In this document: in pieces, positions 1 to 64,000 of the stretch | Numbering within the stretch: the first letter of the stretch is position 1 | Layout of the letters: each line of letters begins with the position of its first letter | DNA from: a bacterium | Lineage (GTDB): Bacteria; UBA8248; JACPRG01; G963555815 | NCBI GenBank assembly: GCA_965261595.1 | Contig: CBDHDG010000002.1 | Span: 289,550-353,549 of the forward strand | DNA: 64,000 bases | Reading direction: 5' to 3' | Translations under genes and position numbers: made by a program | The notes under the pieces: generated by a model | What the model saw: the letters and a program-made list of their open reading frames with translations, nothing else | Told to the model about the DNA's origin: nothing | Databases searched by the model: none

Positions 1-1083
1 GCCCAGGACGATGCCTCGGGCGTCCCGCACGAACCGCTCGACCGGAAACTCCTTATTGTAGCCCCACCCGCCGTGCATCTGGAGCGCCCAATCGGTCACC
101 TTCAGGGCTACCTCGTTGGCGAACAGCTTCGCCGTCGAGGACTCGAAGCGGGAGGGGAACCCGTCGGCCGCGTTGACGGCGGCCCGATACGTCAGCAACC
201 GGGCGGCCTCGATTTGCGTCGCCATGTCGGAGATCATCCAGCGGATTCCCTGGAAGTCGGAGACGGGGTGGCCGTAGGGCGCGCGCACCTGGACGTATTC
301 GACGGCGGCGTTGAACGCCCCCTGGGCGATCCCGGTCGAGATGGCCGCGTTCAGGCACCGCTGGCCGTTGAAGGCCGTCATGATCTTGCGGAACCCGCCC
401 TCCGGGACCAGGACATCATCCTCGCCGATGGGGCAGTCCTCGAAGATCACCTCCCGCGAGGGGCAGCCCCGGAAGCCCATCATCTCCTCCGGCTTGCCGA
501 AGGACAGGCCGGGCGTCCCTTCGTCCACGAGGACGGCCCCGATCCCGTCGAGGCCCGGCGTTCCGTTGAACCGGGTGAACACCATGTAGACCCCGCACTC
601 GCCCGCCCGGCTGGTCATGGCCTTGCGGCCCTTGAGGCGGTATCCGTCATCGGTCCGCGTGGCGTTGGTCGTGATCCGGGTCGTGGCCGAGCCGGCGTCG
701 GGCTCGGTGATCGAGATGGCGGTGAGGATCTCTCCCTTGGCGATCCGGGGCAGATATTTCTCTTGTTGGGCTTTCGTCCCGTAGTGATTGAGGAGCTGGG
801 TGCAGATGCCGAGCTCCGCCATCAGGACCATCGCCGTGCTGGGGCATACGCGGGCGATTTCCTCGCAGACGAGGACGGCCTCGAAGCCGCCCAGGCCCAT
901 GCCGCCGTATGCCTCCGGGACAGTCAGGCCCATGATCCCCAGCTCGGCCGCGCGGCGGACCGTGTCCCAGGGGATGGCGAGGCGCTCGGACGTCTCGATC
1001 GCCTTGGGCTCCAGCTCTTTGTCCGCGTATTCGGCGACCATCTTCCGCAGGAGGCGTTGGGATTCGGTCAGGTGAAAATCCAT
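1..1083 (-). CDS. Acyl-CoA dehydrogenase family protein (3' end outside window)
   Basis: Absent from the ORF track because it has no stop in the window. Manual translation from ATG 1083: MDFHLTESQRLLRKMVAEYADKELEPKA...; near the window edge STAKLFANEVALKVTDWALQMHGGWGYNKEFPVERFVRDAR, the typical ACAD C-terminal motif. Confidence 0.92.
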   Translation of the reverse strand, partial: MDFHLTESQRLLRKMVAEYADKELEPKAIETSERLAIPWDTVRRAAELGIMGLTVPEAYGGMGLGGFEAVLVCEEIARVCPSTAMVLMAELGICTQLLNHYGTKAQQEKYLPRIAKGEILTAISITEPDAGSATTRITTNATRTDDGYRLKGRKAMTSRAGECGVYMVFTRFNGTPGLDGIGAVLVDEGTPGLSFGKPEEMMGFRGCPSREVIFEDCPIGEDDVLVPEGGFRKIMTAFNGQRCLNAAISTGIAQGAFNAAVEYVQVRAPYGHPVSDFQGIRWMISDMATQIEAARLLTYRAAVNAADGFPSRFESSTAKLFANEVALKVTDWALQMHGGWGYNKEFPVERFVRDARGIVLG

Positions 1084-1105
1084 GGGCTCCTCACACGTTT
1101 CGGCG

Positions 1106-1786
1106 TCAGGTCCTCCCGACCGGGCGGAGGGCCGAGGGGCCTTCCCGCATCCGTTCGAGAACGTTCTCCTTGTTTTTCTTCAAGTGGCGTTTCAGGGCCG
1201 GGCGTGCCCGGCCCAGGTCCCGGGTCTCCAGGGCGGCCAGGAGGGCCTGGTGCTCCGCCAGCGCCTCGATGCCCCGGTCCGGGGACAGTCCGTCGATCCG
1301 TCGCTTCAGGTTGATCCGGTCGAAGACCCGCTCAAGCGTTACGACCAGGGCGCCGTTGCCGGAAATCCCGGCCAGGGCCAGATGGAACGCGCGGTCGCGG
1401 TGAAGGCGGTCCGCGCCGCTTCCCCGGGTGACGGCCCGGCGATAGGCGTCCTGGCAGCCGCGGAGGGCGCGCAGGGCGGCGCCATCGAGGGCCTCGACGT
1501 TTCGCCGCAGGGCGTGGACCTCCAGGGCCTCGCGGATCTCGAGGAGGTCCTCGACTTCCTTCCGGGAGAAATCCGAGACGAAATAGCCCCGGTTCCGGAC
1601 GTGGCGGACGTAGCCTTCCTGGGACAGCTTGCCGAAGGCCTCGCGCAGGGGTGTGTGGCTGACGCCGAGCCGCTCGGCCAGGGCCTGGTGGGAGAGCTTG
1701 TGGCCGGGGAGGAGCTCGGAGGACAGGATGGCCTCGCGGAGACGGGTGTACACCTCCCGGCTCAGGTCTCTGGTTTTGGCGGCCAT
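1106..1786 (-). CDS. GntR-family (FCD) transcriptional regulator
   Basis: HTH LAERLGVSHTPLREAF and FCD-type DRAFHLAL...EHQALL. ATG 1786 has a GGGAGA RBS (ORF track start 1804). Confidence 0.92.
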   Translation of the reverse strand: MAAKTRDLSREVYTRLREAILSSELLPGHKLSHQALAERLGVSHTPLREAFGKLSQEGYVRHVRNRGYFVSDFSRKEVEDLLEIREALEVHALRRNVEALDGAALRALRGCQDAYRRAVTRGSGADRLHRDRAFHLALAGISGNGALVVTLERVFDRINLKRRIDGLSPDRGIEALAEHQALLAALETRDLGRARPALKRHLKKNKENVLERMREGPSALRPVGRT

Positions 1787-1807
1787 GCGGCGATCTCCCA
1801 TCAATAC

Positions 1808-1844
1808 TTTATAAAATATATTATAAATAATTTGGCCGTGTCAA
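1808..1844 (-). promoter_or_regulatory. Putative sigma70 promoter overlapping a palindromic operator of the gntR-ACAD unit
   Basis: Minus strand TTGACA-N18-TATATT; inverted repeat TTTATAA-N6-TTATAAA at 1808-1827 in an AT-rich patch. Confidence 0.5.
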
Positions 1845-1954
1845 CCGTCGTTGACCCGCAGTGATCCCCGGTTTCTTGGCCTCTGAGTCCGGTGAGGCGT
1901 GTCAGGAGAGATGGGGGCTGTTCAGTGTGATGAACGCAGCCTCTCTCTCCGACG

Positions 1955-2121
1955 GTCATTCCCGCGCAGGCGGGAATCCAGGAGCCCTTTGGGTCGCCTA
2001 CACAGCCCCTGTCTTCTGCGGGGGAAGTCCCCCCATCTGAACCCCTCCCATTCATGGGTTGGTGCGGGCGAGGGAGGACACGCGGGTTAGGAGGCTGGAT
2101 TCCCGCCTGCGCGGGAATGAC
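1955..2121. repeat. Inverted pair of 27-bp REP/dRS3-like palindromic repeats
   Basis: GTCATTCCCGCGCAGGCGGGAATCCAG (1955-1981) and its exact reverse complement (2095-2121); each has an internal ATTCCCGC/GCGGGAAT hairpin. Confidence 0.85.
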
Positions 2122-2383
2122 AGTGAGGCGCGCCTCTCAAGGGGATGCGACGTGAGGGCTCGCATCCCCACCCATCATGGAACGCTTCATCTCAACAGGC
2201 GCGGGGAAACCGGCGATTCCTCAGTTGTTGACCCGATGGACGCATTCGGGACCCGGGATCGGGTGAATGGGCGGGTGTTTTAAAGAACACAAAAATGGCG
2301 GCGGCACTGGCAGGCAAGCTGCGCAGTGGCGCCCTTATTCAGATGACGGGATGACGGAAAACAGCCGGCGCAAAAACCCGGGG

Positions 2384-2764
2384 TTAATCTTCGGCCAACG
2401 GTCTCGACCGCACGTCAGCGGCGTTGCCGGTCGGGGGGGCGAAGATGCCGAGGAACTTCGTGGTCCCCTTGCCCGCGTTGACGTGTTGGTGCTCGACGCC
2501 GGCCGGGATCAGAATGACCTCCCCCGCCTCCGCCCGGTGGAGGGTCTCTCCCGTCTTCACGCCCGCGACGCCCTCCAGGACGATGAGGGCCTCGGCGTGG
2601 CCCCTTGTATGGACCTCCGAGGAGGCGCCCGGCGCCAGCTCCACGTGGTAAAGCTCGAGGCCCGGATGGCCGGTTTCCGGATCGAGGAGGACGCGCGTCC
2701 GCCGGCCCCCGGCGCCCTGATGGGCGGGAACCTCCTGCGGGGAGATGATCCGGATGGATTCCAT
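2384..2764 (-). CDS. Cupin domain protein
   Basis: Cupin motifs HTRGHAEALIVLEG and IPAGVEHQ. Confidence 0.85.
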   Translation of the reverse strand: MESIRIISPQEVPAHQGAGGRRTRVLLDPETGHPGLELYHVELAPGASSEVHTRGHAEALIVLEGVAGVKTGETLHRAEAGEVILIPAGVEHQHVNAGKGTTKFLGIFAPPTGNAADVRSRPLAED

Positions 2765-2771
2765 CGCGCCG

Positions 2772-4127
2772 TTATCCCAGGGCGCGCGGGACGAACCGTC
2801 CCGTTCCCGGCGCGGCGGTGACCTCGCCCCCTTCCATGACGACCTGTCCCCGCAGGACGGTCAGGACGGGCCAGCCCGTGAGGGTCCGGCCGTCGAAGGG
2901 GCTGAAATCCGATCCCTGGTGGAGGTTCTTGTTGGCGTCCACGACCCGGGCCTCTTCCAGGTCGACGACGACGAGGTCCGCGTCCGAGCCGGCCTGAAGG
3001 GTCCCCTTCTTCGGATAGAGGCCGAAGACGCGGGCGGGCTGATGGGCGGTCACGTCGACGATCCGCTCCAGGGACAGGCGGCCCTTGTTCACCCCTTCGC
3101 TCAGGAGGGCCGGGAGCGAAGTTTCGATTCCCGGCATCCCCACGATGGCGGACCACAGGTCTTCTTTGTGGCGGAGGGAAGTGGGCGCGTGGTCGGAGCC
3201 GACGGTGGAGAGGACGCCCCCCGAAAGCCCGTCCCAAAGGGCGTCGGAGTCCGCCGACTCCCGCAGGGGAGGGTTGATCTTCCCGATCACGGGGTCGAAA
3301 TCCTTCGTCAGCGTCAGGTACTGGGGACAGGTCTCCCCGATGACGCGCTTTCCGCGGGCCCGGGCCTCCCGGACGATCCGCACGCCCTCCCGGATGGTGA
3401 TGTGAACGATGTAGAGGGGACACCCGGCGGCGTCGGCCAGGACGATGGCCCGGTTCATGGCCTCCTCTTCGCAGAAGGGGGGGCGGGTCTCCGTCCAGGC
3501 GACGTCGCTCCGGCCGCTCGCCTTGAGCTCGTCCCGCAGGCCGAAGAAGACCTCGATGTTTTCGGCGTGGACCAGGGCGACGGCCCCCGGGCCGAGCCGG
3601 CCCACCTCGCGGAAGCCCCGGAACAGGATGCCGTCATCGATGCCCTGAAGGGGCGGCTTCGCCTCCTCCCCCCGGTAGGACATCCAGAACTTGAACGAGG
3701 TGACCCCTTGCCGGGCCAGCTCGGGGATTTCGCGGATGTGCCCTTCGCTGACGATGCCGCCGTGGAAGGTCCCGTCGGAATGCGCGTGGGCGTCGAACAG
3801 GGTTTTCATCTCGGCGAAGTGTTCGAGGAGGCTCCCGGTGGAGAGGATGAAATGGATGAGCGTCGTTGTGCCGCCCGCGAGGGCGGCCCGGCTGGAAATG
3901 GGGATGGCCTCCTCCATGGGCCAGTCGGGCCAGTGCATGTGGACGTGGGGGTCGATCCGGCCCGGCAGGACGTACTTGCCGCGGGCGTCGATCTCCCTTT
4001 TGCCGGCGATTGTTTCGCCGGGCGTCGCGATGGCCGCGATCGTCTCGCCCCGGACGCCGAGGTCCGCTTCGACTCTTCCCCAAGGATGAACCAGGGTTCC
4101 GCCCCGGATGACGAGGTCGTAGCTCAT
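2772..4127 (-). CDS. Dihydropyrimidinase/hydantoinase/allantoinase-like cyclic amidohydrolase
   Basis: PGRIDPHVH, SFKFWMSY (carboxylated Lys position), VHAEN, VHIT, NPPLR, SDHAP, PKKGTL. Confidence 0.9.
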   Translation of the reverse strand: MSYDLVIRGGTLVHPWGRVEADLGVRGETIAAIATPGETIAGKREIDARGKYVLPGRIDPHVHMHWPDWPMEEAIPISSRAALAGGTTTLIHFILSTGSLLEHFAEMKTLFDAHAHSDGTFHGGIVSEGHIREIPELARQGVTSFKFWMSYRGEEAKPPLQGIDDGILFRGFREVGRLGPGAVALVHAENIEVFFGLRDELKASGRSDVAWTETRPPFCEEEAMNRAIVLADAAGCPLYIVHITIREGVRIVREARARGKRVIGETCPQYLTLTKDFDPVIGKINPPLRESADSDALWDGLSGGVLSTVGSDHAPTSLRHKEDLWSAIVGMPGIETSLPALLSEGVNKGRLSLERIVDVTAHQPARVFGLYPKKGTLQAGSDADLVVVDLEEARVVDANKNLHQGSDFSPFDGRTLTGWPVLTVLRGQVVMEGGEVTAAPGTGRFVPRALG

Positions 4128-4169
4128 GGTCCGCCTCCTACGGCAAAAATGGCTTGTTGAAAGATCGGC

Positions 4170-5150
4170 TCAGGCCCGAAGCGCCGGGATCACTTCCCGG
4201 CCGAACAGCCGCACGCTCTCGACTTCCCCATTGAAAGGAAGGTGTTTGACGATGAAGTGGTTGACGCCGATGTCGAGGAAGCGCTCCAGGCGCCGGACAA
4301 TGTCCTCGGGTGTGCCGATGAGGGTTTTGTCCGCGAGCTCTTCCGGGCTGAGGTTCTCGTCGTGGTGGAGGGTGAAATACGGCGCGACTTTGGCGAGCTC
4401 GCGCTGGATCACGTCCTTGTCCCGCGTACAGCATCCGTAAAAGCCGACGCCCCAGAGCATCTCTTCCGGGTCCCGCCCGAGCTCGGCCGCGCGGGCCTTG
4501 ACGGCGGCCATGCCCTCGGTCATCTGGTCGATCCGGCCGCCCCAGGGCATCCAGCCCCGGGCGTGTTTCGCGACCCGTTCCAGCGTCTTCCCCACGTCTC
4601 CGCCCGATACGATGGGCGGCCCCCCCGGCGTGTAGGGCTTCGGCTCGAACGACACGTTTTCAAACTGGTAGTGTTTGCCCTCGTAGCTGACGTTGTCCCG
4701 CGTGAAGAGGGCGTTCAGGATTTCTAGCGCTTCGTTGGTCATGCTCCCGCGCTTGGCGTAGGGAACGCCGCAGGCGTCGAACTCGGGCCGGTACCCGCCG
4801 ACCCCGAACCCCAGAATGAGCCGCCCCTTCGTGGCGTGATCGAGTGTCGAGATGAGGTTCGCCAGGTGGATGGGGTGGCGCATGGGAAAGAGCAGGACCG
4901 ACGTCCCGAGGGCGATCCGCTCGGTGATGGAGCTGAGGGCCGCCAGGACCAGGGTGGCCTCGAAGATTCCCTTCGTCCCGAAGGCGGCGCTGAGACCGGG
5001 GGGCGCGAGAAAGTGGTCCGCCACCCAGGCGGAGTCGAAGTCAAGCGCTTCCGCTTCACGGGCCAGGGTGCGCAGATGGTCGAAGTCCACGACCGGGTAG
5101 CCGTCGTTGGGCAGCAGGAGTCCGAAATGGGGCGTCGGGCGGTTGGTCAC
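4170..5150 (-). CDS. LLM-class (luciferase-like) flavin/F420-dependent oxidoreductase
   Basis: AEALDFDSAWVADH, LGTSV, TLDHATKGRLILGFGVG, PKP...PPI. Confidence 0.9.
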   Translation of the reverse strand: MTNRPTPHFGLLLPNDGYPVVDFDHLRTLAREAEALDFDSAWVADHFLAPPGLSAAFGTKGIFEATLVLAALSSITERIALGTSVLLFPMRHPIHLANLISTLDHATKGRLILGFGVGGYRPEFDACGVPYAKRGSMTNEALEILNALFTRDNVSYEGKHYQFENVSFEPKPYTPGGPPIVSGGDVGKTLERVAKHARGWMPWGGRIDQMTEGMAAVKARAAELGRDPEEMLWGVGFYGCCTRDKDVIQRELAKVAPYFTLHHDENLSPEELADKTLIGTPEDIVRRLERFLDIGVNHFIVKHLPFNGEVESVRLFGREVIPALRA

Positions 5151-5180
5151 GGGGGCATCCTCCGTTGAGCGGGCGGGGCC

Positions 5181-6101
5181 TTAGGCCGGCTCGGGTGTCT
5201 TCTCGGCAATCAGACCGTAGAGTTCGGGCCGCCGCTCCTCGAAATAAGGAAGGGTGCTCCGGCCCTCGGCGATTTGCGAAAGGTCGAGGGCGGCTCTCAG
5301 TATCATGGGCTCGTCCGGGGGCGCTTCGGCCGACAGTCCGCCCAATGGATCGATCACGCAGCTCCGCCCGAAAAACCGGGTTTCCACCTCCCCCAGCCGC
5401 TCGACCCCCGCCTTGTTGCACGCCGCGACGAAGAACAGGTTCTCCAGCGCCCGCGTCCGGAGCTCGATATGGAACATTTCCTCCGCGGTCGCCAAAGGCG
5501 AAGGAGCCCAGGCCGGAACGTCGGCGACCATGAAGACGACCTCGGCTCCCTGAAGGGCGAGCATCCGCCAGCCCTCGGGGAATCTCCGGTCGTAACAGAC
5601 GAGGAGTCCCACACGCGCCTTGGGGGTGTCGAAGACCGGGAACCCTTCCCCCGCCGAGAAGAATCGGTGCTCGTCCACGCCGGTCTTCGGCGTCGACGCG
5701 AGGTGGGTCTTGGCGAACCGGAGGGCCGGCCGGCCTCCCGGAAGGACGCCTTCCACCGGCCCGCCTCCGGGTCCGAACAGGACCACGCTGTTCAGCCGCT
5801 CTCCCGTTTCGGGGATGAGCTCGTAAAAGGGGTAGACGATGTGGCAATGGAGGCGGCGCGCCCGTTCGGCGACCTCCCCGATCTCCTCGGATTCCAGCGA
5901 CAGGGCCCACGGGACATGGTCCACGCCGGGGTTTCGGGGAAAGTACGAGGTCGTGGACAGCTCGTTGAGGCAGATGAAGTCGGGAGAGCCGGCGGCGGCC
6001 TCGTCGATCAGCCGGAGGTTCTCGGCGAGATTGGCGTCGAGGTCCGTTCCGGCGGGGCCTCTTTGGATGAGCGCGACTTGAAGGGTTCGCTCGTGACTCA
6101 C
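5181..6101 (-). CDS. Carbon-nitrogen hydrolase (nitrilase superfamily; N-carbamoyl amidohydrolase/ureidopropionase-like)
   Basis: Glu-Lys-Cys triad: CLNEL, AKTHL, VCYDRRFPE. Probable start GTG 6101 (ORF track 6191). Confidence 0.9.
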   Translation of the reverse strand: MSHERTLQVALIQRGPAGTDLDANLAENLRLIDEAAAGSPDFICLNELSTTSYFPRNPGVDHVPWALSLESEEIGEVAERARRLHCHIVYPFYELIPETGERLNSVVLFGPGGGPVEGVLPGGRPALRFAKTHLASTPKTGVDEHRFFSAGEGFPVFDTPKARVGLLVCYDRRFPEGWRMLALQGAEVVFMVADVPAWAPSPLATAEEMFHIELRTRALENLFFVAACNKAGVERLGEVETRFFGRSCVIDPLGGLSAEAPPDEPMILRAALDLSQIAEGRSTLPYFEERRPELYGLIAEKTPEPA

Positions 6102-6243
6102 TCGATGCCCCCCGTTCGTTGCGGGCGATGGTCCGTGAAGCCGCCCGGCGGTTCTCAACCGGTCCGGCGAGGAAAGGCGCGAGTCCCCCACGCTTCAATT
6201 CGGCCGATGGTTGAATGGTAAGGACTCGGAGATCCGATACATC

Positions 6244-6273
6244 AAGCTAGCAAACCGGGGAAAAAGGTGTCAA
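6244..6273 (-). promoter_or_regulatory. Putative sigma70 promoter of the leftward nitrilase-LLM-amidohydrolase-cupin operon
   Basis: Minus strand TTGACA-N18-TAGCTT with an extended TGn; a back-to-back TTGACA lies at 6277-6282 on the plus strand. Confidence 0.45.
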
Positions 6274-6550
6274 GGATTGACATGCGGGGGAAAAAGGGGG
6301 AGGTGCGGCCTGATTTGAAAATTGTCAGCCGGAAGCCGGACCGGCCCCGGTTTTGTGGACGCCTCTTTCGTCTGTTACGGTGTCGGGTGTCCACGAGACC
6401 GGGTCAACCCCGGAATCGTCCGGATATGATTTGTTGCTTCCGGTTATCCGATGTATAAGGAGGATTCAGCCATTCGGCGGCGGTCGACGCGCAGAGGTCT
6501 CGGGTGCCGGACCCTTTTCATCGAGTACACAAGTTCAAGGGGTTTGTCTC

Positions 6551-7243
6551 GTGCGGAAGATCATCGATTTGAGCCTCATCGTGGAAGAAGGCATCCTGAT
6601 GCCGTTCCTCAAGGAAAGGGACGAGGCTTTCGTCCTGGACGTGGTGAAGACGCATGACTCCGGACCGGCGCACGGAACCGTTGTGGAGATGTACCTGCAT
6701 GTCGGCACGCATGTCGATGCCCCCCTCCACTTCGTCCGGGGCGGAGACACGATCGATCAGATCCCCTTGGACCGGCTCGTCGGCGACGCCCTCGCCCTCG
6801 ACCTGCTCCACAAGGAGGGGGTCGTGCCGATCGAAAAGGCGGACCTGGAGGAGGCGGTGGAGAAGCTTCGCCGGGAGGGGATGGAGCACAAGGCGGGGGA
6901 CATGGTCCTCATCTGCACGGGACATCATGAGCGGCACTGGGGGAGTCTGGATTACTGGAAGTTTTCGCCCTACGTGACCGAAGAGGCAGCCCAGTGGATC
7001 GTCGATCAGGGATTTTCCGCCGTGGGGTTCGATTTCATGCAGGACATCCCCCAGGAACAGCAGGACCCCAAAGCCCCGGGACCCATCCACCGCATCATCC
7101 TGGGGAACTCTCTCTACAATATTGAGTACATTACAGGTTTGGACCGGGTGGCGGGCAAGAAGATTTGGCTCTCGGCGGCGCCGGTTTTGTTCAAAGGGGT
7201 GGAGGGGGCGCCCGCGCGGGTGTACGCCGTCGTGGAGGAGTGA
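6551..7243 (+). CDS. Cyclase family protein (kynurenine formamidase-like metal hydrolase)
   Basis: HVGTHVDAPLHF motif (HxGTHxDxPxH) and C-terminal GAPARVYA; start GTG 6551. Confidence 0.9.
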   Translation: MRKIIDLSLIVEEGILMPFLKERDEAFVLDVVKTHDSGPAHGTVVEMYLHVGTHVDAPLHFVRGGDTIDQIPLDRLVGDALALDLLHKEGVVPIEKADLEEAVEKLRREGMEHKAGDMVLICTGHHERHWGSLDYWKFSPYVTEEAAQWIVDQGFSAVGFDFMQDIPQEQQDPKAPGPIHRIILGNSLYNIEYITGLDRVAGKKIWLSAAPVLFKGVEGAPARVYAVVEE

Positions 7244-7296
7244 TCCGGCGAACGGATGCGGGCGCCGACGGGGGCTGAGGTTTGGAGGATTCGCCC

Positions 7297-8679
7297 ATGT
7301 CGTTCGATGACCCAAGGGATTTTCTGGCGCGTCTGGAAGGGGAAGGGGACCTGATCCGGATCTCCGAGCCGGTGGACGCCCGCTTCGAGATCTCGGCGTA
7401 CATCCGGAAGACCTCGGACCAGCAGGGGCCGGCGCTCCTCTTCGAGCGGGTTAAGGGGCGCGACATCCCCGTCGTCGGGGGGATTTTCGCCGCGCGCCGC
7501 AGGGTGTTGCGGGCCCTGGGGTTCAAGTCCGAGGAGGCCGTCGAGCGATTCCGCCAAGCGGCCGACCATCCCATCGCCCCCGTCCTCGTCGACGAGGGTC
7601 CCTGCCAGGAGGTGGTTTACGAGGGGGACGCGGTCGACCTGACCCGGCTCCCCATCCCCACCTACAGTCCCCAGGACGGGGGGGCCTTCATCACCCACGG
7701 GATCGAGATCACCAAGGACCCGGAAACCGGGGAGAAGAACGCGGGCATCTACCGCATGCAGCTCCAGGGCCGGAACCGGCTCGGGATCTTCGCCAACGTC
7801 CAGCAACACTGTTACATCCACTACACCAAGGCGGAGAAGAAGGGAGAGGCCCTGGAGATCGCTGTGGCCCTCGGGGTGGACCCGGTCGTCATGCTGGGGA
7901 CGCAGGTGAAGGCCCCGTACGGAACGGACGAGCTGAGCGTCGCCGGAGGTCTCCGGGGGGAGGCGGTCCCGGTGGTGAAGTGCCGGACCGTGGACCTCGA
8001 AGTTCCGGCGATGAGCGAGATCGTGATCGAGGGCCGGATGCTGCCCGGCATCCGGGAGGCGGAAGGGCCCTTCGGCGAGTTCTCCGGCTACTACGGCCCC
8101 GGCGACCGGCGTCCGGTCATCGAGGTGAGCGCCGTCACCCACCGGCGCTCCCCCATCTTTCACGCGGGGCTGACGGGCGTCCCGATGACGGAGAACCACT
8201 TCCTGAAGCAGATCCCCAACGAGGTCACCGTTTTTCGGGACCTCAGCGCCAAGTTCCCCGAGGTCAAGGCGGTTCACTTTCCGGCGTCGGGATGCAGCGA
8301 GTACCACTGCTACGTCTCGATGACGCCGCGTTACAAGGGACAGCCCCGAAACGTCATCCTCGCCGCCCTGGGGAGCGCCAAGCGGCCGAAGCTGGTGGTT
8401 GTGGTGGACGAGGACATCGATATCTTCGATGACGTGAAGGTCCTCTGGGCGGTCGGCACCCGGATGCAGGCGGACCGGGACGTGATCATCGTGCCTGCCG
8501 CCGGCGGCGGCCCCCTCGACCCCTCGGCGCCCGAGCCGAACCTGTCGGCCATGATGGGGATCGACGCCACGCGCCCCTTCGGGGAGGAATTCCCGGATGT
8601 GCCGGAGGTCCCCGGCGTCGAGAACGTCCCCGACCTGCTGGCCCTGGCGCGTCTGCGGGGAACCGCGGCCGGCCCTTGA
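7297..8679 (+). CDS. UbiD-family prenylated-FMN-dependent (de)carboxylase
   Basis: NAGIYRMQ, EIVIEG, EGPFGEFSGYY, VVVDEDIDIFD, LDPS, GIDAT; GGAGGA RBS before ATG 7297. Confidence 0.93.
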   Translation: MSFDDPRDFLARLEGEGDLIRISEPVDARFEISAYIRKTSDQQGPALLFERVKGRDIPVVGGIFAARRRVLRALGFKSEEAVERFRQAADHPIAPVLVDEGPCQEVVYEGDAVDLTRLPIPTYSPQDGGAFITHGIEITKDPETGEKNAGIYRMQLQGRNRLGIFANVQQHCYIHYTKAEKKGEALEIAVALGVDPVVMLGTQVKAPYGTDELSVAGGLRGEAVPVVKCRTVDLEVPAMSEIVIEGRMLPGIREAEGPFGEFSGYYGPGDRRPVIEVSAVTHRRSPIFHAGLTGVPMTENHFLKQIPNEVTVFRDLSAKFPEVKAVHFPASGCSEYHCYVSMTPRYKGQPRNVILAALGSAKRPKLVVVVDEDIDIFDDVKVLWAVGTRMQADRDVIIVPAAGGGPLDPSAPEPNLSAMMGIDATRPFGEEFPDVPEVPGVENVPDLLALARLRGTAAGP

Positions 8680-8792
8680 GACTTGCGGGTCCGCGCGAAC
8701 GGCATTTCATCGACGCGGCCTGAAATCGCCCGCTCGAAATTACCCATTCGGGTCGGGCGGGTTGCCGAAAGCATGTGAACCGGAGGTGATCG

Positions 8793-11072
8793 ATGGACAG
8801 TCTGCGGGTGGTCGGCAAGCCGATCCCTCAGATCAACGCACCCGAGAAGGTCCACGGGTCGGCCCGGTACGTGGGAGACCTGGAATTTCCACGGATGCTC
8901 CACGCCAAGCTCCTGCGAAGCCCCCACGCCCACGCGCGAATCCTGAGCGTCCGGACGGACCGGGCCTTGAGCGTGCCCGGTGTGGCGGCCGTCGCCACCT
9001 CGGAGGACACGCCGAAAAATCTCTGGGGGCCGGTCAAGAGCGACCAACAGATCCTGGCTGTAGGGAAGGTCCGGCATTTGGGGGAGGAGATCGCGGCGGT
9101 CGCGGCGAGCGACGAGGCCGCCGCCCAAGATGCCGTTGAGCGGATCGAGGTCGAGTATGAGGTTCTGGCGCCGGTGTTCGACGCCGAGGCGGCCCTGGCC
9201 CCCGGCGCCTCGGAGGTCCACGAGGGGACGGGGAACATCGCCCGGGAGATCCGCATCCGCCACGGGGACGTCGATCAAGGCTTCCGGGAATCGGCGGTCA
9301 TCCACGAGGAGACCTATACGACGCCTCACCAGTTCCAGACTTACATGGAGCCCCTGGGCGCCTTGGCCGACATCGACGCTCAGGGGCGCATCACGCTCTA
9401 TGTCCCCACCCAATCGATTTATTTCACCCGGCGGCTCATCGCGGGTGCCCTGAACCTGCCCTCGACGAAGATCCGGGTGATCCAGACGCACGTGGGCGGG
9501 GCCTTCGGCGGGAAGCTCGGCGAGGACCCCATCGGCCACATCGCCGCGGTTCTCGCTCAAAAGACCGGCCGTCCGGTCCGCCTCCTCAACAACCGGCTGG
9601 ACGAGTTTCAGGGGTCGAGGCCCCGGATGCCCGCGGCCGTTCACCTCAAGATGGGGGTCCGGGACGACGGGACGATCGCCGCCAAGGAGAGCCGGATCGT
9701 CGGGAACAACGGCGCCTATTCCGGTTTCTCCTACGAGGTGATCCAGGTGACGGCCACCCGGATGGACAACCTGTACCGCCAACAGAACCTCAAGACCGAC
9801 GCCCTTCTCGTTTACACCAACCTGATCCCCGCGGGCGCGTTCCGGGGATTCGGCAATCCCCAGATGTCCTTCGCCATGGAGTCCCATATGGACGTTCTGG
9901 CCGAGAAGCTGGGGATGGACCCCGCGGAGATCCGCTTCCGGAATGTGGTCCATCAAGGGGACACGAGCATCCACGGCTGGGAGATGGGGAGCTGCGGCAT
10001 CGAGGAGTGCATCGAGAAAGCGACCGCGGCGGTCGGATGGAAAGCGGCGCGCGCGGCCTCCGGGAACGGCGCCGTCCGGACCGGGATCGGTCTCGGGTGC
10101 GCCGTTCATTCGACCTCCAGCCGGCAGCTTTCCAACTGGGACGGCTCGACGGCGGTGGTCAAGGTCGACGACGACGGCAAGGTCCAGGTCGTTTGCGGCG
10201 AGGGGGACCTGGGGCAGGGCGCCCAGACGGTCATCGCACAGATCGCCGCCGAAGGGCTGGGCCTCGAGGTCGAGGACATCCGGGTCTCCGCGGCCGACAC
10301 CGAGAACACGCCGCTCTGCTTCGGGGGCTACGGCAGCCGGCTGACGCTGATGGCGGGCAACGCCGTGCAAAAGGCGGCCGAGTCCTGCGCGGAAAAGCTG
10401 CTCCACATCGCCGCCGACGAGCTGGAAGTCTCGCCGGGAGACCTGTCCCTCGGGGAAGGGGCGATCTTCGTCACGGCCGCCCCGGACAGGAGGATGGGCC
10501 TGGGCGAGGCCGTCGCGGCGAACCTGCTTCGCGCAGGTGGAGATATCGTTTACAGCCAGGCCACCTGGGACGCGCCGACGGTGATGCCCAACGAGGAGAA
10601 CCACTACGGCCGGTCGACCGTCGCCTGCTCCTTCGCGTGCGTGATTGTCGAAGTGGAGGTGGACACCGAGACCGGCCAGATCCTTTTGAAGCGCATCGTG
10701 GCCGCCGACGACCTGGGCCGGGCGATCAATCCGCTGACCGTCGAGGGCCAGGTGCAGGGCGAGCTTGCGCAGGGGATGGGTTACGCGATGTTCGAGAACG
10801 CCGTTCTGGACGGCGGCGGGTTCGCGGGGGGCAACCTAGCCGACTACACCGTGCCGAACGCGGGCTCGCTTCCGGAGATGACCTCGATCTTCGTCGAGTC
10901 GCTCGATCCCAACGGTCCTTTCGGCGCCAAGGGATGCTCGGAGTGCGCCCTCGTCCCCTGCGGCGCCGCCCTGGCGAACGCCGTCTATGACGCGGTGGGC
11001 GTGCGGCTGACCGCCCTGCCGATCCGGCCTGAGACCGTCTTGAAGGCCCTGTCTGAGGTTTCTCCCGTGTGA
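8793..11072 (+). CDS. Xanthine dehydrogenase-family molybdopterin-binding large subunit
   Basis: RSPHAHARI, VGGAFGGK, AFRGFGNPQ, DLGQG, GQVQG, GPFGAKGCSE. Confidence 0.93.
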   Translation: MDSLRVVGKPIPQINAPEKVHGSARYVGDLEFPRMLHAKLLRSPHAHARILSVRTDRALSVPGVAAVATSEDTPKNLWGPVKSDQQILAVGKVRHLGEEIAAVAASDEAAAQDAVERIEVEYEVLAPVFDAEAALAPGASEVHEGTGNIAREIRIRHGDVDQGFRESAVIHEETYTTPHQFQTYMEPLGALADIDAQGRITLYVPTQSIYFTRRLIAGALNLPSTKIRVIQTHVGGAFGGKLGEDPIGHIAAVLAQKTGRPVRLLNNRLDEFQGSRPRMPAAVHLKMGVRDDGTIAAKESRIVGNNGAYSGFSYEVIQVTATRMDNLYRQQNLKTDALLVYTNLIPAGAFRGFGNPQMSFAMESHMDVLAEKLGMDPAEIRFRNVVHQGDTSIHGWEMGSCGIEECIEKATAAVGWKAARAASGNGAVRTGIGLGCAVHSTSSRQLSNWDGSTAVVKVDDDGKVQVVCGEGDLGQGAQTVIAQIAAEGLGLEVEDIRVSAADTENTPLCFGGYGSRLTLMAGNAVQKAAESCAEKLLHIAADELEVSPGDLSLGEGAIFVTAAPDRRMGLGEAVAANLLRAGGDIVYSQATWDAPTVMPNEENHYGRSTVACSFACVIVEVEVDTETGQILLKRIVAADDLGRAINPLTVEGQVQGELAQGMGYAMFENAVLDGGGFAGGNLADYTVPNAGSLPEMTSIFVESLDPNGPFGAKGCSECALVPCGAALANAVYDAVGVRLTALPIRPETVLKALSEVSPV

Positions 11073-11151
11073 TGTCCCGGGTGGATTCCGCCCAAGGCGG
11101 GAGAACGGTCGATCCCATCATCCACGGTGGTCAGACCGAAAGAGGGAGGAC

Positions 11152-11997
11152 GTGATGCGTCAAGTCAGTCCGCATGTCTATATCGATCCGGACGACGGGG
11201 GTTGCACAGTCGGGGCCATCCGGACGTCCGAGGGGGTGGTTCTGGTCGATTCTCCCCACAAACCGACACGGGCGCTGCGGTGGCGGGATGAAGTCGAAAC
11301 ACTGGGCGGGGTCCGCTACCTGATCAACACCGAGCACCACATCGACCACACCTTCGGCAACGCCTTTCTCCCCGGCGTCGTTCTCGTCCATCAAGGGGTC
11401 CGGGAGAAATTCTGGGAGGACAACATTCTCGGCGGAACCCCGTTGAAGGACCCGCGTCCGTACGTCGAGAAGTGCGATCCGCGGGCCATGGATTTGGCCG
11501 ACGAATATCAGGCCCGGGGACCGGAACTCTCTTTTGACGGCCGCCTGACGTTGTTCCTGGGGGACGTGACCATCGACCTCTTCGCGCTGCCCGGCCACAT
11601 CGCGGCGGAGACCGCCGTCTATGTCCGGGAAGACCGGACGCTTTTTACGAGCGACAATGTCTTTCATGACACGATGACTTGGTATCATGAGGCCCTCCCG
11701 TTCGAATGGCTTGAGTCGCTGGATTCGTTCAAGAAGATGGACGTTGAGGTGGTCGTGCCGGGGCACGGAATCGAAGCGGGCCCTGCGGTATTCGATGAGA
11801 TGAGGCAGGTTGTGGAAGACGCCATCCGGGAAGTGCGCTCGGCCATTCAGTCCGGGATAAGCCGGGAGGAGGCGGCCGAGAACATCACGTTCATCGACCG
11901 CCAGCCGGTTCCGGAAGAACATCGGCCGTACGCGCCCATGCTTCAGCGGATCTTTGTCGGGCGGATCTATGACGCGATTCAGGCGCGGGTCTCGTAA
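11152..11997 (+). CDS. MBL-fold metallo-hydrolase
   Basis: INTEHHIDHTFGN (ExHxDH variant), PGH, SD, VPGHG. Confidence 0.87.
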   Translation: MMRQVSPHVYIDPDDGGCTVGAIRTSEGVVLVDSPHKPTRALRWRDEVETLGGVRYLINTEHHIDHTFGNAFLPGVVLVHQGVREKFWEDNILGGTPLKDPRPYVEKCDPRAMDLADEYQARGPELSFDGRLTLFLGDVTIDLFALPGHIAAETAVYVREDRTLFTSDNVFHDTMTWYHEALPFEWLESLDSFKKMDVEVVVPGHGIEAGPAVFDEMRQVVEDAIREVRSAIQSGISREEAAENITFIDRQPVPEEHRPYAPMLQRIFVGRIYDAIQARVS

Positions 11998-12355
11998 CCC
12001 GAATTTCTCAAAGCGATTTCGCGGCGGAAATGTTCGTTGCCCGTAGCCGCGTCAATCGGATGTAGGCATGCCGCGCCCTTGCCGGGGCCGGCGGGCGCGT
12101 GAAAAATCCCCTCCTCCCTCTCCCCCCCCCCCCCCCAAACCCCCGAAAATCCCGGGTCACGGAATCCGGCGAGAACCGAACGGTCGCCTGAGAGGGCCAA
12201 GGATAGCTGAGATCCGCGCCGAAACAACGGAAACGGGAGTCGAAGCTCCTCGCCCTCATGGAAGTCCCGGACTGAGGTATACTGATTTCAGTTCAACCCG
12301 TGTCCCGGCGCTCGGTCCAAGAGACGGGACGGGATCGATGGAAAGGTCGGGATCC

Positions 12356-13717
12356 ATGGAACAACTCAAGGTCGTCCATTTCCTGAACCACTTCTTCGCC
12401 GGCGTCGGCGGCGAGGAGAAGACGGACGCGCCGGTCGAAGTCCGGCCGGGGGCCGTGGGACCCGGCGCGCCGCTGGAGGCCCATTGGGAGGGAAAAGCCC
12501 GGATCGTCGCGACGGTTTTTTGCGGCGATAACCACTTCCAGCGACACGCCGAGGAGGTCGCCGCGCGCGTGGCCGAGGTGGTTCGTGAAGAGGGGGCCGG
12601 GCTCCTGGTGGCCGGGCCGGCGTTCGACGCGGGCCGATACGGATTCGCCTGCGCGACGGTGTGCGCCCGGGCGGCGGATGCGGCCGGGGTGGCGGCGGTG
12701 ACCGGGATGTTCCCCGAAAACCCGGGGGTGGAGGTCTACCGCGCCCGGAAGCCCGAACGGATGTACGTCGTGCCGACGGCGAAGACGGTCCGGGGCATGG
12801 CCGAGGCCCTGTCGCGGATGGCCCGACTCGCCCTGCGCGCCGCCTCGGGAGAGCCGATCGGGTTCCCCGAGGAGGAGGGGGAGGCGTATCTGCCGCGGGG
12901 TGTGCGGGTTTCCGTCCTGACGGAGAAGACGGGCGCCCGCCGCGTCGTCGAGATGGTGGTCGCCAAGGTCCAGGGGCTCGAGGTCCGCACCGAGGTCCCG
13001 CTGGGGGCGTACCCGGTTGTCCCGCCCGCCCCGCCGCTGAAGCGCCTGGCCGGAAGCCGCATCGCCCTGGTGACCAGCAGCGGGGTCGTCCCGAAGGGCA
13101 ATCCCGACCGGTTCAAGACGCACGTGAACGATCGCTGGGCCAAATACCCCATCGACGGAATGGAACGCCTGGAAACCGGCGTTTGGGAGACGGTCCACGG
13201 CGGTTACAACACCGAGTTCATGACCCGGAATCCCCATTTCGGCGTCCCGCTGGACGCCCTGCGGGCGTTGGAGCGGGAGGGCGTGTTCGGCTCGCTCCTT
13301 CCCCACTATTATGTCGTTCCGGGAAACCAGGTGCAGGTCAGCGACGCCCACCGAATGGCCGCCGAGATGGCGAAAGAGATGCGGGAGGACGGGGTGGAGG
13401 GCGTGCTCCAGGTCGCCACGTGAGGAACGTGCACTCGATGCGGGTCATCGATGAGCAAGGAATTCGACAGGGCGCAAATTCCCGCGGTCCTGATCACGGC
13501 CATGGCCCCCATGGCGAAGATGTTGAGCGCGAACCGGATTGTCCTGGGTTTGGCGATCCCCTATCCGTGCGGCGATCCGAGCCTGCCGGAGGCGGAGGAT
13601 TTTCGCTTGCGCAAGGCCCTGGTCCATGACGCGCTGAAGGTCCTGGAGACCGAAGTCCAGGGACCCACGATCTTCGAGCCGGAGGTCCTGAAGACAATTT
13701 CTTCGATCACGTATTAG
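12356..13717 (+). CDS. grdB: Glycine/sarcosine/betaine reductase selenoprotein B-family subunit (Sec at TGA 13421-13423)
   Basis: ORFs 12068..13423 and 13451..13717 share a frame. Read-through gives LQVAT-U-GTCTRCG (UxxCxxC). Also NHFFAGVGGEEK, GPAFDAGRYG, HGGY and IPYPCGDP; 453 aa when joined. Confidence 0.9.
13424..13456 (+). promoter_or_regulatory. Bacterial SECIS-like hairpin immediately 3' of the UGA
   Basis: Stem TCGATG (13435-40)/CATCGA (13446-51) with G-containing loop CGGGT starting 18 nt after the UGA. Confidence 0.7.
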
Positions 13718-13760
13718 TCTCGTAGGTTTTTCATATCGAGACCCGAATAGTCCCTTTCGG

Positions 13761-13784
13761 GCCGGGCAAGATGCCCGGCCTACC
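13761..13784 (-). repeat. GTAG-type REP-like palindrome
   Basis: Reverse complement GGTAG-GCCGGGCATCTTGCCCGGC; one mismatch to the copy at 47047-47070. Confidence 0.7.
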
Positions 13785-14004
13785 GGACGGTGAAACCCGG
13801 TGTTTTCAAAACAGGTAGGGAGGGCGTTTGGGTCGGTTGACCCCTTGCCCGCCTTCTCTGCAATTTGTGAAGTGTCAATTTATTTTGGAGGCGCTACACT
13901 TAGGAAGCGGTCGGCCATGAGCTTTTAGCCGTCAGGCGCCCACAGGGGCCTTGCGGGGACGATGGACGGCCGCCGGTCCGGAAGGGGAAGGAGGAGACAG
14001 GGCG

Positions 14005-15303
14005 GTGAGGTTGGAGATGGGCGTGTTCCCGGTCCGGGAGATCGTCCTGGGCCGGAGCACCGGATATGCCGAAGGCAGGCTGACGGTGGATGTGGACGAA
14101 ATCACGCGGTTGGTCCGGGAGAGCCCGCAGATAACAGATGCGGCGTGCGAGGTGGTGGTCCCCGGGGAATCCGTGCGGGTGCCTTACGTCCTGGATGCCG
14201 TGGAGCCGCGCGTCAAGGTGAGCGGTCCGGGGTGCGTCTTCCCCGGCATCCTGGGCGGGGTGGAGACGGTGGGTTCGGGGCGCACCCACCGCCTGGACGG
14301 GATGGCCGTCGTGGCCTCGGGCGAGATCCCCCTTCCCACCCTGGGCACGGGGGCGAGCCGTGGGGCGTTTTTGGACATGGCGGCGCCGGGCAACCTCGGA
14401 CCCCTGAGCCATACCCTGAATCTCGTGCTCCTTTTAGAGTTCGCCCCCGGCCACGGGGAGCTGGACTACCACGCCGCCGTCCAGATGGCCGAGATGCGGG
14501 TCGGGCGTCATCTGGCGGAGGCCACGGCCGGCCTCACCCCCGCCGAGACGGCGACCTACGACATCGAAGAGGTGGACCCGGCGCTCCCCAAGGTCGTGCT
14601 CATCCAGGGGGTCGTCACCGTGGCCCACGAGCCCCACCCCTGGTACGCCTTCTACGGCCAGCCGATCCGCGCCGTCTTTCCGTTCTTTGTCCACCCCAAC
14701 GAGTTGCTGGACGGGGCCTTCACGGTCCGGGCCACGGGGATCTCGGGGCACTCGCCGTCCACCTGGGAGTGGGGGAACCACTCGGTGGTGGAGGAGCTTT
14801 ACCGGGCCCACGGGCGCGAGTTGAACTTCCTCGGCATCGTCGTGCACCGCATCGGGTTCGATACCCACGGGGCCAAGCAGATGGCGGCGAATCAGGCGGC
14901 CAAGCTGGCCCGGCGGCTCGGCGCCGACGGCGCCATCGTGGCCTGGCTCGCCGCCGGCAATGCCTTCATCGACACCATGCTGTCCGTTCAGGCCTGCGAG
15001 CGGGCGGGGATCCGTACGGTCCTTCTGACCTACGAGCAGCCGGGCGTCCGGGGGGTGGACCCGTCATTCATCTTCTCCGTGCCTGAAGCCGACGCCATCG
15101 TGAGCACCGGGAACAAGAACGTGGCCCTGTGCACGGCCCCCGTCGAGCGGGTGGCGGGGGGCCGAGAGACCCTGCACTGGGACTTCGCCGCCACCGCCCC
15201 CGAGGCGCCGGCCGGGGAGGCCATCCAGGTGGACGATCTCTTCCGGGTCCTGGGCGGCGTGGACACCTGGGGATGGGGCCGGGTCACGTGCCGGGAGCGT
15301 TGA
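14005..15303 (+). CDS. Glycine/sarcosine/betaine reductase component B proprotein family (GrdE/GrdG/GrdI-like)
   Basis: MRLEMG N-terminus, PGESVRV, DAVEPRVK, VGSGRTHRL, HPNELLDGA, ELYRAHGRELNFLG, EADAIVSTGN; start GTG 14005 after GGAGGAG. Confidence 0.85.
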   Translation: MRLEMGVFPVREIVLGRSTGYAEGRLTVDVDEITRLVRESPQITDAACEVVVPGESVRVPYVLDAVEPRVKVSGPGCVFPGILGGVETVGSGRTHRLDGMAVVASGEIPLPTLGTGASRGAFLDMAAPGNLGPLSHTLNLVLLLEFAPGHGELDYHAAVQMAEMRVGRHLAEATAGLTPAETATYDIEEVDPALPKVVLIQGVVTVAHEPHPWYAFYGQPIRAVFPFFVHPNELLDGAFTVRATGISGHSPSTWEWGNHSVVEELYRAHGRELNFLGIVVHRIGFDTHGAKQMAANQAAKLARRLGADGAIVAWLAAGNAFIDTMLSVQACERAGIRTVLLTYEQPGVRGVDPSFIFSVPEADAIVSTGNKNVALCTAPVERVAGGRETLHWDFAATAPEAPAGEAIQVDDLFRVLGGVDTWGWGRVTCRER

Positions 15304-15532
15304 TGCCTGGCCGGCATGCGAACCCTCGGCCGGAAGGGGGGAGGGGGGGGGGAGGGGAGAGGGGGGACGATTCGGACCTCGAACCGAAAAACCGTTCCCC
15401 CGAGCCGACGCCCGTTCTTTATCAGGTTGCGGAAAAACACCTGATCCGTGGACCGCCACAACGGATTTCCAGATCGCCCCGCTGTCGGATTTGTCTGACT
15501 GAGCCTGCCGGAGCAAGGCTCAAAATCCCGGA

Positions 15533-16024
15533 TCACAATCCCGTGGCATTCCAGTCCGATGCGGGCGCTTCGGGCGCGGGGGTGCACCCCGCGGTCTTGA
15601 CGCCGGTGATGGCGCAGTACTCATCCTTGTCCGAGGAGTCGCCGCTGATGCCGACCGCGCCCACCACATTGCCGGAGGCGTTACATATCAGAACGCCGCT
15701 GGGAACGGGGATGAAGCGGCCGGCGGACGCCGCCGCCAGCGCGCCCTGAAACGCCGGACGGTCCTTGAGGCGGTCTCTGATGGCGCGGCTGGGCATGCCC
15801 ATTCCCAGGGAGGCCCAGGCCTTGCCGACGGCGATGTCCACGCGCAGGATGCCCGATCCGTCCTCCCGCTTGAGGGCGATAAGGTTCCCCCCGGCGTCGA
15901 GCACCGCCACCGTCAGAGGCAAAAGCCCCGCTTCCCGTCCCGCCGCCAACGCGGCGTCGATGATGGAGGAGGCGGATTCCAGCGGGAGGCCCGTCTGAAT
16001 GTTCGTCAATTCACGCTCGGACAT
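15533..16024 (-). CDS. GlcG/HbpS-family heme-binding protein
   Basis: VAVLDAGGNLIALKREDG, AVGKAW, VGAVGISG, DEYCA. Confidence 0.88.
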   Translation of the reverse strand: MSERELTNIQTGLPLESASSIIDAALAAGREAGLLPLTVAVLDAGGNLIALKREDGSGILRVDIAVGKAWASLGMGMPSRAIRDRLKDRPAFQGALAAASAGRFIPVPSGVLICNASGNVVGAVGISGDSSDKDEYCAITGVKTAGCTPAPEAPASDWNATGL

Positions 16025-16211
16025 GTCAAGGCTTCTCCTTCCAGTCCAGAAGTTGGTGAGAAATCCCGGCTATTGAGGATGGCATAAATCATGTCCTGCA
16101 CAGAACGGCTCACGAAAATATCCGGAAGATTTCCCGACACTTCTCGCCGGACACAGATAGGCCATTAATAAAACAAGGCTCGATAACTTTCTGGAAGGAA
16201 AGGAGGGGAAT

Positions 16212-17126
16212 TCACATCAGACCCAGGAGGCGGGCCGCGTTATTCCCGAGAATCTTTGCGATCGCTTCCCGGGGGATCTCCGGCAAATCGAGCCGCTTCG
16301 CGACCTGGTTGATCTGTTCGTAAGTCGCCATGAAATTCTTCGGTATGCAAAGGCGGTACTCACTGCCGTATAACACCCGGTCCAGTCCCACGAGGTCCTG
16401 ACACATCAAAAGCGCCCGGAGGAGCGTCTCGGGGGGGAGGGTGCACCAGTAGGCCATCTCCGCATAGAAATTCGGATGCTTGGCGACCAGGCACACCCCT
16501 TCCTCCCACCAGGGCCATCCGGTGTGGGCGACAATCACTTTGAGATCGGGGTAGCGGATGCCCACCGGGTCCAGCAGGTGAGGGGGTTGGAATTTCATCG
16601 GGGCGTTCACGCTCGGCGTCCAGCCCATGTGGAACTGGACGTAGATGCCGTACGCGATGGCCCGCTCATACAGCGGATACAGGGTCGGGTCGCCGGGATC
16701 GAAGTGGTTGTACGTGGGCATGAGCTTCAGGGCCTTCATGCCCAGTTCGTTGATGCAGCGGTCGAGCTCGTCCAGGGCTTCGCTGATGCCGCGCATGGGG
16801 TCGATGCCCGCCACGGCGATGAACTTGTCCGGATGCTTTCGGGCGAGGCCCGCGACGTAATCGTTGGGGACGTGGGGGTTCGGCTTTTCGGGATGGGGGG
16901 AGGTGCGCCGGAAGTCGTAGGCCATGATGCACGCAAAGTCCAGCCCGGCTTCCTCCATGTCGCGCAGCAGCGTTTCGGGGCTGACCGGCTCCCGGGTGGC
17001 GGGCCGCTCCCGGCGGGTTCCGTCCGGGTCGTACGTATACTTCCAGGGGCGATAAAGCTCCCGCCCCCACCAGAGCGGGATGTGATTCGGGACCTCCCCG
17101 ACGTGAACATGAACATCGATTCGCAA
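16212..17126 (-). CDS. Amidohydrolase_2 family protein
   Basis: IDVHVH, LYPLYE, FHMG, YPDLKVIVAHTGWPW, HPNFY, RVLYGSEY; TTG start. Confidence 0.88.
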   Translation of the reverse strand: MRIDVHVHVGEVPNHIPLWWGRELYRPWKYTYDPDGTRRERPATREPVSPETLLRDMEEAGLDFACIMAYDFRRTSPHPEKPNPHVPNDYVAGLARKHPDKFIAVAGIDPMRGISEALDELDRCINELGMKALKLMPTYNHFDPGDPTLYPLYERAIAYGIYVQFHMGWTPSVNAPMKFQPPHLLDPVGIRYPDLKVIVAHTGWPWWEEGVCLVAKHPNFYAEMAYWCTLPPETLLRALLMCQDLVGLDRVLYGSEYRLCIPKNFMATYEQINQVAKRLDLPEIPREAIAKILGNNAARLLGLM

Positions 17127-17359
17127 CGAAATCCCTCTCCGTAGGCGCGCCTTGATCCCGCCGTGAAATGAAGCGCGGTTGGCCGCGGCCGACCTCCGGT
17201 GTCCTTCGGTTCCTTAGCGGGTTGGGGAAATATGATTTTCGAGCTTGAGCGGATTTCTCACGCGTGTCGGGCGACTCCTGTTTGGAACGACGGCTTGGGG
17301 GGGGGGAGCCTCCGGATGAGTCGTTCGCCCGCGTGTTTCAGCTTCCTGTTCGAAAATGC

Positions 17360-18085
17360 TTATGCGGTTTCGAACCGCGCCGGCTCCTGAATCCCGCGCC
17401 GCGCATACCACTCCGCGACCAGATCCTCGGAGTCGACCACCACCCCGGTGTGCAGCGAGATCAGGAAAAGCGCCGCCTCTTCCGCCTCCTCCGAATAGCC
17501 CGCCGTGACATCCTGCGGGACGACGACCCGGAACATCCGGTTGGCCGCGTCGAACGCCGTGCACAAATCACAGCAATCCGTGTAGGCCCCGATGATGACC
17601 ACCGTCTTCTTGTCCAGGTTTCGGAGGAGGTATTCGAGGTCGGTCGGGTAGAAGGCGCTCAGCCGCTTTTTCGTCCGGACGTAATAGTCGCCGGGCGCCT
17701 CCTCGATGCTGAGATCGACCCATTTGGTCCCCTCCAAGCTGTGGTTCTTCTGGTTCTCATTGGGGCCGATGTAGGCCTCATACAAGGACCGCCAGTTGGA
17801 TGGGCTGATCCCGTTCACATCGTCGATCCCGTCGGCCCGCAGCCAGAGCTGGACGTGAATCATGGGAACGCCGCACTGGCGCGCCGCCCGGGCGAACCAG
17901 TTGTGCCGCTCGATGATGGCCTGCCCCCGCGGAGCGGGACAGGTGACATCGGGCTCATCTCCAAGATGCCCCCGATGCATGTCGATGCTCACGACGGCGC
18001 ATTGGGAAGGGTCCACCCAGTCGGAAAACACTTCCGGCATGTCCCGTTTTTTCTTGAGGAAATAGCACTTCATTGGAGTCATCAT
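17360..18085 (-). CDS. Isochorismatase-family cysteine hydrolase
   Basis: Asp-Lys-Cys triad: SIDMH, KKRLSAFYPTDL, YTDCC; ATG 18085 after GGGGGA. Confidence 0.88.
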   Translation of the reverse strand: MMTPMKCYFLKKKRDMPEVFSDWVDPSQCAVVSIDMHRGHLGDEPDVTCPAPRGQAIIERHNWFARAARQCGVPMIHVQLWLRADGIDDVNGISPSNWRSLYEAYIGPNENQKNHSLEGTKWVDLSIEEAPGDYYVRTKKRLSAFYPTDLEYLLRNLDKKTVVIIGAYTDCCDLCTAFDAANRMFRVVVPQDVTAGYSEEAEEAALFLISLHTGVVVDSEDLVAEWYARRGIQEPARFETA

Positions 18086-18440
18086 GGTTTCGTCCCCCTG
18101 CACTGTTGCCTGAAATGATTGGGTCCCAGGACCCCATGAAGGCTTGTCGGCTTTCAGGAAGAAAAGGCCCGCTTGGTTCACTCAAATGGAAACCCGGCGC
18201 CTCGCGCTTCAAAACCGTTGTCCACCCTTGCGGAATCCACGCAAGCTACCACAGGCCCATTCGGATTCCAAACCCGGTCGTGAGCCGATCGCGGCTCCGG
18301 CCGGCCTCGCTGCAACCCGGCCTCAAACGTCATAACGGACGGCTTTTTCGCGCTTGGCTGACCGCCTCTCTCCGGCTTCTCGTGGTTGAATTGGAGAGAA
18401 TTAACCGAATCGAAATGAAACGCTTGATACGGGATGCCTC

Positions 18441-18560
18441 ATGACGGCCACGACGAAAACCGCCGATTTGCTGATTGAGGGTGCAACCGTCATGACGATG
18501 GACGTCGAGCGACGGATCTTTTCCGATGGCACCGTCGCCATCGGCGGAGGCCGCATTGGT
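18441..18560 (+). pseudogene. N-terminal fragment of an MTA/SAH-deaminase-like amidohydrolase
   Basis: ADLLIEGATVMTMDVERRIFSDGTVAIGGGRI resembles the N-terminus of 42274..43677 (VDLLITDADHLVTMDKKRRVIRDGSVAVQGGRI); similarity ends after ~40 codons. Confidence 0.65.
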
Positions 18561-18849
18561 CTGCCCCCCGGAACCTGGTGCAGAAATGGGGCAAGTCCAG
18601 AATTGGGATTTCCAACTTTCAATTGGACCGATTTGAGGGGGGCGGGGCAACCAAATAATTGACAGCGGGACGTTCATTTTGTGGTATTCTGAGAGCATCT
18701 TGAGAGGTTTTTGGATTGACAACCGACCGGTGGCCTCCATCGGGCATTGGCGGGAGAAAGTCTAACCCAGTTCCGATGGGGACTGAGGGCCTGAGCAGTC
18801 GAAAATTAATTCTTTGCTCATCGGACAAGGTTTGAGGGGGACGAGAGAA

Positions 18850-20184
18850 TTGGCCAAGCAGGTGCGGAAAGCGATCATTCCCAAGGGATTGCCGATGCCG
18901 AAAATGCGTTATTCCCCGGGTATCCTGGCAGGACCTTGGATTTTTCCTTCCGGGCAGTTTGCATCGGACTTTTCGGCCAACGGCGTGGCCCGGGAAGCCA
19001 CGCGGGATCCCCGATGCCCCGATTTGCAGCCCAGCGAGCTTGGGTTGCAGACTCGTTACATCTTCAAGAATCTCAAAAAGGTCGTCGAGGCGGGCGGTTC
19101 CTCACTGGACCAAATTGTTCGCCTCGATCAGTTTTTTGTCCTTGAAGAGACCCCCGACGGCCACTTGGCTTCGATTGAAGATTATCTAAGTGTGCGCGAT
19201 GAAGTGTTCCCGGCTTCAAAAGGCCGGCCGACTTCAACCGGAATTCGCTGTAGCCATCTGTTGTGTAAGCCCGGCATCCTCGAAATCGACTTTGTCGCGG
19301 TCACCAACGCCAGCGGCTGGAAAAAAGAGGTCATTAACTCCAGCCGCGCGGGTGCGCCCACCGGCGGTTATAGCCATGCCGTCAAAGTGGGCCCTTATGT
19401 TTTCTGCTCCGGCGACCTTGCGAGTGATTGGGACCATGGCGTGGATCCGTCCGCCGTGACGAACAAGAATTTGTGGTTCGGCAACGACATGGACAGGCAG
19501 GCGCGATTCATCCTAGACCGTTTGAGCGTTATCCTGGAGGACGCGGGGTCGGATCTGGACCTGACCGCCAAGGCCCAGGTGTACCTCACGGCGGAAGGGA
19601 TGAAGCAGATTTATAAGCTTGAAGATGTGTGGAAAGAATATTTTCCGAAAAACCCGCCGGCGCGCACCCTCATTCCCGCCGATGGGCTCGGCGTTAAGGA
19701 TTGCATGATCGAAATCAACCTTGTCGCCGTCACCAAAGATGGCGGCATCAAGCCCAAGGCGGTCCATGCGCGGGGTGTTCCCAAATGGCCGCTTCACGAA
19801 CCCCACGCAATGCAGGCGGGCAACCTGCTGTTTCTCTCTTCCGCGTTGGCAACCGACAACAAGGGGCATTTTCCCGAAGCGCTCAAGGTCAATCCCAATT
19901 GGCCATGGTATGAGAAGTACGAAAAGCCCATCATTCAACAGATGGATTACATCCTCGGCAACGCCGAGAAAATCGTCCAGGCGGCCGGCGGCCGGGGCTT
20001 TGACAACCTCGTGCGCCGACAGTGTTTCCACACCGACTACGATGAGTTTATTCTCACTTGGGGCGTGTGGATGTCCAAATATGACCACGATGCGCCGGCG
20101 AGCACGACCATCGAAGAGGCGAACACTCCGTTGCCGGTTCCGGGAGCGACGATGATGTTGGACCTTTGGGCTTACCTCCCGTAA
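18850..20184 (+). CDS. RidA/YjgF-family protein with three tandem Rid domains
   Basis: Three repeats of the Rid pattern: YSPGILAGPWIFPSGQ...RPTST...LEIDFVA; YSHAVKVGPYVFCSG...PPART...IEINLVA; EPHAMQAGNLLFLSS...APAST...MLDLWA. Confidence 0.85.
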   Translation: MAKQVRKAIIPKGLPMPKMRYSPGILAGPWIFPSGQFASDFSANGVAREATRDPRCPDLQPSELGLQTRYIFKNLKKVVEAGGSSLDQIVRLDQFFVLEETPDGHLASIEDYLSVRDEVFPASKGRPTSTGIRCSHLLCKPGILEIDFVAVTNASGWKKEVINSSRAGAPTGGYSHAVKVGPYVFCSGDLASDWDHGVDPSAVTNKNLWFGNDMDRQARFILDRLSVILEDAGSDLDLTAKAQVYLTAEGMKQIYKLEDVWKEYFPKNPPARTLIPADGLGVKDCMIEINLVAVTKDGGIKPKAVHARGVPKWPLHEPHAMQAGNLLFLSSALATDNKGHFPEALKVNPNWPWYEKYEKPIIQQMDYILGNAEKIVQAAGGRGFDNLVRRQCFHTDYDEFILTWGVWMSKYDHDAPASTTIEEANTPLPVPGATMMLDLWAYLP

Positions 20185-20339
20185 GCCCGGCCGGCGAAGG
20201 GTCCCCGACTTTTGTGACCGGGAAGAAGAGCCCGGGGAAAATCTCAACAACCGTGAGATTCTTTATCTCACACCTTGGTGTCCGAATCGGAAGGAAATTG
20301 TTTTCGAGGAGGAACGGGCCAAAAAGGAGGGAAGAGGAA

Positions 20340-21377
20340 ATGATGAAAAAGTTGAGTTTTTTGGCGATCCTTTTGATGGGTCTTTTGTTCCTGTCCTCGT
20401 GGGCCGAGGCGGCCAAGACCATAAAGATCGCCTACATCCCTTGCGGACGGATCAATGACAAGTCCTGGAGTGAAGCGGGATACATCGGAGCCGTCCAAGG
20501 GAAGAAGGCCTTAGAGGCAAAGGGGTATAAAGTCGACCTGAAATATACCGAAAGTGTCCCGGTCGCGAAGGTGGCGGCCGCGGCACGGGACTATGCCTCC
20601 CGCGGCTACAACCCCGTCATCCTCCATTGCGGAACATTTGCCGAAGCCGGTCTTAGCGCGGCCAAGGATTTTCCCAATACCTGGATTATGACGGCGGCGA
20701 CTCCGTTGTTTTCAAAGAACGCTCCATCCTATGATCCGGCTCAGCACGAGGGTTCCTTTCTCGTGGGTTATCTTGCGGGTCTCATGACAAAAACCAATCG
20801 CGTTGGCGCGATCGGAGGCTTCAAGTTTCCGGCCCTGACCCGCCAGATAGAGGGATTCAAATTCGGAGCCCGTTACGCCAATCCGAAGGTGAAGGCGTTC
20901 AGCATCTACATCAACACCTGGGAGGATGCGGCCAAGGCCAAAGAGGCGGCCCTGGCGCAAATCGACAACGGGGCCGATGTCATTTTCGCGGCTACGGACC
21001 AGGCCGCCCGGGGGGCCTTCAGTGCCGCCAAATCGAGGAAGGTTTATGCCATCGCCAGCTACAGTGACCAGGCCTCCTTGGCACCCGACACAATCCTGAC
21101 AAGCGTCCTTTACGACACGCCGCTGTTGGTGAAACGGATGATCCTTAAAGTGGCGGACGGGACGATTGAGGGGAAATTTTATCAGTCCGGTATGGCAGAT
21201 GGGATTGGCACCTTCGCCCCTTACTATAAAATGGAAAAGGTGATTCCGGACTCCGTGAAGAAAAAAGTGGCTCAGCTAATCGAGGATATCAAGGCGGGCA
21301 GGATCAAGGTGCCAGAATATATAAAGGCAAACGAGTCAGATAAGCTCGATCCTCGAAAGGTCATCAAGAGGAAGTAA
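20340..21377 (+). CDS. BMP-family (purine/nucleoside) ABC transporter substrate-binding protein
   Basis: Signal peptide ending AEA; INDKSWSEAG, GYLAGLMTKTNRVGAIGG, GFKFGARYANP, TWED, GADVIF. Confidence 0.9.
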   Translation: MMKKLSFLAILLMGLLFLSSWAEAAKTIKIAYIPCGRINDKSWSEAGYIGAVQGKKALEAKGYKVDLKYTESVPVAKVAAAARDYASRGYNPVILHCGTFAEAGLSAAKDFPNTWIMTAATPLFSKNAPSYDPAQHEGSFLVGYLAGLMTKTNRVGAIGGFKFPALTRQIEGFKFGARYANPKVKAFSIYINTWEDAAKAKEAALAQIDNGADVIFAATDQAARGAFSAAKSRKVYAIASYSDQASLAPDTILTSVLYDTPLLVKRMILKVADGTIEGKFYQSGMADGIGTFAPYYKMEKVIPDSVKKKVAQLIEDIKAGRIKVPEYIKANESDKLDPRKVIKRK

Positions 21378-21405
21378 TCCCTGACTCTTAAACAAGCGGG
21401 TCAAG

Positions 21406-21442
21406 GGCCGGATCCGCCTCCGTTGAGGGGGCGGGTCCGGCC
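21406..21442 (+). other. GC-rich intergenic hairpin after the SBP gene (mRNA stabiliser or attenuator)
   Basis: GGCCGGATCCGCCTCC pairs with GGGGCGGGTCCGGCC; no clear U-tract. Confidence 0.5.
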
Positions 21443-21484
21443 GCTTCGCCTGGCGTCCTTTGGGCTCCTGCTTTGCCGAGATCA

Positions 21485-22105
21485 ATGACCCCATTGAAAA
21501 TCGTTCTGCAAGAGCGCTTGCTGAGGGCCCGGACCGGGGCGGCTTTTGAGGTTCGGAAGGGACAGGTCTTTCGCGTTATCGATGTCGAGGGACAACAAGT
21601 CGGGGATTTTGTCTGTTTCAAATTGGACGATCTCACCGAGCACTTTTCCCAGTCCCAGACCCGAAAGATCAACCGGTCCATCCAGATCTCCACCGGCCGG
21701 AAGCTCTGTTCCAACCTGTGCAATACGATGTTCACCATCGGAGAGGACCGGGTTGGGTTGCACGACATTTTGTATTCCCCCTGCGGGCCTCACGATTACC
21801 GTATTCTCTACGACGCGCCGGATCATCCGAGCTGCCGGGAAAACCTGAATCAGGCGCTCGCCCCGCACGGGGTTCGCCCCCACCAGCTTCCGCCCGTTTT
21901 CAACGTCTTCATGAGTTCTTCCATCGGTCCCGACGGGGAGTTGATCTGCAACGAGCCGACGTCCAAGCCGGGCGACTTTGTGGATCTCCACGCGGAAATG
22001 GACTGTCTGGTCGCCATTTCCGCCTGCCCCCAGGATTTGACCCCATGCAACGCGGGAAACCCGACTGACCTCAGACTGGAGATTTGGGAACCCGGCCCAC
22101 GCTAA
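21485..22105 (+). CDS. DUF1989 / urea-carboxylase-associated family protein
   Basis: GQVFRVIDVEGQQVGD, HDILYSPC, HPSCRENL, FNVFM, SKPGDFVDLHAEMDCLVAISACPQD. Confidence 0.9.
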   Translation: MTPLKIVLQERLLRARTGAAFEVRKGQVFRVIDVEGQQVGDFVCFKLDDLTEHFSQSQTRKINRSIQISTGRKLCSNLCNTMFTIGEDRVGLHDILYSPCGPHDYRILYDAPDHPSCRENLNQALAPHGVRPHQLPPVFNVFMSSSIGPDGELICNEPTSKPGDFVDLHAEMDCLVAISACPQDLTPCNAGNPTDLRLEIWEPGPR

Positions 22106-22156
22106 GGCGGGGGCCGTTCGATCTGTTCCGGACTGAAAGAATAGAGGAGTCCAACC

Positions 22157-22315
22157 GTGTCGAAATCCAAAAAGATCACAATCCAGGTCAACGGACAACA
22201 ATACCGATTGATCAGAGAGCTCCGGGAGAAAGGAGAACACGGAAAGACGGACGGTGAAATTGTGCGCAAGGCTTTTGCCGAATGGGGCAAGAAAAAAAGG
22301 TTGTCCCGTCCCTAG
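22157..22315 (+). CDS. Small (52 aa) ribbon-helix-helix-like protein, absent from the ORF track
   Basis: GAGGAG RBS then GTG; MSKSKKITIQVNGQQYRLIRELREKGEHGKTDGEIVRKAFAEWGKKKRLSRP* shows an alternating beta strand, a helix, then G-x-T-x-x-EIVR-x-A helix. Confidence 0.75.
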   Translation: MSKSKKITIQVNGQQYRLIRELREKGEHGKTDGEIVRKAFAEWGKKKRLSRP

Positions 22316-22407
22316 CCGGTTTGAGCCGGTGGTTCGCATAACCAAACCATATCAACCTTTTGGTTGGAGAACCTCATTTCTCCAGCCCTACGAATAGGGA
22401 TTCAGTC

Positions 22408-23352
22408 ATGGGTGAGCGCAAGCTTGTAGAAGAGTTTGTCATGGATCCGACGACGGGTCGGGCGGTTCCTATCAAGCGCGGACAGCTCCTGCGCATCGAA
22501 CAAATCGGCAAGGGTCAGTGCCTCGATTTCAACGCCTATAACCTCAACGACTATAAAGAGCAGTTCCACTGCGGGCGGACCCGGCACATGCACGGGCTCC
22601 ATCCCTCCAAGGGGGACCATCTGTGGTCGGCCCCGCCCCGGGACCGGATCATGTTCTCCATCACCGAGGACACCGTTGGCACCAATGACGTGAATTATCC
22701 CCGGTGCAGCGGGTTCCTGTATGAGTACCAGTTCGGCTACGACGGCTATCCCGCCCACAGCAACTGCCACGACATCTTCGCCGAGACCATCCGCAAATGG
22801 GGTTTGACGCCGGATGACGTTCACGATTCCTTCAATGGGTGGATGCACACGGGCGTTCGGACGAACGGAGAGCTGTTCATCGACCAGATGCTGGCCCGGG
22901 AAGGCGACCACATCGAGCTGTTGGCGCAGATCGACGCACTGGCCGTGCCCATTTGCTGCGGGGCGGACGTCTTCGCGACCAGCAATTACGAATTGAAAGG
23001 CCTCAAGGTCCAGGTCTTCGAGGGAAGCGACGAAGATCACCAACAGCTCATCGAGCAAAACTACGATCATCAGCGGACGGTGGATCTCTTCGCGATCCAG
23101 AAGATCAAGGCAAACCGTGAGTTGACGGCGGACGCCGACTATGTCGCCCAATGGCCTTGGCTGGAAGCGGTGAAAGAGCGGATTCCCGTCGAGGTTGAGC
23201 TGGACGCCCGGGAGGCCCGACTGCTGGAAGAATTGAAAAGCGATCCCGATTTCTACGATTTCACCGAGGAGGAGATCGTCCGGTTTTGCTTTTTCCGCTG
23301 GTGGGCGGAGCAATACATGCGGGGTCCGAAGCAGCTGAAGACCCTGGGTTAG
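22408..23352 (+). CDS. DUF1989-family protein with a C-terminal RHH-like extension
   Basis: GQLLRIEQ..GQCLDFN, NDVNYPRC, HSNCHD, DDVHDSFN, GDHIELLA, PICC; ~90-aa tail beyond the domain. Confidence 0.85.
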   Translation: MGERKLVEEFVMDPTTGRAVPIKRGQLLRIEQIGKGQCLDFNAYNLNDYKEQFHCGRTRHMHGLHPSKGDHLWSAPPRDRIMFSITEDTVGTNDVNYPRCSGFLYEYQFGYDGYPAHSNCHDIFAETIRKWGLTPDDVHDSFNGWMHTGVRTNGELFIDQMLAREGDHIELLAQIDALAVPICCGADVFATSNYELKGLKVQVFEGSDEDHQQLIEQNYDHQRTVDLFAIQKIKANRELTADADYVAQWPWLEAVKERIPVEVELDAREARLLEELKSDPDFYDFTEEEIVRFCFFRWWAEQYMRGPKQLKTLG

Positions 23353-23419
23353 CTCACCCGACGCCCCTCTGGTCTCTTGTCACTTTTAGGCCGATATCAT
23401 TGAGCCGTCCGAAGCATTC

Positions 23420-23448
23420 GTAGAGCGGGGAGAGCCCTCCCCGCTCTA
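23420..23448. repeat. Perfect 12-bp hairpin (REP-like, starts GTAG)
   Basis: TAGAGCGGGGAG-AGCC-CTCCCCGCTCTA. Confidence 0.55.
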
Positions 23449-23607
23449 TGTCCGATCAGGGCCGGGCTCGAACGAAACGCCGTGATCGCGGAGGACTCAG
23501 GAATGGACGCGGGCGGCTTTCTCGGATCGGGTTCGGTTTGATGGATGCCGCCGGGCTCATCGCTCGTACGATAGAATGGCGGTCCGTTCCAGTCTGAAAG
23601 GGTATGG

Positions 23608-25137
23608 ATGAAGCCGCTTTTGCAAATGCGCGACATGACCAAGCGCTATCCCGGCGTTGTTGCCAACGACCGCGTTTCGCTCGATTTGAGAGGCGGAGAA
23701 ATCCTGGCTCTGCTTGGAGAAAACGGCGCGGGGAAAAGCACCCTGATGAAGCTGCTTTACGGTCTGGAGCCCCCCGATGGGGGACAGATCAAACTTCGGG
23801 GGCAAGACCTCGTTCTGGAATCTCCGAAAGACGCCATCCGAGCCGGGATTGGGATGGTTCACCAGCATTTCATGCTGGTCCCCACGCTGACCGTTGTTGA
23901 AAACATCGCGCTCGGCCTTCCGTCCGATCGGGAGCCCTTCACCAACCTCAAGGCGGCCGAAAAACGAATCCTCGAAATCTCCGCCCAGTACCGCCTCGAG
24001 GTTGATCCCAGGGCAAAGGTCTGGCAGCTTTCCGTCGGAGAGCAGCAGCGGGTTGAAATCATCAAGGCGATTTACAGGGGAACGGACATCCTGATTCTCG
24101 ATGAGCCCACAGCGGTCTTGACGCCGCAGGAAGTTCGGGAATTGTTCTCGACGCTGCGGGCCCTGACCGGGGAGGGCCATTCCGTCATCTTCATCTCCCA
24201 TAAGCTGGACGAGGTCATGGAGATCAGCCGGCGCATTGTGGTCATGCGTCTCGGAAAGGTTGTGGGCGCGGTGGAGACGGCCGAAACGAACGCCGAGGAT
24301 CTCGTCCGGATGATGGTGGGCCGCGATGTCATGTTCAGGCTGAACAAAAAGGAGACGCGCCAAGGGGAGGTGATCCTCGGCGTCGATAACCTGGAAGTTG
24401 TGGATGACCGAAAACTTCCCGCGGTTCGCAAGGTGAGCTTCCAGGTCCATGCCGGAGAAATCTTCGGCGTCGCGGGGGTGGATGGAAACGGGCAGCGGGA
24501 GCTTGTGGAGGCCGTCGTCGGCTTGAGGCGAATCGAGGGTGGAACGACTTCGATGAACGGCCGGGACGTGACGGGCGCATCACCGAAGGACCTCCTGGAC
24601 ATGGGGTTGGGTCACATCCCCGCGGACCGCCAGAAAAGCGGGCTGATCCTGAGGTTCACCCTCGAGGAAAACGCCATCTTGATCAACCATCAATTTCCGC
24701 CCTTTTCCCGCAACGGCATCCTTCAGCGGAAGAGAATCAGGGAATTCACAGAGGACGTTATCAAGGCCTTCGACGTGCGAACCGGCACACGGGATCTCCG
24801 GGCCGGCGCCCTGTCGGGCGGGAACCAACAGAAGCTGGTCTTGGGCCGCGAGATCTCGAGAAACCCCAAGCTGCTCGTTGCGGCGCAACCCACGCGGGGG
24901 CTGGATGTCGGGGCCATCGAGTTCGTTCACGGCCAACTGTTGAGACAGCGGGACGAGGGGGTCGCCATCCTTCTGATCTCAACGGAGCTGGAGGAGCTCT
25001 TCGCCTTGAGTGACACCCTGGCCGTCATCTACAAGGGCGAGTTCATGGGCGTGGTCAGCCCTGACCGGGTTTCCGTCGAAGACGTGGGATTCATGATGGC
25101 GGGAAAACGGAACTTGCGCGGGCGTGTAGCGCAGTGA
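23608..25137 (+). CDS. Nucleoside/sugar (CUT2) ABC transporter ATP-binding protein with two ABC domains
   Basis: GENGAGKST, LSVGEQQ, LDEPT, LSGGNQQK, QPTRGLD. Confidence 0.95.
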   Translation: MKPLLQMRDMTKRYPGVVANDRVSLDLRGGEILALLGENGAGKSTLMKLLYGLEPPDGGQIKLRGQDLVLESPKDAIRAGIGMVHQHFMLVPTLTVVENIALGLPSDREPFTNLKAAEKRILEISAQYRLEVDPRAKVWQLSVGEQQRVEIIKAIYRGTDILILDEPTAVLTPQEVRELFSTLRALTGEGHSVIFISHKLDEVMEISRRIVVMRLGKVVGAVETAETNAEDLVRMMVGRDVMFRLNKKETRQGEVILGVDNLEVVDDRKLPAVRKVSFQVHAGEIFGVAGVDGNGQRELVEAVVGLRRIEGGTTSMNGRDVTGASPKDLLDMGLGHIPADRQKSGLILRFTLEENAILINHQFPPFSRNGILQRKRIREFTEDVIKAFDVRTGTRDLRAGALSGGNQQKLVLGREISRNPKLLVAAQPTRGLDVGAIEFVHGQLLRQRDEGVAILLISTELEELFALSDTLAVIYKGEFMGVVSPDRVSVEDVGFMMAGKRNLRGRVAQ

Positions 25138-26201
25138 ACCTCCAAGAGGCCGTATCCAAGCTCGTCCGGGGCCGTTTCGAAGATAAGCCGACTTCCCGGT
25201 TCCGGGATTTCCTGATCGGTCTGGGGGCGATTTCGGTCGCGTTCGTGACGAGCGGAATCCTGCTCGCTTTTTTCGGCGTCAATCCGCTCAAGGCCTACGC
25301 CCTCCTGTTTACCGGCGCATTCGGGACCCTGAACAATTTCGCCGAGACGTTGGTTCAAACCTCCCCCCTCCTGCTCACGGGGCTGGGGGTGGCCATCTGC
25401 TTTCAATGCGGCGTCTGGAATGTGGGGGTTGAAGGCCAGCTCTACATCGGGGCCATCGCGACGGTCGGTCTGGGGATCAATTTCCTGGGACTCCCGGGTT
25501 ACATGCTCATCCCGGTTTGTATCCTGGGAGCTTTCATCGCCGGCGGACTTTGGGGATTGCTGCCCGGATGGCTGAAGGTCCGCTTCGGTGCCAATGAAGT
25601 CATTGTGACCATCATGATGAACTACATCGCCATCATTTTCGCCACCTACCTGATCAGCGGCCCGTGGGCGTCCGGTTTCACCCCCGTGACCAAATCCATC
25701 GAGCCGGCGGCCCGCCTCCCCGTCCTGATATCCGGAACCCGGTTGCACGGCGGATTCGTGATCGGCCTGGTCATGGCGGCCCTTCTGGCGCTTCTGATGT
25801 ACCGGACCGTTTTGGGTTACCAGATTCGGGCGATTGGGAATAACCCTGACGCGGCGCGGTATGCGGGCGTCCCCGTCGGCAGGCGGATGATGCTGACCCT
25901 GGCCATCGGGGGCGGCGTCGCCGGGCTCGCGGGACTGGGTGAAGTGGCGGGGATTCATGGAAACATGCCTGATGGGATCTCCCCGGGCTTCGGCTTCATC
26001 GGCATCGTCGTGGCCCTCCTCGGCGGGCTTCATCCCTTGTGGATCATTCTGTCCTCCCTGTTTTTTTCCGCTCTCCTGGTGGGGGCGGAATCCATGCAGC
26101 GGGTGGTTGGAATCCCCGTTTCCTTGGTCTGGGTCCTTCAGGGATTGATCGTAATATGCATTCTGGCGAGTCGTCTTTTGACCAAAGACACATCCTCTTG
26201 A
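25134..26201 (+). CDS. ABC transporter permease (nucleoside type)
   Basis: WNVGVEGQ, NEVIVTIMMNY, GNNPDAARYAG, GFIGIVVALLG; GTGA overlap with the ATPase gene. Confidence 0.93.
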   Translation: MNLQEAVSKLVRGRFEDKPTSRFRDFLIGLGAISVAFVTSGILLAFFGVNPLKAYALLFTGAFGTLNNFAETLVQTSPLLLTGLGVAICFQCGVWNVGVEGQLYIGAIATVGLGINFLGLPGYMLIPVCILGAFIAGGLWGLLPGWLKVRFGANEVIVTIMMNYIAIIFATYLISGPWASGFTPVTKSIEPAARLPVLISGTRLHGGFVIGLVMAALLALLMYRTVLGYQIRAIGNNPDAARYAGVPVGRRMMLTLAIGGGVAGLAGLGEVAGIHGNMPDGISPGFGFIGIVVALLGGLHPLWIILSSLFFSALLVGAESMQRVVGIPVSLVWVLQGLIVICILASRLLTKDTSS

Positions 26202-26228
26202 TGGGCGAGCGGTAAGAGGAGCCGAAGG

Positions 26229-27254
26229 TTGGACATCCTTTGGGATTATTTCTTTTGGGTCTCGATCGGCGCGGCCACCATCCGAATCGCCACGCCCATC
26301 CTTTTCGCCGCCCTGGGCGAAATCATCGCGGAAGACGCCGGTTTCCTGAACATCGGCATCGAAGGGATGATGACGATGGGCGCCTGGGGCGGATTCATGG
26401 GCGCCTATTTCTTCGGCGGGGTCTGGGCGGGCGTGTTGACAGGCGCGGCCATCGGCTTCCTGATCGGTCTCCTGTCCGGGTGGCTTTGCATCGGCCGCGG
26501 CGCCGACCAGATCATCACGGGCATCATCATCAATATCTTCTGCCTGGGCATCACCAGTTTGACGTACAAAAAAACCTTCGAAAAGATGACGGATCTCCCG
26601 GAGGTCGAATCGTTCATGCCTTTTCAGGTTCCTTTCTTGGGCGATCTCGATCTTATCGGACCGATCCTCTTCCGGCACATCCCCCTGGTCTATTTCGCGC
26701 TCATTCTGGTGCCGGTGTTCTGGGTCCTGATCTTCAAGGTGTCCTGGGGGCTGAAGCTTCGCGCCGTGGGCGAGCACCCCGAGGCCGCCGACACGGCCGG
26801 GATCAACGTGTGGCGCGTCCGGTACCTGGCCGTCGGCGTGGGGGGCGCGATGGCGGCCCTCGGCGGGGCGACGCTCTCCATCGGCCAGTTGAACATCTTT
26901 ATGGATAACATGACGTCCGGCCGGGGATTCATCGCCTTGGCCGTGGTCGTGTTCGGCGGGTGGAATCCCTGGAAAGTCTTGGGCGCGTGCCTGCTTTTCG
27001 GTTTTGCGGAAGGTCTTCAATTGCGGCTTCAGGCCCTGAATGTTCCGGTTCCACACGAATTCCTGTTGATGATCCCTTATGTTCTGACGATTGTGGTTTT
27101 GGTCGGCGGCGCCGGCAAGGCGGAATATCCCGCCGCGATCAACATCCCCTATCTGAAGAAACGGACGCGGGGAAAGACGCCGTCCCAAGCGGCGTCCGCG
27201 GAGAATGGACTCCTCGAAACGGCCGATTCCCATCATTCGCGGGTGGGGTCATAA
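26229..27254 (+). CDS. ABC transporter permease (nucleoside type)
   Basis: AALGEIIAE.AG.LNIGIEG, GEHPEAADTAG, GRGFIALA, MIPYVLT. Confidence 0.93.
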   Translation: MDILWDYFFWVSIGAATIRIATPILFAALGEIIAEDAGFLNIGIEGMMTMGAWGGFMGAYFFGGVWAGVLTGAAIGFLIGLLSGWLCIGRGADQIITGIIINIFCLGITSLTYKKTFEKMTDLPEVESFMPFQVPFLGDLDLIGPILFRHIPLVYFALILVPVFWVLIFKVSWGLKLRAVGEHPEAADTAGINVWRVRYLAVGVGGAMAALGGATLSIGQLNIFMDNMTSGRGFIALAVVVFGGWNPWKVLGACLLFGFAEGLQLRLQALNVPVPHEFLLMIPYVLTIVVLVGGAGKAEYPAAINIPYLKKRTRGKTPSQAASAENGLLETADSHHSRVGS

Positions 27255-27257
27255 ACT

Positions 27258-29653
27258 GTGGATTCCGGCCAACCGCCATGGTTTGGCGCCAGGATGGAAA
27301 GAAAAGAAGACCGCCGCTTCCTCACCGGCCGGGGCCGGTATGTCGATGACATCCCTTGCCCGGGCGTTTTGCATGCGGCGTTTTTGAGATCTCCCTACGC
27401 GCACGCCCGGATTGTCGACCTCGATCTCTCCGGCTGTCAGGCCGCGGGCGCCGTCGCCGCGTACAAGGCGGAAGACCTGGGCGCGCTCTGGCGGCCTTTC
27501 CCCACCCCGGTTTTCCATCCCGATTTGCGGGGGCGGAACTGGGTTCCCCTGGCCAAGGACAAAGTCAAATTCGTCGGAGAGCCGGTCGCCGTGGCCGTGG
27601 CCGAAACGCGGGCCGCCGCGGAAGACGCCCTGGACGCCGTTCAGGCGAAGTTTGAAGTTCTCCTCGCCGCAAGCCACCCTGTCCAGGCCCTCGAACCCGG
27701 GGCGCCGCTCGTCCATGACGAGCTCGGAGATAACCTGGCCGTTCACCTGGAGGCCAAGATAGGAGACGTGGAAAAGGCGTTGGCCGATTCTCCCCATGTC
27801 GAAAAACTTCAACTGAACATCCAGTGGGGCGGCGGCGGCTCGATGGAATGCCGTGGAGTCCTGGCGCAATATGATTCCCTTTATGACAAGCTTCTCCTTT
27901 ACTCCTCCACGCAGATTCCCCACTTTGTTCGCCAGAAGCTCTCCGTTCTTCTCCAACGGCCCGAAGAATCCATAGACGTGGTCGCCACGGACGTGGGAGG
28001 GGGGTTTGGACCCAAGGCGACGTTTTACCCGGAAGAATTCGTCGTCCCTTGGCTGGCGATCCGGTTGGAGCGTCCCGTCAAGTGGACCGAGGACCGGCTG
28101 GAATACATCCAAACCGGGGTTCAGGAGCGGGAGCAAAGGCACGATGTCACCGTAGGCTTCGACGGTGAAGGACGAATCCTGGCGTTGAAGGTCCAAGCTG
28201 TCGTGGACCTGGGAGCCTATCCGGCGTGGGGGATCGTCGTGCCCATTTTGACGTTGATGTCCATCCCCGGCCCCTACAAGATCAAGCACTTTTTGGGCGA
28301 GATGGACGTCTCGCTTACACCCACCGGGTCGCGGTTGCGCCTGTCAGGGGCGCGGGACGGCCCCAGGCGACCTTCGTCATCGAGCGCACCATGGATCATA
28401 TGGCCCGGAAGCTGGGTCTCGACCGGACGGAGGTGAGGTTCAGGAATTTTGTGCAGCCCGAGGATTTCCCCTATGTGGTCGGCCTTCCGACCCGCGAAGG
28501 CGTGATGACCTATGACAGCGGTGATTACCCGGAACTTCTCCGGCGCGTCCTGGCTCAGGCCGACTATGCGGCCCTGAAAAAAAGGAAAAACCATTCCGCA
28601 AAGGAGGAGGGGGAGGGGGAGGGGGAGGGCCGTTCGGGGAAACTCCTCGGAGTCGGAATCTCCTTCAACATCGAGGAGACGGGGGCGGGCCCTTTTGAAG
28701 GCGCCAGGATACGCGTTGAGCCGGACGGACGAGTCGTGGTTTCAACCGGGGCCTGCTCTCAAGGGCAGGGCCACGAGACCATCTTTTCACAGGTCGCGGC
28801 TGACGCCCTTGACGTTTCCCCGGAAGACATCACCATCGTGGAAGGAGACACCCGGCACATCTCCTACGGGATTGGAACGCTGGCGAGCCGGAGTTCGGTC
28901 ACGGTGTCCTCCGCCATTGTGCTGGCGGCCGGGGCGCTCCGGGAAAAGGCGATTGCGCTTGCCCGGGAATACTTCGAGGCCGGCGGGGAGGACCTGGACA
29001 TGAGGGAAGGGCGGGTTTTCGTCAAAGCGGCGCCGGATCGCTCGGTGACTTTGGGAGAGCTTGCCGCGTTCTCTTTGGGCGCTTCGCCGGGGATCATCCT
29101 CCCGCCGGGGATGAAACCCGGATTGGAGGCGGAAGAGTATTTTGCGCCCGAAAAGGCCGCTTACTCCGCCGGCGCGCACGTGGCAGTGGTCGAAGTCGAT
29201 CCCGAAACCGGTTTCGTCAAGGTCCTTCGGTATGTCGCGGGACATGACTGCGGGAAGATGATCAACCCCCTTTTGGTGGAGGGCCAGATACGCGGCGGCG
29301 TGGTCCACGGATTGGGAGACGTCCTCATCGAAGAAGTGGCGTTCGATGACAGCGGCCAGCCGTTGGCCTCCACCTTTTTGGATTATCTTCTCCCTCTTGC
29401 CTCGGACGTCCCCGCGATTGAAACCCTTTCCATGGAAACCCCCTGCCCCGATAACCTTGTCGGGGTCAAAGGGGCGGGGGAGAGCGGGACAATCGCCGCG
29501 GTGGCCGCCATCGTTTCAGCCGTCGAAGATGCCCTGGCGCCCCTGGGGATCGAGATTCGGGAATCTCCCGTCACGCCGGCGAGATTGAACGAGCTGATTC
29601 GGGGCAAGGAGAGAACCGAAGATGAAAAACGCCCTTCCGAACGGCAATGTTGA
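27258..29653 (+). pseudogene. CoxL-like/xanthine dehydrogenase-family Mo large subunit, frameshifted near 28310
   Basis: Frame 1 has RKEDRRFLTGRGRYVDD, RSPYAHA, VGGGFGPK...PGPYKI...EMDV. It continues in another frame as AYTHRVAVAPVRGAGRPQ, SQGQGHET, GVKGAGESG. The loop is not the form-I CODH AYRCSFR. May be a consensus error. Confidence 0.85.
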
Positions 29654-29723
29654 AGCCGCCGGATGAGCCGTAGCGAAGAGCGGGAGAAGCGTTTCGCTCG
29701 AACCCCATCCAGCGGGAGGAAAC

Positions 29724-31985
29724 ATGTCCAACGCCGTCTATATCGGTCAGGGGCTTGCGCGATCCGACGCCCCTTTGAAAGTCACCGGCCGAGCAAAATT
29801 CGGGTCCGACCACGATAAGAACGACATGCTCTTTGGGCGTGTCCTGCGAAGCCCTTACCCGCATGCCAAAATTCTGGACATCGACACCTCGGCCGCGGAA
29901 AGGCTTCCCGGGGTGAAGGGTGTTGTTACGGGGAAACCTCTTGTGAAACCCGTCGGGATGTTTCTTCAAGATGAACCCCTTTTGGCCACGGATCGTGTCC
30001 GTTACCGGGGCGAGGGGGTTGCGGCCGTTGGGGCCGTTTCCGAAGACATCGCCGAAGACGCCCTTTCTCTCATCCGTGTCGAGTATGAAGAATTGCCCGC
30101 CGTTTTCGATCCCGAATCCGCCATGGCCGAAGACGCGCCGCGTGTTCATGAAGACAAGGAAAATGCCATTGACAGGTTCCGCGTGACGTTCGGTGATGTG
30201 GAGCGGGGATTTCAGGATGCCGATGTCATCGTGGAGAACCGGTACACCACCGGGCGGGTGGCCCATCTTGCCTTGGAGCCCCGGTCCACCCTGGCTACGT
30301 ATGATTTGGGCGGTAAGCTCACCGTAGAGAAATCCTCCCAGTCGGTTTACGGCGAGCGCGCGCTGCTCTCCGAAGCCCTGGGAATCCCTCAAAGCAAGAT
30401 CCGCGTCGTGAGCTCCTTCGTGGGCGGGGCCTTCGGAAGCAAGGAGGAGCCGTTGGCCCTGGACGCGGGGGCGACGTTGTTGGCGATGAAGACCGGCCGG
30501 CCCGTCAAGGTCACGCACACCCGGGAAGACGAGTTTCACACGCGGCTCCGTCACCCGTTCATCATCCAATCGCGCCATGGCGCGAAAAAGGATGGTTCTC
30601 TGACAGCCGTTCATTACAAGGTGATCATCGACAACGGCGCGTACACCAGCCTCGGGACCGCCGTTTCACGGGCGGCGTCCACACTGGGCGGATCGCTCTA
30701 CCGCCTGCCCCATTATCTGGCCGAGAGCGTTCTCGTTTATACGCACCATCCTCCCTGCGGCGCGATGCGCGGCTTCGGCAATCCGCAAATCACGTTCGCC
30801 CAGGAACAGCAAATGGACCTCCTGGCCGCGGAATTGGGACTGGACCCTGTCGAAATCCGTTTGCGCAACGCCGTGGAGACGGGGGATGAATCCGCCTCCG
30901 GCGCCATCCTGAAAAGCTGTGGTTTGAAAGAGTGCATTCAAAAAGCGGCGGAGCGGTTCGGTTGGGCCGAGAAGCGGAAGAACCCGAAACCCAATCGGGG
31001 GATCGGGGTGGCCTGCGGCGTTCACTTCACCAGCAGCCGGGAAACCGCGCTGGACTGTTCGGCCGTCACCCTGAAGATGAACCTGGACGGCAGTCTCATT
31101 CTGATCGCGGGCACATCCGAAATGGGGACCGGGTCGGACAGCTTGTTGGGCCAAATCGCGGCGGAGATACTGGGCATTCCTCCGGAGGAGATCGAAATCA
31201 TCCGCGGGGACACGGAAACCACGCCCTTCTGCCTCGGGATCTGGGGGAGCCGGGTCACGACGATGGCCGGAAAAGCGACCCAGATGGCGGCGGAGGAAGT
31301 CAGGGGACTGGTGGCGGAGACCGTCGCGGAAAAGCTGGAAGTCGGCCCGGACGACCTCATGTTCCGCGACAAAAGGGTCTTCGTGCCGGGATCTCCCGGC
31401 CAGGGCGTGGACCTGGCGGACGCGGTCATGTCGACCGTTCTGCGGCGTCATGGTCAGGAGCTCATCACGAAGGCGCAATACGACGCGGTCTCGGAATGTC
31501 TGGACGAGGAGACCGGCCGGGGGAATTATTCTCAGGCCTGGTCTTTCACGGCCAAGATTGTGGAAGTGGAGGTCAACCCCGAAACGGGCCTTGTAGAGGT
31601 CCAAAGGTTGATCTCTTCGGTGGATTTGGGAAAGGCGATCAACCCGAAGGGGGCCGAGGGGCAAATCGAGGGGAGCGCCCAGATGGGGTTGGGATTCGCC
31701 CTGTCGGAGGAATGCGTTTGGGAAAACGGTCTTCCCGTCAACGCAACCATGGTGGATTACAAGATGCCCGCTTCCATCGACATGCCCCCGGTCGACGCCA
31801 TCCTGGTGGAGTCCAACGATCCCTATGGTCCGTTCGGCGCCAAAGGACTCGGTGAGATGGCGCTGGTGGGCGTTGCCGCGGCTGTCTCCAACGCCGTCCA
31901 TGACGCCACCGGGGTCCGAATCAAAGACGCGCCGATCACCTCGGAGAAGGTGTATTTCGGCCTCCGAAACCTCCAGGTGGATTAA
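29724..31985 (+). CDS. Xanthine dehydrogenase-family molybdopterin-binding large subunit
   Basis: KVTGRA, RSPYPHA, VGGAFGSK, AMRGFGNPQ, GQIEG, GPFGAKGLGE. Confidence 0.93.
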   Translation: MSNAVYIGQGLARSDAPLKVTGRAKFGSDHDKNDMLFGRVLRSPYPHAKILDIDTSAAERLPGVKGVVTGKPLVKPVGMFLQDEPLLATDRVRYRGEGVAAVGAVSEDIAEDALSLIRVEYEELPAVFDPESAMAEDAPRVHEDKENAIDRFRVTFGDVERGFQDADVIVENRYTTGRVAHLALEPRSTLATYDLGGKLTVEKSSQSVYGERALLSEALGIPQSKIRVVSSFVGGAFGSKEEPLALDAGATLLAMKTGRPVKVTHTREDEFHTRLRHPFIIQSRHGAKKDGSLTAVHYKVIIDNGAYTSLGTAVSRAASTLGGSLYRLPHYLAESVLVYTHHPPCGAMRGFGNPQITFAQEQQMDLLAAELGLDPVEIRLRNAVETGDESASGAILKSCGLKECIQKAAERFGWAEKRKNPKPNRGIGVACGVHFTSSRETALDCSAVTLKMNLDGSLILIAGTSEMGTGSDSLLGQIAAEILGIPPEEIEIIRGDTETTPFCLGIWGSRVTTMAGKATQMAAEEVRGLVAETVAEKLEVGPDDLMFRDKRVFVPGSPGQGVDLADAVMSTVLRRHGQELITKAQYDAVSECLDEETGRGNYSQAWSFTAKIVEVEVNPETGLVEVQRLISSVDLGKAINPKGAEGQIEGSAQMGLGFALSEECVWENGLPVNATMVDYKMPASIDMPPVDAILVESNDPYGPFGAKGLGEMALVGVAAAVSNAVHDATGVRIKDAPITSEKVYFGLRNLQVD

Positions 31986-32339
31986 TCGCGCCGACAATCA
32001 GAGACCTATTCATTCCTCATGACGGCGTCAAGGCATGGGGGTGAAGTGTTTCGATGATGGATTTGAGACTATATTCTTCTGACCCGGATTTTGGACCCTT
32101 TTTACTTCCTTACATGTTTGAACTTACCCTGGTTTCGTGGAGAGTTAAGGGCTCGAATGATCATGTCCTGTAACAGGATTGTCGTCACCCTTCCTCTCGT
32201 GCGGCAGTCGAATTTCAGTTCCGAACGCCCCCACATCTCCGAACCGGCTATAATCTCCTGGGATGAGGTCCCGCCGGGGGCCTTGAAAGGGTGAGTTGAA
32301 TCCGCGTCCCCGGATCTGTCCGGGAGAGGGGAGAGAAGT

Positions 32340-33879
32340 TTGCTCGCCAAGGTCCTATCCGCCGCTGTTCTCGGCATCGAGGCCTTCGCGGTGGAGGTCG
32401 AGGTCGATCTCTCCTCCGGCCTGCCCGCCTTTACGACCGTCGGCCTGCCCGACGCGGCGGTGAAGGAGTCGCGCGACCGGGTCGCCGCGGCCGTGAAGAA
32501 CACCGGCTTTCAGTTCCCCCTGAAGAAGATCACCGTGAATTTGGCCCCCGCCGACGTCCGGAAAGAAGGCTCGGCGTTCGACCTGCCCATCGCCGTGGGG
32601 ATTCTCCGGGCCTCGGGGATCATCTCGGGGGATCGGCTGGACGGCCATCTGCTGCTGGGCGAGCTCTCCCTGGACGGGCGGGTGAAGCCGATCAAGGGCG
32701 CGCTCCCCATCGCCGCGGGCATGCGGGGCAGGAAGGGGCTCAGCGGCCTGATCCTTCCCCGAAAAAACGCCCCCGAGGCCGCGGCGGTGTCGAAAGAGGT
32801 TTCCATCCTGGCGGCGGACACGCTTCCGCAGGTGGTCGAGCACCTGAACGGGGAGCAGGAGCTGGACCGGGTGGCGGTGGACACGAAGGCGGAATTCGGC
32901 CGGCCCCGGCGCCATGAAGTGGACCTGTCGGAGATCCGCGGCCAGCAGCACGCCAAGCGGGCGATGGAAGTGGCGTGCGCGGGCGGGCACAACATCCTGA
33001 TGATTGGCCCTCCGGGTTCGGGCAAGTCGATGCTGGCCCAGCGCATCCCGACCATCCTGTCGGAGCTGACGCTGGAGGAGGCCATCGAGACCAGCAAGGT
33101 CCACTCGGTTCTGGGCCTCACGGGAGACGGTGCGTCTCTCGTCTCGACGCGGCCTTACCGGCCGCCGCATCACACCATCTCCGACGCCGGTCTCATCGGC
33201 GGGGGAAGCTTCCCCATGCCGGGCGAGGTTTCGATGGCCCACAACGGCGTCCTGTTCCTGGATGAGCTGCCCGTAGTTCAGGCGGAACGTCCTGGAGGTC
33301 CTGCGCCAGCCGCTGGAAGAGGGAATGGTGACCATCTCCCGGGCGATGGGGTCGGTTTCTTACCCGGCCCGGTTCATGCTGGCGGCCGCGATGAACCCTT
33401 GCCCCTGCGGGTATTGCGGCGACACGGAGCGGCCCTGCACGTGCACGCCGCTGAAGATCAGGAGCTACCGGTCCAGGGTGTCAGGGCCGCTTCTGGACCG
33501 CATCGACATCCACATCGAGGCCCCCCGGGGTCCGTACCGGGAGCTTTCGGCGGAGGCCGGCGGGGAGACGAGCTCGGACGTTCGCGGCCGGGTCAACCGG
33601 GCGCGGGAGGTTCAGCGGGCGCGGTTCAAGGGGAAGAAGATTTTCTGCAACGCCCATATGGGCCCGAGGCACATCGCCTGGTATTGCGGGCTGGGAGAAG
33701 AGGAAAAGAAGCTTCTGGAGACGGCGATGGAACGGCTTGCCCTCTCGGCCCGTGCGTATCACCGGATCATCAAAGTCGCCCGGACGATCGCCGATCTGGC
33801 CGGGGAGGAAGACATCTCCACCCCCCACCTGGCCGAGGCGATCCAGTACCGCTCGCTGGACCGGGAGGTGTGGGCCTGA
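32340..33879 (+). pseudogene. comM: ComM/YifB Mg-chelatase-like AAA+ ATPase with a +1 insertion at 33274
   Basis: [40 protein letters not shown]. Removing the T at 33274 (CCC G[T]AG TTC) restores [21 protein letters not shown] and joins to AAMNPCPCG...SGPLLDRID...ARTIADL. Confidence 0.92.
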
Positions 33880-34006
33880 CGATTCGCCGTGCGGAGTCTT
33901 CTCGCGGAAGCGTTGGCATGGAAGCGCCGATGACCCTTCACCTGTTTGCTTGTCCCCTTTGAACGAATCAGCCGCGGTTTTTGGCGAACACAGAGGAAAG
34001 GACGTG

Positions 34007-35449
34007 ATGAAGACCAAGATTCGGGGCGGATACGTGGTGGCTTTTGATGGGGAGACCCACAGGGTGCACCGCGACGGAAGTGTCGTTTTCGAAGATTCCC
34101 GGATCGTTCACGCCGGGGGCGCCGACGGGGAGGACGCCGAACATGTGATCGACGCGCGGGGGAAACTGGTCCTGCCGGGTCTGATCAACACGCATTTCCA
34201 TGCGAACAGCGAGGCGGGCGGGCGCATCATCGCCGATGTGGGAAGGCCGGACTTCTTCCAGACCGGCTATCTGAATTATTGGGCCGTCCCGGTCGGCAAA
34301 AAGGGGATTCGCTTCCTGGAAAGGGCCGAGGCGGGCGGCAAGTACGCGATGGTCGAGCTCCTGAAAAGCGGGTGCACGACCGCCGTCGAATTGGGAAACG
34401 AGCCCAATTACGAGGACCTCGTCGCCGTAGCCGGAGAGCTCGGCCTCCGGGCCTATATGGGACCCAGCTTCAGCTCATGCTTTCACCGGACGGGCGATCG
34501 GGGGCAACTGGTTTATGAGTGGAACGAGGCCGGGGGCCGGGACGGATTGAAACGGGCCTGCAACCTCGTGCGAAATTTCGACGGGGCCTACAACGGCCGC
34601 ATTCGGGGGATTCTGAACCCCGCGCAGGCGGATACGTGCAGCCCGGAGCTCCTGGCCGCCGCCCGGGACGCGGCCGAGGCGCTGGACGTTCCCGTCCAGG
34701 TCCACGCTTCCCAGAACCTCATGGAGTTTCATGAGATCCTGCGGCGGTGCCGGATGACCCCCATCGAGTTCCTGGCCGATGTCGGAATCCTGGGCCCGAG
34801 GACGCTGCTGGGACACTGCATCGTTACGACCGCCCACAGCTTTTCGGCCTACCCGGGAGGGCGCGACCTCGAGGTCATCGCGGATTCGGGGAGCACCGTC
34901 GCCCACTGCCCGCTGGTCTTCGCCCGCAGGGGAAACGCCCTCCAGAGCTTCAGCCGGTACCGCAAGGCCGGGATCAACATATCCCTGGGAACCGACACGT
35001 ATCCCCGGGACCTGATCAGTGAAATGCGCTGGGCCTCTTTGATGGGGAAGGTCGTGGACCACGACTTCGCCGCCGCGACGGCCCGGGACGTCTTTAACGC
35101 CGCCACCCTGGCCGGGGCGCGCGCGCTGGGCCGCGAGGACCTCGGCAGGCTCTCGCCGGGGGCGAAGGCCGACATCGTCATCGTCGACCTGGCAAACCTT
35201 CGGGTCGGCCCGCTCCGAGACCCCATTCGGGCCCTGGTGAACTGCGCCTCTTCGGCGGACGTCGAGACGGTGATCATCGACGGCCGGGTTGTGGTCGAGG
35301 GGGGGCGGGTGAATGGTGTGGACGAAGAGGCCCTGCTGGCCGAGGTTCAGGCCGAGGCCGATCAACAGTGGGAATCCCTGCCCCGGTTTCACTGGCAGGG
35401 CCTCACGGCCGATGAGCTCTCGCCGCCTTCATTTCCCTGGGGGGAGTAG
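34007..35449 (+). CDS. Amidohydrolase (AtzA/chlorohydrolase/deaminase-like)
   Basis: PGLINTHFH, QVHASQ, LGHC, AHCP, LGTDTYP, GAKADIV. Confidence 0.9.
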   Translation: MKTKIRGGYVVAFDGETHRVHRDGSVVFEDSRIVHAGGADGEDAEHVIDARGKLVLPGLINTHFHANSEAGGRIIADVGRPDFFQTGYLNYWAVPVGKKGIRFLERAEAGGKYAMVELLKSGCTTAVELGNEPNYEDLVAVAGELGLRAYMGPSFSSCFHRTGDRGQLVYEWNEAGGRDGLKRACNLVRNFDGAYNGRIRGILNPAQADTCSPELLAAARDAAEALDVPVQVHASQNLMEFHEILRRCRMTPIEFLADVGILGPRTLLGHCIVTTAHSFSAYPGGRDLEVIADSGSTVAHCPLVFARRGNALQSFSRYRKAGINISLGTDTYPRDLISEMRWASLMGKVVDHDFAAATARDVFNAATLAGARALGREDLGRLSPGAKADIVIVDLANLRVGPLRDPIRALVNCASSADVETVIIDGRVVVEGGRVNGVDEEALLAEVQAEADQQWESLPRFHWQGLTADELSPPSFPWGE

Positions 35450-35596
35450 GTCGGCCGTCTCGCCGGCGGTCCCGACGGGCCGCGCTTGTCGTGTCTTTTC
35501 GATGGTTTGACAAATCGGGCTTAGAGTCGTCCCTCCTCCGTCCGGAGGGGGGGGAGCCTGTCTCCTCTTCACAATGCGGAGGCCGGTTTCAACTCA

Positions 35597-36676
35597 TCAA
35601 TCGAATTCTATGAAAGAAGCTGTTTTTTCCATCTTTGACTTGACCAGAGTCGCAATTTCCTCCACCTGTTCAGGTTTCACGGTGATTTCGGGCATTCCTT
35701 CTTGAATTTTTACTGTGGCCGTTTTGGTGGCCCGGCTCCATTCCCCCGAGTTGTTTTCCTCTACTTTATTACCATCCGAGAGGCATTCAACGGGCTTGCC
35801 GGGGAGCAGAAGATCGCCGTAGCAGGCCTCAATGATGTGGGAGGTTTTCAGGGCGTTTCTGAAATAGTTTTCTTCGGGCCCATCCGATTCTTTGAAGCTG
35901 ACCGCTTCTATGACGAATGTCGGAAACCGCATGTTCTTGAGAATCATTGGATTATACTTTTCCCCCGCTTCCTCGATGTTTTGCGTGTCCGCGGAGGGGC
36001 CGGTGGCGCCGTAGAAGTTTGAAATATTCGGCGTGTCCGCCATCTCGGTCATGATCAGCTTAGACAAGTAGACGGCCCCGATGTCATGGAATAGGCCGAC
36101 GAGGTAACAATTCTCCGGATTTTTCCCCCGGAAAACCGTCGCATGGCAATAAGAAGTCATCGCGATCAGGGAGCAATGTTGTCGAAGGCTCTTGAACCAA
36201 AGCCGGCCGCATTCGTTCTCCTTGGTTGTGTGAAGGGAAAGGTCGTAATTCAACGCAAAGTTCTGGACCACAGTGAAGCCCAGCCGGACAAACGCCTGTT
36301 TCAAGTTTTCCGTCTTGGCCCGGGCGCGATATTCGCCGGAATTGGCTTCGACGATGCATTGCAGGGCGAGATGAAAATCCGTTTCAATGCAGAGCAGGAC
36401 CTTGTCGATAAAGTCCGGGCTGTTGGTGTTGAGGGTTCGAAACGTGGCCAAAGCGGCCGGTTCTTTCAAAATGTTTACCGGCGGAGTCTCCTCGCTGAAG
36501 GCCTCGACCAGCTTCTCTTCCAGTCGGAATTCATTCTTTTTTGGGGCGCCGTTGACGGGTTCGAGCGGCCGGCGCGCGACTCCGTTTGCGGTTCTGACCG
36601 CCAGCCGCCTTCTTGGGTTAGCCGACAAGGATGTCAACGAAGAGGCTGAGGAGGTCTGTGTCGTAGTATCCTTCAT
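35597..36676 (-). CDS. HDOD-domain signal-transduction protein (start uncertain)
   Basis: IETDFHLA...ANS...AFVRLG...LW..S...CYLVGLFHDIG pattern; AT-richer than neighbouring genes. Confidence 0.7.
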   Translation of the reverse strand: MKDTTTQTSSASSLTSLSANPRRRLAVRTANGVARRPLEPVNGAPKKNEFRLEEKLVEAFSEETPPVNILKEPAALATFRTLNTNSPDFIDKVLLCIETDFHLALQCIVEANSGEYRARAKTENLKQAFVRLGFTVVQNFALNYDLSLHTTKENECGRLWFKSLRQHCSLIAMTSYCHATVFRGKNPENCYLVGLFHDIGAVYLSKLIMTEMADTPNISNFYGATGPSADTQNIEEAGEKYNPMILKNMRFPTFVIEAVSFKESDGPEENYFRNALKTSHIIEACYGDLLLPGKPVECLSDGNKVEENNSGEWSRATKTATVKIQEGMPEITVKPEQVEEIATLVKSKMEKTASFIEFD

Positions 36677-37089
36677 TGTCAACCCTCATGATCCATAGTG
36701 CGTCGTAGGGTGAGAGCGCCGGCCGATAGGCTTTCCGTGTGGTCAGCGAGGAAAAGTCGTCCGCGATAGAACAGATGCGGGCCAGAATCGGGATGTCATC
36801 GCCGCTGAGCTGGCTCGGGTATCTGTTTCCGTCATAATGTTCCCGGTGATTTCGAACGATCTCAATGGCCCTCTCCCCAGTGATTCCCCATTCCGTCAGA
36901 ATCGATACGCTTCGTTCGGGAATCTGCCGGATGATCCTCCACTCCATGCTGTTGGGTTTGCAGGGTTTGTTGAGGATCCCCTTGTCGATGTGGACTTTGC
37001 CGATGTCATGACTGATGAATCCGAGGGCGATCTCTTCCTTATCCTTGTCTGTAAATTGGATGTGGGAAAGCTCGTTGACGATCATTATG

Positions 37090-38532
37090 GAGGGTGTCCC
37101 GAATTCAGTTGAAGGTTTGAGGCGGCGGTCCGTGTGCGGTTCACCTTATGCGACCTCCTCTCGGGTGTCAAAGCGGGGCTCGTCCAGAACGGCCTTCAGG
37201 ATCCACAGGTCCCGGTAGCCGTCCAGGCGACGGAAGTTCTTCTCGGTGGCGAGGAAGGCGGAAGCGGCCCACCTTTTCACCATCGCCCCGTCCCGCCAGC
37301 GGCCGACGCGCCGGGTGCGCATCCGCACCCCCGAACAGGGACTCTCGATCAGGTTCGTGCTCACCAGGCAGCGCCGAAGGCCGGGCGGAAGAGCCAAGCG
37401 GTTGACGGTGAAGATCTCCTCCAGACCCTCCAAAAGGCTGGCGGCCGCGTCCGGATGCTCGATCTGAAGCCACCGGGCCTGCTTGCGCAGACGGGCAATC
37501 CCCTCCTTCGGCGCCAGCCGCCAGGCCGCCTTCATCGTCGCCTTCACCGGATCCTTCAACTCCTCGGGCAGGTGGTCCATCACGTTCTTCACCTTGTGGT
37601 TGCGGCACCGCTGCACCGGATTGTCGTCCCCGTACACCCGGTCAATCGCCGCACGAAGCGCCCTCGAGCCGTCGATGACGAAAAGCCGACGCCGCCCGGG
37701 CCGCACGCCGCGCTCCACCAACTCCTCAAGAAGCGCCGTCACGACCGTGGCGTTCTCGGTGGCGCCCGACCTCAGGCCCAGAACGTGCTTTTGGCCCCGT
37801 GTGTCCACCCCAACGGCCACGATGACGTGATGCGCGCCGAAGCGCAGACCGTCCAGGTAGAGGATGAGGAGGTCGATGTCGTCAAAACGCCGCTCACAAA
37901 GACGCCGCAGCTTCGCCTCGGCCGCCTCGATGCTCTCCCGGCTCACGGCCGACTTCGACACCCCCACCGTCTCGGCCAGCTCGGGAAGAACGGCCGCGTA
38001 GTTCCGCGTCGAGACCCCTCGCATCAGCAAATCCAGCATCCGCTCCCCCAGCCCAGGGTCGGCCTGCATGGCCGCATACGCCGGCACCTCCACCTCCCCG
38101 CCCCGACCCTGGCCCCGGCGGCGAAGCCGCGGCTTTCTCACCTTCAGCTTGCGCCCCTTCAGGGTCACCCGGCCCCCCTGGCTGCCGTGCCGGCGGACCT
38201 CGCCACCCCGCTTGCCTGGATGCGGCGCGCCCGTCAAGCCCTTGGCCGACAGCAAAAGCACGGCCTCCAGGCCCGCCCGGCCCATGACGTCCATCAGGTC
38301 CTCCACCGCCAGTTGGGACTGCTCCACCAGCGACACCAGAGGAAAAAACGCCTGCCCGTGCTCCGCCACAAAGGCGGCCAACCTTTGGGTCTCTTTCTTC
38401 TCGATGATCTGGTAAGCTTCACTCATGGCGGTTCCTCCTCTTTGAATGTTTGCCAACCCGATTCTAACCGAGTCGGCAGGAGTGAACCGCCACCTCTTTT
38501 TCTCAACCTTCAACTATGAATGGGACAGGCTC
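37090..38532 (-). mobile_element. IS256-family insertion sequence (1443 bp)
   Basis: Imperfect IRs GAGGGTGTCCCGAATTCAGTTGAAGGTT / GAGCCTGTCCCATTCATAGTTGAAGGTT; 8-bp TSD TCATTATG at 37082-37089 and 38533-38540. Confidence 0.95.
37146..38426 (-). CDS. IS256-family DDE transposase
   Basis: GVSTR, LYLDG, FVIDG, QRCRNH, STNLIES; GAGGAGGA RBS before ATG 38426. Confidence 0.95.
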   Translation of the reverse strand: MSEAYQIIEKKETQRLAAFVAEHGQAFFPLVSLVEQSQLAVEDLMDVMGRAGLEAVLLLSAKGLTGAPHPGKRGGEVRRHGSQGGRVTLKGRKLKVRKPRLRRRGQGRGGEVEVPAYAAMQADPGLGERMLDLLMRGVSTRNYAAVLPELAETVGVSKSAVSRESIEAAEAKLRRLCERRFDDIDLLILYLDGLRFGAHHVIVAVGVDTRGQKHVLGLRSGATENATVVTALLEELVERGVRPGRRRLFVIDGSRALRAAIDRVYGDDNPVQRCRNHKVKNVMDHLPEELKDPVKATMKAAWRLAPKEGIARLRKQARWLQIEHPDAAASLLEGLEEIFTVNRLALPPGLRRCLVSTNLIESPCSGVRMRTRRVGRWRDGAMVKRWAASAFLATEKNFRRLDGYRDLWILKAVLDEPRFDTREEVA

Positions 38533-39314
38533 TCATTATGCCGTACATGCAGACTTGCAGGGAGTGAGTGGAGAGGGATTCGTTTTTCCCCATGACACCC
38601 AAAACCAATGAGTTCGTGTCGTTTTCTCCCTCCAGGAGTGTTCTCACATACTCTGGGAAATCGGAAACCTGTTGGAAATCAGGTAATTCATAAGGGTCGG
38701 GATCGTCCAGGGCGTCCTGAAGCTTATTATCCGCGTGATGCATCAAGGCGTCGACCTTCTCCTCCGGTTTTTTCAATGGATCAGCGAACGTTGCGTTCAA
38801 GGAGGATTTGGCGGCCTCTTCAAAGGGCTCGACGTGTTCCGGGTAGATGTATGCGGTGCCTTCGTAATCATTTTGAATCCGGTTGAAGACGTTTTGCGAG
38901 AACGAATGGTTCGGGCCTTGAAGAAGCTTGAACCGGCGATCTCCCCGCCCCTGAACGTATAGGGGAAACTCAAGATGCGATCCGACCCTCAGCGCCCGGA
39001 TATCGATGGGCTTGAGGTTTTCTTTCCCCTGTGTCTTCGTACTTAATTCGCCGGACATTCTCTCGGTTTCCTTTGTCCATAAACAGACGGGTTTTTCAGG
39101 CTGATTGAATTCCCTTGTCTCTACTCTTCGGTCTGCTGTTGCGGGGACATTAGCGGGTTTTCAGGGGATTTTGGAAATCATGGGGGTCCGGAAAAATTGG
39201 CCGGATGCGATTCAAGGACGTTTTTCCGGATTCCGCTCCGGTCAGGCTCTTTTGATGATTGACACCGGCCGTGCAACTTCGGTGAGAGATGCGGGACCAT
39301 CCCCCACCCTCTGT

Positions 39315-40511
39315 TTATTCCCGGGCGGAGAGGCAGAGCAGAAAGCCGGCGAAGACGATCGCCCCGCCGAGATAAAACCCGCCCGCCAGCGAGCCGGTTA
39401 CGTCGCGTATCCAGCCGGTGAGGACAGGGGCGATTACCCCGGAAATCTGGCCGATGAAGTTCACCATCCCCATCGTGCTTCCCATGGCCTCAGGCTTGAC
39501 CCGGGCCACGCGGTCTCCGAGCCAGGCCAACATGATCGGTTCGACAGCGGGCTTGCCCAACGCCCCGAACGCTATCAGGGACAGCGCCAGCCAGAGCCGG
39601 GAATGGGCGAAAGACATGACAAGGACGGCCGCGGCCGCCAGGGGGAAGAGAAGGATACAAAGCCGCTTTCGTCCGAGCCGGTCTGAGATGCGCCCCGCCA
39701 AAAGACTCGCCGGGATGGCCGCCGCCGCGTAGAGGGCCGTGAACACCCCCGAATGGGTTACGCTGAGGTTTCGCTCCGACTGAAGAAAGGCCGGCCCCCA
39801 ACTGACAGCCAGCCAGAACCCGTACAGAGAGCAGAAGTTCGCCAGCATCACCGCGATCACGCTCCGGTCGAAGAAGACCGCGCTCCATTTCGTCGCAGAG
39901 CGTTTCCGGGGAATTTCCTTCATGCGGAATCCGTAGTACGCCGCGAGCGCCAGTGTAGGCCCGGCGAGGAGGACGAAGGGGAGCCTCCAACTCTCGAGCC
40001 ACGAATACAGGGGACCCGCCATCAGGAGACCGAAGCCCAGGCCGACGAACAGCCCCGTGAAGACCACCGCCCCGTTGAAGGCGCGGCGGTCGGGCGCCGA
40101 CCGGGTGAGGATGTAGCCGAAGGACGAGGGGAAAAAGCATCCCGCCCCGAGGCCGTGGAGCCCCACAAATGTCAGGAGCAGGCCGTACGTGACGCCCCCG
40201 ACGGCGATCCCCGCCAAAGCGAGGCCGGCCAGGGCGTACGTGGCCCCCAGCGTCTTCCGGTAACCCCACCGGTCGGCCAGGACGCCGCCCGGGACTTGCA
40301 TCAAAGCGTATGTGACGAAGAAACTGCTTGTAATCGAGCCGATCTGAACGCCCGAGAGGGAAAACTCTTTTCCGATGACCGTGAGGAGGGGGTACAGGGC
40401 GGTCCGGTCGGCGTACAGGAAGAGCCAGCCGAGAAAGAATACAAAGAGGAACCCCATTTTGCGCTGTGGCGCGGGAAACCCCGTTGTTGAAGCCCCATCA
40501 CGTGATTTCAT
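39315..40511 (-). CDS. MFS transporter
   Basis: YADR, GVLADRWGYRK and GRISDRLGRK motif-A repeats; about 12 hydrophobic segments. Start could also be 40538 or 40457. Confidence 0.92.
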   Translation of the reverse strand: MKSRDGASTTGFPAPQRKMGFLFVFFLGWLFLYADRTALYPLLTVIGKEFSLSGVQIGSITSSFFVTYALMQVPGGVLADRWGYRKTLGATYALAGLALAGIAVGGVTYGLLLTFVGLHGLGAGCFFPSSFGYILTRSAPDRRAFNGAVVFTGLFVGLGFGLLMAGPLYSWLESWRLPFVLLAGPTLALAAYYGFRMKEIPRKRSATKWSAVFFDRSVIAVMLANFCSLYGFWLAVSWGPAFLQSERNLSVTHSGVFTALYAAAAIPASLLAGRISDRLGRKRLCILLFPLAAAAVLVMSFAHSRLWLALSLIAFGALGKPAVEPIMLAWLGDRVARVKPEAMGSTMGMVNFIGQISGVIAPVLTGWIRDVTGSLAGGFYLGGAIVFAGFLLCLSARE

Positions 40512-41053
40512 GTTTGATCGTCCCGCATGGGTCGCCACCCTTGATTACCGCGGCCGAAACCGAAGCTTCCGCACAGCCGGCCGGCTTCGATCATCGTTCC
40601 CTCAGAAGGGGCAGGAGGGATGTTTCCCCCCCGGGCATCGATGAACTCCTCGAACCGACCGGCCCTTTCCTCCAGGGCGTTGTTCCAGGCGATGCCCTCC
40701 ACCGTCCGACTCCTCCCCCCCCGTCAAGACTCTTTCGCCAGTTTAGGTGATCCGATCATGGGCCGCCAAATCGGGCGGGCGGAATCACGAGCGGGGGCGG
40801 GCTCATCACCCCCCCCCATTCGGCTCCGGCGGCGCCCGGACTCCCTGGGGTCCGCCCAGGTCCCGGGAACACTGAAGAAAACCGCCCCGTGTCCCATCGG
40901 TCTTGAATCCTTGCGGCCGTCTGGAAATTAAACGCGAAAGGGCTAAAATGGCGGGCTTGGCTGTCGTAGGCCGGATGTGGATCTTCCGGGATTTCGGGAT
41001 TCTCAGAGCGAGCGTCTCTGTCCAATCTTGCGGGGGAGAGGGGGGGAGTCTCA

Positions 41054-42034
41054 ATGGACCTTCAAACGAAGACCTATATTGCCCTGGTGATCTTCGGCTT
41101 GGCCACCATCAACTTTGTCACCATGTTCGAGCTTCTGGCGCGGAAGAACTCCAAATGGAACTACAAGGTCGTCAGTACGATTCACCGGATCAGCGGTGCG
41201 ATCGCTCTCATTCTGATGTTGATCGTGGGGTACTACTGTGTCGTGGGTTATTCCTCCTCCCCGGTTGAGACCTCGCCCCGGGGAATCATTCACGCCGTGG
41301 CGGCCATCGCCGCCTTTTTCATCATCGCCGTGAAGATCGGGGTTCTCAGGAGATACGGGAAGCTGAGTGACAAGCTCCTCACGTACGGCCAGATCCTCTA
41401 TTTCTGCATCCTCGTCACGGTATCGCTCTCCGCCGGCTATTACCTCCTGACCACATGGACGAAAAACACGGATGCCGTGGCCGGCATGTTGGGAAACAAG
41501 GATTCCTTTTACGGCCGGGTCGACACCCCGGAGACGGGCGAGAGCATCATGAAGGTGAAGTGCGCCCGGTGTCATATGCTGGAGCGGATCTATACGTCCC
41601 GAAAATCCTCGGACGGATGGGCGACGACCATCGCCCGAATGACCGGGCGGGCGCCGGAGGGCTGGATCGGCGGTCTTGAAGCCCTGCGCATCGCGGGATT
41701 CCTGGCCCATAGCCAGGGACCCGGAAAGGTCACCCGGGACGGGGTGGTGACGATGACCAAGGTCGCCCTGGGCGTTTCAGGCGATTCCGGACAAGGCAGA
41801 CAGATTTTCGAGAAAAAATGCACTTTCTGCCATCACGCCAATTCCAAGGAAACCAAAGTGGGTCCCGGCTTCCTGGGGCTTTTCCGCAGGGGGCAGCTTC
41901 CCTTCAGCGGCAGGGACGCGAACGAGGCGACCATTCGGGCCCAGCTCAATAAGCCCATCGGGACCATGCCTGCGTTCCGGGACCTCTCCGATCAGGAAAT
42001 CAAGAACATCGTGGCCTACCTCTCCACGCTCTGA
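41054..42034 (+). CDS. Membrane-anchored diheme c-type cytochrome
   Basis: About four N-terminal TM helices with His residues, then CARCH and CTFCH heme motifs and a GTMPAF distal-Met motif. Confidence 0.82.
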   Translation: MDLQTKTYIALVIFGLATINFVTMFELLARKNSKWNYKVVSTIHRISGAIALILMLIVGYYCVVGYSSSPVETSPRGIIHAVAAIAAFFIIAVKIGVLRRYGKLSDKLLTYGQILYFCILVTVSLSAGYYLLTTWTKNTDAVAGMLGNKDSFYGRVDTPETGESIMKVKCARCHMLERIYTSRKSSDGWATTIARMTGRAPEGWIGGLEALRIAGFLAHSQGPGKVTRDGVVTMTKVALGVSGDSGQGRQIFEKKCTFCHHANSKETKVGPGFLGLFRRGQLPFSGRDANEATIRAQLNKPIGTMPAFRDLSDQEIKNIVAYLSTL

Positions 42035-42273
42035 TGCGCCGCCGGGAAAGGATTCTCACCCCGGTGGCATTGTGGATGCGCCCGTGAAATAATCTCCCGG
42101 CGCCGGATACAGGCTTCAGCGAAAGTTTCGCCTTCCTCTCTCCGGATGGATAGAGCCGGGGGGGGATTCGCTCCGTTGGAAGCGGACGCGCATGAGGCCT
42201 CCGGCGATCTCATACCCGGATCCGCATCGTAAAAGGACGGTTTTACAATTTCAAAGGAGGGAGATTCCGCCAG

Positions 42274-43677
42274 ATGGTCGATCTGCTCATTACGGACGCC
42301 GATCACTTAGTCACCATGGATAAAAAGCGGCGCGTCATCCGCGACGGGTCCGTCGCCGTCCAGGGGGGCCGAATCCTTCAGGTCGGCAAATCCAAAGACC
42401 TCAAGGCCAGGTACGGCCATCGCGCCGAACGAACCCTCTCCGCCAAGGGGAAGCTTGTCCTTCCGGGCATGGTGGAAGGCCACATCCACCACACCCAACA
42501 CCTGGCCCGGGGGGTGGGAGACGGGATGTTCGTCCGGCCGTGGCTCATGCATTTCATCTATCCGTTCGAAGCGGTCATGACCCCGGAGGAGGCCTATATC
42601 TCTTCCCTTCATTGCCAGTGGGAGATGATGCGGTCCGGGGCGACCACCTTCATCGAGACGGCGAACTACTTTCCCCGCGAGCTGGCCCGCGCCACCCAAG
42701 AAACCGGCATGCGGGGGATCTTCTGCCGGAGCACGTACGACCAGGGGCAGAAGGCCTTCGGGAAGCTCCCGGAGAAGTTGTTCACCCAGACCACCGCCCA
42801 GGCCCTGAAGCGGGCGGAGAAGGATTTTCTGGATTGGAACGGGGCGTGCGACGGTCGGCTTCGCGGGGGCTTTAATCTTCGAATCCCCTCCAACTGTTCG
42901 GACCGGCTGATCCGCGGGATTCACGGGCTTTCCGAGAAGCACGGCGCGCTCATTCAGAGCCATGTGGCTTCCGTCTTCGAGCAGCTCACGTCCTCTCTCT
43001 ATGAGCACGGGATGAGCGAGTTCGAGCGAATCGAAAAACTGGGTTGCTGGGGACCGAATTGGCTCCTCATTCATATGGGGTGGGTGCGGCCCAGGGAGAT
43101 GGAGCTGCTGAAGCGATACAACATCAAGGTCTGCCACTGCCCGAGCTGCACCCTGCACCTGGGGTACGGCAATTTCACGCACGGGAGCTTCCCGGAAATG
43201 ATCGAGATGGGCGTCACCGTCTGTCTCGGCTCGGACGCCTCGCCGGCGGGCGGGTTCGTGGACATCGTCAAGAATATGTACCTGGCGGCGAACTGCCACC
43301 GGGACGCGCGCCTCGATCCCAGTGTGATGAGCATCGAGAGCGTCATCGAGATGGCCACCCTCGGCGGGGCGAAGAGCGCCCTGTGGGAGGACGAGACCGG
43401 CTCGCTGGAGAAGGGGAAGAAAGCCGATCTGGTCATGTTCGACATGTCCGGTCCCGAATGGTTCCCGCGCTTCAACCCGCTCTACAACCTGGTTCACGCC
43501 TCCAACGGGACAAACGCCGACACCACCGTTATCGACGGGAAGGTCGTGATGGAGGGCGGAAAGGTCCTGGGGATCGACGAGGACGCCCTGTTGAAGGAGG
43601 TCCAGAAGTGCGGCCGGGCCATCATGAAGCGGGCGGGTCTCGGTCACTTGAACAAGACGCAGTGGCCGGTGGAATAA
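42274..43677 (+). CDS. Amidohydrolase (MTA/SAH deaminase / AtzA-like)
   Basis: PGMVEGHIH, QSHVAS, IHMGW, CHCP, LGSD, GSLEKGKKADL. Confidence 0.9.
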   Translation: MVDLLITDADHLVTMDKKRRVIRDGSVAVQGGRILQVGKSKDLKARYGHRAERTLSAKGKLVLPGMVEGHIHHTQHLARGVGDGMFVRPWLMHFIYPFEAVMTPEEAYISSLHCQWEMMRSGATTFIETANYFPRELARATQETGMRGIFCRSTYDQGQKAFGKLPEKLFTQTTAQALKRAEKDFLDWNGACDGRLRGGFNLRIPSNCSDRLIRGIHGLSEKHGALIQSHVASVFEQLTSSLYEHGMSEFERIEKLGCWGPNWLLIHMGWVRPREMELLKRYNIKVCHCPSCTLHLGYGNFTHGSFPEMIEMGVTVCLGSDASPAGGFVDIVKNMYLAANCHRDARLDPSVMSIESVIEMATLGGAKSALWEDETGSLEKGKKADLVMFDMSGPEWFPRFNPLYNLVHASNGTNADTTVIDGKVVMEGGKVLGIDEDALLKEVQKCGRAIMKRAGLGHLNKTQWPVE

Positions 43678-43702
43678 CCGCCGGGAGGGCCGGAGGAAAT
43701 AC

Positions 43703-44707
43703 ATGGAGCTTCGAATCCTGAGCGAGCGGGACGTGCGCTCGCTTCTCAGCATGTCCGAGGCGATTGACGTGCAAGCCGAAGCCTTCCGGATTCTGGCCGA
43801 GGACCGTTCGGTCGAGGGCCTGCGGAGCTTCGCCATCTCCGAGACGCCGCCCGGAATCGCAATCTTCAACCCGTCCTTTCTCAAGGCGGGCCGGGGGTAC
43901 GGGGTCAAGGTCGTCTCCGATTTCTATGAGAACGAGAAAAAGGCCGTTCCCCGAATGACGGCCCTCGTTGCCCTGTTCGATGGAGAGACGGGCCGTCCGA
44001 CGACGGTGATGGAGGGCGCGCACCTGACGGACCTGCGCACCGGCGCGGGAACGGGTCTCGCGGCCCGGTATCTCGCGAGAAAGGACAGCCGGACTGTCGC
44101 CGTCATCGGAGCCGGGCGCGTCGCCCGCAACCAGCTCAAAGCCATCGCGGAGGTCTGCCCCCTGGAGAAGGTCCGGCTCTCGACGCGAACCGAAAAGCGT
44201 GGCCGGGAGTTCATCGAGCGGATGGCTGGCCTCGGCCGGACGCCGTCCGATATCGAGTTGGTCGAATCGCGCGAGGCGGCCGTCGCCGCCGCCGATATCG
44301 TCATCGTTGCGACCACTTCCCACACCCCCGTGTTTCCGGGCGCGTCGCTCAAGCCGGGGACGTTCGTCGTCGCCGCCGGGGCGTATGAGGCGGCGGCCCG
44401 GGAGGTGGACACGGAGACCATCCGCCGGGCGTCGAAGTGGGTCGTGGACAGCCGGACGGACTGCATGGCCAACGCGGGGGACCTGTTGGTCCCCATTCAG
44501 GAGGGCGTCATCCGGGAGGAGCAGGTGGCGGGCATCGCCGATCTGGTGGACGGCCGCCGGCCCGGCCGGGAGTCGGACGACGAGATTACGTATTACAAAT
44601 CCATGGGCGTCCCGATTCAGGATCTCGTCACCGCCCGGCACATCGAGCGACGCGCCGTGGAGCGGGGGGTGGGCGTTCTCATCGACATCGGCGGCGACGA
44701 GGATTGA
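43703..44707 (+). CDS. Ornithine cyclodeaminase/mu-crystallin family protein
   Basis: GVKVVS, LTDLRTGA, GAGRVA, GRESDDEITYYKSMG..IQD. Confidence 0.92.
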   Translation: MELRILSERDVRSLLSMSEAIDVQAEAFRILAEDRSVEGLRSFAISETPPGIAIFNPSFLKAGRGYGVKVVSDFYENEKKAVPRMTALVALFDGETGRPTTVMEGAHLTDLRTGAGTGLAARYLARKDSRTVAVIGAGRVARNQLKAIAEVCPLEKVRLSTRTEKRGREFIERMAGLGRTPSDIELVESREAAVAAADIVIVATTSHTPVFPGASLKPGTFVVAAGAYEAAAREVDTETIRRASKWVVDSRTDCMANAGDLLVPIQEGVIREEQVAGIADLVDGRRPGRESDDEITYYKSMGVPIQDLVTARHIERRAVERGVGVLIDIGGDED

Positions 44708-44858
44708 TCGGCCGGCCGCGCCGGGCGGTTGTATCGATCAACGGAATCTGATACGTTTCGGGCGTTGGTCCAAGATTCCGCCACAGTCGAAGAGATGTCG
44801 GTTTTTGCGTCGCCCCGCAGACGGCGTGATCGCGTATTCGGCAAAGGAGAGTTGTGAA

Positions 44859-46121
44859 ATGAGCATGGATCTGAGCTTCATCGAGAGACCCCATCACTGG
44901 ACGCCGCGGCGCAACTACAGCGCGACGGGGTCGGACTGGCAGATGCGGGTCGACTACGACAGCCTGCGCAAAAACCGCCTCCAGCGCGCCAAGGACATGA
45001 TGGAAGAGCACGACATCGACGCCCTGGTCATGTTCGTCGGTGAAAACGTGCGCTACACCTGCTCCGTTTTCCAGGGCAACTGGAAGAACAACATCTTCAT
45101 CCGTTATGCGATTCTGCCGCGCGGCGGCGAGCCGATCCTGTTCGAGACGGCGGGGTCCGACCTTCAGTGCGCCAAGATCGACGCCCCGTGGCTGGAAGGC
45201 CGCATCCGTCCCGCCATCACGTGGAAGTGGTCCGAGGGGGCCGAGGACATGATGGTCAACCGGATGGTGGACAGTGTCATCGACGCCCTGAAAGAGAACA
45301 ACGTGGAGAAGGGCAAGGTCGGCATCGACATCATGGACCTGCGGGCCTACCAGGCCTTCACCGCCAAGGGGATCAACCTGGTCAACGCCTGGCCCGCCCT
45401 GAGCGCGGCCCGGGTCATCAAGACGCCCGAGGAGATCGAGCTGCTCAAGCTCTCTTCCACCGTGGGCGACGCGGCCATGTGGAAGATCAAGCATGAATGG
45501 CTGAAACCGGGCATCAAGGAGGCGGACATCACCGCCAAGGTCAACGAATTCCTGTACACCGAAGGCTTCGACTTCGTCTACGACATTATCGTCGCCTCGG
45601 GCGGGAACACCAGTCCCTACCGGCGCTGGCACACGGACCGGATGATCCGCGACGGGGATCTCATCATCGTCGACATCAACGCCGTCGGTCCGGGCGGATA
45701 CTTCGTCGATTACGTCCGGTGCTTCAAGGTGGGCGGCAAATGGACGGCCAAGGAGAAGGACCTCTACAAGGAGGTGTACGACTCGATGTACGCCGGCCTC
45801 GAACAGCTTCGTCCGGGCAAAACGAGCCGGGACGTGGCGGAAAACTTCCCGGTCTACGACGATGACAAATACGGGACGGTGACCCTCCAGCAGTTCGCCC
45901 ACAGCATCGGGCTGTCGCTCTATGAGGGGATGTGGATCTCCCGGGCCTATTCCCTGGACCACCCGGCCGAGATCAAAGAGAACATGTACTTCGCCATCGA
46001 AACCTTTGCGGGCCATCCGGGTCTCGAGCAGACCGTCCGGCTCGAGGAAAACGTTCTGGTCTCCGGCGACGGTCCGGTCATCTTTACGTTGATGGAGCAC
46101 TATGAAGAGTGCCTGAGCTGA
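44859..46121 (+). CDS. M24 (Xaa-Pro peptidase-like) family hydrolase
   Basis: Creatinase-type N-domain (ENVRY), R.IKTPEEI, metal ligands IVDIN, YFVD, AHSIG, AIET, RLEE; AAGGAG RBS. Confidence 0.88.
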   Translation: MSMDLSFIERPHHWTPRRNYSATGSDWQMRVDYDSLRKNRLQRAKDMMEEHDIDALVMFVGENVRYTCSVFQGNWKNNIFIRYAILPRGGEPILFETAGSDLQCAKIDAPWLEGRIRPAITWKWSEGAEDMMVNRMVDSVIDALKENNVEKGKVGIDIMDLRAYQAFTAKGINLVNAWPALSAARVIKTPEEIELLKLSSTVGDAAMWKIKHEWLKPGIKEADITAKVNEFLYTEGFDFVYDIIVASGGNTSPYRRWHTDRMIRDGDLIIVDINAVGPGGYFVDYVRCFKVGGKWTAKEKDLYKEVYDSMYAGLEQLRPGKTSRDVAENFPVYDDDKYGTVTLQQFAHSIGLSLYEGMWISRAYSLDHPAEIKENMYFAIETFAGHPGLEQTVRLEENVLVSGDGPVIFTLMEHYEECLS

Positions 46122-46178
46122 TCTGAGCGCTGCTCCGGGACCGCGTCCGCCGCTGCGCAGGCGTCCGCCGTGGTGGAG

Positions 46179-46217
46179 AACGGCCGGGGAGTCGGCGGCG
46201 ATCCCCGGCCGTTTTTT
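46179..46217 (+). terminator. Rho-independent terminator
   Basis: Stem AACGGCCGGGGA/TCCCCGGCCGTT ending in a T6 run, downstream of the M24 gene. Confidence 0.7.
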
Positions 46218-46238
46218 GTGGAAGGGAGGAGGAAGGGG

Positions 46239-46886
46239 TTGTCGAGTCCGCTTCGGTGGTTCCGGCGACAGGCCGCGCCGGTGGCGGCGCTTGCGCTCGC
46301 GGGCGTCGGCCTGATGGGTTGCGCGAGTCCGCTCTACTATCCGCAGAGAACGCGCTACGCCTATCAAATGTCGATGACACAGCCCGTCGAGACGCCCAGG
46401 CGCCATTTCATGGACGCCGATATCGACATCCGCTTCCGGTTCCTCGAAACCAAGCTCGCGTTTCATCTTCACAACAACACGGTCAGGCCCATGACCATCG
46501 ACTGGGATGAGTCCCGCTATATCGGTGAGACGGGCGCGGTCAAGCGCATCATCCACAAAGAAACCAAGCCCCGGAACAGAAAGCGGCCCCAGCCCCCGGC
46601 CGTTATTCCTCCCAGCGGTTTTTACGACGATCACGTCCTGCCCAGCGAAAACATCCTGGGGTCGCTGCTCCTGCCCGAAATCCTCCCGCTCTATCCCGAA
46701 TGGGACTACGCCGCAACCTTCTATCTTTCGGGCAACACCCCGTCCGCCGACGAGTCGGCCGATCGGCGAAGGGCCATCGCCGCGGGTCTGAACGAGCGCA
46801 CCATCGGCCTGGACCTGGCGATGATCGTGAACGGCCGGAAGAAGACCTACAAATTCCGCTTCCACGTCAAGGTCAGCCGGAAATAG
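46239..46886 (+). CDS. Hypothetical lipoprotein
   Basis: Basic N-terminus, hydrophobic stretch and lipobox LMGC; TTG start after GGAGGAGG. Confidence 0.65.
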   Translation: MSSPLRWFRRQAAPVAALALAGVGLMGCASPLYYPQRTRYAYQMSMTQPVETPRRHFMDADIDIRFRFLETKLAFHLHNNTVRPMTIDWDESRYIGETGAVKRIIHKETKPRNRKRPQPPAVIPPSGFYDDHVLPSENILGSLLLPEILPLYPEWDYAATFYLSGNTPSADESADRRRAIAAGLNERTIGLDLAMIVNGRKKTYKFRFHVKVSRK

Positions 46887-46993
46887 TCGGGCGTCGTCCG
46901 TGCCGCTTTCGGCCGGGATGATCGCGCCCCGGTTGTGTATCGAAAACAAGTTGACATTTCATGAATTGCGGAACGAGGGCCATATGAGCCGGC

Positions 46994-47070
46994 GGCGGGC
47001 AAGATGCCCGCCCCACCTGTTTGGATACACGAGCGTTTCACCGACCGGTAGGCCGGGCATCCTGCCCGGC
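46994..47070. repeat. Inverted pair of GTAG/GTGG REP-like palindromes (REPIN-like)
   Basis: GGCGGGCAAGATGCCCGCCCCACC (46994-47017) and GGTAGGCCGGGCATCCTGCCCGGC (47047-47070). Confidence 0.7.
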
Positions 47071-47176
47071 TGCCAAGGACAAGTCGGGTCTCGAATTGTA
47101 AGAGGGTTTCCGAGACGTCTCCCCCGCGTTGCATTCGAAAGTTTCCCCTTTGACCGATTCCGCGGGACACGGGAAA

Positions 47177-48249
47177 GTGGACGTCTCCACCGGACGGGGC
47201 CGCGGTGGATGGGGCTAGAAGGACCTGCCCGCCTTTCCCGGCTTCGCCGCCATGCTCGGGCCCGGCATCGTGTGGGCCGCCCTCGCCCAGGGAAGCGGGG
47301 AGCTGATCTGGTGGCCGTATCTGACGGCCAAGTACGGCGGCGCGCTGTTGGGCCTTCTGATCCCGGCCGCTCTCATGCAGCTTTGGATCAGCGTCGAGAT
47401 CGGCCGGTACACGCTGAACACGGGCGAGACCATCTTCGCCGGTTTCCACCGGATGAGTCCCGTCTACGCGGGCGTCCTCTGGGTCGGGCTGTTGTGCGTC
47501 TCGCTCTGGTTCGGGGCGTACGCCGTCGCGGGCGGCACGTCCCTGGCCGAGTTGACCGGATTCCCGGCCGGTTGGACGCACAAGGGAAGAAGCCTGCTCT
47601 GGGCCTGCGTGACGATCCTCCTGTTCTTCTCCCTCCTGCTGTTCAGCCCGGTGGCGTACCGGTGGATCGAGAAGATCATGTGGGGGGTCGCGGGCGTCAG
47701 CGTGGCGGGTGTGTCGGTGGCCGTCGGGTACCCGGAGGTGTGCGCCGCGCGGGGGCGTTCTTCCGGGCGGTGACGGCTCCGCGCGCGAGTCTCCCGCAAG
47801 CTTGGGAGGCGTCCGACGCCCCCATCCTCCTCACGGCGCTGGCCTTCGCGGGGCTGGGCGGTTTTTTCAATTTCACGTACAGCTATTGGTTGCGCGAGAA
47901 GCGGGCGGGCATGGCCGGCTACATGGGGCGCGTGACCAGCCCGATCACCGGCCGGGAGGAGGCGTCCGCCGACACCGCCCTTTTGTTCGAGGATTCGCCG
48001 ACCAATCGCGGCCGCCACCGGCGCTGGACCCGCTACCTCTGGACGGATTGTCTGCTGGGCGTGGTCCTGAACCTGGTGACCGTCCTGTTGATGTGCTGGC
48101 TGGCCCTGGCCCTGCTCTATCCGAAAGGGTTGATCCCCAAGGGTTGGGAGCTTGCGGTCGTCCAGGCGAGGTTTTTCAGCTTCGCCTGGGGGCCGGCGGG
48201 CAAGGTCCTCTTCCTGGCGATCGCGGCGATCTTCTTGGCCGTTAAGTAA
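47177..48249 (+). pseudogene. Nramp-like/APC-fold transporter, disrupted and truncated
   Basis: LPAFPGF..MLGPGIVWAALAQGSGELIWWP...EIGRYTLNTGETIF; in-frame TAG at 47216, frameshift at ~47745-47755, then FAGLGGFFNFTYSYWLREK..GM. Ends abruptly at the AT-rich junction ~48241. Confidence 0.75.
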
Positions 48250-48443
48250 ATAAATCCATTCTCATCAGCCGTGAAATATCACTATCATATTGATATTATT
48301 GAATAATACACATTATTCCTGCTCTTGCTTAGAACTCGCCTTGCGTAGACCGTAATCAAAATGAAAGCGGATTTGTTAAAATGCCCGCGCATCCAAGCGA
48401 GCCCCTGTCGGTAAGCATTCAGTCGTGGGGTGATGCGCACGTT

Positions 48444-49316
48444 TCAGCGATTGAGGAATTGCTTCCAGTTTCTCCGCAGCGGCCGCAGCCAGATGTCCTT
48501 CTTCGGCTTGTCGTAGCGTTTGTGCCTGTCGTAGCGCCCACGTCCCTGGGTGGTTCCGACATGGATCCAGCCCGATGCCCTGTAGACGGCGCCAGTGTAT
48601 CGCGGTGTCTGGACGAAGGTCTCGATGAGCACGGGGGTGGTGTTGTAGCGCTCGGTCCAGTCCTCGGGCAGGCGCCGGCGGACGATGGCGAGGATGTGCG
48701 AGCCCAGGTTGGGGATCTTGATCCAGGGCAGGATGAGGAACCTCGGGTTGTCGACCACGAGGGAGAGGTTCTTCTCGCGCAGCTGCGGCGTCCATCCGAT
48801 GAAGCGGTCGCGCGGCGCGAGCTTCCACGCGGCGGTGCTGAAGCCGAGCATGGCGATGGGCCAACCGCTGCGGTCGTGGACGGCGTAGCGCATCTGTGCG
48901 CCGACCAGGGTTTTGTAGCCGAGATAGTGGTAGCGGGCGACGAACTCGTTCCACAGCCTGCCCTCGGGGGTGTCGCGCACGACGGTCCGCAGGTCGAGCG
49001 GGCGGACCTCCTCGAGGGTGGCCGGCGCCGGGATCAGCGGCCCTTCGGTGTCCGGTCCGAAGACGATCGGCCGGGCCCGGGGCCGTGGCCGCTTCGGCGG
49101 CGGGAGGGCGATCAGACCATCGTTGTGCATGGCCAGCATGGTAACCCGGGCCATCATGTCCTTGAGCCCGCCGTCGGGCTTGAGCCAGCCGATGCGCCGG
49201 CAGAACTCCTTCGACAGCGCATGGCGGTTCAGCGGCGGAGAGGCGGCGATCAGCGCGCGCAGCAGCCTCATCTCTTGCGTCGTGAAGTCACGGCCGTAAT
49301 AGCGGCACTCGGTCAT
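48444..49316 (-). CDS. DUF4338-domain protein (DruA-like domain) inside the IS66-like element
   Basis: LWNEFVARYHYLGY, GAQMRY, RDRFIGW, NPRFLILPW..IPNLGSHIL, LIETFV, GAVYRASGW..VGTTQGRGR; ATG overlaps the transposase stop (ATGA 49316-49313). Confidence 0.85.
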   Translation of the reverse strand: MTECRYYGRDFTTQEMRLLRALIAASPPLNRHALSKEFCRRIGWLKPDGGLKDMMARVTMLAMHNDGLIALPPPKRPRPRARPIVFGPDTEGPLIPAPATLEEVRPLDLRTVVRDTPEGRLWNEFVARYHYLGYKTLVGAQMRYAVHDRSGWPIAMLGFSTAAWKLAPRDRFIGWTPQLREKNLSLVVDNPRFLILPWIKIPNLGSHILAIVRRRLPEDWTERYNTTPVLIETFVQTPRYTGAVYRASGWIHVGTTQGRGRYDRHKRYDKPKKDIWLRPLRRNWKQFLNR

Positions 49317-51509
49317 GCCGCTCTTCCCGGCGCCATGAGGGCGCGCCTGCGTTCCCCGCTCATCGACCACGGCAGCCACGGCGAGAGGTCGTCCGGCGCC
49401 CGGCCGCCATTGTCCGCGCAGGCTCCCAGCCATGTCTCCAGCCAGCGGAGAAGGTCGATGCCGTTCGACGCGAGGGTGCCGAGGACCGAGTACATCATCG
49501 CCGTGAACCGGGCGCCGGTCTCGCTCACGGAGCCGAACGACAGCCGTCTCCCGATCACGGGTCCTCTCAGCGCGCGCTCGGCCGCGTTGTTGTCCACCGC
49601 ACCCGGGGCCGCTCGACGAAGACGGTCAAGCCCTCGCGATGGTTCAGCAGCGAGCGCAGCGCCTTGCCCTCGCGCGCCGCCCTCGGCAGGGCGGCCAGTT
49701 CCCGTCCGGCTTCCACGAACAGTCCGTCGAGCGCCTCTTCCAGCGCGGCCTGCGCCGTGGAGAACGCCGCGCTCTGCCGGTCGCGGCCGGGGTCGTAATG
49801 GACCAGACGCGCCTCGTTCAGCCGGTAGATCGCGGCGATCCGCTCGATCCATCTCCGGCACCACTGCGTTAGCCCTGCCTGGCCGGCGGCGCAGTGAATG
49901 AAGTCGCGGCGTTGATGCGCCCAGCACCAACACAGAATCACTGCACCACCGAGTTCGCGCGCCATTTTCTTGTAGGCGCTGTAGCGGTCGCAGACGATGA
50001 CCGTATGGTAGACGGCCGCGCCGAACAGCGTCTTCGCGACCTCCGCGCTGCGCGAGGGGTCGACGTGGAAGTAGACCGCGTCCTCGCTGACCGAGGTCCA
50101 CAGCCAAGCCCGGCTCGAGCGGCCCTCCTCGCGAAGCGACTGGACGCCCCAGGCGGTCTCGTCGCCGTGCCGCACCGCCGCCTCGTTCTGGCGCGCGAGG
50201 ATCGCCTCGGCCATCGGCTCGAACAGCGGTGCGAACCGGCGCGCGCTGCCGGCCAGCGTCCCTGGCGAGATCGGAAGCCCCTGGTCCGACAGCCAGGCGG
50301 CGACCCGGTTGAGCGGGCGGAAGCAGGCGTAGCGCTCGAACAGGAAGCGCGACCACACGCTGGTCCCGCAGGGCGTGCCTGCGAACAGGCGCGGCGCCGG
50401 GGGCGCCGACACTTCCATGAGCGAGGACGCGCAGTTGCATCTCCGGTGCCACCGGGGACGGACGATCCTGCGCCTATGGGCAGCGACCACGATCTCGACG
50501 AGGGTCGAGACACGGGCCCCGTTCACCACGTAGGGCTTCCCGCAACCGGCGCAAATGAGCATATCGGCCGGCGGGTTGCGTTCTTCCGTCCTCTCCTCGA
50601 GCGCGGGCCGCAGGGTGCGGCCATGACCGGCGGCGCCGGGATGCCGGCCGCGCCGGCGCTCCGAGCGCAGCCTCTCCTGCCGTTCGCTCCTGCGCCCGAA
50701 CAGCGCCTTCGACAGCACCGCCCCGGTCGCGCGAAGCTTCGCCAGCTGGACCTCCAGACCCGCTTGCCGGCTCGCCGACTTCCGCACCGCCTTGCGCAGC
50801 CGGGCGTTCTCTTTGGACTGGGACTTGATCGTGTTCTTCTGGCGCCGCGATCTCCTCAAGGCCTTGCGCAGTTCAGCGGCCTCGGACGTCTCCAGGACAA
50901 CTCGTAGCCGGTAGACCTCCTCGGACAGACACCGAACCGCGTCCGCCTGGTCGCGCAATCGCCTCAACTCGAATGGAGCCGAATGACCTCGCGGCCCTGC
51001 GACCCGATGGTCTCCTTGTGGGTCTCCGACGCCTGCGCCTCCCGGGCCAGCCGATCCTCCAGCCGGACGACCTGCCTGTCCCGCCGGCTGATCTCCTTGC
51101 GCAGCCGGGCGACCTTCCCTGACGGCGACGCACCCGCGCGGTCCCTGGCCGATTCGACGCCGGCTTCCGAAAGAAGCTTCTCCAGCCGCGCCACTTCCGC
51201 CTGTAAGGAAAGGGCGTCCTGCGCCGCGCGGCGGACTTCCTTCGTCTCCTCCACGGCCGCCTTCAGCTTGCTCCGGCAGGCGTCGAGCTGCCACTTCAGC
51301 GAACCCGCCCGGGCACGGGAATCCACATCGGCCCAGCCCAACTCTTCGCAGCGCGCCTCCGCCGCCTCCGCCCGCGCCCGCTCGAGATCGAACAGCGAAC
51401 GCCAGTCCGGTGCCCCGCATGAGGGCGTCTCAGCGCGAAGAGACCATGAGACATCCGGTTCCACGGCAAGGGAGAGGTCAGCCTGAACGGCGTCTGCGCG
51501 GTTCGTCAT
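49313..51509 (-). pseudogene. IS66 transposase (TnpC-like) with a long N-terminal coiled coil; two frameshifts
   Basis: LFGRRSE, CAGCG...CNC zinc finger, HGDET, WLW, CDRYSAY, CWAHQRR, DNNAAERALR. Frame changes near 50970-50975 and 49595-49602. Confidence 0.85.
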
Positions 51510-51619
51510 GCCCGCAAAAATACCACAAGTCGCGCCGTGTTACCAGCCCCTTGTCAGAACCTCGCCCGAAGTCCATGACGAACAAGCTGGACGTCATCAC
51601 CCCACGACTGAATGCTTAC

Positions 51620-51732
51620 GTCTCAAGAAAACGCAACACCGGTTCAACAGAGGTCTTGTCCTTGTCTCCATACCAAATTCCCTCCAGGCAGAATATGCCT
51701 TTCTTTTGATCTGCCCTTCTCCGCTTCACCAT
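51620..51732 (-). pseudogene. 5' fragment of a DUF6642-like gene cut by the IS66 end
   Basis: MVKRRRADQKKGIFCLEGIWYGDKDKTSVEPVLRFLE resembles, from memory, the IFCLExxW...SVxPxL N-terminus of DUF6642; the frame runs straight into the IR. Confidence 0.55.
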
Positions 51733-51889
51733 TACATCACTCTCCATCGTCGCGGGTAGAATTCCTGGACCATACGCCAATGTTACCGTCAGCCTTGCCA
51801 AGTAAACACACCCGGACGCAGCGGTGATCGTTCCCCATCAATCCCTTGTAACGGCGAACTGTCTTCGCAACCTTGTGGCCGTTCATCCC

Positions 51890-52633
51890 TCACACCTTCC
51901 TGACCACCCACAACACCTTGCCGAGGATGTGTACGTCCTGGGCGAGGCATGCGTAGGGGGCGTAGTCCGGGTTGGCGGAGATCAGCCTGAGCCGGGGCGG
52001 TTCGTCCCCGCCCTCCCCATGGCCTTGCACCCTCTCGACCTGCTTGACCACCAGCCCGTTGCCGTCCCACAGCACGAACGTCTCCCCCGTTGACGGCAGC
52101 CGGCGCGAGACATCCACCACGATCCGGTCGCCCTCGCGCATCTCCGGCTCCATGGAGTTGCCCCGCACCCGGAGGATGCGCACGTTCTCGGGCGCCGCGC
52201 CCCCCTCGTAGCGGATCATGTTCTCCGGCCAGTGCCACCGGGCCGTCTCGGAGACGAACCCCTCGGCGAGCGCTCCCGCCCCGGCCCCGGCCTCCACCGC
52301 GATCTCCGGGATGGCCGCCACAGGCGCGCCGGGAAGTCCGACCGGCGGCCGGGGCCGCCTGCGCTTCATGGGCCTGCGTTTGGGCACGGTCTCGTGGCGC
52401 AGCTCCCCGCCGGCGCAGCCGAGCAGGTCGGCCAACGCCTCGCTGTCCCGGTACCCGAGGACCGCGGGCACCCCCCGGTCCACATACTGCTGCAGATAGG
52501 TCTTGTTCCGGCCGATGGCCAGCGACGCGGCGGCGAGGGTGAGGTCGTTACGCCTGAGCAGGTCCTTCAGCCTGAGCCGTACCGGGTCCCGCCTAATCGT
52601 CTTCCTTTCGTCCTTATTTCCCTCTATATTCAT
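51890..52633 (-). CDS. CI/LexA-like repressor (N-terminal HTH plus S24 autopeptidase)
   Basis: LAAASLAIGRNKTYLQQY HTH; AGAG cleavage-site motif; RVRGNSMEP catalytic Ser; VVKQV catalytic Lys; LISANPDY. Confidence 0.9.
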   Translation of the reverse strand: MNIEGNKDERKTIRRDPVRLRLKDLLRRNDLTLAAASLAIGRNKTYLQQYVDRGVPAVLGYRDSEALADLLGCAGGELRHETVPKRRPMKRRRPRPPVGLPGAPVAAIPEIAVEAGAGAGALAEGFVSETARWHWPENMIRYEGGAAPENVRILRVRGNSMEPEMREGDRIVVDVSRRLPSTGETFVLWDGNGLVVKQVERVQGHGEGGDEPPRLRLISANPDYAPYACLAQDVHILGKVLWVVRKV

Positions 52634-52720
52634 CCTTTTCCTTCCACCTGCCGTCTCCCCGGTTTTTTGCCGCACCCCCGCGCATTCCACCGCTGGTGTG
52701 CTCAGGAATGTCAATCAACT

Positions 52721-52752
52721 ATAGGTTATACACTATTGATACCTATTATCAA
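52721..52752. promoter_or_regulatory. Candidate operators in the divergent CI/Cro intergenic region
   Basis: AT-rich patch with a 17-bp palindrome TTGATA-CCTAT-TATCAA (52736-52752) and ATAGGT-N14-ACCTAT (52721-52746). Confidence 0.5.
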
Positions 52753-52769
52753 GCGGGAACCTTCCCCTT

Positions 52770-53543
52770 ATGTTCTCACACATGATAACGCCCGGCACCC
52801 CCTCCGATATGCCTTTCGACGAGCGCCTGCGCCGGACCGTTGCGGCCTGGCGCGTACGCCACGGCATGAGCGCCCGGCGCTTCGGCCTGGAGGCCCTCGG
52901 GGACCCGGGTTTCGTGGCCTCCCAGATGCGGGGACGCTCGGTGCGGCTGGCGACGGCGGACCGGGTCCTGGTCTTCATGGGGCATCCGCCTCTGGGCCCT
53001 GTGTTCCGGCGCGAGGTCGAGGCGTTCCTGACCGTGACCGGGACCAAGCTCTCGGTATTGGGCCTGGAGGCTGTCGGCAATCCGTCCTTCATGGGAAGGC
53101 TGCGCCGGGGAGTGTCGCCGCGGCTGACCACGGTCGATCGGGTGCGCGCCTGGATGGCGGCCCAGGCCAGCGCGGAAGAGGCCCGAGCCATCCGCGCCGG
53201 GGTGACGGACGCAGCGAACCCATCCGCCGGGGCGATCCTGCCCGGTCCATCCACCGCTCCGGTCCCGCCTGCCGGGTCCGGGGCCGACCTCGAACGAGAA
53301 GGAGACACGCGCATGAACGACAACAACGGCAGGCATTACCTGAGCACACGGGAGGCGGCCGCATGGCTGGGCCTCTCGCCGAGGACGCTGGACCGCTACC
53401 GGGTGAGTGGCGCGGGACCGGTGTTCCACCGGTTCGGGTCCCGGGTGCGCTACCTGCTCGCCGATCTGGAGACCTGGGCCTCGGCGCGGCGGCGGATCTC
53501 GACCTCGGACGACGGCGAGGCCGGGCGGAGGACGGCGCGATGA
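52770..53543 (+). CDS. Tandem Cro-like HTH domains fused to a C-terminal excisionase/AlpA-like HTH
   Basis: Repeats GMSARRFGLEALGDPGFV..RGRSVRLATADRV and GTKLSVLGLEAVGNPSFM..RGVSPRLTTVDRV; then YLSTREAAAWLGLSPRTLDRYR..GP.F.RFGSRVRY with its own AAGGAG RBS and ATG at 53313. Start may be 52782 or 52809. Confidence 0.8.
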   Translation: MFSHMITPGTPSDMPFDERLRRTVAAWRVRHGMSARRFGLEALGDPGFVASQMRGRSVRLATADRVLVFMGHPPLGPVFRREVEAFLTVTGTKLSVLGLEAVGNPSFMGRLRRGVSPRLTTVDRVRAWMAAQASAEEARAIRAGVTDAANPSAGAILPGPSTAPVPPAGSGADLEREGDTRMNDNNGRHYLSTREAAAWLGLSPRTLDRYRVSGAGPVFHRFGSRVRYLLADLETWASARRRISTSDDGEAGRRTAR

Positions 53544-53872
53544 GAACACCTTCCTTTACCAGGAACGCCCTCAAAGCCGTCGTGGGCAGCGCGCATCGGG
53601 TTGCGGCTCCGGCGCTCGTGTTGACGCTGGTTAGCCTGGAGACGGCCTGGGCCTCGACGGACACGACCTTCTCGAGTCCGCTCGGCACGGTGACCGACAT
53701 CGTCTCGGGCACGGGCGGGCAGCTCGCGGCCGCGCTGGCGGTGGGCGCCGCGCTGGTCGGCTCGGTGCTGCGCTTCAACGCCACGCAGTTGATGGGCGCG
53801 GTCGGCGTGGGCATCGCGGCCGGGGCCGGCACGGGCATCGTCACCGGCCTTGTCGGCACGGCGATCGTATGA
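53540..53872 (+). CDS. traA: Conjugative pilin
   Basis: Leader ending AWA, two hydrophobic Gly/Ala segments, position immediately before traL; ATGA coupling. Confidence 0.7.
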   Translation: MRTPSFTRNALKAVVGSAHRVAAPALVLTLVSLETAWASTDTTFSSPLGTVTDIVSGTGGQLAAALAVGAALVGSVLRFNATQLMGAVGVGIAAGAGTGIVTGLVGTAIV

Positions 53873-53884
53873 GGGGGGCGGACG

Positions 53885-54178
53885 ATGAGCGATCCGGCCC
53901 GGCACGCGATCCCCTCGCGTCTGGACGATCCCGAGCGCTGGCTGTTCTGGACCCTGGACGAGGCGGCGGCGCTCCTGGGGCCTGCGGTCCTGGGGCTGGC
54001 CGCCAACGCCTTCGTGACCGGGCTGGTGGCCGGGCTCGGTGCCTGGGCCTTGCTGCGCCGGGCCAAGCGGGGCGGCGGCGCGGATGTGGCGATCTGCGCG
54101 CTCTACTGGTACCTGCCCGGCTTCACCCTGGGCCTCAAGGGCGCGCCCCCGAGTCATGTGCGCCGCTTCATCGGATGA
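53885..54178 (+). CDS. traL: F-type T4SS protein TraL
   Basis: IPSRLDDPERWLFWTLDE...LYWYLP...PPSHVRRFIG. Confidence 0.9.
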   Translation: MSDPARHAIPSRLDDPERWLFWTLDEAAALLGPAVLGLAANAFVTGLVAGLGAWALLRRAKRGGGADVAICALYWYLPGFTLGLKGAPPSHVRRFIG

Positions 54179-54188
54179 GGGGGCCTGG

Positions 54189-54746
54189 ATGAGACGGGAC
54201 GTCATGGAAGCGGAGCGGCGGCGGGTGCGCGACGGGCGTGCGGCCCTGGCCGGGCTCCTGGGCCTCTCGCTCCTGGCCAATCTGGGCCTGAGCGTCGGTC
54301 TGGCCTCGGTGGATCGCATGGCGGTGCTGATCCCGGCGGTCACGGGGCCTGCCTGGGAGGTCGGGAGCAGCCGGGCCGGGCTTCGCTACCTGGAGGACAT
54401 GGGACGGACCGTGGCGGTGACGCTGCTGACGCTGACGCCTGAGAACGCGGCGCACGTGCGGGAGGCGGCGGCGCGGCTGAGCCACGCCTCGGCCCGGGGC
54501 GCGATCGGGGTCTGGGTCGCGGCCGAGGCCGGTCGCATGGCGCGGCGGGACCTTGCGACCGCCTTCTATCCCGAGCGCATCGAGGCGGACGCGGAGAGGT
54601 TGACGGTCCTGGTGACCGGAGAGCTCGCGACCTGGATCGGGCGTGAGCCGGTCTCGCGCGAGCGCAAGCGGTACCGGCTGGCCTTCCGCGTGGATGCCGG
54701 CCGGATCGGCCTGGTGCGTTTCGAAGAACTGGAGGACCGAGAATGA
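54189..54746 (+). CDS. traE: F-type T4SS protein TraE
   Basis: N-terminal TM, VLIP, YLEDM, LTLTPEN, TAFYP, VTGELATWIG; gene order. Confidence 0.85.
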   Translation: MRRDVMEAERRRVRDGRAALAGLLGLSLLANLGLSVGLASVDRMAVLIPAVTGPAWEVGSSRAGLRYLEDMGRTVAVTLLTLTPENAAHVREAAARLSHASARGAIGVWVAAEAGRMARRDLATAFYPERIEADAERLTVLVTGELATWIGREPVSRERKRYRLAFRVDAGRIGLVRFEELEDRE

Positions 54747-55498
54747 AACATGCGACGAGAATCCGGGTGTCCGTGGCGGCGCTTCTTTTGGGAACGCTTT
54801 TCCACTGCATGCCGGCCTCGGCCATGCAGATCCTGGATGCCGTGGACCACGCGGAGCTGGAAGCGGAGGTCTCGGACCGTGCGGTGAGCCGCATCGCCCT
54901 GGCGAACGACCGGATCGCGCGGGTGATCCGCGGACCGGACGGCTTCCAGGTCGAGCACGACCCTGCGCGCGGCGACATTTACCTGCGACCCGCGGGCCTC
55001 ACCGGCGTCCGCGTTGCCCGTGGCGCCCCCCGGGAGCCGGTGACGCTCTTCATCGGGACCGTCGCGGGCTTCACCTACCGGCTGGCGTTGACGGTGGCCT
55101 CGCGCGGCTCGGCCCAGATCCTGATCCGCAACGCGGCCGCACTGACCAAAACGGACGTCCAAGGGCCGGGCGATCGGCGCGTGGGCGCGCTGGTGGCGCT
55201 GGTCCGGGCGGTGGCGCGGCGCGAGACCCTGCCGGGCTACGCGATCGAGACGCCTTCAGGAACGTTCTACAAGGAAGGTCTTTCAGTCATCGAGATCTGG
55301 CGGGGGCCCCGGTTCACCGCCCGCGTGCTGGAAGCGGGCCCCGGCGCGGGAGCCGGCGCCGAGGCCCTGGCGGGCCGTCTCGCGCCGGGCGCGGCCGCGA
55401 TCTGGCTGGCGGCGCCGGGGACCGGCCCATCGGGCGGGCGGCTCGTCGTGGCCGTACATGACGCCTTCCGGACCCGTTCCACGGAGGCGGCGCCATGA
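54743..55498 (+). CDS. traK: F-type T4SS secretin-like TraK
   Basis: Signal peptide, SRIAL..DRI, GDIYLRP, TLFIGT..GFTYRL; gene order. Confidence 0.85.
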   Translation: MKHATRIRVSVAALLLGTLFHCMPASAMQILDAVDHAELEAEVSDRAVSRIALANDRIARVIRGPDGFQVEHDPARGDIYLRPAGLTGVRVARGAPREPVTLFIGTVAGFTYRLALTVASRGSAQILIRNAAALTKTDVQGPGDRRVGALVALVRAVARRETLPGYAIETPSGTFYKEGLSVIEIWRGPRFTARVLEAGPGAGAGAEALAGRLAPGAAAIWLAAPGTGPSGGRLVVAVHDAFRTRSTEAAP

Positions 55499-56748
55499 GC
55501 GGCCCGGACAAGGTCCCCATGGATCCGGAGGCCCGGCGCACCCGTCAGCAACAGGTGCTGCTCTTCTCGGGCGTGGCCGCGGCATTGCTGATCGTGTTCG
55601 CGGTGTGGTTCTCGGCGGGCGGAGGCGGAGGCTCGCCCCCGCCGACCGGGATCGAGGCGAAGCTGGCCGGTCCGGAGACGGCGGAGGTGAGCTGGGTGCG
55701 CCGCTCGGAGGCGCGGATCGGCGAACTGGAGACGCGGCTCCGGGACATGGAGACGCGAAGCCGGCGGGCCGGGCAGGAGAACGCCAAGCTCAGAGAGCGC
55801 CTCGCGCGCGGCGCCGAGGACGGCCGGGCGGTGATCGACCAACAGGCGGCGGCCATCGAGGAACTGCGCGGCCGGCTCGAAGCCCGGACGGCAGGACCGG
55901 GTCCGGAGGACCGGACCGCCCCGGGCACGGACGGTTTTACCCGTGCGGTTTCGAGCCAACCTGCTCCCGGCAAGAGAGCCCCCGCGGCCTCGGATGCCGC
56001 ACCGGCCGTACCGATGATCCAGGAGTTCGAGAATGATGCGGATCCGGCGGGGGACAAGAACGCCGCTGATCCGGGACCCCGTTCGCTGGGGTCCTGGCTG
56101 CCGGCGGGGTCCTATGCGGACGCCGTGGTGCTGGCCGGCGCGGACGCCTCGGCGGGCGTCGCCTCCCAGGGCGAGCCGCGCCCGGTGCTCCTGCGGCTGA
56201 CCGGTCCGGCCCGGAGCGCGGCCGAGGGCGGCGAAGCGCTCGAAGTGGACGTGGCGGGGTGCACCCTGACCGGCGCCGGCTACGGGGACCTCTCCTCGGA
56301 GAAGGTCTACGTCCGGCTGCGGACCCTGACGTGCGCCGGGCCGGATCCGGAAACCGTGACCGAGACGCAGGTCGCGGGCTTCGTGGCCGGGAGCGGCAAG
56401 GTGGGCGTTCGGGGCCCGGTGGTGAGCCGCGAGGGGGCCCTGATCGAGAAGGCGTTCCTCGCGGGCCTCATCTCGGGCGTGGGCGAAACGGCCGCCAACC
56501 TGCTTCAGGCCCCGGCCAGGACAACCTCGGACGGAGCCTTGAACGTATCGAGCCTAGCCGAGCTCGGCCGGGCCGGTCTTGGCGCGGGCGCGGGCTCGGC
56601 CGGCCGCAGGGTGGCCGACTACCTGATCCGCCGGGCCGAGCAGTACCAGCCGGTGATCCAGCTCCAGACGGGAACGCGGGTGACGGTGGTGTTCATCGAG
56701 GGCGCCTGGCTCGACGGGCGCAAGGACAGGAAGAGAGGAGGCCAATGA
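55495..56748 (+). CDS. traB: F-type T4SS TraB (VirB10-like)
   Basis: TM, coiled coil, WLPAGS, GADA, GDLSSEKVYVR, GKVGVRGPVVSREG, YLIRRAEQYQPVI. Confidence 0.92.
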   Translation: MSGPDKVPMDPEARRTRQQQVLLFSGVAAALLIVFAVWFSAGGGGGSPPPTGIEAKLAGPETAEVSWVRRSEARIGELETRLRDMETRSRRAGQENAKLRERLARGAEDGRAVIDQQAAAIEELRGRLEARTAGPGPEDRTAPGTDGFTRAVSSQPAPGKRAPAASDAAPAVPMIQEFENDADPAGDKNAADPGPRSLGSWLPAGSYADAVVLAGADASAGVASQGEPRPVLLRLTGPARSAAEGGEALEVDVAGCTLTGAGYGDLSSEKVYVRLRTLTCAGPDPETVTETQVAGFVAGSGKVGVRGPVVSREGALIEKAFLAGLISGVGETAANLLQAPARTTSDGALNVSSLAELGRAGLGAGAGSAGRRVADYLIRRAEQYQPVIQLQTGTRVTVVFIEGAWLDGRKDRKRGGQ

Positions 56749-57311
56749 GAGCGCAATCGACGATTCATCCACGAATCGGACAAAGCCGGGCGGTGATCCC
56801 CGCGATCCTCGCGGCGGCGCTGGTCCTGGGCGGCTGCGCGGCGACCCACGTGGGCGACGCCTGGCAATGCCCCCTGGCCCAAGGCGCGGCCTGCACGAGC
56901 GTCGCGGAGGCCGATCCGGCGGTCGCGGCCCCCGGCAAGGCGCAAGGGCTCGCGATCCGGACACCCCTCTACCAATCCAAGACCGGTAATGCCAAAGGGA
57001 CCGGCACATCCTGCGCCGAAGGCTGCGATCCGCTCGCCTGGCTCGCGAAGTGGTTCCGGACCGTCGGGGACCGAGACGGCACCGCAGAGAAGTCCACGGA
57101 GACAGGGCGTCCTCCTACCGCCGCGGCCCCTGCCGAACCGGAACCCGTTTCGCCGGACGAAGGATCCCCGGATGAGGCCAATGACCGCCTGCGCACGAAA
57201 GAGAGCATCGCGCGGATCTGGATCGCGCCCTTCGTGGACGCCGACGGGGTCTACCGCGAGGCCCACTGGGTGCGCGCGGTGCTGGAGCCGGCGCGCTGGA
57301 GGCTGCCGTGA
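56745..57311 (+). CDS. traV: F-type T4SS lipoprotein TraV
   Basis: Lipobox LGGC, WQC...GAAC, RIWIAPFVDADG. Confidence 0.88.
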   Translation: MRAQSTIHPRIGQSRAVIPAILAAALVLGGCAATHVGDAWQCPLAQGAACTSVAEADPAVAAPGKAQGLAIRTPLYQSKTGNAKGTGTSCAEGCDPLAWLAKWFRTVGDRDGTAEKSTETGRPPTAAAPAEPEPVSPDEGSPDEANDRLRTKESIARIWIAPFVDADGVYREAHWVRAVLEPARWRLP

Positions 57312-59845
57312 TCGAGCGCCTCAAGGACCTGCTCAGGGGACCGGACGCGCTTCAGCCCTGGATCCTTCCGGCCCTGCCGGCGCCCCTCGCCGGCCTCTTG
57401 CCCTGGCGGGCCTGGGACGAAGGGAGCGAGCTCTATATCAACGCCGCGAGCTGCGGCTTCCTGCTGGAGCTGCCGCCCTTCGTGGGCATCGACGAGGAGA
57501 CCCTGGGCGCGCTGGCCGGCACGCTCGCCGACGCCGCGCCCGAGCGCGCGGTGGTGCAGATCATCCATTGGACGAGCCCGCGCTACGGGGCGGCGATCCG
57601 GAGCTGGGCCGAACCCCGGCGCCTGACGGGCGGGGTACAGGCGGGGATGGCGGCGCGGCGCAGGGCCCTGTTTGCCCATGCCGGATGGCGCCCCCTCCAT
57701 GCGAGCGGACCGCCGTTCACGCTGAACGACTGCCGGGTGTTCCTCGCGGCCTGCCTGGCGGGCCCGGCCGGACCGGCGGCCGAGACCGCCCTCGGGGGGT
57801 TCCGGCGGGCCTTGGAAGGCACGCTCGCCTCGGCCGGCGCCGAGGCGCGGCGGGTCGAGCCGGACGTTCTGCTGTCCCTCGCCGCGGAGATCACGGCCCC
57901 CGACCTGGCGGGAGAGCATGACGGCGGGCTCGACAGGCCGCAAAGGCGCTGGTCGCCCAGAGACCCCATTCATCTTCAGTGCGCGGCGCCGGGCCGGGCC
58001 CTGACCGTTGCGCCCACGGGCCTGGTCTTCCTTCACCCGGACGGGACGGACGTGGCGGTGCGCGTGCTCTCGGCCCGGGCCTTCCCCGACGTCTGGCCCG
58101 GCTGGCGCGGCAACGCGCTGATCGGAGACTTCCACCGGGACTTCCTGCAGCCGGGCGCCCCGGTCCTGACCGCCCTCACCGTGACGATGGGCGACGCGGC
58201 CGCCGGCGAGCGCGCCTTCCTCAAGTCGGCCCGGGCCACGCAGCAGGCGGGCACGGGGATCGCGCGCTATTTGCCGGGCCTGCCCGAGAAGGCCCGGGAC
58301 TGGCGCTTCGTCACCGAGCGGCTGAAGAACGGCGAGCGGCTGGTCAAGGCCTGCTACACGATCGCGGTCTACGCGCCCCTGGACGCCATCGACGAGGCCG
58401 AGCAGGCGGTGCGGGCCATCTATCACGGCCAGGGCTGGCGCCTGGGCGCGGAGCGCTACGCCCACCTGCCGGCCTGGCTCGCCTGTCTGCCCATGGTTCC
58501 GGCGGGCGGGCTCGACGCCGACCTCGCCCGTATGGGCCGGATGAAGACCCTGCTCACCTCCTCGGCCGTCAATCTCGCGCCGGTGCACGGCGAGTGGCGC
58601 GGCCAGGGAGCGTCGCCCGACGCGCCGCCGGCCCTGCTCCTGATCGGAAGGCGGGGCCAGCCCGCGTGCTGGTCCCCCTTCGCCAACGAGGCCGGCAACT
58701 ACAACGTGGCCGTGACCGGCAAGTCCGGGTCGGGCAAGTCGGTCCTGATGCAGGAGCTGGTCGCGGGCATCGCGGGCGCGGGCGGCGAGGCCGTGGTGAT
58801 CGATGACGGGCGTTCCTTCCAGCACACGGCCGAGGCCCTCGGCGGCGTCTTCATCGCCTTCGGCAAGGACCCGGCGAGACTCAACCCCTTCGCCATGATC
58901 GACGCGGACGTGGCGGCCCGGGACGGGGACTACCGGGAGGAGTGCTTTGCCATGCTGGCCGCCGTGGTCGGGCGCATGTGCCGAAGGCGCGGGCGCATCG
59001 ACGACATCGAGGCGGCGCTCATCGACGAGGCCATCGCGCGCGCCTGGGAGGAGGCCGGCAACGGCGCCGACCTCGGGACCGTGCAGCGCCGGCTGGAGGC
59101 GGCGGGCGACCGGCGGGCATCGGACATGGCTCTCGCCCTCGGACCGTGGCGGCCGGGCGGCGCGCTCGGGCGGCTCTTCGAGGGATCGGAGACCCCGGCC
59201 CTGGACGCCGCGCTCACCGTGTTCGAGCTCGCCGAGCTCAAGGGCCGGGGCGACGTCCAGGGCGTGGTGCTGATGCTGGTGGTCTTCCTCGCCACCCAGC
59301 GCATGTATCACGGCCCCAGAACCCGGCCCAAGGCGATCGTCATCGACGAGGCCTGGGACCTCCTGTCGGGCGAGGACAGCCGGGCCTTCCTCGAGGGCGC
59401 GGCCAGGCGGGCGCGCAAGTACCGGGGCGCGCTCGTCACCGGCACCCAGAGCGTCAACGACTACTACGCCAACCCCGCGGCCCGGGCGGCCTGGGACAAC
59501 GCCGACTGGACCATCTTCCTGGCCCAGAAGGACGAGTCCGTCGAGCTCCTCAAACAGGAAAAGCGCATCCACTGCGATCCCGGCATGGAGCGGGCCCTCA
59601 AGAGCCTGGCCACCGTGGACGGGCGCCATGCCGAGCTGGTGCTGCACGGTCCGGACGGCTGGCGCGTGGCGCGGCTCGCCCTGGACCCCTGGTCGGTAGC
59701 TCTCTATTCATCGCGCGGGCCGGCCTTCGCCGCGGTCGAGCGGCTGAAGGCCGAAGGCCTCACCACCGAGCAGGCCATCGACCGCATCGCCGACGGCGAC
59801 GGTCCGGAGGCCACGACAGCCGGCCCTGCGGGCAGCGCGCCGTGA
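57308..59845 (+). CDS. traC: F-type T4SS ATPase TraC (VirB4-like)
   Basis: NYNVAVTGKSGSGKS Walker A, IDDGRS, IVIDEAW Walker B, RRARKY, TQS, LDPWS. Confidence 0.95.
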   Translation: MIERLKDLLRGPDALQPWILPALPAPLAGLLPWRAWDEGSELYINAASCGFLLELPPFVGIDEETLGALAGTLADAAPERAVVQIIHWTSPRYGAAIRSWAEPRRLTGGVQAGMAARRRALFAHAGWRPLHASGPPFTLNDCRVFLAACLAGPAGPAAETALGGFRRALEGTLASAGAEARRVEPDVLLSLAAEITAPDLAGEHDGGLDRPQRRWSPRDPIHLQCAAPGRALTVAPTGLVFLHPDGTDVAVRVLSARAFPDVWPGWRGNALIGDFHRDFLQPGAPVLTALTVTMGDAAAGERAFLKSARATQQAGTGIARYLPGLPEKARDWRFVTERLKNGERLVKACYTIAVYAPLDAIDEAEQAVRAIYHGQGWRLGAERYAHLPAWLACLPMVPAGGLDADLARMGRMKTLLTSSAVNLAPVHGEWRGQGASPDAPPALLLIGRRGQPACWSPFANEAGNYNVAVTGKSGSGKSVLMQELVAGIAGAGGEAVVIDDGRSFQHTAEALGGVFIAFGKDPARLNPFAMIDADVAARDGDYREECFAMLAAVVGRMCRRRGRIDDIEAALIDEAIARAWEEAGNGADLGTVQRRLEAAGDRRASDMALALGPWRPGGALGRLFEGSETPALDAALTVFELAELKGRGDVQGVVLMLVVFLATQRMYHGPRTRPKAIVIDEAWDLLSGEDSRAFLEGAARRARKYRGALVTGTQSVNDYYANPAARAAWDNADWTIFLAQKDESVELLKQEKRIHCDPGMERALKSLATVDGRHAELVLHGPDGWRVARLALDPWSVALYSSRGPAFAAVERLKAEGLTTEQAIDRIADGDGPEATTAGPAGSAP

Positions 59846-59878
59846 CGGCCTCCATAGCTTAAACAGAAGGAGACGCAC

Positions 59879-60613
59879 ATGAGCAAGGACAGGAACAGGC
59901 GGGCGCCATCGAGTGCTGCGACACGGGCGGAGAAGCCCCGATCCGGGGATCGGCCCCTCGCCTGGCCGGAAGATCCGGAGGGGCTGACCCCGGACGCCGT
60001 CGACTTCGAGGCCCTGGCCCACGTGCTGGCCAACACCTGCCGCAGGGGCGGCCGGCTCAGGCGGTTCCACTCGCTGGCGGCCCACGCGGTGCTGATGAGC
60101 GAGGAGATCGAGGCCTTTGAAGGATCCGGGGACCGCCGGGAGGCGGCCCTCTACGCCCTTCTGGCGGACGCGAGCGTCGCGTGGCTGGGAACAAAGGCCG
60201 CTTCCTCCCAGCGCGGGGCGGAGCGGCTGAAGCGGCTCGGCGGGACCATCGACCGGGCCGTGCGCGAGTCGGCCGGGCTCGATGCGGAGCCCTCCCCGGA
60301 GCAGGCGGAACTGCTGCGTTTCGTGGCCCGCATGGCCGAGGCCGCGGAGGACCGGGACCTGCCGGGCGCGCGCGACGGCGCGGCTTCCGCGGTCGCCTTC
60401 CCGCCCCTTAAGCGCCGCATCCGGACCGTGGTTCCCGATCGGGCGGCCAGGCTCTGGCTGGACCGCTTCCGGGCCCTGAAAGGGCAGGAGGGCGCGGGAC
60501 GGGGCCCCATCGCGTCCGCCCAGAGGGAGTCCCGTGGCACGCACGACCCCACCCCACCGGAGGAGCTTCATGTCACGCGCGAACAGACGGCGCCGGAACG
60601 GGCTGCGTCATGA
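59879..60613 (+). CDS. YfdR/YfbR-like HD-fold protein with a degenerate metal site
   Basis: VDFEALAHVLANTCRRGG...FHSLAAHA...ALLADASVAWLG versus the family pattern IAHALS..CRFxGH...YSVAxHS...ALLHDAxEAYxGD. Confidence 0.7.
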   Translation: MSKDRNRRAPSSAATRAEKPRSGDRPLAWPEDPEGLTPDAVDFEALAHVLANTCRRGGRLRRFHSLAAHAVLMSEEIEAFEGSGDRREAALYALLADASVAWLGTKAASSQRGAERLKRLGGTIDRAVRESAGLDAEPSPEQAELLRFVARMAEAAEDRDLPGARDGAASAVAFPPLKRRIRTVVPDRAARLWLDRFRALKGQEGAGRGPIASAQRESRGTHDPTPPEELHVTREQTAPERAAS

Positions 60614-60990
60614 GCGGGCCCACGGCGTTGGCCGCCGCGCTTGTGCTGAGTGCCGGGGTGGCCGCGGCGGTCTCGGCCGTCACGGCGCGCATGGCCCTGG
60701 AGAGGGTCCCGCGCATCGCGAGCGTGCGGCTTGCCGAGCTCACGGCAGACTACATGGCCAAGGCCGCCCGGGAGCACGGCGACCAAGAGGAGGCCGTAAA
60801 AGCCGTGCGCGGCTGGGCGCGCCGGTTGGAGGAGGCGCTCGTCCGGACGGCAGCCCGCCACCGCGCGGTGCTGCTGCCCGCAAGGGCGGTCGCCGCCGGC
60901 GCGCCGGACCTCACCGCCGAGATAAAGGCGGCGATCCAGACGGCCCTGTCCAAAACCCATCCCCCGACGAACACGGAGGACGAACGATGA
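60610..60990 (+). CDS. trbI: F-type conjugation protein TrbI
   Basis: N-terminal TM, IASVRL, VLLPARAVAAGAPDLT. Confidence 0.8.
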   Translation: MSGPTALAAALVLSAGVAAAVSAVTARMALERVPRIASVRLAELTADYMAKAAREHGDQEEAVKAVRGWARRLEEALVRTAARHRAVLLPARAVAAGAPDLTAEIKAAIQTALSKTHPPTNTEDER

Positions 60991-61562
60991 GAGAGACCCT
61001 GCACGCCTTGCCGCGTGCGCCCGGACGGCGTGCGCCTGAACGAACCGGACGGGGCCGCAAGATCCTGCTCTGGATGGCCATGCTGGCCGCCCTGTGGCTC
61101 GTCGCGGTCTCGCGCGTCTACGTCAACGCGAGCTGGTCCGACGGAGCCTGGGGGTATTTCGTGCTGCCCCTCGTGGGAGAGTTCCAACGGGGCGACGCGG
61201 TCCTGTTCGACCCACCCGAGGAGGCCGGCTCGGGGATCCCCTACCTCAAGACCGTGCGCGGCCTGCCCAGAGACCGGGTGGAGGTGGACAGGGAGCGCCG
61301 GGTCTCGGTGAACGGCGCGGTCCTCGGCGTTGCCAAGACGCATGCGCTTGATGGGCGCAGGCTCGAGGCGATCGGGCCGGGCGTGATCCCGCCGGGCCGC
61401 TACTACGTCCACGCCGATCACGTGGACAGCCACGACAGCCGCTATTCGGAGATCGGGCTCATCCCGCAAGAACGCATCCGGGGCCGGGCCTGGGCCCTGC
61501 CCGACGTCCCCTGGCTCGGGCTCAAGGGACCGCTCGCCAAACCCGAGGAGGCGCGGCCATGA
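60987..61562 (+). CDS. trhF: S26-family conjugative pilin peptidase (TrhF/TraF-P type)
   Basis: VNASWS, YLKTVRGLP.D.V, IPPG.YYV, DSHDSRY, GLIP. Confidence 0.82.
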   Translation: MRETLHALPRAPGRRAPERTGRGRKILLWMAMLAALWLVAVSRVYVNASWSDGAWGYFVLPLVGEFQRGDAVLFDPPEEAGSGIPYLKTVRGLPRDRVEVDRERRVSVNGAVLGVAKTHALDGRRLEAIGPGVIPPGRYYVHADHVDSHDSRYSEIGLIPQERIRGRAWALPDVPWLGLKGPLAKPEEARP

Positions 61563-62230
61563 CGCGGCGTGTTCTCCTGTCCCGTCTTCGGCTCATCGCG
61601 ATTGCCTGCGTGCTGATGCTCGCGGCGCGGCCCGTACCCGCGAAGGACCTTGGCGTGCGCGGCGCGGTGTGGCCCATCGCCGAGCCCGACCTGCTCGAAC
61701 GGATCGAGGCCCGGCTTGAAGCGCTGGAGTCCTCGGGCGACCTCACCCGCATGCGCCGGGAGGCCCTGGACCGGGGCCGGGAGCGCATCGAGGCGCCCGG
61801 GCGCGTCGAGGGCATCGGGCCCGCGCGCGTCCGTCGCACCCGGCTGTTCGATCCTTCGATCACGGTCGAGCAAGACGTCCGGGCGCACGATGGGACCCTG
61901 ATTGCGGCCCGGGGCGCTCGGATCAACCCCCTCGAGGTGTACCCGCTGACCCGGGATCTGCTGTTCATCGACGGCGCGCGGCCGGCCGAGGTCACCTGGG
62001 CCCTCGGCCACGAACGGCCCGCGAAGATCGTGCTCCTGGCGGGCCGCCCGCTGGACCTGATGCGGCCCCACGAACGGCCGTTCTTCTTCGACCAGAACGG
62101 CCGGCTTGCGAAACGTTTCGGGCTCCGCGCCACCCCGTCCCTGGTCGCGGCCGAGGGATCCATGCTCAGGATCACGGAAGTGCCGCTCGACGACGAAGCC
62201 AATCCCGCGACCATCGGAGGGCGGCCATGA
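61559..62230 (+). CDS. traW: F-type conjugation protein TraW
   Basis: DLGVRGAVWPIAEPDLL, FDPS, INPLE, LLFIDG, FFDQNG.L..RFG. Confidence 0.93.
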   Translation: MTRRVLLSRLRLIAIACVLMLAARPVPAKDLGVRGAVWPIAEPDLLERIEARLEALESSGDLTRMRREALDRGRERIEAPGRVEGIGPARVRRTRLFDPSITVEQDVRAHDGTLIAARGARINPLEVYPLTRDLLFIDGARPAEVTWALGHERPAKIVLLAGRPLDLMRPHERPFFFDQNGRLAKRFGLRATPSLVAAEGSMLRITEVPLDDEANPATIGGRP

Positions 62231-63228
62231 GATCCCTGAAGACCGTCTGCACGGCGCTGGTCCTTGCCGGAGCCCTGTCCACGGGGACCGCTTCCGCCCA
62301 GTCCTGCACCGGGCGTTTCGTGAACCCCGTCACGGACGTGTGCTGGGAGTGTCTTTTGCCGATCTCGATCGGGCCGATCCGCATGGGCAGCGCCACGGGC
62401 GCGCCGGACACGCCCAATCCGGGATCGCCGATCTGCCTCTGCGGCAAGCCGATCCCCCGGATCGGACTCTCCCTGGGCTTGTGGGAGCCGGCGCGGCTGA
62501 TCGACGTCAGCCGCGCGCCCTGGTGCTTCCCCAATCTCGGGGGCATGACCATCGACCCGGGCCTGCCCGCGGGGCGCGGACGTACTGGCTCCTCGGGCGG
62601 CGACGGCGCCTCGGGCTCTGTGTGGCACGTCCATGACTACGTCTATCCGCTCCTGTCCTGGATCGGGGCCCTGCTCGACATCGGCTGCCTTGAAAGCGGG
62701 GGGCTCGACATCGCCTGGGTCTCCGAGCTCGACCCGGCCTGGCTCGACGACGAGCTGTCCTTCCTGTTGAACCCGGAAGCCGCGCTGTTCGCGGACCTGC
62801 CGGCCCAGGCGGCCTGCGCCGCCGATTGCGCCGCCGCCTCGGCTGGCCTGCCGCTCGACCCCCTGTTCTGGTGCGCGGGCTGCCAGGGCGGGATGTATCC
62901 CCTGACCGGCAACGTGGCCGCCCACGTGGGCGGGGTCCAGGCCTCGCTCCTCGTGGCCCAGCGGCTCGTGTTCCGTCTTCACCGGCTGCTGCTCGCCTGG
63001 GGCACGTCGGGGCCGGCGGCGCTCTGCGGGCGCTATCCCATGCCCATCATGAAGAAGTCCCAGTACCGCTGGCAGATGACCCAGCCGGTCCCGGCCACGT
63101 CGCCCCTCACCGGCTGCAACCCCACGGGCCGGTCCTCGGTGATCTGGGAAGCGCTGCGCGAGCTGCCGGTGGCGGGCGAGAACTTCGGCTATCTGCTCTG
63201 GCGCAAGCGCAACTGCTGTCTGCTCTGA
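62227..63228 (+). CDS. traU: F-type conjugation protein TraU
   Basis: C.GRFVNPVTDVCWECLLP, WEP, ELDPAW.DD, CAADC, FWCAGCQG..YP, WRKRNCC. Confidence 0.95.
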   Translation: MRSLKTVCTALVLAGALSTGTASAQSCTGRFVNPVTDVCWECLLPISIGPIRMGSATGAPDTPNPGSPICLCGKPIPRIGLSLGLWEPARLIDVSRAPWCFPNLGGMTIDPGLPAGRGRTGSSGGDGASGSVWHVHDYVYPLLSWIGALLDIGCLESGGLDIAWVSELDPAWLDDELSFLLNPEAALFADLPAQAACAADCAAASAGLPLDPLFWCAGCQGGMYPLTGNVAAHVGGVQASLLVAQRLVFRLHRLLLAWGTSGPAALCGRYPMPIMKKSQYRWQMTQPVPATSPLTGCNPTGRSSVIWEALRELPVAGENFGYLLWRKRNCCLL

Positions 63229-63238
63229 GGAGGCTGAC

Positions 63239-63953
63239 ATGAACGATAACCCGATTCGTAAGACCATCCCGGCTCTCGCCTGCGCGCTCGTGATGGCGGC
63301 CTGGTGCGGCCCGGCCCGGGCCCAGGGAAAAGCCAAGGACTTGGCGCGCGATACTGTCGATCAGGTCCTGCGGCAACCGGCAAAAGTCCGTGACGGGGAC
63401 CTGGACGCCTGGTCGCGCTCGGTGATCGAGCGCGCGCTGGAACGCGCGGGCAAAAACGCCCCCGGGGCCTCCGGCCCCCTCCCGGCCGAACGTCATGCCG
63501 GCCGCGTTGCCCGCGGCCTTTCCGAGCGTCCCCATGGCCCCGAGGTCATCGTCTTCATGAGCCTCTCGGCGCCCGCGGCGAGCTGGCGGCAGTGGAGCCG
63601 CGAGGCGGCGCGGATCGGCGCGCCGCTGGTGCTGCGCGGGCTCGGCCCGGACGGGTTGCAGGCCACGGTGAAACGCATCGGCCCGTACCTGGGCCGCAAG
63701 TCCGGCGCAACAATCGATCCGCGTCTGTTCCGGATCTTCGGCATCGAGGCGATCCCGGCCGTCGCGGTGGTCCCGGGCGGGGTCCCGCCCTGCACTAGCC
63801 GGGGTTGCGCCGCGGATCCCGCGCCGCCCCACGACCGCATCGCGGGGAACATCGGCCTGGAAGCGGCGCTCGAGGCCATCGCCGCCGAGGGAGGGCCGGG
63901 CCGCGCGGCCGCGCGCCCGCCATCTCGCAAGCCTGAGAGGAAACTTGCCATGA
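63239..63953 (+). CDS. trbC: F-type pilus assembly protein TrbC (probable +1 indel near its 3' end)
   Basis: Absent from the ORF track. ATG 63239 after GAGGAGG; EVIVFMSLS.P...LVLRGL, IDPRLFRIFGI..IPAV, DRIAGNIGL..AL. As given it reads into the next ORF; deleting one C at 63916-63918 gives ...RRHLASLRGNLP* with an ATGA overlap at 63950-63953. Confidence 0.85.
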
Positions 63954-64000
63954 ACCGCAAGGACGACACGAACGAAAATCCGGAACCCGGTTCCGATCGC

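Follow-up and report, generated by a model that had tools for sequence, protein, structure and literature searches.

A GrdB/GrdE-like selenoprotein pair lacking the Asn-Cys pyruvoyl site, a candidate substrate-specific protein B in a genome without detectable grdD

The substrates established or proposed for Grd- and Prd-type selenoenzymes include glycine, sarcosine, betaine, and D-proline. GrdD forms acetyl phosphate in Eubacterium acidaminophilum; D-proline reductase, whose PrdA subunit is a pyruvoyl proprotein, works without GrdA or GrdC. Fluoroacetate is a further Grd-type substrate; its reductase, FarB/FarE of Cloacibacillus porcorum MFA1 (PMC10838667), is a protein B variant acting on a substrate that is not an amine, which shows that the family can use non-amine leaving groups. 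The same paper states (i) that FarE lacks both cysteines of the E subunit, (ii) that FarB has no CxxC after selenocysteine (Sec), (iii) that GrdI, the betaine reductase subunit, is reported as a non-proprotein, (iv) that the serine of the ST-U motif has been proposed as a possible formylglycine carbonyl source, and (v) that a single grdA/grdC set accompanying several B/E pairs constitutes a multi-substrate layout. In the available portions of their papers, no substrate is assigned to the protein B components of the 'DCMF' dichloromethane fermenter or to finHI of Clostridium scindens, which we compared by description only. Two Grd-family genes also lie in the riboflavin-induced neighbourhood of a lumichrome-making strain, a heterocycle context (available part of 10.64898/2026.02.13.705874).

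We examined a GrdB/GrdE-like gene pair in a bacterial DNA stretch of 64,000 nucleotides (the window), the features of which are collected in Table 1.

Table 1. Coordinates of the pair and of associated features in the window
Feature	Position	Strand	Basis or remark
Cyclase-like	6353-7243	+	Pfam/NCBIfam
UbiD-family decarboxylase	7282-8679	+	Pfam/NCBIfam
Xanthine-dehydrogenase-family Mo subunit	8793-11072	+	Pfam/NCBIfam
MBL-fold protein	11152-11997	+	Pfam/NCBIfam
C-rich arm of inverted repeat	12108-12143		Inverted-repeat search; brackets the pair with 15336-15367
GrdB-family selenoprotein B-like gene	12356-13717	+	453 aa; Sec is residue 356 (translation with TGA as U)
In-frame TGA, predicted Sec codon (U356)	13421-13423	+	Motif ...QVAT-U-GTCTRCG; UxxCxxC kept
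SECIS-like hairpin	13435-13451	+	6-bp stem TCGATG/CATCGA, loop CGGGT
Dispersed repeat element, between the two genes	13725-13900		blastn copies elsewhere in the genome
GrdE/GrdG/GrdI-family protein B partner subunit	14005-15303	+	432 aa; start GTG 14005; predicted non-proprotein
Ala-Thr codons in the Asn-Cys (cleavage and pyruvoyl site) alignment columns	14731-14736	+	Alignment with reference GrdE of G001-G003
G-rich arm of inverted repeat	15336-15367		Partner of the 12108-12143 arm

The product of the first gene belongs, as judged from profile matches, to the selenoprotein B family GrdB/GrdF/GrdH/PrdB, scoring 389.9 bits with Pfam GRDB (PF07355; cut-off 22) and 449.5 bits with TIGR01918 (cut-off 65.45). 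Its in-frame TGA is predicted to be read as selenocysteine: a TGA stands at the same position, with the frame open beyond it, in all 53 GrdB-like ORFs of related loci, and the genome contains SelB (389.9 bits, cut-off 242.25) and a detected tRNA-Sec. The SECIS-like hairpin begins 14 nt past the first base of the TGA, and an RNAalifold analysis of 22 homologous segments placed six pairs in it, three of them with pair-preserving double-sided changes (in 4, 8, and 7 sequences). Individual folds gave an equivalent hairpin in most of 47 distinct segments; a single-sequence fold of the 76 nt around the TGA was no better than shuffles (z 0.56). Around Sec, read-through translation yields AT-U, as the initial annotation had recorded, where glycine reductase protein B has ST-U. 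The other two GrdB paralogs of this genome read SS-U in one case and ST-U in the other, and Ala replaces the ST-U serine in the window protein and in 33/53 partner GrdB-like ORFs. Both genes are under purifying selection with respect to their orthologs in the related locus L021, at a dN/dS of 0.17 for the GrdB-like gene (from a protein-guided alignment in which the two orthologs differ by a 2-codon indel) and 0.16 for the GrdE-like gene; the TGA and the hairpin are identical between the two loci.

In both subunit trees, which contain no FarB/FarE sequence, the window pair falls into a separate deep clade (clade II), outside the group with the labelled GrdE, GrdI, GrdB, and GrdH proteins. SH-aLRT support was 99 for each of the two E clades; in the B tree it was 98 for the 36-row group with the window protein and 100 for the 13-row group with GrdB and GrdH. 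The phylogeny, a check suggested by the initial annotation, thus clusters the pair with neither betaine reductase GrdH/GrdI nor GrdB/GrdE, and a labelled betaine pair (L111/L099; GrdH 812.6 bits, cut-off 775) groups with GrdB/GrdE and not with the window pair. Clade II has members in Binatia, Acidobacteriota, and Chloroflexota and in part of the Bacillota. In the first three groups its genes adjoin those of Rieske oxygenases and luciferase-like monooxygenases, which fits the earlier suggestion of a role outside Stickland fermentation. The branch has multiplied inside single genomes and is located in catabolic gene islands of phyla that are not known for that type of fermentation, and by source naming its proteins occur in Dehalobacterium formicoaceticum, Dehalobacter sp. 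DCM, Desulfosporosinus orientis, and a Lachnospiraceae bacterium. When the clade II protein L103 of a Bacillota MAG served as query, 1818 of the candidate proteins scored gave a match with E <= 1e-20, a number that also takes in glycine-reductase-type proteins. Literature searches in a limited collection returned no paper characterising clade II. We rejected a B-before-E gene order as a marker of the clade, since both orders occur in it.

The partner subunit matches Pfam PF09338 at 277.2 bits. From its sequence, it most likely starts at the GTG at 14005, and not at 13951 or 14017, because 432-aa homologs align with it and likewise begin MRLEMGVFPV. At the processing site, where the reference GrdE proteins (those whose GrdB partners exceed the glycine-reductase cut-off TIGR01917) read DGAI[IV]SGNCVSACDKN, the window protein reads ...HPNELLDGAFTVRATGISGHSPSTWEW..., with Ala-Thr in the columns of Asn-Cys and no Cys in the column of the second Cys, in a loop whose alignment is uncertain. 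The reported absence of the pyruvoyl-forming cysteine therefore holds, and it extends across the clade: none of 91 clade II GrdE-like rows has a Cys in either Cys column. The Cys-equivalent column carries Thr in 51 rows (the window protein included) and Arg in 20, and no Ser or Cys column of the clade II alignment is conserved at >=90%. With no Asn-Cys site in the subunit and no conserved Ser or Cys in its clade, the chain is most likely uncleaved and free of a pyruvoyl group, in line with what has been published on GrdI and FarE, though processing at the Thr of the Cys-equivalent column may occur. Clade II further conserves R91, W249, R277, F316, and A325, where the references have V/I, Y/F, N/V/T, D/E, and K/R/N, respectively; Phe316 thus stands in place of an acidic residue. 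The betaine subunit GrdI, like the window protein, is without the Asn-Cys site, its reference sequence having SGSFMPCSS, yet it differs from the clade-conserved residues at the positions compared and retains Asp and Tyr where clade II has Phe316 and Trp249. PDB sequence searches returned no relative of either subunit (best E 0.91 with the E profile, none for B).

Comparison with the described systems places the pair far below all NCBIfam equivalog cut-offs tested. Glycine reductase protein B (Eubacterium acidaminophilum / Clostridium sticklandii type) resembles it in belonging to both Pfam families, in the Sec position and UxxCxxC motif, and in its two adjoining genes, and by analogy a hand-over to GrdA and GrdC would be expected; the window protein, however, reaches only 412.2 of the 602.2 bits set for GrdB (TIGR01917). 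The top NCBIfam matches of the pair are the sarcosine reductase subunits GrdF (451 bits, cut-off 800; NF040794) and GrdG (206.4 bits, cut-off 780; NF040793), and the score with the betaine reductase model GrdH (NF040795) is 385.8 against 775. FarE shares the lack of both cysteines, but the window protein scores 114.4 bits with its model (NF053623; cut-off 675), with which reference GrdE-type proteins score 189-210 bits, and the GrdB-like protein keeps the CxxC that FarB is reported to lack. D-proline reductase shares the superfamily and a Sec-dependent reductive C-N cleavage, whereas its models return 80.5 bits (PrdB, TIGR04483; cut-off 300) and 16.3 bits (PrdA, TIGR04480; cut-off 700).

As claimed at the outset, no grdA, grdC, grdD, or thioredoxin gene lies near the pair: the GrdA, GrdC, GrdD, thioredoxin, and TrxB families are absent from the 57 window ORFs (Pfam; 33 + 24), and whole-genome family searches put no member of these families in the part of contig C2 that the window covers. 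The term orphan applies to the window but not to the genome, in which contig C4 carries a single GrdA (one PF04723 match, 174.5 bits, one TGA, C4:333934-334374, motif ECFVU, i.e., CxxU) adjoining a single GrdC (NF040746, 532.9 bits, cut-off 450), and contig C7 carries TrxB (368.7 bits, cut-off 343.45) and Trx (107.4 bits), neither of which adjoins any grd locus. This grdA/grdC set is common to three B/E pairs, namely the window pair and two more. The proposed genome search thus recovered grdA and grdC, and no full grdACD set, as grdD is missing: the best match in this genome (96.7% complete) reaches 27 of the 350 bits set as the cut-off. GrdD is likewise above the cut-off in 0/21 genomes of the class, with none found in 20 related genomes, whereas 14 of the 21 have GrdC above its own cut-off; tblastn with the GrdD of G003 found it in none of 75 related loci. 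As a positive control, all three genomes whose grd genes are of the glycine-reductase type (G001-G003) gave 523-566 bits. Two clusters considered as GrdD substitutes (c7 and c9) had no Pfam match, lay antisense over the GrdB gene, and were discarded as antisense-ORF artefacts. Because grdD was not found, the downstream chemistry cannot be the textbook one.

Since the pair and grdA/grdC reside on different contigs, we infer their coupling from other genomes. Among the 75 related loci (obtained with an 8-row alignment as query), 15 contain grdC and 15 contain grdA adjoining clade II pairs, in the orders B-E-grdC (L037), grdC-grdA-B-E (L029, L031, and L036), and E-grdC-grdA (L066), so that an orphan system, as first proposed, is not what these relatives display. 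Clade II relatives placed on either side of the window protein in the tree lie immediately next to grdC and grdA.

On this evidence, and by analogy with the described systems, our preferred reading, held with moderate confidence, is that the pair would act as a substrate-specific protein B that has no pyruvoyl group and supplies the common GrdA/GrdC of a Grd-type selenoenzyme system, probably cleaving a small acid other than the usual ones. In the mechanism we propose, the GrdB-like/GrdE-like heteromer would bind an alpha-substituted acetate, X-CH2-COO-, and the Sec356 selenolate would attack the alpha carbon, expelling X and leaving a Se-carboxymethyl intermediate. The carboxymethyl group would then pass to the Sec of the single GrdA, GrdC would aid its conversion to an acetyl derivative and then to acetate, and the oxidised GrdA would be re-reduced by the housekeeping thioredoxin system on C7. 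With no pyruvoyl group, X must leave without Schiff-base activation, and the substrate would be neither glycine nor sarcosine.

Judging by the neighbouring genes, such a substrate would most plausibly arise from a product of the breakdown of N-heterocycles, hydantoins, or amides. The window holds amidohydrolase/hydantoinase-like, C-N hydrolase, UbiD, xanthine-dehydrogenase-family, cyclase, isochorismatase, and RidA families, the hydantoinase-like neighbour scoring 353.5 bits with TIGR02033. At the family level these neighbours fit N-heterocycle or amide catabolism, and to that level the earlier description of them as heterocycle-catabolic stands. The upstream genes at 6353-11997 follow one another in the same order in L021; 17/75 related loci have UbiD in the vicinity of the pair, and xanthine-dehydrogenase-family genes adjoin the pair in L033, L070, and L076. 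These same-strand upstream genes are possibly co-expressed with the pair. A promoter and terminator scan of 11900-15600 gave nothing above shuffles, and a search of the whole window with Rfam at the gathering threshold gave no match, and hence no riboswitch. Contigs of four metatranscriptomic runs, libraries of a kind that can contain DNA, overlap parts of both genes at 95-100% likeness; one of them (X19, 13366-13555) covers the TGA codon with no differing letter listed there, none bridges the spacer between the genes, and several bins are uncovered.

The 287-nt gap between the genes is explained by the insertion of the dispersed repeat, which blastn finds in many copies (80-95% identity) on contigs C2, C5, C6, and C7; nothing in the L021 ortholog locus matches the repeat-bearing section of the spacer. 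The inverted-repeat arms (29-32 nt, 84-86% complementary) lie ~3.19 kb apart, and stretches matching them are absent from L021. The arm motif has five matches in the window against 0.23 expected, four of them inside the two arms. Transposase and conjugation genes lie further along the window.

Among the alternatives, we regard as unlikely a stand-alone reductase of PrdA/PrdB type, in which Sec356 would attack the substrate, a Cys of UxxCxxC would resolve the Se-C adduct, and the product would be released directly, with no GrdA or GrdC and no acetyl derivative. Such an enzyme would suit a window without grdA or grdC, the retention of both UxxCxxC cysteines, and ring-opening neighbours (hydantoinase-like proteins and amidohydrolases) appropriate to a cyclic substrate, and it could draw on the 60/75 related loci with no grdC or grdA in the DNA fetched. 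That absence is weak evidence, however, as many of these loci are short contigs, and the low PrdB and PrdA scores, together with the grdC and grdA genes beside the tree-bracketing relatives, argue against it, as does a single grdA/grdC set with three B/E pairs, which matches the published multi-substrate layout (PMC10838667, available text).

A glycine- or sarcosine-type reductase appears improbable to us. Its carbonyl would either be installed elsewhere or depend on processing of the chain at Thr239 (counted from 14020), which could yield a 2-oxobutyryl group or an N-terminal nucleophile; a keto cofactor derived from Thr is, to our knowledge, without precedent. While Thr is the commoner residue in the Cys-equivalent column, it is not conserved across the clade, where Arg can replace it, and no Ser or Cys column takes over at the conservation threshold applied. 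The top matches to GrdF and GrdG favour this alternative, and the hydantoinase-like protein and an N-carbamoyl-amidase-like C-N hydrolase could free glycine or sarcosine from hydantoins. Against it stand Phe316 at the acidic position of the references and the Ala found here and in the 33 partner ORFs at the ST-U serine, the proposed formylglycine carbonyl source (PMC10838667, available text). A paralog that is decaying or silent and now functionless, to which the distance from grdA and grdC, the repeat between the genes, the odd C-rich and G-rich tracts on the flanks, and the later transposase and conjugation genes might point, is very improbable in view of the intact frames, the low dN/dS, the identical TGA and hairpin in L021, the retained UxxCxxC and clade-invariant residues, and, weakly, the pieces of both genes in RNA-library contigs.

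Returning to the preferred protein B reading, we tentatively consider a wider one, which is possible although we would not presume it: clade II may represent a second, GrdD-less and pyruvoyl-independent Grd system of aerobic and facultative soil, groundwater, and marine bacteria (Binatia, Acidobacteriota, and Chloroflexota), in which many paralogous protein B modules would remove carboxymethyl groups reductively from the heteroatoms of intermediates in ring degradation, the window pair serving the adjacent UbiD/Mo-hydroxylase/hydantoinase-like pathway. Example substrates under this wider reading are N-carboxymethyl heterocycles and ureido, guanidino, or sulfonio acetates.

Few substrates have been established or proposed for Grd/Prd-type selenoenzymes, and the pair comes from a deep, uncharacterised branch of them. 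If clade II uses new substrates without GrdD, the chemistry of selenocysteine enzymes would be broadened, and the widespread annotation 'glycine/sarcosine/betaine reductase' would be corrected. The clade II proteins source-named Desulfosporosinus orientis, Dehalobacterium formicoaceticum, and Dehalobacter sp. DCM would then offer testable entry points, and, were the wider reading true, N-heterocycle catabolism would be joined to acetate formation outside Stickland fermentation.

The GrdB-like (B) subunit encoded in the window scored 389.9 bits against Pfam GRDB and 449.5 bits against TIGR01918 (cut-off 65.45), the NCBIfam subfamily model for selenoprotein B of glycine/betaine/sarcosine/D-proline reductase. 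It fell under all substrate-specific cut-offs, namely those of GrdB (412.2/602.2, profile bits/curated cut-off), GrdF (451/800), GrdH (385.8/775), and PrdB (80.5/300). The AT-U pair given in the initial annotation is indeed present, as part of VAT-U-GTCTRCG, and the UxxCxxC motif is complete. All 53 GrdB-like ORFs adjoining related E genes carry a TGA at one shared position with the frame open beyond it; past this codon, 51 run on for 86-111 residues, and two have frame problems. The residues before Sec are AT-U in 33 of these ORFs, ST-U in 13, and others in 7, while a complete UxxCxxC is found in 12 (the window's among them) and the first Cys alone in 33.

Features of the GrdB-like/GrdE-like pair and its surroundings in the window
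Feature	Position	Strand	Remarks
C-rich tract	12108-12143		One arm of an inverted repeat bracketing exactly the two-gene module
GrdB-family gene	12356-13717	+	453 residues, with a single internal TGA read as Sec
In-frame TGA (Sec356)	13421-13423	+	VAT-U-GTCTRCG, at the active site
SECIS-like hairpin	13435-13451	+	Loop CGGGT; 14 nt past the first base of the TGA; consensus fold from 22 homologous segments
Dispersed intergenic repeat in the B-E spacer	13725-13900		About 130-175 nt; many copies at 80-95% identity on contigs C2 (the window's), C5, C6, and C7 of the same genome
GrdE-like partner gene	14005-15303	+	Start most likely GTG 14005, set by comparison with 432-residue homologs beginning M[KR]LE…
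Ala-Thr in the Asn-Cys columns	14731-14736	+	From alignment with labelled references; second Cys absent as well
G-rich tract	15336-15367		Complementary arm of the inverted repeat
Same-strand genes upstream of the pair			Cyclase-like; UbiD-family decarboxylase (TIGR00148, 419.8 bits); xanthine-dehydrogenase-family Mo subunit; MBL-fold protein
Genes near the pair			Hydantoinase/dihydropyrimidinase-like protein (353.5/393); C-N hydrolase; F420-type luciferase-like oxidoreductase
Further genes near the pair			Isochorismatase-family protein; RidA-like protein; BMP-type ABC transporter

The predicted hairpin beyond the TGA has six pairs, three of which show two-sided changes that preserve pairing among the 22 segments; between these segments the amino acids vary while the pairing stays, and its conservation could be partly protein-derived, the region being coding. 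The genome encodes SelB (389.9/242.25) and tRNA-SeC. Compared with the ortholog locus L021, where protein identity is 96%, the E gene has a dN/dS of 0.16 and the B gene one of 0.17. Short contigs from four metatranscriptomic runs match portions of both genes with an identity of 95-100%, and one of them covers the TGA with no difference listed at the codon; such libraries can contain DNA, and the contigs are only a hint of expression. A fourth, weak GRDB-family match in the genome (C5:687222-687620, L011:7130-7633; 33-34 bits) covers just the C-terminal third of the profile; its 167-aa ORF adjoins an MBL-fold protein and a LigB-type dioxygenase and may encode a short GrdB-related protein without Sec.

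The GrdE-like (E) subunit scored 277.2 bits against Pfam Gly_reductase and weakly against GrdG (206.4/780), FarE (114.4/675), and PrdA (16.3/700). Reference proteins came from three genomes reached via distant matches (G001-G003), with 12 PF09338 and 13 TIGR01918 matches, 11 of the latter being full-length (420-697 bits) with one TGA each. Since three GrdB partners exceeded the glycine-reductase cut-off and one exceeded that of betaine GrdH (812.6/775), the neighboring genes were labelled GrdE and GrdI, respectively. In the aligned stretch, the labelled GrdE references read DGAI[IV]SGNCVSACDKN, which is the motif cited in the initial annotation; the labelled GrdI reference reads DGAIISGSFMPCSS, and the window protein reads DGAFTVRATGISGHSPSTW. 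The pyruvoyl-forming Cys is absent, as claimed earlier, with Ala-Thr replacing Asn-Cys and the second Cys missing.

This absence extends to a deep branch of GrdE-like proteins, clade II, which we defined by the most recent common ancestor of the window protein and a Bacillota form (L103) on a 106-row FastTree (ORFs <380 aa excluded; 3 rows duplicate others). Neither the Asn-Cys column nor that of the second Cys contains a cysteine in any of its 91 rows, and among the remaining 15 rows, Asn-Cys is present in six and His-Cys in one. Moreover, no Ser or Cys column is conserved in at least 90% of clade II. Because clade II has neither Asn-Cys nor such a conserved column, the subunit is probably unprocessed, as has been reported for GrdI and FarE (PMC10838667). 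Processing at the Thr in the Cys-equivalent column is possible, this residue occupying the column in 51 of the 91 rows, including the window's; however, 20 of the 91 have Arg there, and conservation gives such processing no support. Besides the site of the probably unprocessed chain, clade II keeps R91, W249, R277, F316, and A325 (counted from position 14020), where the references have V/I, Y/F, N/V/T, D/E, and K/R/N, respectively. The two added arginines and the aromatic in place of an acidic residue might, speculatively, accommodate a different, perhaps more anionic or aromatic ligand.

A protein search returned eight full-length relatives at 73-99% identity and then a large set at ≤49%; the sources assign these relatives to Binatia/'Deltaproteobacteria', Pyrinomonadaceae, Zixibacteria, and soil metagenomes. 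A genome-collection scan confirmed 171 stretches, and 75 related loci were kept. In an IQ-TREE of the E subunit (36 rows), two groups with an SH-aLRT of 99 each were resolved, one holding the labelled GrdE and GrdI, other Asn-Cys forms, and the genome's two other paralogs, and the other holding the window protein. The B-subunit tree (61 rows) agrees: the window protein belongs to an environmental group of 36 rows (support 98), and a separate group of 13 rows (support 100) unites GrdB and GrdH with the two remaining B proteins of the genome; it differs for one Acidobacteriota group, with weak support (12). Clustering with characterised betaine reductase, an outcome named beforehand as refuting, was not seen, the window pair standing apart from the labelled GrdH/GrdI in both subunit trees. 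Clade II is not purely metagenomic, as some of its proteins are attributed by their sources to Dehalobacterium formicoaceticum, Desulfosporosinus orientis, Dehalobacter sp. DCM, and a Lachnospiraceae bacterium; all of these lack Asn-Cys.

No grdA, grdC, grdD, trx, or trxB gene lies in the window, in agreement with the initial annotation; genome-wide, however, the system is not the orphan it was taken for. Three B/E pairs are encoded in the genome (6.17 Mb, 96.7% complete), on C2 (window), C4, and C5, together with exactly one grdA (one TGA, ECFVU) and one grdC (532.9/450), both directly behind the C4 pair; Trx and TrxB are encoded on C7. A layout in which a single A/C set serves several B complexes has been published (PMC10838667). 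In a tblastn search of the 75 related loci, grdC was found in 15 and grdA in 15, each immediately next to clade II pairs, in the orders B-E-grdC (L037), grdC-grdA-B-E (L029, L031, and L036), and E-grdC-grdA (L066); a thioredoxin gene adjoins grdC in two loci. Since these grdC/grdA-adjacent members branch on either side of the window protein, the most economical inference is that the window pair would depend on GrdA and GrdC.

In E. acidaminophilum, the thiol responsible for acetyl phosphate formation resides on GrdD. The GrdD model gave 523-566 bits in all three genomes with glycine-reductase-type grd genes, and in the window's genome it found nothing beyond a 27-bit PlsX-like match. Across 21 genomes of the same class (this genome and 20 relatives), GrdD was above cut-off in none and grdC in 14, and GrdD fetched from G003 had no match in the 75 related loci. 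If GrdD has this role, the pathway of this lineage would end differently from the textbook one. Acetate kinase lies close to E-like genes in four loci, and some route to acetyl phosphate may therefore remain.

The glycine-reductase references are matched by none of the genome's three B modules. The GrdE-like paralogs on C4 (L009:9246-10508) and C5 (L010:9938-11206) also lack Asn-Cys and have, one residue off the reference register, Phe-Cys (GFCRP) and Phe-Ser (GFSRP), respectively. Ser is the usual precursor in other pyruvoyl enzymes, and a single position that alternates between Cys and Ser would be consistent with cleavage and pyruvoyl formation there. Six loci from Binatia/'Deltaproteobacteria' MAGs (L052, L060, L063, L064, L072, and L075) share an array of UbiD, an NMT1-like binding protein, E, an SBP_bac_8-like binding protein, E, B, E, grdC, and grdA, i.e., one B to three E-like paralogs with solute-binding-protein homologs interleaved; no permease gene was called inside the array itself, and the binding-protein homologs might be enzyme subunits, not transport parts. 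In nine loci (L056, L059, L062, L065, L067, L069, L073, L074, and L082), E-like genes without a neighboring B gene lie near a radical-SAM/SPASM protein, an O-methyltransferase, an S51-family peptidase, acetate kinase, and a CBS protein.

The C5 paralog is in a setting similar to that of the window pair, with a hydantoinase-like protein, two XDH-family subunits, and UbiD. The neighbors seen most often in the 75 loci are NMT1/SsuA-like binding proteins (31), SBP_bac_8-like proteins (28), UbiD (17), and luciferase-like oxidoreductases (15); Rieske oxygenases, amidases, hydantoinase A/B, and flavin reductases also occur. Gene context supports a putative catabolic role tied to heterocycles, amides, or possibly sulfonates, and the suggested role outside Stickland fermentation agrees with these settings, which include oxygenases and are unlike classical Stickland ones. 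A 2026 preprint describes two Grd-family genes, finHI, in a riboflavin-induced neighborhood of lumichrome-making C. scindens, and a variant neighborhood without finHI in a hydroxyethylflavin-making strain (10.64898/2026.02.13.705874); we infer, beyond what the preprint states, that finHI would cleave a carboxymethyl group off a flavin nitrogen. Two B components of the DCMF genome were likewise left without assignment (PMC6778437). Elsewhere in the window, a xanthine-dehydrogenase/CO-dehydrogenase-family large subunit (27258-29653) is distributed over two overlapping ORFs, 27258-28436 and 28226-29653, which jointly cover one profile; the split could mark a pseudogene or stem from a frameshift or an error in sequencing. 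Mobile-element signs at 37146-38513 and 48444-63228 include a Mutator-family transposase, a DruA-like protein, an IS66-family transposase, an S24 peptidase/repressor-like protein, and an F-type conjugation set (TraE, TraK, TrbI/TraB-like, TraC, TraW, and TraU).

The spacer between B and E is long (287 nt) because the dispersed repeat is inserted there; this part has no match in L021, and 30 nt of the repeat (13725-13754) are complementary to a stretch right behind the grdE-like stop (15364-15393). The C- and G-rich arms (29-32 nt, 84-86% complementary) are 3.19 kb apart, and their motif has five matches in the window versus 0.23 expected, four of which lie in the arms. L021 lacks corresponding stretches, though its flanking genes are syntenic, and RNA-library contigs end at the G tract. 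An invertible segment, long-range RNA pairing, and hypermutable tracts are all possible.

Family membership, the Sec codon, the lack of a pyruvoyl site, placement in a clade of its own, and the sharing of A/C genes are established. Beyond these, (i) the B/E heteromer would bind X-CH2-COO-, (ii) Sec356 would displace X, (iii) the carboxymethyl group would move to GrdA and onward through GrdC, and (iv) thioredoxin would recycle GrdA. Because the E subunit is probably unprocessed, X would have to be a leaving group without a need for a Schiff base.

In summary, what the initial annotation described is borne out, and its reading as a new-substrate selenoenzyme pair is supported in part, as a probable non-pyruvoyl B module in a separate clade but not as an orphan, given GrdA, GrdC, and a thioredoxin system elsewhere in the genome. 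The literature searched held no description of clade II, its breadth, its missing cofactor site, or its GrdD-less setting. The kind of system is already known, new-substrate B modules being in print with FarBE (PMC10838667); the window pair belongs to an uncharacterised clade, and its substrate is very likely none of glycine, sarcosine, and betaine.

What the first reader, a model, noticed from the sequence alone, without database searches (positions are those of the whole stretch)
21485..23352. DUF1989 pair with a split ribbon-helix-helix module: an unannotated 52-aa gene matches the C-terminal tail of its neighbour
Seen: the small ORF 22157-22315 (KITIQVNGQQYRLIRELREKGEHGKTDGEIVRKAFAEW) aligns by eye with the tail of the downstream DUF1989 protein at ~23185-23301 (PVEVELDAREARLLEELKSDPDFYDFTEEEIVRFCFFRW), sharing RL..EL and T..EIVR..F..W. 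The free copy is basic and the fused copy acidic. Known: RHH domains are obligate intertwined dimers; characterised DUF1989 pairs (CgdAB) act with urea/guanidine carboxylase, which is absent here. Inference: a heterodimeric RHH links a metal-dependent hydrolase to a small partner, as an enzyme-coupled transcription sensor or assembly subunit, inside a nucleoside ABC operon. I know of no description of this arrangement.
Basis: partly seen in the sequence, partly recalled or inferred. Interest (0 to 1): 0.75.

Follow-up and report, generated by a model that had tools for sequence, protein, structure and literature searches.

The report
Split ribbon-helix-helix module on a DUF1989 enzyme
A conserved 52-residue gene encodes one half of a two-part ribbon-helix-helix module whose other half is the tail of the neighbouring DUF1989 enzyme, and relatives carry both halves in one protein, so it is probably an undescribed small subunit of that enzyme.

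Summary
The 52-aa ORF (22157-22315) resembles the tail of the downstream DUF1989 protein B (22408-23352) well beyond chance: BLASTP E 4e-5, 0 of 2000 shuffles reach the score, and the family profiles align at E 1.9e-11. The ORF is a real gene: it has a Shine-Dalgarno site, dN/dS is 0.035-0.085, and it lies directly upstream of the tailed gene in 6 of 6 loci.

It has a ribbon-helix-helix (RHH) sequence; its profile hits the ParD RHH 5ceg at E 1e-7.

The new result is a fusion. Among 87 complete relatives of B, 17 carry a homologue of the small protein at their own N-terminus as well as the C-terminal tail. AlphaFold2 on one fused form (pLDDT 92, pTM 0.91) gives a confident beta-alpha-alpha unit at each end.

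The window therefore holds the split version of an RHH-DUF1989-RHH architecture. Pairing of the small protein with B's tail is inferred from this; the complex prediction could not be run.

A DNA-binding or sensor role is unsupported, because the tail's ribbon strand carries conserved acidic residues. Neither Pfam nor the searchable literature describes these domains. I rate it a new variant of a known kind, of moderate interest.

The parts
21485..22105 (+). DUF1989 protein A (206 aa), untailed; likely partner subunit of B
   Evidence: PF09347, E 4e-53. Best NCBIfam match is TIGR03424 UAAP2, 137.8 bits against a cut-off of 284.7. Cys100, Cys117 and Cys181 are present. Found in 3 of 5 related loci.
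22143..22149 (+). Shine-Dalgarno-like AGAGGAG, 7 nt before the GTG of the small gene
   Evidence: Read from the sequence. AGAGGAG is also present in L001 and L003, and GAAGGAGG in L002.
22157..22315 (+). Small gene, 52 aa, net charge +9: a free-standing RHH half-domain. Strand KKITIQVN, helix 1 GQQYRLIRELREKG, helix 2 DGEIVRKAFAEWGKK.
   Evidence: dN/dS 0.035-0.085. Lies upstream of the tailed gene in 6 of 6 loci. Hits ParD RHH 5ceg at E 1.3e-4, 6.5e-5 and 1e-7. Homologous to the N-domains of fused forms.
22408..23022 (+). B, DUF1989 catalytic core (residues 1-205)
   Evidence: PF09347, E 9.2e-43. PDB 3di4 E 2.5e-21 and TMAO demethylase 9q59 E 3e-13. Cys100, Cys120 and Cys184 are present.
23023..23169 (+). 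B, conserved linker (residues 206-254), with DHQR and WPW motifs
   Evidence: Invariant columns in alignments A1 and A4. No family assigned.
23170..23352 (+). B, C-terminal RHH-like half-domain (residues 255-314) plus stop. Strand IPVEVELD, helix 1 AREARLLEELK, helix 2 EEEIVRFCFFRWWAEQYM. Net charge of residues 256-314 is -4.
   Evidence: hhalign against the small family gives E 1.1e-5 and 1.9e-11. Helices at 267-277 and 287-304 in the model of B; the 10-residue blocks from 261 to 290 average pLDDT 70-84. The equivalent domain of P0017 is modelled as E326-332, H335-347, H354-370 with block means of 92-98.
18814..20184 (+). Context: triple Rid (YjgF/L-PSP) fusion, same strand
   Evidence: PF01042, three stretches. 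Conserved upstream in L001-L003.
20340..21377 (+). Context: Bmp/PnrA-family ABC substrate-binding protein
   Evidence: PF02608, E 7.7e-47.
23608..27254 (+). Context: ABC ATPase (23608-25137) and two permeases (25134-26201, 26229-27254)
   Evidence: PF00005 twice; PF02653 twice.

Best explanation
The 52-aa gene encodes one half of a bipartite ribbon-helix-helix (RHH) module that belongs to a subfamily of B-type DUF1989 enzymes. In many relatives one polypeptide reads RHH(N) - linker - DUF1989 - linker - RHH(C). In this window the N-terminal half is a separate gene placed directly in front of B, and B keeps the C-terminal half.

Because an RHH fold needs two chains to form its two-stranded ribbon, the most likely arrangement is that the basic small protein pairs with B's acidic tail. 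That would give a two-chain, pseudo-dimeric RHH unit fixed to the enzyme. The small protein would then be a third subunit of a Zn-type DUF1989 enzyme (B, with untailed A as a likely partner) inside an uptake and catabolic operon for an unidentified nitrogen compound.

What is shown: homology of the small protein to both the fused N-domains and the C-tails, conservation of the gene, purifying selection, co-occurrence of the two halves, and beta-alpha-alpha topology at both ends of a fused form.

What is inferred: that the two halves pair with each other, and that the module serves assembly or closure of the enzyme rather than operator binding.
For: Real gene:
- It has a Shine-Dalgarno site.
- dN/dS is 0.035-0.085 in the 4 of 10 locus pairs where dS could be computed. 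Synonymous sites were saturated in the other 6.

Linkage to B:
- A homologue lies directly upstream of the tailed DUF1989 gene in 5 of 5 related loci (4 intact, 1 with an in-frame TAG) and in the window.
- Two of these loci (L004, L005) lack A and lack the Rid and ABC context. The conserved unit is therefore small+B.

Fusion evidence:
- The exhaustive HMMER search returned 1251 relatives at E <= 1e-3, of which the best 150 were examined.
- Of 87 with a complete core, 17 have both N- and C-terminal RHH-like domains, 15 have only the C domain (like B), 2 have only the N domain, and 53 have neither.
- So 17 of the 19 proteins with an N-domain also have a detected C-domain.
- An N-domain HMM built from 21 fused forms, with no small proteins in it, scores the 7 small proteins at 23-36.5 bits. 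A C-tail HMM built from 41 non-B-family tails scores them at 23-37 bits.
- The small protein shares the N-domain motif [VI]x[VL]NxQQxxL[IL].

Fold:
- The profile of small proteins plus N-domains hits ParD RHH 5ceg at E 1e-7 over 42 positions.
- AF2 of fused form P0017, with 138 sequences in the alignment, gives pLDDT 92.1 and pTM 0.91. It shows E3-9, H10-21, H29-51 at one end and E326-332, H335-347, H354-370 at the other. The 10-residue blocks over 1-40 average 96-97 and those over 321-370 average 92-98.
- Both 7-residue stretches are assigned as strands in a monomer model, so each is paired with something in the same chain.

Other:
- Tails occur only on B-type cores. 0 of 32 tailed representatives score higher with A than with the B core, against 28 of 53 untailed ones.
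- The charges are complementary, +9 and -4.
Against: - No complex prediction and no model coordinates were available. N-strand to C-strand pairing was therefore never seen directly. The strands could instead dock on the DUF1989 sheet, or pair N-N' and C-C' across an oligomer.
- The tail profile alone finds no natural RHH in the PDB. Its best hits are designed repeat proteins, and TraY scores only E 1.3. B's tail alone finds nothing significant.
- Pfam RHH_1 touches only 1 of 7 small proteins, at E 0.035.
- In L005 the small gene carries a premature TAG while B is intact. B can therefore persist without it, at least for a time; that copy sits between transposase genes.
- Context evidence rests on 6 loci from 4 sources, and these form three close pairs.
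- The N and C HMMs used for the classification were built from many of the same proteins they classify.
- The strong basic charge and the K/T/Q/N outward ribbon positions of the free small protein would also suit a DNA-binding repressor.
Confidence: 0.6

Rival explanations
1. The small protein is an ordinary free-standing CopG/Arc-type RHH homodimer that represses the operon. Its likeness to B's tail reflects shared ancestry only, and B's tails dimerise with each other.
For: - It has the size of a minimal RHH repressor at 52 aa (a size comparison recalled from memory, not checked here).
- Net charge is +9, with Lys-rich ends.
- The outward ribbon positions are K6, T8, Q10 and N12, and K6, T8 and N12 are invariant in 7 sequences.
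- It hits the ParD RHH.
- Fifteen complete relatives have a C-tail with no fused N-domain.
Against: - The gene sits in the middle of the operon, between A and B, not at its head.
- It follows B into two unrelated contexts.
- Its homologues are fused to the enzyme in 17 representatives, and those fused N-domains are not consistently basic, ranging from -6 to +9.
- The promoter scan found 3 sites against 2.7 expected.
- No conserved operator could be sought, because gene order upstream differs between loci.
Confidence: 0.2
2. Subunit-exchange switch. The small protein homodimerises and binds DNA, and B's acidic half-RHH captures it into a heterodimer that cannot bind DNA. Enzyme level or ligand state would then feed back on transcription.
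For: - Basic free half and acidic fused half.
- Acidic outward residues on the tail strand (E262, E264, D266), with Glu frequent there in other tails.
- Homology of the two halves.
- There is precedent for RHH domains on catabolic enzymes acting as autorepressors, as in PutA (PMC5293562; abstract start seen in the listing).
Against: There is no evidence of DNA binding. The fused relatives hold both halves permanently in one chain, which argues for a constitutive pairing rather than an exchange. No operator was identified.
Confidence: 0.1
3. The small ORF is a ParD-type antitoxin of a toxin-antitoxin pair.
For: The best PDB matches are the ParD antitoxin entries 5ceg and 6x0a.
Against: - The match covers only the RHH part (chain residues 1-48 of 93). 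The small protein ends there and has no extension beyond the RHH.
- The downstream gene is a DUF1989 enzyme in all 6 loci, and no ParE-like ORF is adjacent.
Confidence: 0.02
4. The small ORF is a decayed remnant: the former tail of A cut off by a stop codon, or a chance ORF in GC-rich DNA.
For: In the window and in L001 the small ORF is in the same frame as A, and tblastn of B joins the two across the gap.
Against: - Two stop codons (TAA and TAG) lie between A and the small ORF.
- In L002 and L003 the frames differ.
- The ORF has its own Shine-Dalgarno site and start codon, and dN/dS is 0.035-0.085.
- It is present without A in L004 and L005.
- No fused form longer than 91 aa was found close to it: 15 candidates, none scored.
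Confidence: 0.03

Closest known systems
PutA (trifunctional proline utilization A)
   Same: A catabolic enzyme carrying an RHH domain on the same polypeptide (PMC5293562; abstract start seen in the listing).
   Different: PutA has one N-terminal RHH that homodimerises and binds put operators. Here there are two different half-domains, one at each end or one on a separate 52-aa chain. The C-terminal half has an acidic ribbon face. No DNA binding is shown. The enzyme family is DUF1989, not PRODH/P5CDH.
TraY-type tandem RHH (two RHH repeats in one chain forming a pseudo-dimer)
   Same: Two non-identical RHH half-domains would make one RHH fold. That TraY works this way is recalled from memory. 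TraY 9f0x appeared only as a weak hit, E 1.3.
   Different: In TraY the repeats are adjacent and bind DNA at oriT. Here they flank, or are split from, a roughly 200-aa enzyme core. One representative (P0031) does have two adjacent N-terminal repeats before an untailed core.
ParD/CopG/Arc/MetJ RHH proteins (PDB 5ceg ParD)
   Same: The closest solved sequence relative of the small protein and the N-domains. The strand, the QQ at the start of helix 1 and the G-x-x-T/S turn all align.
   Different: There is no toxin partner and no extension beyond the RHH. The gene is tied to an enzyme gene instead.
CgdAB carboxyguanidine deiminase (DUF1989 pair, TIGR03424/TIGR03425)
   Same: Two adjacent DUF1989 paralogues. 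A is nearest to UAAP2 and B to UAAP1. CgdAB biochemistry is recalled from memory; only the title of Schneider et al. 2020 was seen, in a reference list, and the paper is not held.
   Different: Scores are far below the equivalog cut-offs (137.8 against 284.7, and 69.9 against 205.95). No carboxylase or allophanate hydrolase is in the window. The TIGR profiles are 198 and 233 positions long and do not extend over the last ~100 residues of B.
TMAO demethylase Tdm and the DUF1989 structures 3di4, 3oru and 3siy
   Same: Same core fold (E 2.5e-21 to 3e-13; Foldseek E 4.7e-20 for the fused-form model). The three-Cys Zn site is described in PMC12560246 (passages read). B's C120-C184 and A's C117-C181 are 64 residues apart, as are Tdm C279 and C343.
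   Different: None of these matches covers B beyond residue 209, so none shows an equivalent of the tail.

Membership tests
Ribbon-helix-helix superfamily (CopG/Arc/MetJ/ParD) | Beta-alpha-alpha sequence and topology of about 45 residues | tested here: met
   The small-family profile hits ParD 5ceg at E 6.5e-5. With the N-domains added, the hit is E 1e-7 over 42 positions. The AF2 model of fused relative P0017 shows E-H-H at both termini, with block-mean pLDDT of 92-98. The tail is assigned through homology to the small family, E 1.9e-11. On its own it finds no natural RHH in the PDB.
Ribbon-helix-helix superfamily (CopG/Arc/MetJ/ParD) | Two chains or half-domains intertwine, and their strands form one antiparallel ribbon | tested here: inconclusive
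   Both strands are assigned 'E' in a monomer model. No coordinates were available, and the complex prediction never ran. The N and C halves co-occur in 17 of the 19 proteins with an N-domain, and in 6 of 6 split loci.
Ribbon-helix-helix superfamily (CopG/Arc/MetJ/ParD) | Sequence-specific DNA binding through the ribbon | not testable with these tools
   The small protein's outward positions are K6, T8, Q10 and N12. The tail's are E262, E264 and D266. No operator was identified.
DUF1989 (PF09347) | Match to the Pfam model above its gathering score | tested here: met
   A scores 179.9 bits and B 146.2 bits against a cut-off of 27.
DUF1989 (PF09347) | Three-cysteine Zn site | tested here: met
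   A has C100, C117 and C181; B has C100, C120 and C184. C120 and C184 are invariant in alignment A1. The spacing of the last two matches Tdm C279-C343 (PMC12560246). Which residue corresponds to which is inferred from spacing and from the 3di4 alignment.
CgdAB carboxyguanidine deiminase (TIGR03424/TIGR03425 equivalogs) | Score above the NCBIfam equivalog cut-offs | tested here: not met
   A scores 137.8 against 284.7. B scores 69.9 against 205.95.
CgdAB carboxyguanidine deiminase (TIGR03424/TIGR03425 equivalogs) | Genomic association with guanidine/urea carboxylase and allophanate hydrolase | tested here: not met
   Neither was found among the 46 larger window ORFs scanned with Pfam. No guanidine riboswitch lies in 15000-30000.
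ParDE-type toxin-antitoxin | An adjacent toxin gene, and an antitoxin with a toxin-binding extension beyond the RHH | tested here: not met
   The 52-aa protein ends with the RHH. The neighbours are DUF1989 genes in all loci.
PutA-like enzyme with an autoregulatory RHH | RHH covalently joined to a catabolic enzyme | tested here: met
   Met in 17 fused representatives, and for B's C-terminal half.
PutA-like enzyme with an autoregulatory RHH | The RHH binds operators of its own operon | not testable with these tools
   Needs EMSA or ChIP.

The most novel reading that the evidence does not exclude
A DUF1989 subfamily uses a heterotypic RHH as a regulated joint. The enzyme-borne acidic half-RHH captures a free basic half-RHH that would otherwise homodimerise on DNA. 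Transcription of the uptake and catabolic operon would then be set by exchange of RHH subunits between a repressor and an enzyme. In this locus the two halves are separate genes, which makes the exchange possible.
Probability: 0.1. Interest if true: 0.8.

Novelty: new variant of a known kind. Interest (0 to 1): 0.55.

Why it matters
DUF1989 is a large, mostly uncharacterised metalloenzyme family; alone found 1251 representatives at 50% clustering.

This work gives one subfamily two terminal RHH-like domains that Pfam did not report in any of 24 members. It also shows that the N-terminal domain can be a separate 52-aa gene. That provides a concrete structural hypothesis and a small subunit that anyone expressing these enzymes would probably need to include.

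It would also be a natural RHH fold built from two different chains, one of them part of an enzyme. It shows as well that very small ORFs inside operons can be detached protein domains.

Tried and rejected
The job was not sent on. There was no usable answer. Binding is therefore untested.
- AF2 of B itself with 8 sequences was poor (pLDDT 44.3) and is used only for the two tail helices.
- Foldseek of the fused-form model found only DUF1989 cores. Five matches had E <= 0.001, all from 3di4, 3siy and 3oru. It cannot judge the terminal domains.
- B's tail alone and the tail profile found no natural RHH in the PDB.
- The protein-atlas look-ups gave only weak leads. RHH_1 clusters scored 0.91 for the small protein. 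The best score for the tail was 0.83, which is chance level.
- tblastn of B against plasmids matched 396 records, none covering 80% or more of the query, so none has the tail.
- A word-based search for longer proteins containing the small protein scored none of 15 candidates.
- My profile for the exhaustive search was meant to cover the tail only. It became a whole-length B profile of 316 positions. That was useful, but it is not a tail-only search.
- Looking for an operator by aligning upstream regions failed, because the binding-protein and Rid genes are in a different order in L002 and L003.
- Promoter and terminator scans were at background.
- Rfam found nothing credible in 15000-30000: one match at 21.4 bits against a gathering score of 50.
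- The ParD-antitoxin and A-tail-remnant readings were considered and rejected (see the rival explanations).
- Schneider et al. 2020 on CgdAB is not held.
The gene context of the 15 C-only representatives stayed unchecked.
Full report
**What is in the sequence**

On the + strand lie DUF1989 gene A (21485-22105, 206 aa), a 52-codon ORF (22157-22315, GTG start) and DUF1989 gene B (22408-23352, 314 aa). A and B match PF09347 at E 4e-53 and 9.2e-43. The small ORF matches no Pfam or NCBIfam family above cut-off. AGAGGAG lies 7 nt before its GTG. The Pfam DUF1989 match covers B residues 13-178, and about 100 further residues of B are not covered by any DUF1989 model.

**Is the resemblance real?**

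Yes.
- BLASTP aligns small residues 7-52 with B residues 261-307, at E 4e-5 for the single comparison.
- The Smith-Waterman score is 56. In 2000 shuffles of the small protein the mean was 25.3, the sd 3.9 and the maximum 47, so 0 of 2000 reach it.
- The small-protein family (7 sequences, A3) aligned by hhalign to the whole-length B family (8 sequences, A1) picks the tail, columns 260-301, with probability 81.5% and E 1.1e-5.
- Against a profile of 18 diverse tails (A8) the probability is 97.3% and E is 1.9e-11 over 49 columns.

**Is the small ORF a gene?**

Three close homologues of 52-53 aa exist in the 5.8-billion-cluster set: 3 hits among 3 candidates.

In all five, a homologue of the small ORF lies directly upstream of the tailed DUF1989 gene.
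- L001, L002 and L003 are orthologous loci with the order A-small-B.
- L004 and L005 are second copies in the same genomes as L001 and L002. They have small+B only.
- L004 lies behind a truncated NMT1-type binding-protein fragment and an FAD oxidoreductase gene. L005 lies between rve-family transposase genes.
- Four of the five copies are intact. The L005 copy has an in-frame TAG at the position of Q15.

Nei-Gojobori dN/dS is 0.035, 0.069, 0.066 and 0.085 in the 4 of 10 pairs where dS could be computed. In the other 6 pairs synonymous sites are saturated. Shine-Dalgarno-like sequences are kept in L001-L003.

In the window and L001 the small ORF is in the same frame as A, and tblastn bridges the two. 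However, two stop codons intervene and the frames differ in L002 and L003. I therefore do not read it as a readthrough extension of A.

**What fold?**

- The small protein hits the RHH domain of ParD antitoxin 5ceg at E 1.3e-4, and its family profile does so at E 6.5e-5.
- Its sequence reads as strand KKITIQVN, helix GQQYRLIRELREKG, a G-x-x-T turn, then helix DGEIVRKAFAEWGKK.
- B's tail on its own finds no solved relative by sequence.
- A profile of 18 tails finds only designed repeat proteins, with TraY at E 1.3.
- The RHH assignment of the tail therefore rests on its homology to the small family and on structure prediction.

**The decisive finding: natural fusions**

I meant to search with a tail-only profile, but the alignment became a whole-length B profile. 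The exhaustive HMMER search returned 1251 representatives at E <= 1e-3, of which the best 150 were listed.

Many of these reach the end of the profile, so they carry the tail. A set of 334-391-aa proteins (plus one of 511 aa) has an additional N-terminal stretch of 55-85 residues. That N-terminal domain has the motif [VI]x[VL]NxQQxxL[IL]..., which is the small protein's IQVNGQQYRLI.

The HMM evidence is as follows.
- The small-family HMM hits the N-terminus of P0019 (residues 5-41, i-E 3.3e-5) and of P0017 (1.1e-3). It also hits many C-tails. These E-values are for a set of 157 sequences.
- HMMs built without any small protein or B-family member give the independent test. An N-domain HMM from 21 fused forms scores the 7 small proteins at 23-36.5 bits and B-family tails at 7 bits or less.
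- A C-tail HMM from 41 other tails scores B-family tails at 38-50 bits and the small proteins at 23-37 bits.
- The N and C alignments match each other by hhalign at probability 91.8% and E 7.5e-7.
- Adding 11 N-domains to the small family raises the ParD 5ceg hit to E 1e-7.

Classification of the 150 representatives:

| Class | Count |
|---|---|
| Complete core | 87 |
| of these: both N and C domains | 17 |
| of these: C domain only, like B | 15 |
| of these: N domain only (tails look degenerate by eye) | 2 |
| of these: neither (mostly 200-215 aa) | 53 |
| C-terminal fragments | 30 |
| of these: carrying the C domain | 23 |

Caveat: the two HMMs used for this classification were built from many of the same proteins.

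Tails sit only on B-type cores. 0 of 32 tailed representatives score higher with A than with the B core, against 28 of 53 untailed ones.

**Structure prediction**

- B with its 8-sequence alignment folded poorly (pLDDT 44.3). Even so, it placed helices at 267-277 and 287-304, and the 10-residue blocks from 261 to 290 average pLDDT 70-84.
- The fused form P0017, with a 138-sequence alignment, folded well (pLDDT 92.1, pTM 0.91).
- Its model shows E3-9, H10-21, H29-51 at the N-terminus and E326-332, H335-347, H354-370 at the C-terminus. The 10-residue blocks over 1-40 average 96-97 and those over 321-370 average 92-98. The linkers are less confident.
- That is two beta-alpha-alpha units, one at each end. 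Each has a 7-residue strand that is paired with something in a single-chain model.
- I could not obtain coordinates, and Foldseek on the whole model sees only the DUF1989 core.
- Pairing of the two strands with each other is therefore an inference, although the most economical one for two RHH halves.

The job that would have tested the small protein against B's tail never ran (see Tried and rejected).

**Most likely mechanism**

The window carries the split form of an RHH(N)-DUF1989-RHH(C) architecture. The small protein supplies the half that B lacks. Together they would form a pseudo-dimeric RHH unit attached to the enzyme.

The evidence for this is:
- co-occurrence of the halves (17 of the 19 proteins with an N-domain, and 6 of 6 split loci);
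- the Rosetta-stone fusions;
- complementary charges;
- the small+B pair moving together into new contexts.

I put this at about 0.6.

What the unit does is open. I lean towards assembly or closure of the enzyme rather than operator binding, for three reasons.
- The tail strand's outward positions are acidic (E262, E264, D266), and Glu is frequent there in other tails.
- Fused N-domains range from -6 to +9 in net charge.
- The gene sits mid-operon.

The free small protein is unusually basic, with K/T/Q/N on its ribbon face. A DNA-binding role therefore remains a live rival, either alone or in a subunit-exchange scheme with B's tail.

**The enzyme and its context**

- A and B both keep three cysteines spaced as in the Zn site described for Tdm and the DUF1989 crystal structures. 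These are A C100/C117/C181 and B C100/C120/C184 (PMC12560246, passages read).
- They resemble the UAAP2/UAAP1 pair but score far below the equivalog cut-offs.
- No carboxylase or allophanate hydrolase was found among the 46 larger window ORFs scanned, and no guanidine riboswitch is present. They are therefore not CgdAB.
- The surrounding + strand genes are a triple Rid fusion, a Bmp/PnrA-family binding protein, an ABC ATPase and two permeases.
- Nearby are an isochorismatase-like hydrolase, amidohydrolases, a UbiD decarboxylase and three xanthine-dehydrogenase-family large subunits.
- This suggests catabolism of an N-heterocycle or a related nitrogen compound. The substrate is unknown, and 'nucleoside' is only the family label of the binding protein.

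**Novelty**

- Pfam reported only DUF1989 above cut-off in 24 of 24 fused or tailed members.
- Full-text search found 3 papers mentioning DUF1989, and none that also mentions ribbon-helix-helix.
- Searches for the urea-carboxylase-associated, COG3665, YcgI and UAAP1 names gave nothing relevant in the listing.
- RHH domains on enzymes (PutA; PMC5293562, abstract start seen) and pseudo-dimeric tandem RHH (TraY, recalled) are known.
- This is therefore a new variant of a known kind, not a new category.

**Limits**

- Context evidence comes from six loci that form three close pairs.
- No binding test was possible.

Noticed in passing
window 27258-29653 (+): A xanthine-dehydrogenase-family large subunit is split into two overlapping ORFs, 27258-28436 and 28226-29653. 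Together they cover the hammerhead, MoCoBD_1 and MoCoBD_2 domains. This may be a frameshift, a pseudogene or a sequencing error. Two intact paralogues lie at 8793-11072 and 29724-31985.
   Followed up: no
window 18000-24000 and 52000-64000: GC content is 56-58% across the Rid-SBP-A-small-B stretch, against 64.7% for the whole window. The right end has 70-73% GC and encodes F-type transfer proteins (TraE, TraK, TrbI-like, TraC, TraW, TraU). The window looks like a mosaic on a conjugative element or plasmid.
   Followed up: partly
window 37146-38513 (-), 48444-49433 (-), 49567-51420 (-): A Mutator-family transposase, a DruA-like (Druantia) protein and an IS66-family transposase lie between the catabolic genes and the transfer genes.
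   Followed up: no
L005 7746-7907, and its flanks at 4894-6973 and 10228-11307: The second small+B copy in this genome has an in-frame TAG at the Q15 codon of the small gene, while B (312 aa) is intact. The pair is flanked by rve-family transposase genes. This may be a decaying transposed copy, or an assembly error.
   Followed up: partly
window 22103-22156; L001 7696-7749: The small ORF is in the same reading frame as A in the window and L001, separated by TAA, 14 codons, TAG and 3 more sense codons before the GTG. tblastn of B therefore joins A and the small ORF into one alignment. In L002 and L003 the frames differ.
   Followed up: yes
representative P0031 (324 aa) and P0037 (278 aa): These show a different architecture. 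P0031 has two tandem N-terminal RHH-like repeats and P0037 has one, each before an untailed DUF1989 core. In P0031 there is a sub-threshold DUF7557 hit (24.0 bits against a cut-off of 25) and a weak VapB_antitox hit.
   Followed up: partly
window 22353-22366: A short hairpin, CAACC-TTTT-GGTTG, lies between the small gene and B. It is listed as a terminator-like site on the - strand. The stem is kept in L001 with a different loop (CTTC), and it is absent in L002 and L003.
   Followed up: no
window 18814-18900: The mechanical start of the triple-Rid ORF (18814) is probably too far upstream. Conservation with L002 and L003 begins near the TTG of 'LAKQVRK', at about 18874. Gene order also differs: the binding-protein gene precedes Rid in L002 and L003 but follows it in the window and L001.
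   Followed up: partly
window 12068-13423 and 13951-15303 (+): GRDB-like (PF07355) and glycine-reductase component B-like (PF09338) genes sit among Mo-hydroxylase, UbiD and metallo-beta-lactamase genes. This is an unusual setting for that family. I did not check for selenocysteine codons.
   Followed up: no

Follow-up and report, generated by a model that had tools for sequence, protein, structure and literature searches.

Insertion sequences of the IS66 family have terminal repeats that begin with GTAA, which serves as a criterion for the family, and canonical elements such as IS66 and IS679 carry their genes in the order tnpA-tnpB-tnpC. The mechanism by which IS66-family elements transpose is poorly understood, and to our knowledge no insertion sequence has been described with a GNAT or Mom-like transferase. 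ISDge4, a member of the ISBst12 group, is reported to comprise a single ORF encoding a 449-aa transposase, with a GTAAC repeat, an 8-bp duplication and neither tnpA nor tnpB (PMC12898284). Among GNAT-fold enzymes, the Mom protein of phage Mu is characterized in PMC13219725 as a transferase that depends on Gly-tRNA to modify adenine at N6 in double-stranded DNA. According to that source, R111 and S124 are essential, a helix-turn-helix-like insertion at residues ~175-209 is needed for activity, and a fold shared with Mom predicts neither donor nor substrate. Mom is further described as shielding phage Mu DNA against restriction (PMC13219725, PMC7261163), and DUF4338 is termed a GNAT domain in PMC10853773.

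The element described here lies in a window of 64,000 nucleotides, by which we mean the whole stretch of DNA analysed. It is bounded by 25-nt inverted repeats at 48411-48435 (plus strand, druA side, GTAAGCATTCAGTCGTGGGGTGATG) and 51595-51619 (minus strand, tnpC side), which begin with GTAAGC and are 100% complementary, a pattern with two occurrences in the window, compared with 0.00 expected from 100 shuffles. The perfect repeats recorded in the initial annotation, which was made from the letters alone, are thus complementary at 25/25 nt. That annotation had also noted the lack of tnpA and tnpB, and we likewise found no ORF for either between the repeats; PF05717 (IS66 TnpB) gave 0 matches in the whole 6.17-Mb genome by the same search that was positive in 3/14 control genomes. 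Rfam gave no family at gathering scores in the window and none at E<=1 in four loci that contain the flanking sequence, the uninterrupted repeat unit and the miniature elements discussed below.

Two genes occupy the space between the repeats, both on the minus strand. From the tnpC-side repeat, an untranslated leader of 85 nt (51510-51594) leads to the start codon of tnpC, which was set by reference to the N-termini of intact relatives. The tnpC gene (49313-51509) encodes an IS66-family transposase with a long N-terminal arm, identified by a PF03050 match (E 9.7e-44) that is split over two frames. It is followed by an intact druA-like gene (48444-49316) encoding 290 aa plus stop, which matches Pfam DruA/PF14236 (E 4.9e-40 to 7.7e-40) within a minus-strand ORF at 48444-49433 and likely starts at the ATG at 49316. 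This ATG overlaps the TGA (49313-49315) ending the last transposase frame, and 8 nt separate the druA-like stop codon (48444-48446) from the repeat; the intact DUF4338 gene, its ATGA overlap and its end 8 bp from the repeat are therefore as initially annotated.

A TnpC had been annotated between the repeats as well; the IS66-family transposase is indeed there, but not as one ORF, two frameshifts having been overlooked. Its ORFs fall in three frames (50964-51509, 49567-51420 and 49313-50452), of which the coding pieces are 50964-51509, about 49600-50970 and 49313 to about 49600. Comparison with paralogues places two frameshifts, each caused by the loss of 1 nt that the other copies retain: the first at 50969-50970 and the second at 49598-49600, immediately ahead of the DNN..ER motif that is conserved in the DDE domain. 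A contig from run X1 (343 nt, depth 40) is identical across 50969/50970 and lacks the extra base like the window, while leaving the 49598 site outside its coverage; a run X4 contig has an extra C behind 50969, and a run X5 contig has an extra G behind 49598. There is a small chance that the breakage reflects assembly indels, since the second frameshift has no independent contig confirming it and the adjoining membrane-protein-like gene is likewise split over two frames. Programmed frameshifting in tnpC was considered and rejected, because the transposases of 57 relatives are single ORFs and the paralogues are broken at differing places. The frames were mapped in four full-length copies of this genome, none of which (0/4) holds tnpC in one frame, and no intact tnpC was found there.

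The window copy carries no target-site duplication, as the 8 bp outside its two ends are unlike (CCCTGTCG and GTCTCAAG). Given the two single-base deletions in tnpC and the absent duplication, it is immobile by itself and can move only with transposase supplied in trans; it is a broken relic, of value only as a pointer to its family. At most 0.48 of the words sampled from the element were present in any one sequencing run. A sponge metatranscriptome, run X17, yielded contigs that match parts of both genes at 90-99% likeness, mostly from relatives and possibly through DNA carry-over. Summed contig depth over the druA-like gene greatly exceeded that over tnpC, a contrast that is uninformative because contig depth cannot rank genes.

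A paralogue at C6 scored 267 bits against NCBIfam transpos_IS66 (NF033517; cut-off 180), and the single-ORF transposases of the 57 relatives measure 598-863 aa (median 771), with an N-terminal arm of roughly 325 aa, a putative coiled coil in the initial annotation, whose first 300 residues, in an intact relative, are 67% R/A/E/L/K. One element type among the relatives, for instance, combines a single 784-aa tnpC with an open partner gene. Perfect 8-bp target duplications flank 25 of the 42 related loci with refinable ends; within the window's own genome, one degraded copy and two miniature elements have them, and miniature elements at other places in that genome bear repeats identical to those of the element described here. 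The branch thus resembles the ISBst12 group (ISBst12, ISDge4) in its IS66-type DDE transposase, GTAA repeats, 8-bp duplication and lack of tnpA and tnpB. However, ISBst12-group elements have one ORF, whereas the present branch has an obligatory second gene (67/75 loci), and its transposase, at ~770 aa against the 449 aa of ISDge4, has an added N-terminal arm. With canonical IS66 it shares the transposase family, the type of ends, the 8-bp duplication and accessory genes coupled to the transposase gene. In canonical elements these are TnpA and TnpB (PF05717), which are unrelated and lie upstream, whereas here the accessory gene lies downstream and encodes a GNAT-fold enzyme.

The DUF4338 gene had been proposed to be an integral part of the element, and a survey of related copies for its presence upholds this. 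Loci were collected by the transposase alone, down to 39% transposase identity, so that the count covers the clade reachable by peptide patterns of a transposase-core query. The druA-like gene stood directly downstream of the transposase in 67 of these 75 loci, all from other genomes. The eight loci without a visible gene comprise three contig or locus ends and five truncated transposase genes, such that every judgeable locus (67/67) is positive. Across 465 pairs drawn from 31 distinct elements, identity was higher for the DruA-like protein than for the transposase core in 460 (medians 79.0% vs 62.5%). The gene is multicopy within genomes, with 14 matches in G026 for example, and seven stop-free, near-full-length frames persist in the genome of the window. 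There, dN/dS between the window copy and four closer full-length paralogues was 0.25-0.35, and 0.55 against a fifth, divergent one. In the literature searched, we found no description of an IS66 transposase paired with a Mom-like DruA and nothing on DUF4338 in insertion sequences.

Structural comparison of the DruA-like protein bears on a motif resemblance to Mom that the initial annotation had put forward. The predicted structure (pLDDT 93.1) consists of a winged-helix-like domain (~residues 1-75) connected by a linker to a Mom-like GNAT domain (~residues 100-290). Foldseek returned 276 PDB chains at E<=0.001, and all matches listed are GNAT-fold acyl- or acetyltransferases. By VIA-align, the top solved structure was Mom (8bv8_A; Z 14.6, rmsd 3.7 over 170 residues), ahead of the next at Z 13.3 by a margin of just 1.3 units, with a Z of at least 8 reached by 796 of 998 chains. 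In Foldseek's own PDB ranking Mom came 13th, among ordinary acetyltransferases, and in a BFVD search a Mom protein came sixth (E 1.9e-7). HHalign against eight Mom-family sequences gave a probability of 92% (E 6.5e-7, 157 columns), compared with 2.1% against the single Mu Mom sequence. The proposed resemblance is therefore supported, with Mom the best solved structure by VIA-align. On the basis of the model, the C-terminal domain is of the GNAT fold, and its nearest characterized relative is phage Mu Mom. Nearly all listed matches of the N-terminal domain are winged-helix domains; the label winged-helix-like is weak, because the best VIA Z was only 5.2 on a model of pLDDT 72.

Likeness to Mom may extend to part of its catalytic set, for which we compared R111 and S124 (both essential), H58, Y59, D149, R151 and Y159. 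By the 92% profile alignment, rather than by residue-level superposition, H130/Y131, R192, N203, S206 and Y245 of the DruA-like protein pair with H58/Y59, R111, N121, S124 and Y159 of Mom. By this alignment the two proteins have these positions in common, and 64-68 of 68 copies conserve them. The position of D149 is Q in the window copy and E in 62/68 copies, that of N163 is G in 67/68, and Mom R151 is offset by one from the conserved R239 of the DruA-like protein. Unlike Mom, the DruA-like protein bears an additional winged-helix-like domain at its N-terminus, is the product of an insertion sequence rather than of a phage, and lacks a counterpart of the ~175-209 insertion, the aligned region being a short loop in the DruA-like profile. 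Family-level searches gave no match of the protein at E<=10 either to the Pfam Mom family PF25680, which scores Mu Mom itself at 253 bits, or to ordinary acetyltransferase Pfam families. Among solved structures, the best sequence matches were at E 0.29 by phmmer (a Cas5) and E 0.97 with the DruA-like profile.

The relationship to the Druantia type I protein DruA is of another degree. PF14236 is matched well above its cut-off (138 bits vs 27), but only over profile positions 45-226, whereas true DruA proteins from this phylum match the profile along its full length, at 368-396 bits. PF14236-like proteins number 8,541 representative clusters. The PADLOC DruA model gives 20 bits (E 6.9e-5) for the present protein and 361 bits for one of these true DruA proteins. 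Pairwise identity with true DruA is 22%, and the C-terminal Mom-like motifs are unmatched in that single BLASTP alignment. The gene is also unlike Druantia type I in its setting: no druB-druE operon flanks it, its immediate neighbours being tnpC and a terminal repeat, with no DruB-E genes beside it. The DruA-like protein is probably only a distant relative of Druantia DruA.

Homologues in which the domain is joined to a transposase point to its role. Of 14 unusually long homologues scanned, five contain IS66 DDE domains, two contain Tn5-type DNA-binding/dimerization domains and two contain DDE_Tnp_1, while on a Thiodictyon plasmid a CDS annotated as an ISAs1-family transposase contains the DruA-like domain. 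Some of these forms could be gene-calling read-throughs of adjacent genes. Fusion to IS66, Tn5-like and DDE_Tnp_1/ISAs1 transposases argues for a transposition partner rather than cargo.

We therefore consider that the window feature is probably a non-autonomous, decaying copy of a two-gene IS66 branch in which a Mom-like enzyme is the partner of the transposase and not cargo. Intact members have 25-bp terminal repeats of the GTAA type, generate 8-bp target duplications and encode a transposase of ~770 aa made of the IS66 DDE core and the ~325-aa arm. The second gene, immediately downstream at a distance of 4 nt or overlapping, supplies a protein of ~290 aa with winged-helix-like and GNAT domains. 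This protein may be a catalytically active acyl- or aminoacyl-transferase acting alongside the transposase on the transposition complex, taking the place of TnpA and TnpB and not serving as cargo for the host. Its most likely substrate would be DNA, at the element's ends or target, a choice that we make tentatively and hold at rather less than even; next, and somewhat less likely again, comes a protein component of the complex, for instance the transposase itself or a nucleoid protein.

This reading has competitors. The gene might instead be a passenger that benefits the host or replicon, either a Mom-like anti-restriction modifier or a solo Druantia-like defence piece, which the insertion sequence merely spreads. 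The protection of phage Mu DNA by Mom (PMC13219725, PMC7261163) and the naming of PF14236 after a defence protein suggest as much, as does the continued openness of the druA-like gene in copies with a broken transposase; moreover, the window copy adjoins F-type Tra genes and an S24 repressor, a setting in which protection on entry would pay. Yet a passenger would hardly be present in 67/67 judgeable relatives, welded to the transposase stop codon, multicopy within genomes (14 matches in G026) and fused into one polypeptide with three kinds of transposase, and neither the 20 bits against the PADLOC DruA model, vs 361 for a true DruA of the same phylum, nor the lack of any other flanking Druantia gene suits a defence piece. 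We regard cargo as improbable, and anti-restriction cargo is the least favoured of the three options raised by the initial annotation (DNA modification, anti-restriction and a transposition cofactor), because the domain is fused to transposases of other families too. A partner enzyme could also be a protein acetyltransferase that acylates the basic arm of the transposase or a nucleoid protein and so tunes the transposase, with the winged-helix-like domain as a mere tether. Most listed structural neighbours after Mom are indeed N-acetyltransferases of proteins or small molecules (Naa60, RimI, SpeG) at Z 12-13.3 vs 14.6, the DNA-contacting insertion of Mom is absent, and R and K are abundant in the transposase arm. 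The sequence signal, however, points specifically to the Mom family (HHalign 92%, with shared H-Y, R, N..S and Y positions), no Pfam family of ordinary acetyltransferases is hit at E<=10, and Mom is among the best viral matches, which leaves this alternative unlikely.

A further alternative concerns the window copy only: the whole element may be dead DNA, its 290-codon frame open through recency and without function in the cell. The two tnpC frameshifts, the missing target duplication, the Q at the Mom D149 position where 62/68 copies have E, the lack of an intact tnpC in the genome and the ceiling of 0.48 on sampled words in any run are consistent with this. Against it stand the still perfect 25-bp repeats, the stop-free frame with a dN/dS of ~0.3 to four of the five paralogues compared, and the identical repeats on miniature elements elsewhere in the genome. 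We hold it to be quite possible, if short of probable; since it bears on this copy rather than on the family, it does not conflict with the two-gene branch with a Mom-like partner that we favour.

If that branch is as proposed, an enzyme that always accompanies one IS66 branch and is fused to transposases elsewhere would constitute a novel type of accessory factor in transposition. The recently established Mom chemistry, with its charged tRNA donor and DNA acceptor, would then reach beyond phages, and a concrete, testable idea would follow for the so far unexplained DruA, which comes first among the proteins of Druantia type I defence. A bolder version, which we consider improbable as a whole, would make the protein a Mom-type and possibly aminoacyl-tRNA-dependent DNA-marking enzyme, the obligatory partner of IS66, Tn5-like IS4 and ISAs1 transposases, modifying ends or target to license or direct insertion and, in this phylum, homing to a fixed site of 8 bp that closely follows the start codon of a small ORF in a multicopy repeat, E0. 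Druantia DruA would then be a derived relative of a transposon enzyme.

The sequence around the element brings this site into view. Abutting the druA-side end is an AT-rich conserved flank (48250-48410) that belongs to the multicopy repeat E0, contains a small-ORF remnant on the minus strand (48285-48410) and ends in the recurrent target CCCTGTCG (48403-48410). Of 22 genomic copies of the flank, 20 extend to its end, and 18 of these abut an IS66-type end; the repeat is present in 22/51 genomes of the phylum. Two promoter-like sites in the flank face the insertion sequence, vs 0.2 expected. A 165-bp flank as part of the insertion sequence was considered and rejected for the copies that have the CCCTGTCG duplication directly at both repeats, on the grounds of that duplication and of the existence of uninterrupted E0 units; in the window copy alone, which is without the duplication, the flank may belong to the element. 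On its other surroundings, the neighbours in the window include the split membrane-protein-like gene, the S24 repressor and F-type conjugation genes (TraE, TraK, TrbI-like and TraC). In this genome, related copies and miniature derivatives are found repeatedly at the one site, CCCTGTCG, within a repeat of roughly 0.35-0.5 kb, and such repeated landing in a conserved repeat provides a natural target for in vitro assays.

The 3,209-bp unit at 48411–51619 is a genuine yet defective member of a widespread, undescribed variant of the IS66 family, and what makes it of interest is the Mom-like partner enzyme rather than this copy. It is bounded by 25-nt, perfectly complementary inverted repeats starting GTAAGC (48411–48435 and 51595–51619), a repeat found nowhere else in the window (0.00 occurrences expected; 100 shuffles), and both of its genes are on the minus strand. 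The DruA-like (DUF4338) gene occupies an ORF at 48444–49433 with its ATG at 49316, encodes 290 aa and matches Pfam DruA (PF14236) with an E-value of 7.7e-40; its ATG overlaps the TGA (49313–49315) that closes the last transposase frame, and its stop codon and the terminal repeat are 8 nt apart. The perfect repeats, the intact gene, its ATGA coupling and its distance from the repeat are all as described in the initial annotation.

The same annotation had rightly recognized an IS66 DDE transposase gene (tnpC), but this is not an intact single gene. It is spread over three frames: profile positions 4–254 match the ORF 49567–51420, positions 253–283 match the ORF 49313–50452, and the N-terminal arm is encoded in the third frame (50964–51509), all on the minus strand. 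Paralogue alignment places two single-base deletions, near 50969/50970 and at 49598–49600, with no long homopolymer at either. Over 50708–51050, first deletion included, a 343-nt contig from sequencing run X1, at depth 40, matches the window without a difference; X1 is perhaps the source sample of the window assembly, so that this contig counts as a further assembly rather than as an independent sample, and the second deletion site falls outside its coverage. The intact-frame state is seen in runs X4 (a contig with one more C behind 50969) and X5 (a contig with one more G behind 49598). The first frameshift is taken to be real and the second probable. The window copy has no target duplication, the outer 8 bases at its two ends being unlike. 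Directly left of the adjoining flank, a membrane-protein-like gene (47252–48249, plus strand) is also split into two frames, and neither piece matches Pfam; a pseudogene or indel errors in the assembly would account for the split.

Searching genome contigs with the transposase core alone yielded 75 related loci in metagenome-assembled genomes, with titles including Alpha- and Gammaproteobacteria, Acidobacteria, Binatia, Acidimicrobiales and Desulfobulbaceae. Whether the DruA-like gene is always inside related elements, a check proposed at the outset, could be answered from this set: in 67 of the 75 loci it starts 5–102 nt (median 15) past the end of the transposase match, and the other eight comprise three contig or locus ends and five truncated transposase genes. 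In 57 loci one uninterrupted ORF of 598–863 aa (median 771) encodes the transposase; in one relative, ~325 residues precede the conserved LFGR.SE motif, with R, A, E, L and K abundant among the first 300. Of the 42 loci with refinable ends, 25 have perfect 8-bp duplications, which vary in sequence. In 460 of 465 pairs among 31 distinct elements, identity was higher for the DruA-like protein than for the transposase core (medians 79.0% versus 62.5%). The DruA-like family itself is very large: a word-indexed search returned 2,682 hits among 4,364 candidates, the 120 matches listed all being at least 79% identical, and an exhaustive search matched 8,541 representative clusters at E≤0.001.

PMC12898284 describes the ISBst12 group, within the IS66 family, as having one ORF, ends of the GTAAC type and an 8-bp repeat; the present branch differs in its obligatory second gene and much longer transposase. 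In a full-text search that covered few subscription journals and not ISfinder, DUF4338 appeared in four papers, none dealing with insertion sequences, and the titles and abstracts listed for DruA/Druantia and IS66/ISBst12 did not describe the pairing of a transposase with a DruA-like protein.

The AlphaFold model of the DruA-like protein (pLDDT 93.1, pTM 0.82; input alignment of 41 sequences) predicts a GNAT fold for residues ~100–290; DUF4338 has previously been named a GNAT domain (PMC10853773). Foldseek, the comparison initially suggested, matched 276 PDB chains at E≤0.001, and the matches listed were all GNAT-fold acyl- or acetyltransferases. The phage Mu protein Mom (8bv8) ranked 13th (E 1.4e-5) and moved to first on VIA-align re-scoring (Z 14.6, rmsd 3.7, 170 residues), followed by Naa60 (Z 13.3) and other acetyltransferases (Z 12–13). 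In a viral structure library, the top matches were uncharacterised phage proteins (E ~2e-8), with a Mom-named protein sixth (E 1.9e-7). Modelled on their own, the first 100 residues reached a lower confidence (pLDDT 72), and the best matches to this model were almost all winged-helix domains at a Z of only 4.2–5.2.

Sequence-level evidence for kinship with Mom is mixed. The resemblance noted from motifs was recovered by HHalign against eight Mom-family proteins from phage records (probability 92%, E 6.5e-7, 157 columns), but not against Mu Mom alone (2.1%), and the DruA-like protein has no match to the Pfam Mom family. The former comparison pairs H130/Y131 of the DruA-like protein with H58/Y59 of Mom, R192 with R111, N203 with N121, S206 with S124 and Y245 with Y159, positions kept in 64–68 of 68 DruA-like copies; the D149 position of Mom is Q in the window copy and E in 62 of the 68.

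Among 14 unusually long DruA-like homologues compared with Pfam, the DruA-like domain is joined to an IS66 DDE domain in five, to Tn5-type DNA-binding/dimerisation domains in two and to DDE_Tnp_1 in two, and stands alone in five. On Candidatus Thiodictyon syntrophicum plasmids, one homologue adjoins an integrase and an IS91-family transposase, and another, partial match falls within a CDS that carries the annotation ISAs1-family transposase. A role for the DruA-like protein in transposition itself is favoured by the combination of strict linkage, tight coupling, constraint exceeding the transposase's own and fusions with unrelated transposases, although this evidence does not specify the nature of that role. 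Set against the same linkage and fusions, it seems improbable that the gene is cargo benefiting the host.

According to PMC13219725, Gly-tRNA is the donor of the glycine that Mom attaches to N6 of adenine in double-stranded DNA, activity requires an insertion at ~175–209, and the essential residues include R111 and S124. The HHalign comparison gives both residues counterparts in the DruA-like protein, which lacks the insertion. DNA is, tentatively, the leading candidate substrate of the predicted enzyme. Modification of a protein of the transposition complex is a rather unlikely reading, to which the acetyltransferases among the structural matches are relevant.

PF14236 matches occur in 17 of the 51 genomes of the window's phylum, as a multicopy insertion-sequence type (~130 bits over profile positions 45–226) and, in two genomes, as full-length matches (368–396 bits). 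One of these two holds a true DruA (L101, G034:C1:630782–634669; ORF 1357–2490, minus strand), which scores 361 bits with PADLOC versus 20 bits for the window protein; the two are 22% identical. The DruA-like gene of the window has no Druantia partner genes beside it. In a single pairwise alignment of the L101 DruA with the insertion-sequence type, the motifs shared with Mom were unmatched; the transposon version may therefore be catalytically more Mom-like than true DruA.

The window's own genome (6.17 Mb) carries further copies at 80–91% nucleotide identity with a variant repeat, together with fragments. None of the four full-length copies with mapped frames has tnpC in one frame, and the break sites differ, whereas seven near-full-length DruA-like frames are free of stops; dN/dS between the window's DruA-like gene and four of these is 0.25–0.35, versus 0.55 for a fifth, from a divergent copy. 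The reported absence of tnpB extends to the whole genome, with no match to PF05717 in a search that was positive in three of 14 control genomes. The full copies on contigs C6 and C7 are mutual segmental duplicates. Four miniature elements of 235–241 bp share the 25-bp ends of the window type (C3:13402–13636; C6:268759–268999, 1632111–1632345 and 1632354–1632588), three of their eight ends being identical to the window's repeat; the last two stand in tandem with one common 8-bp target.

The 161 bp left of the element (48250–48410) form a conserved AT-rich repeat, part of a multicopy unit (E0), with no Rfam match. The genome carries 22 copies of it, 20 of which reach the flank's end; 18 of these 20 meet an IS66-type end with no gap or a gap of at most 2 nt (nine on the druA side, three on the tnpC side and six at miniature elements). 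The flank ends in CCCTGTCG, and both a 1,046-bp degraded copy and the two tandem miniature elements are bracketed by a duplication of these eight bases. Uninterrupted units continue 200–335 bp past the flank, to roughly 0.35–0.5 kb in all, and carry on the opposite strand a ribosome-binding-like site, an ATG and a ~44-codon frame; insertions at CCCTGTCG fall just past its second codon. Within the phylum, 22 of 51 genomes carry the flank repeat, some of them without a PF14236 match, and it abuts related-element ends in at least eight loci of other assemblies. Because element ends abut the flank repeatedly, CCCTGTCG is duplicated and uninterrupted units exist, E0 is a recurrent insertion site for the IS66-type family and its miniature derivatives, represented in the window and at C7:1247673–1248000, C4:416395–417587, C6:1632111–1632588, L132, L133, L153 and L154. 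Neither the far half of E0 nor the duplication is present at this genome's full-length copies, the window's included, which points to later rearrangement.

At C3:16402–17519, a flank copy is followed at the usual site by a different element with a zinc-ribbon transposase-like ORF, IS1595-like by eye. Nine flank copies lie inside a 575-bp stretch, 99% identical between copies (e.g. C6:1059958–1060533 and C7:952379–952953), part of which resembles, by eye, the C-terminal portion of a Mutator/IS256-type transposase. Right of the window element (51890–59845) are an S24-peptidase repressor-like gene, an HTH_17 gene and the F-type conjugation genes TraE, TraK, TrbI-like and TraC. This gene content therefore places the element at the edge of an integrative or conjugative element, close to where the 353-kb contig ends. 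The window also contains an apparently intact Mutator/IS256-family transposase gene (37146–38513, minus strand; PF00872, E 8e-32).
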